Assembly (NCBI GenBank): GCA_039621445.1
Contig: CP154954.1
Location: forward strand, 6,955,425 to 7,019,424
DNA from: Euglena gracilis
Taxonomy: Eukaryota
Length of the DNA: 64,000 bases
Direction: 5' to 3'
Position 1 is the stretch's first letter; each line of letters starts with the position of its first letter. Shown piece after piece: positions 1-64,000 of this stretch. The notes below the pieces were generated by a model that was not told the origin of the DNA, searched no databases, and saw nothing but the letters and a program-made list of their open reading frames with translations. The translations under genes and the position numbers were made by a program.

Positions 1-1344
1 GGGAAAGGGGGGGTCCGACCCCCCCCCTGGACGGGACAGAGTCCGTAGCACACGCTCCTTGCCTGACGGGTGGGATCTGGGGCATACCATTGCTTAAGGT
101 GTGTCCGACCCCCCCCCCCCGGGGTGACTGGAGTGACTGACTGGTTTTTGGCTCCAGACCTCCCCAGGGTTAGGGTCGGCCAGGAATGGCAGGAAGGGCA
201 GGAAAGGCAAAGGTGGCTTGGCCTTCAGCGCAGGCAACCCGGCACCGAAGGCCACTTTGTTTTGAATTTTTGGCCAAAATCCATTGAGTTTAGGCCATTT
301 GGCCCGAGTGGCCAAAGTGACCGGCCTCCCGGGGGTTTTTTTTGAATAGTGAATGACTGGTTTTTTTTGAAATTGGAAAGTAACCCCGGTCGGTAAGCAA
401 TGGTGTGGGGAAAGTCTTGATTCTGGAAACTCCTCCCCTGAATTGGTCCTGGAAACTCCACCCGTGGGGGTTCTTTCCCTGGCGCTTTGTGCTGCGCCTT
501 CATATCTACATTTTCATATGTTTTTGTCATTTTGTTGGGGAACTCACCTGAAAACACAATTCAAGGAAATGAAAACTTACACACAGCTGTTTACCTGTTG
601 AATATTTTCTTATCCGTTGAAAAATACTGATTTTAATCAAATTTGATAAAGATAAAGCCGAACCCCAAATATTTTTGGGGGTTTGTTTTGGGTCCGTTGT
701 GTGAAACTTTCGGTGTGGTTTTTTTTTGCGTCGCTAAGCCTGAAATTCCATCATTTTTTGGGTTAACCGTTTTTTTTTTCCCTGGAATTGGTCCATGCTT
801 CGTGTCATGTTAAGATGAAGATTTGATTTCTTTTGGGAAGTCATCTCGGTCATCTCGGTCGCGAAAATTCGCGGATTCAAGAATTTGCGTTGTTTTTCAG
901 CACGCTATTGGGATATTGCGTGGTTTCATGGGAGAAGTTTTTCACCATTCAGATTTTTTGCATCTCGTGCGCAGATAATCCCCTTTGATCGTTGATGTTT
1001 GATGTTTTTTTGTGTGTTGGATGTCTCGTTACTTTTGCAGAGTTTTCAACCAATCCAAACCCCGATTTTGTGCTTCTGTGAATTAAACCCCCCTATTTGT
1101 AAACCCCCCACTTAACCCCCCCCCCTCTGGCCGACCAACCAAACCTTGCATTTTAAACCCCATGCTGGGGAAGAAAAAGTAAAACCACCGGGAATTTGTT
1201 TTCAGCCACAATCCACCCAAAAACTGGCTTTTTGGCAACTTTTTGAGACCGACCATCATCAATAAACAGCCATTTTTTGACCAAATTTGCCAAAAAAAAT
1301 TGCCCATTTCGGGCGTTTTGTGGTTATTTTGGGCCATCATTGAA

Positions 1345-1530
1345 TTGTTGATTTATAAACCCCAGATGTTTTGAGTTGGCATGTTGCGTTATGGCACAAA
1401 ATTTTATTTTATTAATGCTGGTGGCTTCTAAGGCAAGAGCAGCGTCCATAAAACCGAGGTGTTCTGCAAACCTGCACCCCCCATTGTCTGAAAAAGTGTA
1501 TGGCGGTGTTTGCCCCTGTGAATGCTGTTC
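1345..1530 (-). pseudogene. Possible degenerate non-LTR RT fragment next to CCCTAA remnants
   Basis: EHLGFMDAALALEATS...HLGFIN resembles the HL.(Y/F)ADD..L.A.S...GL.IN segment of non-LTR RTs. The match is weak. Confidence 0.25.
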
Positions 1531-4500
1531 CCTAACCCTAACCCTTTTCTTTACCCTAACCCTAATTTTAATCCTCACCGGTGTTTAAATTTTGGCAATA
1601 TGCTAATCTATTGATCACTCGGACGAACAATTTTTGAATTGTCAAGGTTTTGAGTATCTTTCAGTGCTCGGTCTCAGCTGCCCCAATTGTTCCCGCAGCA
1701 TCACATGTTGAAACGTCCTGGGTGTATGTGCTGACATGCTCACCCCCCCCCAGCCCCAGGCTGCCTTGGGAGCAACACCCTGGAGTCTTGGGCGCCCATT
1801 CAAATTCTCATGGTGGTGGACGGCTTGCTGTTCCCCAGCGAGGCTTCAGTGACATGATACAACCCAGATGTGTCTGCCCGCTGATGTTTGACGGTGGTGC
1901 AATTTGTGAGGAAATTCACAAGTGTACCCCCAGGTGTGTTTTTATATTTCCCTCCTGCCAAGAGGTTAGGGTTTTTTGCCCAAACCCTCACCTCAATATT
2001 TTCTCTTGAGGGGGGGTCCAGGAGCTGGGGTCCAGGAGCTGACTGCCGGCCGCCTGACGAAGGGTTTTGGAGTCTGAACCCCCTCCATGCCTATGACCAG
2101 TTATTTTGGTGCGCTTCAGATGGTTGCACATCATTCGTCTGGAAACAATGTGCAATGTGTTTCTTCACTTCGGGGGTTAGTGTCTGGGAGGAGAAAGAGA
2201 GCCATGCGAGTTCATGCATAGCACAGTGGTTGAAAAGGGAGGGAAGGAGGGCAGTGTGGGTCTCCGGCCAAAGCTGCCGCAGCGTTTCGGCCTCGTCTGG
2301 GTGCTGTCGCGCTTTCTCTATGGCTTTGGCTACTCCCGCAGCGGGCCAAAGGGCCGCATGGTAGGGGTGCTCCTCTCGCACTCAGGCTGTGTACCCGCAC
2401 TCCCCTCTTTTCGCTGTGACGGTTCTCTTTTTGTTTAAGGGTTCGCATTATTTCCCCTCCCCCCAGGTCGACTCGACTGCACAGTGTCTAATTTTTGCAA
2501 GTGGATATCCCAGTGGACCTCAGATGGGGGTCTAGTGGAAGGTTAACCCACCCCAAAGTTAAGCAACCCGTTGATTAAATTTGGCTTTCATTGTGTTGGC
2601 CGAAGGGTTACTTAAATTAGGACGACTTGGTCAACAACACAATCTCTTTTTTCAATACAGGACACATTTTTTTGAGGAAAAGGTTTTGTTTTCAAACCCT
2701 CCCAAAAATGTGCAAATTTGCTAATTTGGATGTTTGTGTTGTTGATGGTTGGATGGTTGGATAATTTTGTTAATATTCCCTTGATTTTACTGCATTTTCA
2801 GGGGTTGCATAAATTTGGATTTTGCGCTGAAGTCTGGTGGTTGCTTAAATTTGGCGGTTGCTTAAATTTGGGTATCGGTCGGTTCGACCTCAAGGGTTGC
2901 TTAAATTTGGGGTTGCTTAATTTTGGAGGTGTTGTTTGAATTTTGGGAGCAGGTTTTCTTTGCAACCTTGTAGAACAGTTGTCTTTTGCATAATTCTCAA
3001 CCATTCTTTTTAACAGCTCAAGCTTTTTCAAACTCACTGCCTGCCCGCATCTGGGCACTCTGCCCCTGATCTTCCTTTCCCTGTATGCGGGGGCTGTTAT
3101 GGCAGAACTGGTGTAGACGCCGGTTTGGCGATCCTCCCAGCCCCCAATGCGTTGCTTAAAGTGGTGACCAGGTGGCCAGGATTTGAACAGAGATGTCAAC
3201 TCCCAAATTTGACCAGATGCTTACTCCACTCCTTCTGTGATCACAATTCGCACATCTTTTTCGGTGGAATTTTGCTGTTGGTCTTTGAGCAAATGCATCA
3301 CAGAAATTGTCCACAGTTTTGCTCATCATCGAATGTTGAATGTTATATTATTGCAACTACAAATGTGATTTGGAATCTCAATTTGCATCATTTGAAAATT
3401 TGCAGCCAAAGGTATGTCCCCATTTTGATTGATCAAGAGAAAGTTGGCAACTGCATACTAGATGTTGGTTATGTGCCGAAGCTTGTTTCGTGATATGGGT
3501 TAGCATTGGATTTTTTCTGAAATAGGGTAGTGGTTGTTGGTCAGGATATAGGGTTTGGTTAGTCAGTGGTCTGTTAGGGTTCATTAGTGTAATGGTTAAT
3601 GATGCAATGGGTTGGTTTCCTTCAGGCCGAAATTAGGCCAAATTTTACCCGAAACGCGATTTGAAATGTGGCAAATATTTCAGTCCAACATTAGTTTCGG
3701 GGCCAGTGAACCAAAGCTGGAAGAATTGAAACAGTTACCGGACTAATTAACCTCACATGAGTGGACAGCCTCTTGGGGTCCGTTCATCAGGTAGCTGTAA
3801 ATTCATTTTCATGGCTCACTAACCCTAAGAATTTTCCACAGAAACTGTTTGTTTTGGAGATTATGAAAATTATCCCTCCTCCCTCCCCTGGATTTTGGGA
3901 TGAATTGAATCATGAGTTACTCTTTTCCCAAATCATGTATTCCTGTGTTAAAAGCAGTTTATAAATGCCGAATATTGCAGTTTTTCAGGATGTCAAATTG
4001 TTCTGAAAATGAAGTTCTGATGATTCACCGAAAGATATTTTTGTCGATGCCATATACCAGAATGATTCTTTCCTGGTGCATGTCTGTCACCTTGTATGAA
4101 AGTGGCATCATTTTCTCTCCCTGTTTTTGTTCCCCGCGTTGAACGTTTTCTGCAGCTTGCAGACAGTCCTGATTGATCTGTCTGTCGATCGCAATAATTC
4201 CTGTCCTTCGTTTTTTTTTTTTTGCTTTGGCATTATATACTTTTTGACGTGACATCCCCAAGGCAAGACATCCCCATCAGTGCATGCTTCGGTGCTGGAA
4301 CCATCATTTCCTGCCGAGCAGAGAGAGGCCAAAAGCGTTTTTTGTGGGTTTTTTACTTTTTTTGATTTGGCAAAATTTCCGCACTTCCGTCTTTTGGGGT
4401 TGTTTTCACAAAAGGCATAAAGTGGAGCGACTGCGGTTATGTCTGGGTGGATGTGGGGGACGTTTGGGGTGGATGTTTTTTGGTGCAAAGTTCAGCTCAA

Positions 4501-4575
4501 AAACAGCTTTTTCCGGAGCCGGGAGGCCAAAAAACATCGTTTCGGACAGAATTCGTTTTCGATTTTTTTCACCGC

Positions 4576-4711
4576 CTTTGCCATTGTGAGGCCATGCCTT
4601 GCTCACCGGCAAATTGCGGAGCCCGAGGTGTCCCTCGAGGAAAGCCGAAAAGGGAGGAAGGGTCACCGAGGGCGAAGCACAAAGACATTGTGAGGCTATG
4701 CCGTGCTCGCC
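4576..4711. mobile_element. Rearranged relic of DIRS-B-family termini (joined ends)
   Basis: 4608-4632 matches the B terminus at 14122-14146 and runs straight into a match to 9401-9479. 4576-4610 is an inverted piece of the B ITR. Confidence 0.75.
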
Positions 4712-5137
4712 TTTTGCCTTTTGCCGGGTTGACTTGGGGTTTGCCCTTTTCCGTAAGCGTAGGATCCACTTTCGGACTCCCACGACAAAGGAAGGGGGAG
4801 GAAGGGACCAAGAGGGCGAAGCACAAGAAGATGGTGAGGTCCTGCTTTCCTTGCCGGCTGTTTTGTTCTGGTGTGTTTGTGCGTGCGCGGGGGTGCTTCT
4901 TACTGCGCCTTTGTTGCCGGAGTTGGCGATGATGAGGCCTCCTCCGACACCTTGGCGAAGCTGAACCGCCGTGGCCCCGCCCCCCCCTCTCCCATGGTCG
5001 CTTGGTGAGCCCCCCCCCCCTGATGGGGATGGTGGTCTCTATCTGTGTTTCTGGGTGGGTGGTTGGGGCTGCTTGGTTGGGGGTCCCTTTTCTGGTTGGG
5101 ATGTTTTTCTTCTGATTTTTTGGGTGGGAGGGTTGGG

Positions 5138-5237
5138 CTCACCATCTTCTTGTGCTTCGCCCTCTTGGTCCCTTCCTCCCCCTTCCTTTGTCGTGGGAGC
5201 CCGAGACCATTCGGGCTCCGCACTGCGAGATGGTGAG
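5138..5237. repeat. DIRS A internal complementary region (ICR)
   Basis: 5138-5204 is complementary to 4772-4838, and 5205-5237 is complementary to 9328-9360. Confidence 0.92.
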
Positions 5238-5270
5238 GTACTGTGCACCCCCCTTTGGGCCATAATATTT

Positions 5271-6200
5271 TTAAATTTTTGACACGACTCCCAGCCTCAA
5301 ATAATGAGCTTGGAAGGCACCAAAATTTTTCCACTGACCCAGCTGCTGGACTTCTTCCACTTGCAAACCAGCATTTTTCCACCATAAGACCCCAGCCCCT
5401 CTGGTGCTGTGGGGTTTCCAGTGGGTGGTGTCCACCCCCCCCTCCTGCAGAATTTCTTTGGTTAGGGAATTCACCCTTTCTGATGTCAAAGGTCTTTTAC
5501 CATCCAAAGACCACAACAAATTATTTTTGTGCCCAACCATGTGGGCTGTCCTTTCCGCATACTCTTTCAATAAATGCCATGGGCTTATGAGGGGGGTGTG
5601 TGGCAAATTCAAAATCTCTTCCCATTTTGGGAATTGCCACCCTTTCCTTTGCAATAAAATGAAAAATTTTTCTCCCACGAAACTGATTTTTCGCTTTGTC
5701 CTGGCTAAATCAACCCCCCTGTGGAGGGCCAAAAGCCTCCAACAGATGATGAGTCTGTTTCTGAGCTCTTTCACAGATAGGTCTGAGAGGGGTGTGGAAT
5801 TCCTCATGATGTTTTCTAGGAAATCAGTGGGGTCCCAAAAGTGGGCATACTTGCAGACATTGGCATTCCACTTCCTTTTCAATGGAGCCAGAAGGGGTGA
5901 AAATCTCAAAGACCCAAACCCTGGGAGTAATAAGGCTGCTGCATATGCATTTCGTGCAGTATTGATGCTATGAACAGCAAGATCAAGGATGGCTTCAGCC
6001 ATCTTGGGGACTGTGCACTGCTGCAGAGGCACCCCTTTGTGCAATAATTGACCCACCAATGCCCTGAAGGCTGAGTCATATCTTTTGACATTTCCCAGAT
6101 TTTTTATGTAAGTGTCGATACTGGACATCGAAACTTCCTGGGATTGTAATATTTGCCTGACACAATCAAGCAGGCCAAATTCCACCTTGGGGGGGGCATC
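5271..6200 (-). CDS. DIRS A tyrosine recombinase domain
   Basis: The C-terminal part of ORF 5271..9098 contains LALHRGVDLAR, KPHSTRGAG and QLGQWKNFGAFQAHY, the R-H-R-W-Y catalytic set. The upstream limit of the domain is approximate. Confidence 0.85.
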   Translation of the reverse strand, partial: DAPPKVEFGLLDCVRQILQSQEVSMSSIDTYIKNLGNVKRYDSAFRALVGQLLHKGVPLQQCTVPKMAEAILDLAVHSINTARNAYAAALLLPGFGSLRFSPLLAPLKRKWNANVCKYAHFWDPTDFLENIMRNSTPLSDLSVKELRNRLIICWRLLALHRGVDLARTKRKISFVGEKFFILLQRKGWQFPKWEEILNLPHTPLISPWHLLKEYAERTAHMVGHKNNLLWSLDGKRPLTSERVNSLTKEILQEGGVDTTHWKPHSTRGAGVLWWKNAGLQVEEVQQLGQWKNFGAFQAHYLRLGVVSKI

Positions 6201-8000
6201 TCCTCCCCCCAGCAGTTGGTGAACAGACCCCACTGGGGGGGTACTAGCAAAACCTTGCTGCCTGGCTGCCTGATTGACATTAATTGGCGCCACCATGATG
6301 TCGAAGCCCAGTGGGGTACAATCAACAGACAAATTAGGTCTGGGTTTAACATTAATCTCTGAACCCATTGGGGAATGATGCTCCAGGGAGGGTTGGCATA
6401 AACTGGGGGGAGACCCCTTAAATCTGCCTTCAGAGCATCCACCAACAAAGCCCCTTGGTGGGGGTATCGACAAATGAACTTGGGGAATTTTTTGTTGCTG
6501 GGTGTGCAAAACATGTCCACCTCTGGGGTGATGTGGTTTTTGAAAAACTTCAGAATCTGGTGAAAAATGGTCAGGTTCAGGGTATAATCCCCTGGATCTT
6601 TTTGCTCCCTGGTCAGGGAGTCTGCCAATTGTTCTTTTGTGGGAACCCAAACCACCTGCAAGTTGATTTGCCTTTCTTGGCAATGGTACAGAAGGGGTTT
6701 TAGGATGGAATTTAAATATGGCTTTTTGCCTCCCCATTTTGTCAAATAACTGACTGCCCACATGAAGAACAATGGTTTGTTTTGGTTTTGCCAAAGCCTT
6801 TACAGTTTCCACTGCAGACATCAATTCTTTTTGATTGATGTGAAGGACATGCAGGTCCCTCCAGAAATCCTGGACCTTTTGACCAGACTTTTTGTCCAGC
6901 CCCCCCCATTGCCAGGTGCTGCTGTCTGAGAACAGTTCCTGAGAGGCCTGGGATTGAAAGGCTCTGCCCACACCTGGCTGCAAAAACGTTTTTAACTCCA
7001 CAATTTGATCTTTGACCCCCTGGGGAATGGTCAGGGTGTGGTCCCAACCCCACTTTGTGTGCAAATCCACCATTTTGCAAAGTTGATCTGTCAGAATTCT
7101 GAGAAAAGGCATTGAAACTAAATAGCTTCTGACTTGCCCTACAATAGAGCTGAGTTTTCTGCAGCTCATCTTTTGTGCTGTCAGCACCTTTCCTAATTCC
7201 TTTCTTAGGGATTTTAATTTTTCCTGTGGAATTTCCAGCTGGCCTTTTTTCAAATTGATCCACTGGCCCAAATGCTTTATTTCTTGTGTTGGTTCCAGAC
7301 ATGATTTGGGGAGGTTTATTCTGAAACCTGCCAGTAAAAGATCTTTTTTCATTTCTGCCAAATGCTGGGCTGCTGTCTTTTTGCTGGGGGCTAACAGCAA
7401 AATGTCGTCTAGGTAGATGAAAACTACCTTTCCTTCCTTCCTCCATTTCCTTTCCCAGACTCTCATGAGAGTCATAAACTTTTGTGGCAGGCTGCTTAAC
7501 CCAAAGCATGCAGCTTGAAATTGCCACGTTTCCCCCCCCACTTGCATGCAGACATGCTTTTCCAGGCTGCTGTGCAGCTTTAGATCTATTTTTCCACAGA
7601 ACCAACCCTTTCTGAGATATGGGAAAATGTTTCCCATGTGTTCCAGTCTGAACTTCTGGGGGGTGAAATGTTGATTTAACTGTCGACAATCTGAAATTAA
7701 TCTTTCCTTTGTCTTTCCCCCTTCCTGTTTGGAAATGATAAAATAGGGGACAAAATGTTTTGCTCCCTCTGGGGTGATTTGCCTGGTTGCCCCTGCACAT
7801 TCGTATTCCCTCAGAATTTTTTGGGCAGTCATTATTTCTTGGGGAGTTTTGAAGGGAATTTTTAAGGACATCTGAGGGGGGAGGGGAAGATCTGCCCTGA
7901 CCCCTTCCCTTATCAGGTTTAATACCTCTGTGCTGGCCCCTGCCTTGACCCAATGGGGAATGCTGGCCTGCAGGGCCATGAATGGGGGCACCCCTGGGTG
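6104..8000 (-). pseudogene. DIRS A pol: reverse transcriptase - RNase H - N6-adenine methyltransferase (disrupted)
   Basis: RT and RNase H lie in ORF 5271..9098; the rest of RNase H and the MTase (VDMF..YANPPW) lie in ORF 6104..6772. Lesions: DLK|LHSS lacks the DAYFHIP segment present in copy B, and an ~11-nt deletion near 6758 removes DNQV and shifts the frame. The 5' limit is approximate. Confidence 0.85.
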
Positions 8001-9690
8001 TAATGTGTCTGGGGAGTCCACAGGCCCCATCACTGGGGGCCCCATCACTGGGGTCCTGCCTGGCTGCCCCATCACTGGGGTCCTGCCTGGCTGCCCCATC
8101 ACTGGGGTCCTGCCTGGCTGCCCCATCACTGGGGTCACCTCTGGCCCTGCCATAGGGCTGCCCAAAGACAGGCTTTCCCCCTGATTTTGAAAGATTGGGG
8201 AAAGTCTGTGTCTGCAATGGGGAGGTACATATATAGCTGGGGGGTTTGGCTTGATTACCTTCTGGGGGGGCCCTTGTGTAGCCAATCTTGGGCCTCCCCC
8301 CCAAGGGCTGGTGTGATCTTGAATGCATTGGCCTCCAATGGCCACTTGATTTTGATTGAAATGGCCTCCATTGGCCTTGAAATCTTGATGCTTCTCCTGG
8401 CCTCCATTGGCCTTTTGCATATAATGGCCTCCATTGGCCTTGATATTTCGATGCTTCCCCTGGCCCCCATTGGCCTCTTGCATATAATGGCCTCCATTGG
8501 CCTTCCCCTGAAGGGGGGGTTGCTTGCCTGGATGTGCAGCTCCTGAGGGGTTTGTGTTTGAGGGAGCTGTGGGGTAAGTTGGACATACCTTTCCCCCATG
8601 GGAGCTTCCCAGGTTTGGACACAGGCTGCCATAGCCTTGCTCCTGGGCCCACTGCCCTCTTGGATGATGGCTTCCATAGCCATGATTCTGGGCCCCAGGC
8701 CCTGTCCAATGATGGCTGCCATAGCCTTGACTTTGATTTGAATCCTTTGGATTGAGGCTGCCATAGCCTTTGCTTTTTCCCCTGAAAGGGGAGGAACTGC
8801 GAAAAAGGGGTGGAGTCTGTTGGACCTGTGATGGTGGTCCCCCTCTGTCGTCTCTTCCTGACCACAGTTGTCCATGGTCCATGGCCATCATTGTTAGTGG
8901 GGGAGTCTGAAACCTTGAGTTTTGAAATCTCTGAAGCGTTGGGGGGTGGGGGGGTTGCGATGGCCACGGACTGACGAGCTGTTGCCGCCCCTCCAGCTGC
9001 TGCAGCTGCTGCTGTGTCTCCACCTTCCCCAGCTTCAGTTGACTTCTTGGAAGTCCGTTGAAGTTCTTCTTGAAATTCAAAGGTTCTTTGAAATTCATTC
9101 TTCATGGAAGTCTCGTTGTTGATCTTCGAAAAGTTGAATTCTTCCGTCAGGAAGTTGAAGTTCCGAAAATTTTCGTCCACTTGAGTCGTAGAAGTAAAAG
9201 TATTTCTCCTTGAGGTCGAAGGGCAGAAATAGGAATCAGCCAACTCCGGCTACAAAAAGCAGTAAGAAGCACCCCCCGCGCACGCACAAACACACCAGAA
9301 CAGAACAGCCGGCAAGGAAAGCAGGACCTCACCATCTCGCAGTGCGGAGCCCGAATGGTCCTTGAATTCCCCCCTGGCATTTTCCCTTTGGTTCGTACTC
9401 CCTCGAGGCAGACCGAGAAGGGAGGAAGGGACACCGAGGGCGAAGCACAAAGACATTGTGAGGCCATGCCTTGCTCGCCGGCGGTTTGTTGTGATTGTTT
9501 GCTGCGCTGGGTTAGGAGGTCCCGCTTAGTGCCGCCTCGCCGCAGTTGGCTGCATCGTCTCCGACGTGGCGACCATGGCACTGTTTCTTTGCCTGGGGGG
9601 GTCCCCCCCCACCTCCCCCCCCCCCTGGCCCCCATCTTCTGATCGAGGGCGTTTGAAGACAAATTTTCTTATATGGGTGGGGGGGTCGGG

Positions 9691-9797
9691 CTCACAATGT
9701 CTTTGTGCTTCGCCCTCGGTGTCCCTTCCTCCCTTCTCGGTCTGCCTCGAGGGAGTACGAGACACCTCGGGCTCCGCACTTTGCCATTGTGAGGCCA
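9691..9797. repeat. DIRS B internal complementary region (ICR)
   Basis: 9691-9760 is complementary to 9393-9462, and 9761-9797 is complementary to ~14110-14146. Confidence 0.92.
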
Positions 9798-9799
9798 GA

Positions 9800-10720
9800 T
9801 TGTGCACTGAAAATAGGGGGGCCAGGGCATTCTCCAAAGAACCTTGGGCACCAAGTCTTTGATAATGGGCTGTGTAAGCTTCCACCCCCTTCCATTGACC
9901 AATTTCATAAACTTCTTGGGCAGAAAGGCCCAATTTTTTAGCAAACCAACCCCTGCCCCTCTGGTGGAGTGGGGTCCCAAAACCTGGGGGGGTACCCCCT
10001 GTTTGGTCAAAAAGTCTTTGGTGATAGAAGCAATGGTATCTGCCTTAATGGCTTTGTAGGGGGGTTTTAACGTAATTAAAAGGGGGCCCCCAGGTTTCAT
10101 AAAGAAACGTGTTGCTGCCACATAAGACAACATTAAATGAAAGGGGCTGATTTGGGGGCACTGGGGAATGGAGACAACTCGCTCCCACTTGTGGAGTTGT
10201 TGCCCTTTACGTTTAATTTCGATGTAGGGTGCCCCCCCCAACACACTGGTGGTTCTTTGGACCTGTGCCAAATCAGAACTTCTGTATAAACAGAGGATTC
10301 GTGAACAGAAAATGAGTTGTGTACGCAATGTACATATATTAGAGGGCAGGGGGGACTGTGCCAGCCCCAGTAGGATTGGGAGGGGATCCCAGAATGCACC
10401 AAATTTCTCCAGGTTTTGGTTCCAAAGCCTTTTGTAAGGTGCCAACATGGCATGGAACCTCAGGCCCCCAAAGCCAGGGATCAATAGCATAGCACTGTAT
10501 GCATTGCGTGCTTGGGCCTTTGAAAATTGGAACAGTTGAATTAAAGCGTCAACCACTTGGTCAGTGGTGGCTTCAGGGGGGGGTACCCCCATTTTTTCCA
10601 GAATCACCCATAAAAGCGTAAAGGCACGTTGATACATTTTCAAACTGGGGTTCTTCCCAGGAAATCTGTAATGGTTTGAATTTTGTATTTGTTTCCCTTC
10701 CAAAATTTGCCTGAGCAAAT
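9800..10720 (-). pseudogene. DIRS B tyrosine recombinase (frameshift before catalytic Tyr)
   Basis: ORF 9669..11759 carries LYRSSDL and HSTRGAG. The GQW..AHY segment continues in ORF 9526..9933 after a frameshift near 9935. Confidence 0.82.
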
Positions 10721-12600
10721 CATGCAAAGGAGGGGCCACCTGGGGGGTGGCATTTTTTCCCCCCTGCAATTGGTAAACATACCCTTGTAAGGGGTGATTT
10801 TCAGGCAGGGGGTCCCTGGTACTTTCATTTTTATTAACTGGGGCCACCATGTGGCTGAATCCCAGTAGGGGGTGACCATAAAAACTTTGGCTTGTGGAAA
10901 CATTCTTAATCTGGGGAGAAATTTTTGAATTACAGACCAGGGGGGGTTTGCATAAAGGCCCCCCATGTTGTCCAGTGGACATTGCAATGCATCCACTGCT
11001 GTGGCTTCCCAGTTGGGCCACCTGGCCACAAATTGTGGCAGTTTTTTGTTGCCTGGTGAGGCAAAAAGGTCTGTTTTCAGGGTGATGTAATTTTTGAACT
11101 GCTGCCTCAGCCATTGAAAAAGTTGGGGGTCCAGGGAATAATCCCCCCTGTCCATTTCCCACCTGCTTATGGGGTCTGCCAGGCATTCCTTTGAAGGGAC
11201 CCACTTTACTTGCAGGTTTACGTTTTCCTCCATGCACCATTTGAAGAAGGGTCTCAGCATGGAATTGTAGGGGTCTTTTCTGCCCCCCCCCTTTGTTAAG
11301 TAATAGTAAATTACTTGATTGTCCACCGACAGGGACACAGTTTCTCCTGGTTGGCTGAGGCTTTGAACTGTGCTTGTTGCTGCACTTAATTCTTTGACGT
11401 TTATGTGCAAAATGGAGCTTTCCCTCCAAAATTCTTGCACAATTTTGCCTGTTCGAATGTCCAGTCCCCCCCATGCGTGGGTGCTGCTGTCTGAGTGCAA
11501 CTCCCTGGTTGCACTTTGGGGGAAGGGTCTGCCACCCCAGGTGTCCAGCAGAATTTTTATTTCCCTTAATTGGGCCTTTATTCTTTGGGAAATGGGGTGT
11601 TTTGAGTCCCAGGGGGCTGTGGAATTTTCCACCAAAAAATTTGCCAGGGCATCCGTAAAGGCCCTTAGAAAGGGCAGGGCCATCAGATTGCATCTTATTT
11701 GGCCCAAAATGGCAGCCAGCTGCCTTTTTGACATGTAATCTTTTTTCACCACTTTTCACAGCTGTTTTTTTTTTTCTGGGGAGGGCACCTGTACTTGTCC
11801 CTCTTGGAAGTTTAGTTGAAATTCAAGAAGATTTACGATTTGTGTGGGCTGCAGGGTGGACTTTTTTACATTGATTTTGAATCCTGATTTGATTAAATCC
11901 CTGACCACTGTGTTCAGGTGATTTTGTAAGGTGATTTGTGTTGGGGCCACCAGTAAAATGTCGTCCAGGTAAATAAATACCTGGATGCCCCTTTTCCTCC
12001 ACAGTTTTTCGAATGTTTTCATGACTGACATGAAAATTTGGGGCATCACATTCAGGCCAAAACAGCCTGGAATTCCCAGGTCTGCCCCCCCACCTGATGC
12101 CTTAAAAATGGCCTTAGGCCTGGACTTACTGGAATATGAAAATAGGCATCCTTCAGGTCTATTTTTGCTGCCCAGTGGCCTTTTTCCAAAACTGGAAAAA
12201 TGTGCTGGATGTGATCCAGCTTGAAAGGTTTCACACGAAACTGCTGATTTAATTCTCTGCAGTCGCTGATCATTCTCCATTTGGTTGTTCCCCCTTCTGG
12301 TTTTGAAATTAGAAACCATGGGATTAAATGCTGGGTTTCTGAATCCCAAACTCGTTTTATTGACCCAGTTTTTTCGTAATCCAGCAGGATTTTTTCTGCC
12401 TGGTTCAGGTCCAGGTTGGCTCTGGGTTTTGGGTGGGTGGACAATTTTGGTGGGCAGACCCAGGGGGGTTGAATGCCATCCCTGATGAGTTGACATGTTG
12501 TTGGGGGGGGGCATTTTTGTCCACCATTTCAAGCTTTTTTGCAGCCTTTGATGGAGGGGGGTGTCTCCCCATTTTTCCTCCATGGAATTTATTTCTTGGA
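10640..12600 (-). pseudogene. DIRS B pol: RT - RNase H - N6A methyltransferase (frameshifted)
   Basis: ORFs 12052..12444, 11756..12583 (3' half) and 10640..11752 give consecutive pieces of the same polyprotein. Confidence 0.85.
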
Positions 12601-15229
12601 TGAGATGATTTTGGGGGGGCTGGGCTGGGGGTGGGACATTTCAGGCTTTTTTGCAACCTTTGATGGAGGGGGGTGTCTCCCTTCGTTTCCTCCATTGAAT
12701 TTATTTTCTGGACAAGATGATTGTGGGGGGGTTGGGTTGGGGGTGTTGGACATTGCACCCTTAGGTCCCCTAGGGCTTGGGCCCTTGGAAAAAGAAATAT
12801 TTTCTGGGGGGATGTGCATGCACTCTCTCCCTCTCTGCTCACCTCTCTGGATGATCTTGTTGTTGGAAGACATACCATAGGGCTTACTGCCCCTGTTTGG
12901 CCTATCTGGTCTTCTCCATGTTGATGTGGTTGGTTGACATACCATAGGGGGGCCTCTGTGGGTCCCCCCCTTGATTGAATCATTGGAAATTGAGGAATAA
13001 TTGTTGGAGGGGTTCCTGCCCCTCCCTCCACAAGGGCCACTGTGGGTCCATTTTCCTCCTGGGGCTGGGTCATTGAAAGGGCCACTGTGGGTCCCTTTTT
13101 CCCCCATTTTAGGCAGAGGGCCTCTGTGGGTCCCTCGGGGGATTTCACCAGCAGCATCCTTAGCTTCTTGGTGGCCACTGTGGGTCCACCCTGCTGGTTG
13201 GGGATGATGCCCCTTAGCTTCTTGGTGGCCACTGTGGGTCCACCCTGCTGGCTTCCAAGGACTCCATATATAAATTTTTTTCCATAATCCATCTCTTGGT
13301 CTTGTGGGCCTTGAGTTCTTCTTGGCCTCCAACCCCATTGGAAATATGGGGGGGCTGCTGTGGTCCCCCCTTGTCCCCCTGAGAGGGGCTGTTGTGTAAG
13401 ATGAATTGGGGGGGTTTGACAGACCTTTTCTGCCCCTTCCTGAGGGGATTTGCTTGTAAAATTGGCCCCCATGTCCCCTGTAATGGTGACCTCCTTGGCC
13501 TTGATTCCATCTCCCCAGCCTTTGGCCAAATTGTGTGCAGGCTTGGGGGAAAAGCCCCTGATCTGTGGGCTTTGGCTGTCCAATGCTGAAGCATTTTGGG
13601 CCTCCATGGCCCATCCTTGGCCCACTGAGGGTTGGGGCTGACTTCTGTTTTCTGGGCCTTCTGCCACAGTGGTCCAAGGACCGTGGCCGTCACTGGGGGG
13701 GTTTTTGTGGGAAATTTCTGGGGTGGGGGTCTGGGTGGGAAGAACGGCCACGGTTTGCCACGTGTCGACCGCATCTCCAAGTTCTCCAGCTGCTGCTGCG
13801 GCCTCTGCTCCAAGACGTCCGCGGCCATGAAATTCCAATTTCTTCTCAACTGCATTGCTCATTGAAGTCAAATTTGAAATTTGATAATTGATTTTTGAGT
13901 TGATATTCGTCTGGTTCGTGTCCTTCTGGATATTGAATTGGTATTTGACTTCTTTTCTTGGTTCTTCTTCGTTCGTTGACTCTGTTCCTTTCTTCTGGGT
14001 GTCGAAGGGCAAGCTAAGAATCAGCCAACTCCGGCGAAAAAAGGCACTAAGCGGGACCTCCTAACCCAGCGCAGCAAACAATCACAACAAACCGCCGGCG
14101 AGCAAGGCATGGCCTCAAAATGGCAAAGTGCGGAGCCCGAGGTGTCGCAAAAGTTTGTTTCCTTGTGGATGGGCTCAGGTCCTATCTCACACCAAACAGT
14201 TTGCAAGAGAAAATTGAGGGACTTTGCTTTGGAAAAAAAAGAACAATCCTGGACAATGGGTGAAAGACTACTTCGGAAAGAGTCAATGAATCCCTTTGGA
14301 AACCCTTTGGAAGAAGTCTTGAATCAAATGCAGCAAAATGAATGGGAACACCAATGTGAAGCACAAGTTGTGGTGATGGTAGTAGAAGGGATAAGAGTGG
14401 TAGAAAGAAAACAGAAGGACCCTGTGGATAAGAGAAAGATTTTTGTTTCATCAAACCTTTAGACTGGGTTCTAATTTGTTCCGCTGTGGGTTGCGCTATT
14501 TGGCTGTTCCTGCCAACCCCTTGGCGGACCCATTCCGCCAACACTCCCCCCCTTGCGAGCCAACCCGGCTCGCACCATTGAGGCCACTTGTGGGCGGTTT
14601 CAATCACCCCCCCCATTCTTATTTCTTTCCGAGCATGGTCTTGGCATCTTGGGCACAGAATGTGAAACAAATAAAAACAAAAAAGCACAGGATAAAATTT
14701 CGGTGGTCGGGGAAAAAAAGCAATTTCTTGGGAGAATTTGTGTTGGATTCCGCTCTTGTCTGATGGAACAGCCTTATGATGTAAAGAAAAAAAGGGGGTT
14801 TTCCTTCTCAGATCCACAGGGCATGCCACCACCATGGCTCCCGTGGAGCCACAATGGATTCATCAGCAATATGGGAAAGGTGGGGGGGTAAGGAAGGGAC
14901 GGGGATGGGGGAGAGAATTGCGGATGCGGGTATTGTGTTGGTGCGAAGGGGGCTTGGTAGGCGGCGAAGCGCCGCCATTGCCCGCCGCGGGCTCCGCGCG
15001 GCCACCGGGGCCCGAATCCGCCGCCCGCGCCGCCGCTCCCGACAGCCGTCGACGGTGTGGAAGGGATTGAAGTAGGTGTTGGTGTCGGGTGCAGGGTTGT
15101 TGGCGTAGTGCGGTTCGGGGTCGCGGTAGATGGAGTTGAGGTTGGTGTAGTAGATGGGGGAGTAGTAGTAGTTGGTGGTGCAGGAGTAGGTGTTGACGGT
15201 GGGTTGATGTTGGCCATGGCCTCCCGCAG

Positions 15230-18200
15230 TAACTGAAAATTCAAAAATCCAACCGCCCCCCCCCCTTCCTTTGGGGTCCGGGGGTCCTGAAAATTCAAAA
15301 TAATCCGAACATTAAAAAATCCAATCGCCCCCCCCCCCCTTTACTTCGGGGGCCGGGGGTCCTGAGAATTCAAAGAAATCCGAAAATACAAAAGTCCAAA
15401 CGCCCCCCCCTGTCCTTCGGGGGCCGAGGTCCGAATTACCCACAGTAACTGAAAATTCAAAAATCCAACCGCCTCCCCCGCTTCCTTTGGGGTCCGGGGG
15501 TCCTGAAAATTCAAAATAATCCGAAAATTCAAAAATCCAACCCCCCTTTCGTTCGGGTGCCGGGGTCCGAATTATTCCAACAAACTGAAAATTCAAAAAG
15601 CCAAACCCCCCTTTCGTTCGGGTGCCGGGGTCCGAATTAATCCAACAAACTGAAAATTCAGAAATACAACCGCCTCCCCCCCCCCATTCCTTCGGGGGCC
15701 GGGGGACCTTAAATATTCAAAAAAAATCTGAAAATTAAAAAATTCAACCGCCCCCCCCCCTTTTCCTTCGGGGGCCGGGTTCCGAATTACCCAAAGTTAC
15801 TGAAAATTCAAAAATCCAACCGCCCCCCCCTCCCTTCCTTTGGGGTCCGGGGGTCCTGAAAATTCAAAAAAATCCGAAAACACACCAATCCAACCCCCCC
15901 CCCTCTTCCTTTCGTGGCCGGGGGCCGAATTATTCCGACAAACTGAAAATTAAAAAACACAACCCCCCCCCCTTTCCTTCGGGTGCCGGGGTCCGAATTA
16001 TTCCAACAAACTGAAAATTCAAAAATCCAACCGCCCTCCCCCCCCTCCTTCGGGGGCCGGGGCTCCTGAAAACTCAAAAAATTCCGAAAAATTCAAACCT
16101 CCAACCGCCCCCCCCCCCTTTACTTCGGGGGCCGGGGTTCCTGAAAATTCAAAAAAATCCGACCCCCCCCTTCTCCTTCGGGGGCCGGGGGTCCTGAAAA
16201 TTGAAAAGAAAAATCTGAAAATCCGAAACATTTCCTTCATTTGGGACTGGTGGTTCTGAAATCCTGTAGTCCAATTGAAATAAGAAATTGTCTAGTAGGG
16301 AATCACCGTGAGTGTGCTTAATTCTTTTCCTTCTCTTTTCTCCAAACCCCGTGAGATTTGTGTGCTTAGGGGGACACTATTTTCCTTTTCCTATTTCGCC
16401 GATCAAAGGCGTCAATAACATAACCCCCCCCCAAAAAAACAAGACCCCCCCATAAAATGGACCCCCCAAAAAAATAAGACCCCCCTGGCCGGTTCCGAGC
16501 AAAAGTCCATGGACTCCCCCCATAAATAAGACCCCCCCTGCCGGCGCGAAGCCCCGCATTTTTGAAAAAAGGGCCATTTTTGGGCGGTAAATCTGTCATT
16601 TTGGGACAGTTTCCATACAATTCAGCATTTTTCCCTCTATTTGTCTGGCGCGAAGCGCCGAAATTTTCGAATAATGGTTTTTTGGGGGGTATTTTTCGAC
16701 ATTTTGGTGGGTCGAAAAAATTTCCAGCAAAAATCCGTAAAATGGACCCCCCCCCCATGAATAAGACCCCCCCTCGGGCATTCCAGCAACCGACCCATGA
16801 AATGGACCCGTGGTCTTATTTTTGGGGGGGGTTACGTTGTTGACGAATTCAAAGAACATCAATGTTTGATCTCAAAGGAACGTGTCGATAACCCTTAAAT
16901 TCAATAAAAAAAATGCAACGCCCCACCCCCTTCTTCTTCGGGGCCGGGGGTCCTGAGAATTCAAAAAAACCAACGCCCCCCCCCCTCTTCGGGGCCGGGG
17001 GTCATGAAAATTCAAAAAAGTCCAACGGCCCCCCTTTCTTCGGGGCCGGGGGTCCTGAAAATTTAAGAACTCCAACGCCCCCCCCCCTTCCTTCGGTGCC
17101 GGGGGTCCTGAAAATTCAAAAAAATACAACGCCCCCCCCTTCTTCGGGGCAGGGGATCCTGAGATTCAAACATACTGAAAACTGAAAAAAAGCTGAAAAT
17201 TTCAAAAATCCAACCCCAACTTACAATTTAAAATTCCAACCCCCCCCTTCATTTTGGGGGCTGGGAGTCTGAAAATAAAAAATTCCAACCCCAACCTTTC
17301 TCCCTCCGGGTGACGGGGAGTCCGATAATCCTCAAATCAATCCTCAAAGGTGATTGTGCTTTGGAAAACAAAACAATGATCCGATAGGAGGCACGGTGTC
17401 GATGAATTCAAAGGGAATCAACACTTGATCTTAAAAGTAGTGTTTTGAGACGCCTGAAAGCTATAAAATTCCACGTTCCCTTCTATGGGGCCGGGGTCGT
17501 ATGATTCAAAAAAACCAACCCCCCCTTCGGGGCTGGAGGTCCTGAAAAATCAAAAAATACAACGCCCCCCCTCTTCGGGACCGGGGGTCCTAAAAATTCA
17601 AAAAATACAATGCCCCCCCCCTTTGCTCGGGGCCGGGGATCCTGAAAATTCCAAAAAATCCAACGCCACCCCCCCTTCTCGGGGACGGAGGTCCTGAAAA
17701 TTCAAAAAATCCAACGCCCCCCCCCCTTCTTCGTGGCCGGGGGTCCTGAAAATTAAAAAAAAAAAACAACGACCCCCCCTTCTTCGGGGCCGGGGGTCCT
17801 GAGAATTCAAAAAAACCAAGCCCCCCCCCCTTCTTCAGGGCTGGGGGTCCTGAAAGTTCAAAATATCCAGTGCACCCCCTTTCTTCGGGGCCGGGGGTCC
17901 TGAAAATTCAAAACCTCCAACCCCCCCCCTTCCTTCGGGGCCGGGGGTCCCTCAGATTCAAAAAAAATCAACGCCCCCCCCTTCTTCGGGTCCTGAAAAT
18001 TCAAAATATCCAATGCCCCCCCCCCCCTTTCTTTGGGGCCGGGGGTCCTGAAAATTCAAAGATTCCACTCCCCCCCCCTTTCTTCGGGGCCGGGGGTCCT
18101 GAAAATTCAAAAATTCCAACGCCCCCCCCCCCTCTTCGGGGCCGGGGGGTCCTGAAAATTCAAAAAAATACAACGCCCCCCCTTCTTCTTAGGGGCTAGG

Positions 18201-18605
18201 AGTCCTGAAAATTCAAAAACTCAACCCCCCTTTCTTCGGGGCCGGGGGTCCTGAAAATTAAAAAAAAACAACGCCCCCCCCCCTTCTTCGGGGCCGGGGG
18301 TCCTTAAAATTGAAAATATACAATGCCCCCGCCCTTTCTTCGGGGCCGGGGGTCCTGAAAATTCAAAAAATACATACCCCCCCCCTTCCTTCGGGGACAG
18401 GGGTCGTGAAAATTCAAAAAAAAAACAACGCCCCCCCACTTTCTTCGGGGCCGGGGGTCCTGAAAGTTCAAAAAATACATACCCCCCCCTTCCTTCGGGG
18501 CTAGGGGTCGTGAAAATTCAAAAAAAACAACGCCCCCCCCTTTCTTCGGGGCCGGGGGTCCTGAAAGTTCAAAAACTCCAATGCCCCCCTCCTTTCCTTC
18601 GGGTA
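15230..18605. repeat. Degenerate ~50-60 bp minisatellite (GAAAATTCAAAAAATCCAACG(C)nTTCTTCGGGGCCGGGGGTCCT) in two blocks, ~15230-16210 and ~16890-18605
   Basis: Dozens of directly visible tandem copies. Confidence 0.9.
16410..16844. mobile_element. MITE-like element with ~26-bp terminal inverted repeats
   Basis: CGTCAATAACATAACCCCCCCCAAAA ... TTTTGGGGGGGGTTACGTTGTTGACG. Similar ends occur at ~26845-27225 and ~35335-35735. No clear TSD. Confidence 0.6.
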
Positions 18606-19229
18606 TGCCTTCCTCATATTGCTACACTGATTGGGGCTCTCAAGGTTCGGGGAGATCACAAAACAACAGCGATACTGATGCACACCTTCATCTTGTCACC
18701 TCTTTCTCCCTTTTTCTGAAATGGCGTGCCGGGGTTCGGTGAACACTCCTGAATATGTATTTGTGCACGCGTGAATGTGTGTGTGTGTGTGCATGTGCGT
18801 GTGCGTGCCCTTGAGTATTTCTGCTTCACAAAGTGGTGATTCACCAGTGGCAAGAATGATTTGAAAAACAAAAATCCACTGGAATGAGGATTTAAAAAAG
18901 GGTAATGCACATATATGCCATGGTCACAAAGCAATGGCTCTCATGGGTCAAAGAAAACATAGCAAGGTAAATACCTTGGAAATTGGGCGCTTTAAGCTGC
19001 CTCATTGGGCGCTTTATTGGCAGCCTCTTGGCGCTGTTAAGCAGCCATTGAATTGAAGGAAAAAGAAAGCAAAGCAACTGAAACCAAGGAACACAAAGGG
19101 GTGAAAAAAACCTCAAATGGGCAAGGAAGCAACCCATTGAATGAAAATTTTGAGGAATGGGGGGAAAGCTTTCACAAGGTTGGTTCCTCCGACAAAAACG
19201 TGGTGATGTCTATGGGAAGTTGTCTTTGG

Positions 19230-20660
19230 TTGCAATATTTCACAAAATCTGAAGAGTATCGGTGTATGAAATTTACAACCGTTCCCATGTGTTCTCACTC
19301 ATAGGAAAACCCTTCTAATGGGTAAAGAAAAGCAAATTCCCCTTTTGTCCACTTTGTGATCCAAAATTTCTTCCACCTCCCATTCATGAACCCCGCCTTC
19401 CAAATCTGGTTCGGTTCCTTGATGATAAAAAAGAGGAATTGGTCTACCAGCCGAATCGTCCTCTTTAAAAAGTTTGAGGAAAGAATTGTGTACCCCCATT
19501 TCTACCCCGGGTTTTATTTCCAACATGTAGCTATTCGTGCCCCGCCTTTCCTTAATAACGGCGGGTCCCAACCAACCTGTTTCCAATTTGTTTCCACTGT
19601 TCGGCGGTCGTCTATACCACACCTTTTGTCCAATTTTGCATTCCACATCTGTGAGTTTTTTTTGGCTTCATTGTCAAAAGTCGTTTTTCATGCATGGTAT
19701 TCAAAGTTTCTGCCACTTGTTTGTCAATAAAGGCCATTCTTTCAAAAAATTCAGTGGCATCCTCACATTCTCGGGGGGGCGTATAGGGTATTCCCCCCCT
19801 TTGTCGTTGCCTTCCGAAAAGAATTTCGTATGGACTCAAACCACACTCCCCAATTGTGTCGTGTATGGTATCCAAAACTTGAGGCAGTGCCTCAACCCAA
19901 CAAATTTTCTTGTGCACATATAATTTCCGCAAAATTTCCATGACTTATTGTCCAGCCATTTTAGCCCTCCCATTTGCTTGATGATGGTCTGCTTGGGAAA
20001 CTGCTTGCCGAATGCTAAAATGTGCACACATTGCTTTCCACCACGCCCGAACAAAATGGGCACCCCTATCACTGGATATAATGGTTGGTGTTCCAAAAGG
20101 TCTCCAAGCGTGCAAAAGCATTGCTTGGGCCACCATTGCCCCGTCAATCCCTTTTCCAAACGTGTGGAAGCTACAATCCAACCCGAATGGCGATCAACAC
20201 ATAACGCCATGAAATTGAAGTCTCTTCCCCCCCACTTGACAAAAGGCATTTTGAACATGTCAAGAGCAACACTTACCAAGCATTTGGGGGGGATCACCGT
20301 ATATTCCATGGGACCATGGAGAGTTTTTGGCCGAATAAAAGTTTGACATACGTAACAAATTGTTCCCACGGTGAAAGAAAAACTCTTTGTGCGAGCAATG
20401 TCTGCAAATGCATATCGATGCTCAATTTGACTCCATAACTTTTCCCCAACCAAATGGACAAAGGAGTCATGATGTGAATGGATGAAGTTTTCTTGCAAAC
20501 TCAAAGGAACACACAACCTTTCTCCTTGGTAAATTGGGCAATCAAAACGTTTGAAGTTCTGTGGCCAATCCCCCGAATTTTCTGAGATACTTTTCCATTG
20601 CTGCCCCCACGTGGGACATGACGCGTATGCATCCCCCCAATCCCGATCCCATATTGCACC
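19230..20660 (-). pseudogene. Ty3/Gypsy (chromovirus-like) integrase + chromodomain remnant
   Basis: HHCC-like zinc finger (HSHHDSFVH..CYVCQ), core motifs (VALDMF, CVDRHSG, IISSDRGAHF, HHQANGRA), GPY/F-like WLGPAVI..NSY and a chromodomain (WEVEEILDHK..GFPMSENTWE), with many frameshifts. Confidence 0.88.
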
Positions 20661-20932
20661 AAGATTTTCTTGGGAAACAAGAGGAGGTGGCGTGCCCTCC
20701 TCCCCTCCCTTGTTAGAGCTCCCACTTTCATCTGGTTTGGCAACGCTCGAATCATGGGGTGCATCAATTTGAGGTGTTGTGTCGACACTTTGACCAGAAT
20801 TTCCTATGGGGGTTCGCCTCGCTTGTGGGGCCGCCCTCACCCATAGTTTTTGATAATTTTCTCATGGGGGGGTTCACCCCGTTTCTGGCGCCACCCCCTT
20901 CCATGAGTGGTGATTATTGCAAATTTTCCTCC

Positions 20933-21109
20933 GTTAGGGTTAGGGTTAGGGTTAGGGTTAGGGTTAGGGTTAGGGTTAGGGTTAGTGTTAGGGTTAGGGT
21001 TAGGGTTAGGGTTAGGGTTAGGGTTCGGGTTAGGGTTAGGGTTAGGGTTAGGGTTAGGGTTAGGGTTAGGGTTAGGGTTAGGGTTAGGGTTAGGGTTAGG
21101 GTTAGGGTT
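20933..21109 (+). repeat. (TTAGGG)n telomeric array 1
   Basis: Direct reading. Confidence 0.97.
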
Positions 21110-22636
21110 GTCATATTATCGGGGGGGGGGTGGTCTTTTCAAGGCACATTTGTGTGGCTTTCGGATTCTTTGTGCCTATCACTCATTTATTTCACATTTT
21201 TCAAGTAAACAAAGGTGGTGGTATACTTTGGGTACCACAATAATGTTCAAAACCCCCCACCCCCCTTGGGATCACATAATTTTTGCCTCACATTTTTTTA
21301 AGTCAAAATATCGGTTAGGGGCATCATCTTTTCAAAATTTCAATGGTTTTCCTCTTCAACAAAGCCCCATTATCATTTTTTAACCTTGGTTTTATTTTGG
21401 TGGTGTCATTTTTTGTGCCTTATCCTTTGGGGTGTGGGGGGGGGCAATGGTTTTTTGCCACCTCACATTTTTAAGGGGTGAGGTGTTGAAGTTGTCATAT
21501 TATCGGGGGGGGGTGGTCTTTTCAAGGCACATTTGTGTGGCTTTCGGATTCTTTGTGCCTGTCATTCATTTATTTCACATTTTTCAAGTAAACAAAGGTG
21601 GTGTTATACTTTGGGTACAACAATAATGTTCAAAACCCCCCACCCCCCTTGGGATCACATAACTTTTGCCTCGCGTTTTTTTAAGTAAAAATATCGGTTA
21701 GGGGCATCATCTTTTCAAAATTTCAATGGTTTTCCTCTTCAACAAAGCCCCATTATCATTTTTTAACCTTGGTTTTATTTTGGTGGTGTCATTTTTTGTG
21801 CCTTATCCTTTGGGGTGTGGGGGGCAATGGTTTTTTGCCACCTCACATTTTTAAGGGGTGAGGTGTTGAAGTTGTCATATTATCGGGGGGGGTGGCCTTT
21901 TCAAGGCACATTTGTGTGGCTTTCGGATTCTTTGTGCCTATCACTAATTTATTTCACATTTTTCAAGTAAACAAAGGTGGTGTTATACTTTGGGTACAAC
22001 AATAATGTTCAAAACCCCCCACCCCCCTTGGGATCACATAATTTTTGCCTCGCGTTTTTTTAAGTCAAAATATCGGTTAGGGGCATCATCTTTTTAAAAT
22101 TTCAATGGTTTTTCTCTTCAACAAAGCCCTATTATCATTTTTTAACCTTGGTTTTATTTTGGTGGTGTCATTTTTTTGTGCCTTTTCCTTTGGGGTGTGG
22201 GGGGAGGCAACGGTTTTTTGCCACCTCACATTTTTAAGGGGTGAGGTGTTGAAGTTGTCATATTATCGGGGGGGGTGGTCTTTTCCAGGCACGTTTGTGT
22301 GGCTTTCAGATTCTTTGTGCCTATCACTCATTTATTTCACATTTTTCAAGTAAACAAAGGTGGTGTTATACTTTGGGTACCACAATAATGTTCAAAGCCC
22401 CCCACCCCCCTTGCGATCACATAATTTTTGCCTCGCGTTTTTTTAAGTCAAAATATCGGTTAGGGGCATCATCTTTTTAAAATTTCAATGGTTTTCCTCT
22501 TCAACAAAGCCCCATTATCATTTTTTAACCTTGGTTTTAGTTTGGTGGTGTCGTTTGTTGTGCCTTATCCTTTGGGGTGTGGGGGGGGGGCAACGGTTTT
22601 TTGCCACCTCACATTTCTAAGGGGTGAGGTGTTGAA
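21107..22636. repeat. ~383-bp tandem repeat, block 1 (4 units)
   Basis: Units start with GTTGTCATATTATC at 21107, 21491, 21871 and 22254. Confidence 0.95.
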
Positions 22637-22917
22637 GTTAGGGTTAGGGTTAGGGTTAGGGTTAGGGTTAGGGTTAGGGTTAGGGTTAGGGTTAGGGTTA
22701 GGGTTAGGGTTAGGGTTAGGGTTAGGGTTAGGGTTAGGGTTAGGGTTAGGGTTAGGGTTAGGGTTAGGGTTAGGGTTAGGGTTAGGGTTAGGGTAGGGGT
22801 AGGGGTTGGGGTTAGGGTAAGGGTAGGGTTAGGGTTAGGGTTAGGGTTAGGTTAGGGTTAGGGTTAGGGTTAGGGTTAGGGTTAGGGTGAGGGTTAGGGT
22901 TCGGGTTCGGGTTAGGG

Positions 22918-22950
<33 letters not shown>

Positions 22951-23320
22951 CGGGTTCGTGTTCGGTTCGGGTTAGGGTTAGGGTTAGGGTTAGGGTTAGG
23001 GTTAGGGTTAGGGTTAGGGTTAGGGTTAGGGTTAGGGTTAGGGTTAGGGTTCGGATTTGTGTTTGGGTTCGGATTCGTGTTGGGGTTTGGGTTTGGGTTC
23101 GGTTTAGGGTTAGGGTTCGGGTTCGGGTTAGGGTTAGGGTTAGGGTTAGGGTTAGGGTTAGGGTTAGGGTTAGGGTTAGGGTTAGGGTTAGGGTTAGGGT
23201 TAGGGTTAGGGTTAGGGTTAGGGTTAGGGTTAGGGTTAGGGTTAGGGTTAGGGTTAGGGTTAGGGTTAGGGTTAGGGTTAGGGTTCGGGTTAGGGTTAGG
23301 GTTCGGGTTCGGGTTTAGGG
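22637..23320 (+). repeat. (TTAGGG)n telomeric array 2 with variant patches
   Basis: Direct reading. Confidence 0.97.
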
Positions 23321-24827
23321 GGTGGTCTTTTCAAGGCACATTTGTGTGGCTTTCGGATTCTTTGTGCCTATCACTCATTTATTTCACATTTTTCAAGTAA
23401 ACAAAGGTGGTGGTATACTTTGGGTACCACAATAATGTTCAAAACCCCCCACCCCCCTTGGGATCACATAATTTTTGCCTCACATTTTTTTAAGTCAAAA
23501 TATCGGTTAGGGGCATCATCTTTTCAAAATTTCAATGGTTTTCCTCTTCAACAAAGCCCCATTATCATTTTTTAACCTTGGTTTTATTTTGGTGGTGTCA
23601 TTTTTTGTGCCTTATCCTTTGGGGTGTGGGGGGGGGCAATGGTTTTTTGCCACCTCACATTTTTAAGGGGTGAGGTGTTGAAGTTGTCATATTATCGGGG
23701 GGGGTGGGCTTTTTAAGGGAAATTTGTGTGGCTTTCGGGTTTTTTGTGCCTGTCATTCATTTATTTCACATTTTTCAAGTAAAACAAAGGTGGTGTTATA
23801 CTTTGGGTACAACAATAATGTTCAAAACCCCCCACCCCCCTTGGGATCACATAACTTTTGCCTCGCGTTTTTTTAAGTAAAAATATCGGTTAGGGGCATC
23901 ATCTTTTCAAAATTTCAATGGTTTTCCTCTTCAACAAAGCCCCATTATCATTTTTTAACCTTGGTTTTATTTTGGTGGTGTCATTTTTTGTGCCTTATCC
24001 TTTGGGGTGTGGGGGGCAATGGTTTTTTGCCACCTCACATTTTTAAGGGGTGAGGTGTTGAAGTTGTCATATTATCGGGGGGGGTGGCCTTTTCAAGGCA
24101 CATTTGTGTGGCTTTCGGATTCTTTGTGCCTATCACTAATTTATTTCACATTTTTCAAGTAAACAAAGGTGGTGTTATACTTTGGGTACAACAATAATGT
24201 TCAAAACCCCCCACCCCCCTTGGGATCACATAATTTTTGCCTCGCGTTTTTTTAAGTCAAAATATCGGTTAGGGGCATCATCTTTTTAAAATTTCAATGG
24301 TTTTTCTCTTCAACAAAGCCCTATTATCATTTTTTAACCTTGGTTTTATTTTGGTGGTGTCATTTTTTTGTGCCTTTTCCTTTGGGGTGTGGGGGGAGGC
24401 AACGGTTTTTTGCCACCTCACATTTTTAAGGGGTGAGGTGTTGAAGTTGTCATATTATCGGGGGGGGTGGTCTTTTCCAGGCACGTTTGTGTGGCTTTCA
24501 GATTCTTTGTGCCTATCACTCATTTATTTCACATTTTTCAAGTAAACAAAGGTGGTGTTATACTTTGGGTACCACAATAATGTTCAAAGCCCCCCACCCC
24601 CCTTGCGATCACATAATTTTTGCCTCGCGTTTTTTTAAGTCAAAATATCGGTTAGGGGCATCATCTTTTTAAAATTTCAATGGTTTTCCTCTTCAACAAA
24701 GCCCCATTATTATTTTTTAACCTTGGCTTTATTTTGGTGGTCTCAGTTTTTGTGCCTTTTCCTTTGGGGTGTGGGGGGAGGCAACGGTTTTTTGCCACCT
24801 CACATTTTTAAGGGGTGAGGTGTTAAA
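23321..24827. repeat. ~383-bp tandem repeat, block 2 (4 units, near-copy of block 1)
   Basis: Carries the same unit-specific variants in the same order as block 1. Confidence 0.95.
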
Positions 24828-25079
24828 GTTAGGGTTAGGGTTAGGGTTAGGGTTAGGGTTAGGGTTAGGGTTAGGGTTAGGGTTAGGGTTAGGGTTAGGG
24901 TTAGGGTTAGGGTTAGGGTTAGGGTTAGGGTTAGGGTTAGGGTTAGGGTTAGGGTTAGGGTTAGGGTTAGGGTTAGGGTTAGGGTTAGGGTTAGGGTTAG
25001 GGTTAGGGTTAGGGTTAGGGTTAGGTTAGGGTTAGGGTTAGGGTTAGGGTTAGGGTTAGGGTTAGGGTTAGGGTTAGGG

Positions 25080-25120
<41 letters not shown>

Positions 25121-25148
25121 GGTTAGGGTTAGGGTTAGGGTTAGGGTT
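24828..25148 (+). repeat. (TTAGGG)n telomeric array 3
   Basis: Direct reading. Confidence 0.97.
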
Positions 25149-25157
25149 CAGGTTGGT

Positions 25158-26686
25158 TTCGGGTTCGGGTTCGGGTTCGGGTTCGGGTTCGGGTTCGGGT
25201 TCGGGTTAGGGTTCGGGTTCGGGTTCGGGTTCGGGTTCGGGTTCGGGTTCGGGTTCGGGTTCGGGTTCGGGTTCGGGTTCGGGTTCGGGTTCGGGTTCGG
25301 GTTCGGGTTCGGGTTCGGGTTCGGGTTCGGGTTCGGGTTCGGGTTTCGGGTTCGGGTTCGGGTTCGGGTTCGGGTTCGGGTTCGGGTTCGGTTCGGGTTC
25401 GGGTTCGGGTTCGGGTTCGGGTTCGGGTTCGGGTTCGGGTTCGGGTTCGGGTTAGGGTTCGGGTTCGGGTTCGGGTTCGGGTTCGGGTTCGGGTTCGGGT
25501 TCGGGTTCGGGTCGGGTTCGGGTTAGGGTTCGGGTTCGGGTTCGGGTTAGGGTTAGGGTTCGGGTTCCGGGTTCGGGTTCGGGTTCGGGTTCGGGTTCGG
25601 GTTCGGGTTCGGGTTCGGGTTCGGGTTAGGGTTCGGTTCGGGTTCGGGTTCGGGTTCGGGTTCGGGTTCGGGTTCGGGTTCGGGTTCGGGTTCGGGTTTC
25701 GGGTTCGGGTTCGGGTTCGGGTTCGGGTTCGGGTTCGGGTTCGGGTTCGGGTTCGGGTTCGGGTTCGGGTTCGGGTTCGGGTTCGGGTTCGGGTTCGGGT
25801 TCGGGTTCGGGTTCGGTTCGGGTTCGGGTTCGGGTTCGGGTTCGGGTTCGGGTTCGGGTTCGGGTTCGGGTTCGGGTTCGGGTTCGGGTTCGGTTCGGGT
25901 TCGGGTTCGGGTTCGGGTTCGGTTCGGGTTCGGGTTCGGGTTCGGGTTCGGGTTCGGGTTCGGGTTCGGGTTCGGGTTCGGGTTAGGGTTCGGGTTCGGG
26001 TTCGGGTTCGGGTTCGGGTTCGGGTTCGGGTTCGGGTTCGGGTTCGGGTTCGGGTTCGGGTTCGGGTTCGGGTTCGGGTTCGGGTTCGGGTTCGGGTTCG
26101 GGTTCGGGTTCGGGTTCGGGTTCGGGTTCGGGTTCGGGTTCGGGTTCGGGTTCGGGTTCGGGTTCGGGTTCGGGTTCGGGTTCGGGTTCGGGTTCGGGTT
26201 CGGGTTCGGGTTCGGGTTCGGGTTCGGGTTCGGGTTCGGGTTCGGGTTCGGGTTCGGGTTCGGGTTCGGGTTCGGGTTCGGGTTCGGGTTCGGGTTCGGG
26301 TTCGGGTTCGGGTTCGGGTTCGGGTTCGGGTTCGGGTTCGGGTTCGGGTTCGGGTTCGGGTTCGGGTTCGGGTTCGGGTTCGGGTTCGGGTTCGGGTTCG
26401 GGTTAGGGTTCGGGTTCGGGTTCGGGTTCGGGTTCGGGTTCGGGTTCGGGTTCGGGTTCGGGTTCGGGTTCGGGTTCGGGTTCGGGTTCGGGTTCGGGTT
26501 CGGGTTCGGGTTCGGGTTCGGGTTCGGGTTCGGGTTCGGGTTCGGGTTCGGGTTCGGGTTCGGGTTTCGGGTTCGGGTTCGGGTTCGGGTTCGGGTTAGG
26601 GTTCGGGTTCGGGTTCGGGTTCGTTCGGGTTAGGGTTCGGGTTCGGGTTCGGGTTCGGGTTCGGGTTCGGTTTCGGGTTCGGGTTC
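25158..26686 (+). repeat. (TTCGGG)n variant telomere-like array
   Basis: ~1.5 kb of TTCGGG with occasional TTAGGG. Confidence 0.97.
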
Positions 26687-27796
26687 CGCACCACACCACC
26701 CCCTGCCGGCCGCAGTGGAATGTGGCGAGTTGGCGCATCAGTGGGAATATTTTTTTTTGCAGTGAGGTGCCAGTTTGGCATTGCCCCGGACTCCCCATCG
26801 GCAATTTTGGGTTATTTTCCGACTGCCCGAAGGGCGGCCGGACAGTAACCCCCCCCCCCAAATAACGGGGCAGTGCCCTTTGAGTGGGCAGTGCCCGAAT
26901 AACGGGGCGGGGGGAAGACCGAAAAAGATGGTTCCAATAACCGGGCACCCTCAGTTTTTTTGGTCCAAGAGGTTAGTGAGGGCAAAAATATTCCACAATC
27001 CTTGCCTGCCGCGAGTACATACATGTACATATGTGTACAAACATGCATGCATATCTGTGTGTATGGCAGGGATTTACCAGTTATCCCCCCAGGGAAGTAG
27101 TGAAAATCGGGGCGGGATCCAACGTTTGATGATGGCAGGTAATGCCCGAATAACGGGGCAGGGGGGAAGGTCAAAAAGATGGTGACAGTGACGGGGCACC
27201 CCGCCCCGTTATTTGGGGGGGTTAACGCGTTTTTTCGCTTTTTGGTGGTGCAAAAATGTGCAAAAAAAATGGGAAGAACTGGGTCCGCCAGGGCAAATTT
27301 TGGTTCGAAGATTGATTTTCTTTGCATAATTGGAAGTTTTTTGGTATTTTTGCACTTGATTTTTGGGTACCCTGTTCGACCCCGGGTCAGGGGGGGGGTC
27401 GAACAGGGAAACCCCCCGGGATTCGCTAATCGCCAAGAAACGCTTTGGGAACAAAATTTTCCTTCTGGGGTTTTTGGATGCCATCTACCTTTGGTTTTTT
27501 TTCACCGTGACGAGCTCACAAAACCAAGTTTATGACAGAAAACAAAATATTTTACTCCCTGTCTCTCTCTATCCCTCTTTGGTGCGATGGATGTTTTCCA
27601 GAGGCACATTTTTCTGTCACGGGAGGAAGAATTTGGGCCTTTCCAAAACTGACTGAGAACACCTTCGGTCTCAAATAAATTCGGTTCTTGCATGGCCTTC
27701 CCACACGGAGGGTGGATTTAGGTGTGAGGTGTTCTGTCCCTTGATTATCAGGGGGAGGGGCTTTCCGTCAAACTGTGCCTGTCTCCCCCTGTACCC

Positions 27797-42930
<15,134 letters not shown>

Positions 42931-42949
42931 GGCCGGGCCGGCCGGGGGC

Positions 42950-43398
42950 CCAACAAGTCAGCCAACCCCCGGCGACACACGTACGAGCACCGAACTGCAC
43001 AAATCCTGCGCTTGATAGGAACGCAACGTTGAACAGCGGCGGCATCTCCTTGAGGGCCTGGTCCCAATTCTGCTCCGTGGTCTTGAACCTCATTCCCCTG
43101 CATGTGTTTTGGTGCAGCAAGGCTGCTCCTTTGGGCAAGCTTATGTCCCCTACGTCAACATCACAGAGCAAAGAGTCTCACGTGCAGTGCTTGTTGGTTC
43201 CGTACGCTGTGTCATCTCTGGTCATAGGTTGTTTTTTTCTATTTTTGGAGGGGCTCACAAAAAACCTGAAATTTTTTGTGCCCCCAAAAGTTTTGGTGCC
43301 TCAGAGGCAAGAAGAACGCTTCGCTATGCCTCAGCAATTCTGGGTTGACCCCTTTTTGTGCGCAGAAGAAGATACGCAGAATAAAGCCACCATCATCG
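42950..43398 (-). CDS. Candidate exons of an unidentified minus-strand gene
   Basis: Exon 43398-43300 (cag|..DDGGFILRIFFCAQKGVNPELLRHSEAFFLPLR|gc) joins in phase to an exon starting at 43097 (GMRFKTTEQNWDQALKEMPPLFNVAF). No recognised homology; the 3' limit is unknown. Confidence 0.35.
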
Positions 43399-46068
43399 CT
43401 GGTTGATGGGGGGGTGGGCACACATTTATTCTGGGAAATGGAAACAATCTGGCCGCCTGATTACCAAATATTGTTCAATCAGAAAGCATCCTTGAAGATA
43501 TGTGTTTCTCCACTTCCAGTGATATGTCATGTTTAGCAGCCGATGGTAATTCTGTCAGCCAGAATGAAGGTGTCTTCCCCACAGGCAGAAAGAAACGTTG
43601 CATTAGGGGAGAAGCGTGGACAGAAAGAAAATGTCGTAAGGGCAAGGGGAGAAATGCCATTTGCAGAATTTCTCTTTCTCCCTTTTTCTTGAATGATGTT
43701 CACCAACTTGCTGTCAATTTGGAACTGGGTTTTTTTATCTCATGCTTTCAAATTCCTCGGTTATTAATTCTGGATTGTGTTCCAATTGTTTCGATCCCAA
43801 CCACTATCTTCTGCCGTTGAAACTCAATTGTGTGAACCCCCCAATAATAAACTCCTGGTTTTTGAGCACACGAAGTGAGGGTCCGAAGTCGGGGTCCAGG
43901 GGGGGGGGGGCAATTATTCGGGCAAAAGGTTTGAAGTCAAGAATTGACGCTTTTGGGGGCATTTTGGGTTTTATTGAAAAATGGGTCCTTTTTTGGCAGA
44001 TTTTGTTCACCAGTTCCTTCCATTTTTGTGTTTTTTTTGCAACATTTCTGCTTATTTTTTTCCCCCTTCAACTTCACAGGTTTCGGTGGGGGCTTATTAT
44101 TTGGGCGGCTGAGTAGGTCCTTGGGGGGTTTTTATTTGGGGGGTGGTGTTATTTGGGGAGGTTTTGTTCTTCCAGAGGCAAGTATATTTTAAGAAACGTT
44201 TCTGCTTTTCAAGCATTGTTTGGATATCAGTGCAAGCTCTTTGGGTGATGCCGGGTGAGCGGCGGTTGTGCTGCTCTGAGCCTATTTTCCCTGCTCTGTT
44301 TGCGCAGGTGCCCCAATGTTTCTGTAAATATTTCCCGGGCCCAAAAACGGATTGCCCACGGTTTCCTGCCCCCAATTGTGTCAGAACCAGTTTTATGGAA
44401 CCCTCTTTTTAAACTTTTTTTAGAGTCTCCCAGACCTTATTTTGTCCAGGGAGTCTCCACCCACCCCCCAAATCACCAGAATCCTCCCTTCTCTGAACAC
44501 CTGCTCAAAAGATATTGTGTGATATTGCGTGGTGTTGCGTGATACGTTTTATTTTTGGCCGTTCCCAAAAGTGGCATTTCCCACCATCTGGCTGAAGCTA
44601 CAGGTCCCTGACGTGGAATTTTTTTTCCACTGCGGTTTCGGACTTCTTTTTTGTGTCCTGTGGAAAAGCAGTGTGAGCGACCGAGTGCACTTTTTCAGTT
44701 TCCTAATGTTTCCCCTCTTTCCCCATTTCGGTCTTTTGCGCTCGGACTCAAGCAATCAAAGGTCCTCATTGCGGGAATTTTTGTTGTCGTATGCTGCAGG
44801 CTGGGTGGATGGCCCCGGAACCTACTCTCCACCGAGGAAGGTTGCAGGTCGAAAACACCCACAGCCACAAACCCATGGACAATTCCACAGACAACAGTGG
44901 GTTGGGCGACTGGAGACGTGGTATCAACTGCATCCGTGCCCCCAACACCCAACCGTTAAAGAAACACCCGTGACCACCAGGCCCCACTCAACACACATGA
45001 GAAAGAGCGTCCCGTTGAACGCAATGGCCCACCGGCACTCCACTCCAAGAACAAGAAGTCTGGGATAGCCCATCGTATTTTTCCCGTCCACCGCAGGGCT
45101 GCCAGCCTGCCGTGGTGTGGGGTGTGGCGCCCACCCGAGAGACTCACCGCATCCGCTGCGCCGACCATCGCTGGGCAGAGCGTATTGGAGACAGTTTCGC
45201 CCAACTCCCAATACCTTTCATCAAATCGAAATTCCCATGGCGACCCTGTGAAATGAAGGATGATTTTCCCGTTGTGCTTTTCGAAGGTTGATGCGATTCG
45301 TATTCATAGCAAGATGGTTCAATATTGATATTTGTGTCGATGAATATCTCCTCCCGGCCCCTCAGGACCCAGGACCCGGGAGAAAATGGCCAAAGAAATC
45401 AAATGTTCAGACCATGCGCATTGCTTCGCCCTTACCCTGGGACACTGACTTTTTGAGAGCATTTGGTCTTTTCTGCATTAACCACCGGAAAGGAACTCAG
45501 CGAAGAGGCACACGGCGGAAAACCATTCTCACCCAGAAGTTCAGAAGGAAGTCGAAACTCGCCATTAGGCATTTCAGTTGGGAGGCCTAAATACACGGGC
45601 GTGGGCTTTTTTTTTCAATTTTTTTTGGACATTTTTGACCCAGAAAATGTCCAAAAATATTTTTTTTTCACATTTTGGCATGGCATGGCCGAAAATGGGA
45701 GGCCGGCGGTAAAACAAACCTCCCATTTTCGGCTCAAGAACAGCTTTTCCAGCTCGGGATCCGGGTTCCACAAGAGACGTCCCCCGCGCCACACACGTGG
45801 CGTCCGTGCCGCTTTGAGTTCGGCGTGCGACGGGTTCTGTGGAATTCCGCCCAATGACTCTCTGCTGTGGAATTTGGTTGGTGGGTCTCCTGGGGGAGGT
45901 CGGCCAACTGGGTGCCCCTCCCACCCAAAGGGGGTTTTTGCTCCATTTCTGGACGAATTTTTTGGACCCCAAAATTGACCCCTAAAAATGGGTCCCCTCG
46001 CCCCCCCCCCCCCCCTCCGAACCCCAACTGCCTCCCCCCCCCCCCTCTGACGCTCCTCCAAGAATCCG

Positions 46069-49000
46069 ATGCAGGAATTCTGCGCCGTGTGCGAGCGTCA
46101 GCTCCAAGCCAACTCACCCATCCATTCACTTACGCAGCTCTCACTGTATTCATGGGCTGATTCAACGGGTTTTCATCCCCCTCTTGTGATTTCCAGGGAG
46201 TAGCAGTCATCACGTGCGTTCAAATCTCGTTTCTGGGCTGCCTCCTGAGACATCCGAGGCCGAAGTTTCCGAACCCCCTTCCCCCGCCTCGTACCTGCTG
46301 CAGTTTGGCTTCGCATTTCGTTTTTTCTTTTACAACACAACACTGCCGTTTCCCACGGTGCGAGGTGCGATTCCACGGGTTTTCTCAAAAACACGCATGA
46401 AAAGGATGTCCTCCGCGTCTCCGGAGCGACGGGATGGCGCCGACGGTGACCTGTTCGGCGCCGGGCTGCGGCAACCGGGTCCACCGCCGCCGCTGCGCCT
46501 TCCGCCTCAGAACCGGTCTGTGACTCTGCCCCCGTCCAATACCAACCGTGGCCAACAACTGGATCCGCTGTATACAACTGGAAAGCTGTTTTTTGGGGGG
46601 GGGGTCCGGGTACCTCCCCCTGTTTGGTCCGGACCCCCCCTTGGCAGGTGAGGGGGGGTCTCCACCTCTGATCCAGAAGGGTGACCCTCCTGCTAACCCG
46701 CATACCCTCCTTATATCGAACCCTGCCCCTGCCTCAAAATTTTCCTTCCGGCGCCGAAGGTTTTGGGTATTTTGGGCAAAGTTTTGCCCCAAAATTGCCC
46801 AACCTGGCCTTTTTGGGCCGGCGCTTTGTGCCAGGCTGAAAATTGGTCCCCCGCACCGCACCACTCTCCCGGGGCCGGGGGGGGGTGCCCCCTGCCGGAC
46901 TGGAGGGGGGGTCTGCCCCCCCCACCTGCCCATATCTCGAACCCTGGGCGGGGGGCTTTGCTCAAGCCGGAGAGTCCATCTGGGGGAGGACGATGACGGG
47001 ATGGTTCAGCCTTTTCCCATCACCCCAATTTGTTTGGGCACTCTCTGAGCCCAGTCCGAGTTCTGGGACCCTCCAAAACAAAATTAATTGCTCATCGAGC
47101 GATTGAGGTTTCCCCAATATAAGTGTTTATGACTTCCTAATCGGGTTCTGCTGTTCATGATATGTGGCATGCTTCCAGTGCTTCCAGTTTGTTGGAAGGT
47201 TGTCTGGATTCTGCCATTTTCGGCGAACTTCTTCGCAATAGATATGCAATATCTACATTTGCATAATTTGATATCCAGCTTGTGATGCTCATATGTCCCC
47301 GAGGCTTCGTGTGAGGACATTTTCAGGATATAGAGGATGTTCTGTTAACAAAAATGTTTCAGCTACTTCAGGGCGGCTGGACAGTAACGGATTATATGCT
47401 TTTGTGGGGTGAAAAAATGGGCCAAAAATGGGGGGAAATGGGCCGGATTTAGGCTGGCCAGGGCAATTTTGGGATAAAAAAATCGATTTTTTTTGCATGA
47501 TTGGCAGTTTTGGTGTGTTATTTTGAAGTTTACCCGGTTTGACCCCGGGTCAGGCCCAGCTCCAGCCCAGGACCCCTCTTGGGGGGGGGGGGGCGTCAGC
47601 CAGGAGTCTTTTTCCAGCCAGCCCAAATTTTCCAGCCTCTGAGCTGGACCCCCCGGGGGGGGGTTCGTTAAAAATGGACTTCGCTGGTCACTGCACTGTA
47701 CGTCCTGTGGATGATGCTTGGATACATCTGCACAGGAAATGTCTCCTGTGGGGGATGCCTCTCCTGCCTTCCTGCACCGTCTGTTGCCAACACCCAATGG
47801 GTTGCCATGTGTCACCCATCTGTCATTTTTTCCTGTGCCGCACAAATCCATTTTCATTCATTTTCATTTTCCTTTTGGTCCCAAGGAGTTTATGATTGAG
47901 AGGTGCGGGAACTGATTCCTGGACAACCGTATTCCCAACCCTATTTCTATATTAAAAAAAATGCACCAAAAATGAAACCTCCATCAGCTTCCCTGCAGAA
48001 ATAAAACCCCCACTAAACCACTGAACTACTGGATCACTGGGGGGGGGGGCAGTAGTGTATCGCTGCTGTACCTTAACCACCTTGGAGGGCTAAGGTTAGG
48101 GTTTGGCCAAATTTAGGAGGTTAGCCTAAAACCCAGCCCAACAACTGGGCCATTTTAGTACTGATTTAAAGTCAAATTGCCTAAATCCTCATCCCCAAAC
48201 CCTGCTCTTGACCTTTAACCCTAACCCCATTCCTAACCAAAATACCCCCAAACCCAAACAAGCCTTCCATACCACACGTTTGCCATCGCCGGAAGTCAGG
48301 ACAGAAAGACAGGAGAGTTTGGCCTCGGGCCCCTCTTCTTTAGGGCATGTGGGCCGGAGCCCCCTGTGTCATTTCCTGAAATCCCGGGTGATGGGTGGTA
48401 TAGGGCTACCGAACGCACATCTCATTTATTACGTGCAACGTTGGTATTGCCGTGCCATCCACTCATGCGTGTCACAGAGCACAGTGGGTGGCACTGCACC
48501 CGGTGCCCGAGCCCTGTCCTTCCGGCCCTCATCCGCCACCCCCAGGGCTTCGGAAGTACCACTCCACTTACCCAGCTGGGGCGAGAGCGGCAGGCATTAT
48601 TTTTTTAAGGCGAAATTTCTCAATTTTTTTTAAGACGTTTTTAAAGGTTTTTTAAGGTTTTTTAAGGTTTTTTGAGGATTTTAAAAAAAAATTTAAGGTT
48701 TTTTAAGGCATTTTTTTCCTCAGGCAAGATGTCAGACCCCAAAGATGGCCCGATGGCTTCAGACTCCTCTGTGGCTTCGGAACGCCCAAGGAAGAAGCCT
48801 GGGGCGAAGCACGGGGATCAGGGCGGTCCATGAGGGACAGTCATTGTCAACAGGCAAGCAAATATCTTGAATAGGGTCAGAAATTTGAAGTAATTGCAAT
48901 GAAAAAAAATGGATGGTTTCGAGTTTTGAGTTTCGAGGTGACCCACTCTGTATCTCATGCAACAAGGTGTTGAGCAATGTGTATGGTGGCACACTGCATG

Positions 49001-52000
49001 GGCACGCATTTGGTATTGCTCACATGAAAAAGTTTGATTATTTTCTCGGTGTTCATGAGGCTATCTGGTGTGGGTGCACAGGTTGCCGCATTGCGGGTCT
49101 GCAAATCCGCGATTGCGGTTCGGATATCCACTGTGTCATTTTGCCACTGTTGTTGCAAACTCTCAATCCTACTTGCGATATTCGAGATTTTGGGTGTGAA
49201 AGCTTGCAAATTCAGCAGGAATTTCTCCACAATGGCAAGATTTCTGCTCCAAACGAGAAATTCCTTCTAACTGCTGCACATAAGTGCGGGGATCAAAACT
49301 TTCGCGTGCTTGGGCAAGAAAGTGGGAAAAATTCGCGGAATCACCGCTCAATTGGGGAACGCGCTGTTTCGCTTCTTGAAATGCTGTGGCAAGTGTGGGA
49401 AACTGCTCCAGCGTAGTAAATTGTCCCAAATTGGGATTTTTTTGTTGTTCATGCAACTTTTGCTACAATTGCACTTTTGAGCAATTTGGGTTGACTCCTC
49501 TAAGAATGTCTCAAGCAATTCAAATCAAGAAAGATGTTGTTGCAAGTTTTGCTTTTTCTGGCCGTGTGTCACAGCCTTTGGTGAAGCGAGGCCAACCGAA
49601 CTATGCCAGAAACCTTGGCAAACAATCCGGTTTTCATATTGTTTGTTCACAATCGCATCTGCATTGACTGGCTTTATGCAGGGTTTCAGACATGCTATTA
49701 TTTGTTTGGTGCAAGAAAATTTTTTCTCAGGGAGAATTTTTAAGGTTTTTTAAGGTCATCATAGGGAAGAAAAACTTCCCCAGGGTGATTTTTTTAAGGT
49801 TTTTTAAGGTTTTTTTTATGGGTTTTTAAGGCATTTTGGCAAAAAAAAATTTAAGGTTTTTTAACGTTTTTTAAGGTTTTTTAAGGTTTTTTAAGGCGCC
49901 TTAAAAAATAATAATGCCTGGAGAGCGGTCCCCGACGCGGGTTTTTTCCCCCACTAACCCCCCCCCTAATAAGTGCGCAGTGCCCTAATTGTGCGCAGTG
50001 CCCTAATAAGTGCGCACCCACCATGGGTCCGAAACTACCTCCCTAAAAAGTGCGCACCCCCCGCCAACGGAGAAATCACTGTCATTTTACAGTCAATGGG
50101 AGAAAGCACAGGGGAGAAGGTTCGGTTTTGGGGTGGGCAGCGCCATGACCCATCCCTGCACCCCTGACGTCTTTTCAGTGAGAACAAAGCGGCAATTCGT
50201 TGCTTTAACTAAACGACTAGTCTTCTTCAGCTTCTTTGTCGAAGAATCCCCCTCGGTGTCCGACCGGCACATATGGTCTTTGACTGCTGGTTTGGGCCTG
50301 GCTGTGTGTGTGGGGATGTCGCTGTGGTTGTTGATTCCGTTCCCGGTTTGCCGAAGGCCCTGCTTGCAGCATCCCGCTCCCCTTCGAGCGCTGTGTGCAC
50401 GGCTGCGGCAACGCCACAACCAACCGCCACTGAGACCCCTGCTTCTGGTTGCTGCTCGTCGTTGTTACCATGGGTTATTCATTTCTGTGCCACATATTTG
50501 CAGATGAAGCATAGGCTCTCCAATGGCTTGATGATTTGGCAGTCTCCAAGCATCCACTCCCATTTCTTTTTGAGGCAACGTCATCCAGCATCGGTTCAAA
50601 TACAAGTTGCTGTTGTGGTTTTTATTTTTAATTGTTCTCTGTTTTTTTAAAAAAAGTACGAATGCTCTTTGGGGGCTGGGGTCAAACTGACAGAAGACCT
50701 CAAAGTCTTTTTGGTTTCTGGTCTGAATAACAGAAAAATGAAATTTTAATCGAAGGGAAATATACTCGAAGGAATGGCACAACAACGATTCAGGAAACAA
50801 TATCAACAACCAAGTAATAATGATTAATGGTAAAAGGTTGAAGGTTGGGTAAATATTGCTTATGGTAATGTACGTATGTATGTATGTATGTATGTATGTA
50901 TGTATGTATGTATGTATGTATGTATGTATGTATGTATGTATGTATGTATGTATGTATGTATGTATGTATGTATGTATGTATGTATGTATGTATGTATGTA
51001 TGTGTGTGTGTATGTATGTATGTATGTATGTATGTATGTATGTATGTATGTATGTATGTATGTATGTATGTATGTATGTATGTATGTATCTGTATGTGTA
51101 TGTATGTATGTATGTATGTATGTATGTATGTATGTATGTATGTATGTATGTATGTATGTATGTATGTATGTATGTATGTATGTATGTATGTATGTATGTA
51201 TGTATGTATGTATGTATGTATGTATGTATGTATGTATGTATGTATGTATGTATGTATGTATGTATGTATGTATGTACGTATGTATGTATGTATATCAGTC
51301 ATCGACTAAAGAAAACGCACTCCCATGAACCATGAGGCGCGCAATGGGAGCCTCTTCCACCCTTTGCTCGCCTACGACCCCTGGTTCGGTCGCTTTGCGC
51401 TGTGCTCCGAGGGTCATGCGAAGCGGGGCACTGGCGCGATTTGGCGTAACAGTGGTGGCATATGTTTTACCATCAGAAAGACAGACACATTGCACATACT
51501 GCATGTGCACTCGCACAGACACACAAACACCTCGTATTCTCATTTTTTTAGTTCCGTTTTGCACGCGAGAGCTGGTCTGAGAACCACCCACCAAGGAGTC
51601 CGGATCGTTTGGTGTGCTCTGTGTCACATTCCGTTCACGGCCGGTGCCCTCTGCCAGACGCAAGAAAAGGAGCGGTGTGTCTTCTGTGGTGCTGCCGCCG
51701 CTGCTCCCAACCCGGCCTCTCTGACACCAGAACCCCTTGGAGAAGCAGTCATTCAGTGACTCCTGGGAGGAAGGATTTTCATGTGGTTGATATTCAGGGG
51801 GACGTCAGATTCCAAATTCCAGCCCAACCCCTTATCCCGAAGTCGTAGTTCGAGCCATGTGGGTCCCGAGACAGGGACCCCAGTGCACTAGAGGCCCCCC
51901 CGGTCAATAGCACCCTGCAACGGAATCATTGCTTTTCTTTGAAGGATGCCCGTTTGAGCCAAGGCAGCACCAAACCAGGTCGAAGATGGCAGGAAACTCG

Positions 52001-55000
52001 GACGAAATGTGCCAAGGATTTGGGGTAGAGTGAAAATATAGGTTTGCATTATTCAACCAATGAGAGGTCTGTAAAAAAAAACCCATAAATTTGGCAAGTG
52101 CTTGCGTTCTCACTGAATCTCGACGTCCCCCCCCCACCAAAAAGAAACCGGACCAAACAACCCCTGCAGCCCTGGGACAGTGTAATTTGTAAAAAAAAAT
52201 TCAAAGTCTCTTTCCATAAACTCCGGCATATTGGTTCCAGTTTGTTAATGTTGTATCGTTCCAGTCGAGGGACCGGCTCCTGCCCAGCTGCTCCAGTGTG
52301 CGGACCGCCTGAAGTGCGGCAAGCGGTTCTGTGCGGGTTGCCTGCACGGGTACTTCGGCGGAAAGGCCGGTATGGCCTCGCTGCTATAAGATTTCCTTAA
52401 GCCGGAGGGGACCCCACCCTCCAGGGGGGGGGTCCAGCCAGCACCTGTTTTCCAGCTGGCCTGCGGGACCCCTTCCTCCCCGGGCTGTCCTTAAGAAAAC
52501 CCCATGGTCCGGGCTGAGCATCAAACCGGGTTGTCGCAAAAGTGTACACAATCCCTCCTGGGGGCCTTCACTGGATCCCCTCTAGCCCAACCCCCCCCCC
52601 CCCTCACAAACCAAGGAAAGCCTTCTGGGCTGGTAACCCACCCTTGGCTTGGGGCATCACAATCACGGCCGCGAAGTGTGGGTCGAGTATTTGTGCTGCC
52701 ATCCATTCCAGATACCAAGTGATGAAATGTCGTTTAAATCACAGTTCTTTTTGACCTGCATCTCCCCCTGCTATTCAGAGCATGGGGGGGACACACACAT
52801 TTTGGGCACCGATGAATGTGTAGTTTGGGGGCATAGGTGATAGGTGGGTGGGCCGCCAGCAATTTTTGCAGGCTCCCCGCATTTTTCTCCAAGCCAACAG
52901 AATGCGTTATCCCATCAAACATGCAAAAGAGCAAAAAAAAATATCCCCCAAATAATATTCACTGGACAAACTCCATCCCCAAAGGTGGGATTATTTGGGG
53001 ACATTGTTGGGCTAAACTTTTTTTCTTTTTCGGCTGAACGTGCGATTATGCAACCAAGCATGGACTTTTCGATGCTCTGTATTCAACAGACCTCCGTTTT
53101 TTTGAGAAGCCCCGTGTCTTCTGGGTTCCACCGAGACCACGTTCAATTGCGGCATGGTGGACGCTGGGAATCATTTTCCCATATTGTCGGCCCCCCCCCC
53201 CCCGAAAGACGTCCAATTTTTTCGTCATTTTCCTTTTTTTTTTAAAGCGAAGTGTTTTGTTGAACGCTGTGGTGTCGACCCGGCCATCACTCCCAGCCCC
53301 GGCAGTTCCCCATCGTCCCCCCCCCCCAGTCGTTGGGTCCCACTGTCCCCCTTGTCTGTCCACACACATTCTTGGATCATTGGCGTGCCTTGGACTTGAT
53401 GGGGGTCGTCGGTTCCGCTGGAGCGCACAGGAAGGGCGTCAGTGTTGTGTGCCTCTGTTCTGAACATTGGGCGCGTGACAGTGTGTGGGACAGACTGGAG
53501 AGGGGAGATGTTTTTCACACGGACAGCCAATAAATGCTGCATTTTTGTGTTGAGTTTGTGCGTCACAGCAAGGCTTAAAGTCCTCCTCGCTTTGTTGCAT
53601 TGCTGTATTTCTTAAAATACATTTTAATTATTTTAATTATATTTCTGTTTGTGTCAGCGAATTTTTTCTTTTTAGTTGACATAATAAAGTCTAATCTTTT
53701 GTGGAATGGCGAGCATATTTTCCAAATTTGATTATTTTGAATGTATTTGGTGCTTTGCGACTGAAGATGCTGAGAGTATTTGTATACATTATGGGGCAAC
53801 GTGAAGGGAAGAGGGGGAGAGGGAGAGATTCGCCGACCCCTTCCTTGTGTACGGTTTATTATGCTCACGGCTTCTCCCGTCTCCTCAGCTGCGAGACGAG
53901 CAGAGGCTCTCGGTGATGAGTGAGCAGGGTTGGCGTCACCCCACCCAAGCACCAGAAAAGGTGTTATTGGGGAGCTGAGGTTCCGGCACACAGGGCACGG
54001 GTTTTTAAGTTTGTTCATTGGGCTGGTAAACTTTGCTTTGATTTTGCTTCATTGTCACAATATTTTGGGGAAATCGATTTTTTGAACAAAAAATGGTCCC
54101 AAAAGAAAACAAAAAATGCCTGCTTGCGTTAATGCATTTTCCCCCAAGATATGACAACAAGCCACTCATCATAGTGGAAAGCAAGCCCGACTTCTTGTTG
54201 TGTGTGGAGGAAACGGGATATCCAGAGAGCAAAATGAAGGCCTTGGAATGCCCTATCCAACCATGGTTTACTTTTCCACCAACTCTTTGTGTAGCCCGAG
54301 TCAGGGCCATTTTTCGACCAATTTTGGCTCATTTCTACAGTGATTTCGTGATGTGGCTTTGTTCTGGCAGGACATGAAAGCTGCTCATCATCCCTACACC
54401 CCCCCCCCCCAACCTGGAATGCTGCCCCTGCCACCGGTTCTGCCCCGTCTGCATCCCTGCAGAGTGCAAACCACCTCCACAGCAGCAGACACATGTTCTG
54501 TCAACGGAGTGAAGAGTTGACCCCCTCTGCTGCTGTTCAGCACCAATCCACCCTCACCTTGTGTCCGAAGTGGCAGGCTTCCAGGTTTTGCTCCCCCCAA
54601 GCGGGGCTGTTGGTTTGAGGTGGGGGTGACACTTTCGGTCCGTAGGTCGGCACACCAGCACTGGGGCATCGAGGGCCCATAACGGCACTTTGACGGGTGT
54701 TGGCCCGGGCCCAGGACCCATAACAGAATGCACCCGTCCATTCCTCCCCAGGGGAGAAAATGGAGGTGGGTGGTGTAAAAACATATCAAACCGTTTCCCC
54801 TCCCCGGGAATTGTCATCTGGGAACTCCATGTTGCCTCCCAAGAAACTGTCAAGGTATTGGAAGCTTGTCCAGGTACCCCCCCCCCCCAACGTCTAATGA
54901 ACCCCCTTGCCCAATGAACAGGGGTGTCCGGTCCGGAGCATCTAGAGTGCAACCCTTCCGGACGTCCCCCGTCCGGACCATCTAGGTCATTTTAGTGTTC

Positions 55001-58000
55001 AGCAGGCTTGGGGGGGGAGGTACCTTGCACTGATGGACCTGTCAGAGCTGGCGTCCATGTGATCCACCCGTAATTGCCCTGCCCAGAAATCAAGGCCCTG
55101 ACATCAAATCAAACCAGGGCCCTGCCTGGGAAACTGGCATCCCTGAGATCCTGGCAGGCTCCCGCCCAGAAGCCGGTTCCTGCCAGTTTGTGAGAAAGTA
55201 TCACCGTCTGCGGTGCTGGTCGACCTGTCAGTACCAGGGATTGGCAGTTTGTCGTTGTGGAAATGATGCATTTATCCAAGGGTAACTTATTTTGTTTTGT
55301 TTTGTTTTGTTTTGTTTTATATATATATATATATTTGTTTTTTTTTGTTTTTTTTTTACTTCATTTTATTTTATTTTATGTGTTATCATTATGATTTATA
55401 ATAAATAATATTATTAATAGTATTAGTAAGTTTGGCACCAGCGCTGGGCGGTGCCCCCGGGAGGTGCCCTACCAGGTGGGCGACCACGTGGAGGTGGCCG
55501 GCCCGGCTGGCCCCGTGGTGGGCAGGCACCTATAGCTAAAATGGCCTAAAATGGCCTAAAATGGCCTAAAATGGCCTAAAATGGCCTAAAATGACTTTTT
55601 GACCCCCTATAGGTGGGGGTCCCTAAAATGGCCTAAAATGGCCTAAAATGGCCTAAAATGGCCTAAAATGACCTAAAATGGGAAAAATTCTGTTGCACAA
55701 TATTTTTTTTGTGAACAACTGAAGCCATCCAGGCAATGACTTTCGGTGTCTTTTGTTAATGTGGACGGCGAACAGTGGATTTGGTGGAGGAGTACAGCCC
55801 CACAAGGCCCATGTTTTTATCCCAACTAATAATAGCATCAGTCCCCAAATCCACAGTCCCCAACCTTTGGTAGCTGAATTTTGAAGGTTTGGACAGAAGT
55901 ATTTTTTCTTACTCCCATCTTTTTTTTGGTGCAGAACGATGTCTGTTTCACAAATAATGAAACAGTGCAAGTTTTGAAGCATGGGGAAAATACAAAAAAA
56001 ACGTAAAAGATGTTGGAAAAATCTCAATTGAAATTGAAAATACAAGTACTGTTATAAATTTATAAATATAACAATAATTTTTCTAAGGAAACTCATTTTT
56101 TTTATCAGTGGACATTTTATTATCATAGGAGTTTTATATGTTTAATATGGGTATTTAATGTGGGTATTTTATTATTATCAATTTTGTTTATACATATTTT
56201 CTATATTTATATAAATTTTATTACTATCAATTTTTAATGTAATATTTTATAATACAAACAACACATGTTTTTATACAATTCAGTAATAAAATATATATAA
56301 AATATAGAAGTTGACATACAATGACATATAGAAATTGAGATTAATAAATATATATTAAGTAAAAATTGTATTGATATTATATGTAATTGTTAATAATAAC
56401 TATTATGATTATTTCAAATCATATTATTAATAAAATTGCGTATGATAAAATATGAATATGATAAAATTGAATGTGATAAAATAAAATATGATAGAATATA
56501 AAATATGCTATTGGTAAATAGCGCAAATAAACCTTTTAATATTTGTTCAACTTTTTTTTCTGAAAAATTTTCATTGCCGTAAATTCTTGCTGTTCAGAAT
56601 TCCTCTATGGGAATGAATTAAGATTTGTTGAGTTTCCCATGGTTTTGATCCAGTGTTCATGAATTTTGCATGCTTTTTCGGATGTACATTGTTATAACCG
56701 AATAAGAGAAGGTCTGCACATGTTATGATACAGTTTTCGGAACAAAAATATCGAAAAAATATGATTTTCAGAACCCCCACCTATACCTTAAAATGGCCTA
56801 AAATGGCCTAAAATGGCCTAAAATGGCCTTAAATGGCCTAAAATGGCCTAAAATGGCCTAAAATGGGGAAATTTTTGGGCTTGACTATAGGTGCCTGGTG
56901 GTGGGGGACGTTGTGGCGCTGCAGACCAAGCAGGGGCCCAAGAAGGCGGTGTACACGGTGCCTCCCTGCCCCCTCTCCCTGGGTGTCAGTTTGTGGACAC
57001 CTGCTGTCCAGGCTGTTAGGCTCCCTGCCCCACCATACCCGCAAACCTGTCAGTTCCGTCATGACTCATTCTCGGCTTCATTATTCCCCCCTGCCTTGAT
57101 AAACCCTTCGTAGTTGACACTTGTCTCAGATCCAGGTGGGATTATTATATTTGTTCAAACAAAAAAATACCGCCCAAATGCACATTTTTTACATAATTTT
57201 GGGATCTTGTTCATTTTGAAGCTTATTTTTTCTGTCAATTTTTTGTACCAGTCAGTTTTGCCAAAATAACCTGTTTTTTTGTGGGGGAGACAAACCGTTT
57301 ATTTTCCACCTTCCTTGCTCTCCGTCTCAATGGTGGGGGGCATGCTATATCATTCATTCTGCCTCCACAGCCAGCGCTTACAGGCGCACAAGTGCACAGG
57401 TGCCCAAAGATGGGGACAATGGCTATCCACCCCAGTTTGGACCTCTTGCCTGGGTAGGATTGGGACCTCTTGCCTCGTGCCTGGGTAGGATTTTGGATTG
57501 ACTTCTAGGAAGGCAAAATGGGGGGGATGCCTTCCACAAGACTGGTCGCAGGTTTGCATGCCGCGCTGTGGCACACTGCTGGAGGCACTGCTGTGTTGGG
57601 CAGGGCCTTGCTAGTGCACACACAGCATGGGATTCTGGGGTGGGGTTGAATGCCCCCCCCCCACAAATATCGAGGGGTTGAAGACGTTTGACACTGAGTG
57701 TGTGTTTGTTCCCACACTTCCAATGCAAACACGCAATGCAAGCGCAGCTGGGATTTAAGGGTTTTTTTTTAAAGTGCGGATGCTCAGTGTCACCCCCTGG
57801 GCATGCTATTTGGGGGGGGGCTGTGGCTGCTTGGTAGGTGACGAGTTGTCGAGGCAGGAGCACAGACATGGTATTCTGAAGCTTTGGAAGTTGTTGTTGT
57901 GAAGAAGGTGGACTCATGCTGTTCACTGTGCTGTTTCTCCCGTTTTGGCTCATACCCCCCCCCTCTCTCTCTCTCGCCTGGCCACAGGTGTGGTACCCGC

Positions 58001-59509
58001 AGTGGGGCCTCACCGGCTACCACGAGGCCCGCCAGATCGTGGGCATTTCCCGCCCACGGCACTGCCTGCTGAATGGCAACCGACGGGGGCGGGGAGTGAC
58101 GGAGTGGTTCCTTTTTAAGGTTGATTGCAAGGGGTACCCCAGGGGTGGAAAACCAGTCTGGAGGCAGGTTTTCCTCCTTTTGGGTCATAAATGCCCCCCC
58201 CCCTTCGGTCTTTCTGCGTGGGGGGGGTTGGGTGACAACCCCCACAGGCTAAGCCCTGAAAACCTCTGATAAGACAACCAGAAACACTGCAGGTCACCTC
58301 CAGACACTCACTTGCATCGTTGGTTACTTATTATCTTACTATCCCTTTCCATAACACGCCTGGAAACAAGCATGTTGCGAGCACCCTGCCAATTCCAAAA
58401 CGCTCTTGGGAGGCGATTTTTAAATTAAAGGTTTTGAAGTTGAAGGCTTAAAAAGGTTAAGGCTTTTAAAAGTAAGGCGTTTTAAAGGTTCTTTTTTAAA
58501 AAAATGTATTTTTTGAGGTCTTTTAAAAAATGTCCAAAGACGATCCGCCCATCGCGCGAGGTTGAAATAAAAAGGCTGGAAAAACATCCCAAAACTATGT
58601 TTTTTGGCCTCCCAAACCCGCAAAAACTGTTTCCAAGCTGAAAATGTGCGTTTTTCGACCCCCCCCCCCCGGCCCCGCTTTTTTGGCCCCAAACCCATGC
58701 ACTTTGGGTCATTTCGGGGTCAAAAAAAAGTCGAAAAAATCGATAGTTTTTTTTCTAGTTTGTGTACCAGTATGTTCCAAGGATTCCAGACATGAGTTTT
58801 TTGTTTTCGGTTGTTTCTTTTTGCCGAGATTTTCATTTTTGTTCAGTCAAAGAACATTTCAGCCAGGATGCGATATTGCGGGGTATTTTGAGACATTTTG
58901 CTCAAAAATTGAGGTTTTATTTTTTAAAGGGTTTTAAAGTCCTGCTTGGGAGGAACGAGGTTGGGGGCTCCCCAAACCGAAGGAAGGGAATTGCCGTGCC
59001 ACCAGGACCCTGCGTACCCCCAGGTCCCGGGCTACGCCCCGCGCGGCGCTTTGCTGGCGCCCCAGCCACCTGTGCACACAAAAGGCTGCCTTCGAGGGTG
59101 CATATGCCGTCCGCATCCCACGGACAGTATGGACCAGCATTAGCTTTGTGTTGGCCTGGGTTGTGCTTCATGGGTAGATGGGGTTGGCCGCTTCCTGGGT
59201 AGTGCCCAAACGTCTGGGTTGTGCTTCATCACAGGTTTGCCCCGAGACCCCCCCCCCCCGGCATTGGTCAATTTTAGCCTGGTCTATAGAATCCCAAGAA
59301 TCCCAGAGAATGCATTTTTGCATTTTTTTTTCGCTGGACGTCTGCAGGAGGCTTGTTTTTTTTTTGGTGGGAAGCTGTTCTCTTCAGCAGGTGGGGGGGA
59401 ACAGTGCGCCGCCAGCAGAGCGGCCGCTGCTGGCCAACCAGCATGCCCCCCCGCGTCGCATCGCTGTCCTGCCCCGGCCCAGACCCGACGTGAGCCACGC
59501 CAGCAGCAG
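46069..59509 (+). CDS. Multi-exon chromatin-reader protein: PHD finger + ADD (ATRX/DNMT3-type) zinc finger + Tudor/SH3-like domain; 3' end probably continues further
   Basis: Proposed exons: 46069-~46095, ~46434-46515, 48478-48539, 50368-~50424, ~51352-51411, 51622-51688, 52265-52369, 53889-53921, 54436-54463, 55442-55519, 56903-56957, 57988-58051, 59004-~59071, ~59391-59509. Peptide: CAVC..CSAPGC..H..C..WHCTRC (PHD); CVHGC..FHPLL..LCSEC..CVFCVEG..LLQC..CGKRFCAGCL..WFCPVC (ADD pattern); YQVGDHVEV..GDVVAL..VYTVWYPQWG (Tudor-like). Splice phases are mutually consistent. Confidence 0.78.
48591..49920. mobile_element. hAT-like non-autonomous element (1330 bp), 8-bp TSD GAGAGCGG
   Basis: TIR CAGGCATTATT / AATAATGCCTG, subterminal TTTTTAAGG repeats; TSD at 48583-48590 and 49921-49928. 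Confidence 0.9.
50875..51293. repeat. (TATG)n microsatellite
   Basis: Direct reading. Confidence 0.97.
55523..56897. mobile_element. hAT-like element inserted in coding sequence, forming intron 55520-56902 (introner)
   Basis: Perfect 13-bp TIR CAGGCACCTATAG / CTATAGGTGCCTG; TSD GTGGTGGG at 55515-55522 and 56898-56905. It splits the peptide ..AGPVV|GDVVALQ.. of a Tudor-like domain. Confidence 0.92.
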
Positions 59510-62500
59510 GTGTGAGTCCTGCCCCCTCCTTCCATAGTTTGGGGTTCGCTGGTAGGTGGGTTAGCTTTGGGGCAATGCTTGGGTCTGCGGGGCCGCGTTT
59601 TTATTGGAGGCAGCCGACCACATTTTGCCCCAGCTCTCATTCTGAGCCATCCTCAAAACTGACAGACATGCAATCGCAATTGTTTAAATTTTGTTGGACC
59701 CAAGGGCGGTGGGGGACAAACAGACAATATCGTTCTTGACGTGGCATGACAACGTTGGGAATCCCTTCTGTGCAACAGGAAATGAATTTTAGCACGCCTG
59801 GGGAATTTACAACAGCGGACCCTCATCCTTTGTCGGGTGGCCACCATAATAAAAGCCTACGCTCGCCATTAAGAGAAGTGGGGGGGAGTGGGAGCGTCGC
59901 TCAGCAGCGCAATAAAAGGTCAAATATTCCTTCCCCTGGTTTCTGCCGAAAATTTTGGGCGTTTTTGTCAAGTTTTTATCTGAAAAGAGCTCAAATAGTG
60001 TTTTTGTCCAATTACGAGTGATAAAAATGGACTAGGGGGAGCATCCATCCATCCTGCCACCAGCGTTTACATCAAACCCTGCCCTGACGCCCCCCCCCCC
60101 CCCGAGCAGTAGTGTCTGAATTCTTCCCAGTGCGTGGTCAGCCCCCATCATCAGAAAGAAGGTTATTATCCCCAGGCCCAGTATATCGCCCATCCACCCA
60201 AAATCTGTTGTTTTTTTCATTTTTAGTTTTCGACCCTGTTCGAGCCCACTCCAGCCTTTGGCCGGCACCTTGGCCCAAAGAAGGGGGGGGGGGCTTTTCT
60301 TGTCCCTCAAGGACCGACCTGCCCAGGGCAAGTCGCTTAACAACCACCTGGCCCCCGGAAGTGGTTCTTTCGATGTTTTGAATATCTCTCTGCGATTACC
60401 TTGCCGCAGGGTTCGCATTTGGAGGATGTCAGGGTTGGGATGGGAATGGTGCCCCACTGTCCGGTCGCCTTGGGCTGTGCAACCCTAAGTATAACAGAGG
60501 GCGTTTCGGGTGGGCGTTCACCCCCTAAACCCTCCACCCGGCCCTCCGGCAAGCCCTGTGCCGCCCATCTCTTGCAGCTCTCGCGAAAGTTCCCTGCCGA
60601 TGTCTCAGGAGGTGTCGCTCTCACGTTCCCCTCTGCTGCATCTCGATTCTTTCCCTGCGAATTTTTGCATTGGGCGCCTTCAGCATCCGCTTATGCCTCC
60701 TTTGCACCTGTGTAAGACTGTAAGAAGGGGCGTGGGGGGGGGGCTTCTTCAAACAGGGGGAGGGGGCCAATTATATCCAGCCGGCAATTCATGGTGGTTT
60801 TCAGGGCACAAATGATAGGCCAGGGATTGTGGCTGCCCGTCAAAGGGGAATCAAGCAAGGCTGAAAACCTTTAATTTCTGTCCTGAAAACAGCACATTTT
60901 GTTTTTGGCCCAAAAGATTGCAAAAATGTGTTGAAACCTTTTTTAGTTTTTCGCATTTCTTGTGCATTTTTTGTGATTTCTCCATATCTGCTCGTTTTTG
61001 TAGTTTTTTTTTGCATTTTGAAAATGCCATCCTCCTCATGTGAATTTGAGCCATTTTTTGCATGTTTCGGTATTTTGCAATTCGGTGGATTTTTTTGCAG
61101 TTTTTTCTCTCAGATTTTGCTCATTTTTGCGTATTTTCCTGAAATTTTTTTTTTTTGCAAAATTTCCCCCACATATTTCTTTTGCACAATTTTCCGAGCC
61201 CCGGTTAGTGGATTTCCCCTCCCTGTTTTCATTATTAAGCGTGGTTAGCCAAAAATCAACCCCAGAAGTGATTTCAACCACAACGCTGTTTTCACAGGTG
61301 CCAAAATGCTGTTTGTTTTCACATCCTTGTTTGTGCCAAGCATGGGGGGGGGGCGTAAAATGTGGAAGTTGCAGAATTTTGCATTTTTTTCCATGCCGGG
61401 GGAGGGGGGAAAATTTGGATGGGAAAAATTGTTGTGGGAAAAATTATTAAAATTGTTGTGGACGAAATTTTGTCCGGGATTTTTCCGGTCATTTTAAGGA
61501 TCCGTCCAGTCCAGAATTTTATTTCAAGAAAATTCCAATTTCCGCCAGTGAAAATTTTCTTCGGCATTTTGCACCATGTTCCAGATCACTTGTTTAGAAT
61601 GTAGCAATGCTTCAAAATAAAAGAATGTGTTTTTTTCTTGTTCTGTAATTTAAAGGTTAGTATTTCATTAATTTTTTGAAGTTTGTGTTTTTGGAAACCT
61701 CGGGATTTCCTGTAAATTTTCTGTCCAGAGTTTTTCCCAGCCGCTATTAAGCGGGCGTCCAGAATTTTTCCCAGCATTTCAAGGATTCGTCCAATATTTT
61801 TCCTGACAGAATTTTCCCCATCTGCAATTGTCCCCGTCCCCTTAGATCACCCCTCCCTGGAAAGCCAGAAGCTTGAAAATTTGTATATTTTTTGGCAATT
61901 TCTTCTTTGGCATGAGTTTCAATATGACATCTTTTGCCAACCATCGGAGGTTTTCCCATTTTTCAAACCGGTTGCCAGTGCCTCTTTGCTCTCATCAGGA
62001 CGAAGCCAAACCTCCCGTCCCGTCCAAAAGAAGCCACCGAGCTTCATCCAGGGCTGCATCTGGAGCCCAAAATCACTGACAATAAGGTCCGGTGCGTTGT
62101 CCACCCAACCCCCCTCCACTCCCTCTCACTTCTGGGGCACCAGCTTCCTAACTCCATTGATTTTCAAGCTACTATTCCCAGCCGTCTCCGATGGCGCTCC
62201 ACTTTCGATGGGGAGGTGTTGCCGCCAGGCCGATTTGTTGGTTTTTTTGTTGTTTTGGGCAAGCCATTTTAAGGTGTTTTGAACTCTTTCAGAATCTCTG
62301 GCGTGTTTATATTTTTCCATTTGGATTTTGCATTATTTTTTTGCTGTTTATTTTTTTAAAAAAAAATTGCATGTACTTGCATAATTTTTGGAGCAAAATG
62401 TGAATGAGTGTTCGACATGTCCAAACGAATGTTGCATGATGAAATTTTTTCCTGAGGAGATTCCTGCAGAAATGTTTACTGCCCAGCTTGGTCTGTTTAA

Positions 62501-64000
62501 ATGTTTTTTTTTCCTTTCACCCAAGCGCATTCCAGGCCAGGCGGCGCGGTCCGTGGCCTCGGAAACACAGCCCTGGCCGCGGAACCGTCGTCTTCCAATC
62601 CTTCCCGCGCCGCAAAGAAGCAAAAGAAGGCAAAGGTACGCGCCGTGTTTGATGTGCCGAGTTGGAATCGGGTGGGGAAACCCAAGGGTGTCCCCCGCTT
62701 CTCAACCATGTCAAGCTGCGTGAGAAGACAGGCGGCCCATGTGGCATTTAAGAATTCCGCACACCTGCGCACGAACCTGTGACGTGTCCGTCTGCTTCAT
62801 TTTGCCCTGTTTGAAACTCCTTCTGTCGGTGACCCTCCGGCCTGTTGCCCAAACATGGCTGAAGTGTCTCGGGGGTTGAACCTGGAGAATTGCCAGAGGG
62901 GGAGCTGCAGGCCCCCCAAAAACCTGCTGACTGTGGCACCACAAAGCATTGCAACCCACATATCTGTTGGTCCTTTCACCCTCGCCCGTCACTCGGCAAG
63001 CAAAATTGAGGGCTTGTCCATCAGTTTCTAAACCCAACGCCCTCCAGTGCCTTTGCGCCTGCCTCAGGTCCCAGCGTTTTGCATTGACTTTCAACATCGG
63101 GGCTTGGACCCCATCCAACACGTTTTGAGATGTGTGATCTTTTCCTCAGAGACCCAATCGTGCGCATATGCGCGCGATCCGGCCATCAAAGACCCCTCGG
63201 TGATGTGCTTGGAGACAACGGCTGCCTTCCAGCGGCGTGTTTGTTGGGAGGGGTTTCAAACAGGGGCCGAGAAGCCGAAGAGGTGGAAGTACCCGATGCG
63301 TCCACAGGCGCATGACACCTGCGTGAAGCATCGCCTCTCTGCCTGGGTTTTCAACACGGGCCATGGCGTCTCTCTTCCAATCGCGGCAAGTGCGCATGCA
63401 GTGTGTACCTCTGCGGGCGCGAGCTCGCGCGGTTCGGTGCTGAGTGTATTCCCTCTGGCTCGAGGTCTCCCGCACGGGTAGCCGAGGGCTTCCATTCCGG
63501 TCAATCTGCTGTGTTAAGTGCTGTCTTTTAGCGACCAGCTCGTGGCCAGGCACCGATGACCGACCAGGGCCGACCATGATTTTCAGGACCCCCCCCCCCC
63601 ATAGAACCCCCTTTGTGGGGGTTCTGACCAGGGACAACCGGGGCTGACCTGGGACAACCAGGGCCGACCAGGGCCGCCTTTTCATTTTTTGTTTTGTCAG
63701 CTGATTGTGCCCATGGGAAATGCTGGATAAGATCTTCCCTGGCCTGCAGTTTTTTGGCCGTTTGGTGACGCTTCAAATGGCGGGGTCGGCTCACACGCAG
63801 GTGCCCTCAATCGTGCCATGCGATGTGCACATGTTGTTCCAGCACCGCAAGGTCACTGTCTGCGGAGATTCAGAGGGGTTTCTTACTCACAAGTTTTGAG
63901 TGCCATATTTGCCATCTAACACTTTTTTCCTTTATTGCCCTGAGAATGAATGCCAGGCCAGAGGCAGGTATTACTCTTTTAGGTAGACCACCCCCTCCGA

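Follow-up and report, generated by a model that had tools for sequence, protein, structure and literature searches.

A 1.4-kb element located at 55523-56897 of the window, the 64,000-nt stretch of Euglena gracilis DNA analysed here, is a recent insertion within a protein-coding exon, and it is very probable (roughly 0.85) that this exonic transposon is removed by nonconventional splicing together with exactly one copy of its 8-bp duplication, the reading frame being restored without a scar. The insertion structure, an empty site in DNA and RNA free of the element and of 8 nt more, including RNA from the element-bearing haplotype, were observed. In the mechanism that we propose, a non-autonomous cut-and-paste DNA transposon would recently have entered a 60-nt coding exon of a gene on the + strand and duplicated the target GTGGTGGG. 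Upon transcription, the 13-nt ends would pair, bringing the two 8-mers next to each other, and a nonconventional (non-GT-AG) route would cut out the element plus 8 nt, giving back the frame that preceded the insertion. The spacing of 3+5 = 8 nt would be provided automatically, in either orientation, by CAG...CTG termini adjoining an 8-bp duplication. An earlier note on this DNA had advanced this interpretation, which is partly supported as a whole; of what it had predicted for the locus, the junction and the mobility were borne out, and its 3+5 register is the only one of nine equivalent registers that fits.

Table 1. Features of the inserted element, its surroundings and the related elements (positions in the window)
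Feature	Position	Strand	Remarks
Non-autonomous TIR element, long form	55523..56897	+	1375 bp, 30% GC
Target-site duplication, copy 1	55515..55522		GTGGTGGG
Target-site duplication, copy 2	56898..56905		GTGGTGGG
Left terminal inverted repeat	55523..55535	+	CAGGCACCTATAG; pairs with right end in MFE and centroid fold
Right terminal inverted repeat	56885..56897	+	CTATAGGTGCCTG; exact reverse complement of CAGGCACCTATAG
Subterminal arrays of a 10-nt unit	55536..55681	+	unit CTAAAATGGC; surround palindrome CCCCCTATAGGTGGGGG (55603-55619)
AT-rich internal segment	55700..56770		absent from short form; without long ORF
Right subterminal 10-nt array	56789..56866	+	
Nonconventional intron placed by 3-nt/5-nt rule	55520..56902	+	GGG-CAG...CTG-GTGGT, 1383 nt
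Upstream micro-exon	55459..55519	+	final 5 nt GTGGT = exonic part of duplication copy 1; joints 54468->55459 and 55514->56898
Downstream micro-exon	56903..56956	+	first base purine G; ends at GT-AG intron; joints 55514->56898 and 56956->57987
Short sister copy	39497..39702	+	190-bp element at 39505-39694, CTTGCCAT on each side
Different TIR element	48583..49928		48591-49920, 1330 bp; ends CAGGCATTATT; perfect 8-bp duplication GAGAGCGG; GC-rich flanks
Different TIR element	33653..33952		33661-33944, 284 bp; ends CAGGGATTTTTTT; perfect 8-bp duplication GTTCCTGC

The layout of the sequence confirmed the structural observation of the earlier note, a TIR element between 8-bp repeats with a sister copy elsewhere (Table 1). 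The TIRs of the long element are 13 nt long and perfect, with CAG...CTG tips, and the element plus one 8-mer amounts to 1383 nt. It belongs, as the long form, to a highly repeated MITE family whose ends are CAGGCACCTATAG. The sister element (ends CAAGCACCTATAG and CCATAGGTGCTTG) displays 98.5% identity with it across 135 nt and its two 8-mers, at 39497-39504 and 39695-39702, are identical at 8/8 positions. Between these two family copies (n = 2) the duplication is constant in length (8) and differs in sequence, GTGGTGGG versus CTTGCCAT. The family end motif, with at most two mismatches, has five occurrences in the window (0.82 expected), and none of 100 shuffles reached five. DNA contigs from other copies link ~55594-55681 to ~56866-56878 of the long element. 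Moreover, in X1, the DNA run used for the analysis of the empty site and of copy depth, contig depth is ~9.8e3 to 3.1e5 on the element versus ~40-110 on its flanks, a ratio of 2e2 to 7e3 that does not equal a copy number. Loose ends of reads and contigs from other copies fall exactly at 55523 and 56897-56899 in both DNA and RNA, with low agreement, and reads within the element are swamped by other family copies. The end motif and the central palindrome used as queries gave no match in two metagenome scans. As the window yielded no transposase, mobility is deduced from structure, copy depth and presence/absence; the sister copy with its unrelated 8-bp duplication, the very high depth and the empty-site copy in DNA agree with the proposal that the family is mobile.

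This family is not alone in the window. A scan of its whole length for exact 8-bp direct repeats adjoining a TIR of at least 11/12 nt gave six matches, against a mean of 0.05 (maximum 1) in 20 Markov shuffles, and four of them were kept after curation against 0.05 expected. Two of these four belong to further families, referred to here by their ends CAGGCATTATT and CAGGGATTTTT, which are unrelated to the main one, end in CAGG and likewise show perfect 8-bp duplications (33661-33944 and 48591-49920); the latter element lies just upstream of the host-gene exon ending at 50426. The two matches set aside are artefacts. The one at 17529-17924 (B) is one period of a tandem array at ~15233-18603. At 9409-9744 (A), the 8-mer CCTCGAGG is palindromic and the inverted repeat continues through it into the flanks, so that this match cannot count as evidence for a duplication; it is also related to the neighbouring retroelement's ends. 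A relaxed TIR scan returned 13,579 pairs, mostly of low complexity, and a stricter one was used instead. There, 8/8 flank identity was found in 3 of 78 pairs starting with CA versus none of 664 others, with a complexity filter that removes elements C and D.

The inserted element is putatively hAT-like, as judged from its ends and duplication. Elements of the hAT type have CAG or TAG ends and 8-bp duplications, with a terminal consensus YARNG and a weak target preference nTnnnnAn. In each of the four elements, the 8-mer duplication adjoins CAG or CAA, and the termini CAGGC and CAAGC agree with the consensus at four of five positions. Short TIRs starting with CAG and the lack of coding capacity are likewise shared with hAT MITEs; the differences are the fifth terminal base and the target preference, which do not clearly fit (T at position 2 in three of the four elements, A at position 7 in one), and the cognate transposase, not found in the window. 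The basis of the 'hAT-like' designation in the earlier note is the 8-bp duplication together with the CAG ends. A Pfam search of nine long ORFs of the window revealed neither a hAT domain nor any DNA-element transposase, only RT, integrase-like and Dam-like ones. Alternatively, a superfamily other than hAT that makes 8-bp duplications, be it Merlin, P or one not yet described, could be the source of the element; we consider this rather unlikely though worth keeping in mind, and it would leave the splicing part unchanged. In our literature search, the only DNA transposons reported for Euglena gracilis were Merlin families, whose duplications are 8 bp long (PMC8101967), and this was also the only paper retrieved from the literature joining Euglena, hAT and transposase. 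However, Merlin elements carry a conserved terminal 5'-GG, with duplications of 8-9 bp (PMC8101967). Such ends are absent here, and moving the ends to GG breaks the duplication.

The host gene lies on the + strand and comprises at least 13 micro-exons. Thirteen joined exons give 705 nt with no stop in 234 codons in one frame and a GC3 of 0.78, whereas retention of both 8-mers leaves at least one stop in each frame. RNA junctions and open frame confirm the earlier reading of an interrupted coding region. The 12 introns of the gene include 8 non-GT-AG and 4 GT-AG introns. Read by eye only, its product would carry a Tudor-like barrel preceded by a Cys-rich finger. An (ATGT)n array occupies 50868-51293.

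Two raw-read RNA-seq runs, X21 and X24, assigned by their species label, and a contig set, X15, guessed to be RNA, were mapped to the locus. The profile of X15 fits RNA: depth is 0 in 7 of 30 bins, all intronic or otherwise non-exonic, and all 12 joints are present. The RNA joint 55514->56898 leaves out 1383 nt, is ambiguous over 8 nt and is supported by 11 reads at 11 starts in X21, 3 reads at 2 starts in X24 and a depth of 141.8 in X15. X24 is stranded and points to + strand RNA. The junction predicted in the earlier note, without 8 extra nt, is thus present in both RNA-seq runs and in the transcript-like contig set, and no alternative junction at this locus appears among the best-supported joints listed.

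The same joint, with a single GTGGTGGG, is found in DNA, in one X1 contig of depth 28.3 that is only ~110 nt long. Since the gene's remaining 11 introns have an X1 joint depth of 0, this empty site is neither a retrocopy nor cDNA; it could belong to a close paralogue instead of an allele. The empty-site copy is marked by T at two SNPs, 55478 and 55496, a synonymous change at third codon positions (GTG>GTT). In X1, T accounts for 28.3 of 74.9 at these positions, which is the depth of the empty-site contig; consequently, the copy with the element is marked by G (depth 46.6), the base also present in the window.

These SNPs bear on a simple alternative, in which the junction reads would come from the element-free copy only, the element-bearing copy being a null allele whose transcripts, with the element unspliced, are retained or degraded. 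The element-free copy does exist in DNA and is expressed, T reads being found in all three RNA sets, and in X24, T is seen in four of five SNP reads and the three joint reads may all derive from the empty copy. On the other hand, X21 shows T in 4/14 and 4/13 reads at the two SNPs versus 11 joint reads, and in X15, where T accounts for 51.7 of 141.8 and G for 90.1, the joint depth equals the full 141.8. As joint support exceeds the T counts in X15 and X21, G-type RNA is also joined, and splicing of the haplotype with the element is likewise indicated by the depths at the SNPs. This phase argument draws on totals, of contig depth and of reads, rather than on single reads; the X15 joint is listed as one contig, and that both SNP types carry it is deduced from the equality of depths. 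The RNA G:T ratios (64:36 in X15, 10:4 in X21) are also close to the 46.6:28.3 of DNA, which is unexpected for a null allele, and, at the one register that fits, the element presents every feature of the experimentally defined splicing code (PMC12501133). We therefore give little credence to a null allele.

It is very improbable that the 8-nt repeat is instead the ordinary microhomology of a 'slidable' intron gained by another route, such as break repair, and not a target-site duplication. Short direct repeats do flank 84.4% of Euglena agilis introns, conventional ones included (PMC12501133), and the other seven nonconventional introns of the gene show a junction ambiguity of only 0-2 nt. Against this, a perfect but different 8-mer flanks the same element at 39505-39694, the ends of other copies coincide exactly with the TIR tips, the empty site contains exactly one 8-mer, and the curated scan yielded two unrelated CAGG-ended TIR elements with perfect 8-mers. 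Spliceosomal removal through cryptic sites is hardly credible: the gene does contain four GT-AG introns and a GT start occurs among the equivalent cuts, yet none of these nine cuts (GT..TG, TG..GG, GG..GT, GT..TG, TG..GG, GG..GT, GG..TG, GC..GG and CA..GG) is GT-AG, GC-AG or AT-AC, as the earlier note had asserted for GT-AG, and the joints listed as best supported include no other junction at this locus.

The removal of the duplicated element by nonconventional splicing can be compared with the code of euglenid nonconventional introns, which was defined by knock-ins as a 3-nt spacer ahead of CAG, a 5-nt spacer behind CTG, ~12 nt of complementarity and a purine-first exon (PMC12501133). The real cut cannot be placed within the repeat because 8 repeated nt make nine positions equivalent. 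Among these nine, shift 5 alone displays CAG at +4..+6, CTG at -8..-6 and 12/12 stem pairs, while the other eight have stem runs of at most 4. Both of its junctions are Y|R (T|G and T|G) and its downstream exon is purine-first; fold prediction pairs both TIRs in the MFE as in the centroid structure. We infer that the cuts lie at this register and that a machinery reading the stem would operate there. The 3+5 rule put forward in the earlier note agrees with the removed length, element plus 8, and with this one register of the nine, the exact cut sites not being readable from the junction. The eight non-GT-AG introns of the gene have stems in a common +4/-6 register, with runs of 11, 4, 5, 4, 12, 7, 4 and 8, versus runs of at most 1 in the four GT-AG introns. 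Spliceosome-independent removal giving circular intron RNA has been reported for euglenid nonconventional introns (Guminska et al. 2021, as summarised in a review).

The intron at 55520-56902 resembles the known euglenid nonconventional introns (Milanowski et al. 2014, PMC3935182; PMC12501133) in its non-GT-AG borders, terminal stem and purine-first exon and, at the one register that fits, in CAG at +4..+6, CTG at -8..-6 and the 3-nt and 5-nt spacers. It differs from them in consisting of one complete copy of a recognisable TIR element that is highly repeated, with an intact 8-bp duplication and an empty site in the same DNA sample. A MITE-like ancestry of these introns has been proposed, with no family named, in PMC3935182 and PMC12501133, and in 2014 no transposable element had been identified in euglenid genomes (PMC3935182). 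'Slidable' introns were left out of the 2025 study (PMC12501133); intact duplications would fall in that class. In our literature search, no paper was found that names a mobile family as a nonconventional intron or states the 3+5 = 8 geometry.

Two other systems offer parallels. Like the introners of Micromonas, Aureococcus and dinoflagellates (PMC11282704), the element is an exonic, non-autonomous TIR element whose insertion does no harm, as it is spliced out with one copy of the duplication. In those introners, GT/AG or variants tolerated by the spliceosome come from the duplication or from the TIR, whereas the element described here has no spliceosomal borders and would be removed by means of a stem and a ruler; an insertion creating GT...AG, as in a spliceosomal introner, is not found among the nine cuts. 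The introner elements of Amoebophrya (PMC7789003) are also non-canonical, with an inverted-repeat hairpin of 8-20 nt and direct repeats over the exon/intron boundaries. They belong to another lineage, and their direct repeats are variable, of 3-5 nt, with no fixed 3+5 ruler reported.

The earlier note had gone further, taking the intron consensus itself for the footprint of a transposon. The two additional families with CAGG ends and 8-bp duplications speak for this idea, but the seven other nonconventional introns of the gene carry no duplication signal: their flanks are identical at 2, 5, 2, 1, 2, 2 and 3 positions out of 8, i.e. 17/56, about chance. In its broad form, most euglenid nonconventional introns would descend from one superfamily of CAGG-ended, 8-bp-duplicating DNA transposons, the ruler would exist because 3+5 is the length of the duplication, and any member in any exon, in either orientation, would be erased from RNA without a scar. 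We regard this as a tentative proposal, somewhat short of an even chance.

How euglenid nonconventional introns arose and how they are removed has been debated since the 1990s, a MITE origin having been proposed since 2014. This locus supplies a missing piece, a family that is young and high in copy number and whose ends and duplication are intact. The filled and empty copies of one exon in a single DNA sample constitute a natural experiment on splicing efficiency, and the defined end sequence can be used for finding the transposase and the stem-reading factor. If the broad proposal is true, exonic insertion would be nearly neutral, which would explain why nonconventional introns outnumber GT-AG introns (71.8% of introns are nonconventional in E. 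agilis; PMC12501133). Still-active families would then offer a handle on the splicing machine, possibly derived from the end-binding protein of the elements.

The two RNA-seq read runs aligned to 51300-63999 come from two studies and were chosen by the same species label (X21 and X24); they were aligned together with a set of contigs presumed to be RNA (X15) and a DNA contig set (X1). X15 behaves as RNA, because its zero-depth bins (7 of 30) are all intronic or otherwise non-exonic and every junction is present in it. On this stretch 12 junctions of a single plus-strand gene were recovered, four GT-AG and eight non-GT-AG, that is, nonconventional. One of them, 55514->56898, skips 1383 nt, with 8 letters assignable to either side, and is carried by 11 reads at 11 different starts in X21, 3 reads in X24 and a depth of 141.8 in X15. 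This is the junction, with no extra 8 nt, that the earlier note had predicted in RNA. The 13 exons joined give 705 nt, in which one frame shows 0 stops in 234 codons (GC3 0.78) and the other two show 2 stops each; with both 8-mers retained in the joined message, no frame is free of stops. The junction reads and the open 234-codon frame thus bear out that the insertion interrupts a coding region and that its removal restores the frame. A further upstream exon ends at 50426, and the message runs on past 62637, as seen from a loose end of the aligned reads and contigs. Judged by eye, the product would carry a Cys-rich finger and, after it, a Tudor-like barrel within which the insertion lies. The intron 50427-51356 harbors a 426-bp (ATGT)n microsatellite at 50868-51293.

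Host gene, inserted element and related elements (window-relative coordinates; TSD, target-site duplication)
Feature	Position	Strand	Description
Host gene	51357-62637	+	13 or more micro-exons (33-87 nt each); introns of 234-1519 nt, 8 of them nonconventional and 4 GT-AG
TSD copy 1	55515-55522		GTGGTGGG; sequence inspection
Element, 1375 bp	55523-56897		starts CAGGCACCTATAG (13 nt), exact reverse complement of the final 13 nt
TSD copy 2	56898-56905		GTGGTGGG again; sequence inspection
Sister copy, 190 bp	39505-39694		ends CAAGCACCTATAG / CCATAGGTGCTTG; own perfect flanking 8-mer CTTGCCAT
TIR element	33661-33944 (with flanks 33653-33952)		ends CAGGGATTTTTTTAAG..., CAGGG... start; perfect 8-bp duplication GTTCCTGC
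TIR element, 1330 bp	48591-49920 (with flanks 48583-49928)		ends CAGGCATTATTTTTTTAAGG..., also written CAGGCATTATT...; perfect 8-bp duplication GAGAGCGG
Near miss, 909 bp	27969-28877		ends CAGGGATTCCC...; 7-nt direct repeat AAATTAG
Near miss, short TIR element	41893-42122		ends CAGGGTAG..., CAGGG... start; flank identity 6/8

Direct sequence checks found the layout of the element and its flanking 8-mers as first described, and the short sister copy with its own 8-bp duplication is likewise present. The sister is 98.5% identical to the long copy over 135 nt, and in both a 10-nt unit CTAAAATGGC is arrayed around the palindrome CCCCCTATAGGTGGGGG. From its sequence, the long copy looks like a nearly entire short element at the left, joined to about 1.07 kb of AT-rich DNA and the right half of the element. 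The end motif is enriched in the window, with 5 matches where 0.82 are expected, a count reached in 0 of 100 shuffles.

Owing to the 8-nt repeat, nine cut positions (shifts) are equivalent and none of them is GT-AG, as the earlier note had stated. Shift 5, which reads exon ...GTGGT / GGG-CAG ... CTG-GTGGT / GGG... exon, is alone in placing CAG at +4 to +6 and CTG at -8 to -6 with T/G junctions and a purine-first downstream exon; the stem pairs in register over 12/12 positions at this shift and in runs of at most 4 at the others. At this shift alone would the intron fit the 3+5 ruler exactly; the nine cuts being equivalent, the reads themselves do not single out shift 5. According to knock-in experiments of a 2025 study, nonconventional splicing in Euglena requires CAG/CTG, 3-nt and 5-nt spacers, complementarity over about 12 nt and an exon that starts with a purine (PMC12501133); if cut at shift 5, the intron has all of these. 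All eight non-GT-AG introns of the host gene hold a stem in the +4/-6 register at an allowed shift (runs of 11, 4, 5, 4, 12, 7, 4 and 8), against runs of at most 1 in the four GT-AG introns. In the predicted fold of the whole intron, the two TIRs are paired in both the MFE and centroid structures.

The joined, element-free form also occurs in the DNA set X1, as one contig at depth 28.3. A cDNA or a retrocopy as its source is excluded, since the other 11 junctions of the gene have depth 0 in X1; the contig is a genomic copy without the element and with a single GTGGTGGG. This copy is marked by 55478 G>T and 55496 G>T, both third-position GTG>GTT changes, hence synonymous. In X1 the T variants stand at 28.3/74.9, the depth of the empty-site contig, and G at 46.6; because of this match, and because the window itself has G, T marks the empty copy and G the element-bearing one. 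The contig spans only about 110 nt, over which an allele and a very close paralogue look the same; an allele is favoured by second-haplotype variants of depth 21-28 elsewhere in the region (53984-54031 and 62909-62988).

These markers bear on which copy is spliced. In X15, T reaches 51.7/141.8 and the junction the full 141.8; in X21, T is found in 4/14 and 4/13 reads, against 11 junction reads. X24, with T in 4/5 reads and just 3 junction reads, is by itself insufficient to show splicing of the element copy. The G:T ratio in RNA (64:36 in X15, 10:4 in X21) is near that of DNA (62:38). From these depths and counts, rather than from single reads, we infer that both copies are expressed and that the element is missing from RNA of the copy that bears it. 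Another variant, 54461 A>G, appears in RNA (3/11 reads, 4/6 reads and depth 51.7/141.8 in the three sets) and in 0/43.7 of DNA contig depth. DNA depth at this position amounts to a single haplotype, so the contig of the second one is probably missing from the aligned DNA; RNA editing may be the other source.

Depth of X1 contigs, which is not copy number, is about 9.8e3 inside the element and up to 3.1e5 at its ends, compared with about 40-110 on the unique flanks. Contigs and reads of other copies stop exactly at 55523 and 56897/56899 with discordant continuations, both in DNA (13, 14 and 11 contigs) and in the two RNA-seq runs. DNA contigs of X1 joining ~55594-55681 to ~56866-56878 show that short forms without the internal kilobase are common. 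Other host-gene introns (53844-55539, 58508-58931, 61052-61899 and 63172-63595) also hold repeated elements, as DNA contig depth there is 50-1000x single-copy; one such element begins at 54231-54232 (loose ends in RNA and DNA).

The window was scanned for exact 8-bp direct repeats abutting a TIR of at least 11/12 nt, with 20 shuffles as control. Six matches were obtained against a shuffle mean of 0.05 and four were kept after curation: the inserted element, its sister and the two further TIR elements of the table. With other repeat lengths, the same scan gave 0 matches at 9 bp and 2 at 7 bp. The 1330-bp element has GC-rich flanks (0.69 and 0.59), and the exon ending at 50426 follows it at a distance of about 500 bp; from this arrangement the host gene may have a second transposon-intron here. 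The 175-aa ORF inside the element has no Pfam match. As for the near misses, an internal array of the 909-bp one (28433-28509) resembles, at 80-85%, the 10-nt arrays found in the inserted element's family, and the shorter one shares about 60 nt of internal sequence with the element at 33661-33944 (81% identity). Kept elements and near misses all start with CAGG(G/C) or CAAG. Three families within 64 kb show that elements of the CAGG type are common in the E. gracilis genome.

One dropped match, 17529-17924, is a single period of a tandem array; that array (15233-18603, unit about 50 nt, CCCC...TTC GGGGC...GGTCCTGAAAAATCAAAAAA-like) resembles a TIR/TSD element to simple scans. The other, 9409-9744, has a palindromic 8-mer which belongs to a longer inverted repeat associated with a retroelement nearby. 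Very long minus-strand ORFs at 5271-14060 (1276, 835, 717 and 551 aa), with two reverse-transcriptase matches in Pfam and weak tyrosine-recombinase (Phage_integrase) and Dam-methylase ones, look like one or two DIRS-like retroelements, whose inverted ends may be the palindromic block together with related repeats (4582-5180, 14022-14146). The segment 25001-27000 (63% GC) has extreme GC and AT skew and, on both strands, open frames of 484 and 358 aa; these traits point to a repeat that is simple or of low complexity.

CAG ends together with an 8-bp duplication are the hAT pattern. The hAT-like label of the earlier note retains these two traits, but the hAT motifs for ends and target sites are matched in part, and Pfam recovered no DNA-element transposase among 9 long ORFs of the window. 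E. gracilis Merlin families with 8-bp duplications are on record (PMC8101967); they fit poorly, with conserved GG ends where here the duplication abuts CAG. The superfamily label is thus kept as a hypothesis. The general proposal that the intron consensus is a transposon footprint found no support in the host gene's seven remaining nonconventional introns, where the 8 nt before and after the stem match at 17/56 positions, about chance. Long decay of duplications would give this level, and extension of a transposon origin to all nonconventional introns is likewise a hypothesis.

Such an origin had indeed been suggested before: MITE-like insertion was put forward as intron source by Milanowski et al. 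2014, no euglenid transposable element being then identified (PMC3935182), and the 2025 study repeats the suggestion (PMC12501133). In a 2024 review CAG/CTG are marked as TIRs and ‘TSD-like’ junction repeats are noted, with neither length nor family named; ‘8 bp’, ‘8-bp’, ‘8 nt’ and ‘hAT’ do not occur anywhere in it (PMC11282704). An E. gracilis intron survey (PMC11170887) and a diplonemid study (PMC12621601) only restate the hypothesis. The 2025 study, which set the 3+5 code experimentally, left ‘slidable’ introns (69.1% of nonconventional ones) out of motif analysis (PMC12501133), and intact duplications fall within this class. Outside euglenids the closest analogues are spliceosomal introners and the hairpin introners of Amoebophrya, the latter with direct repeats of 3-5 nt (PMC7789003). 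The literature searched, with few subscription journals, yielded no euglenid transposon family identified as an acting nonconventional intron. As far as we found, the link of 3+5 = 8 is unstated in print; Fig. 1B or the supplements of PMC12501133 may hold a relevant distribution.

The TIR element, its 8-mer repeats and the RNA junction are real observations. The reading that a MITE-type element inserted recently into an exon, and that RNA processing removes it along with exactly one copy of the duplication and in the geometry of the nonconventional code, is well supported. In this sum, 3+5 = 8, a measured splicing rule and a trait of the transposon are tied by simple arithmetic.
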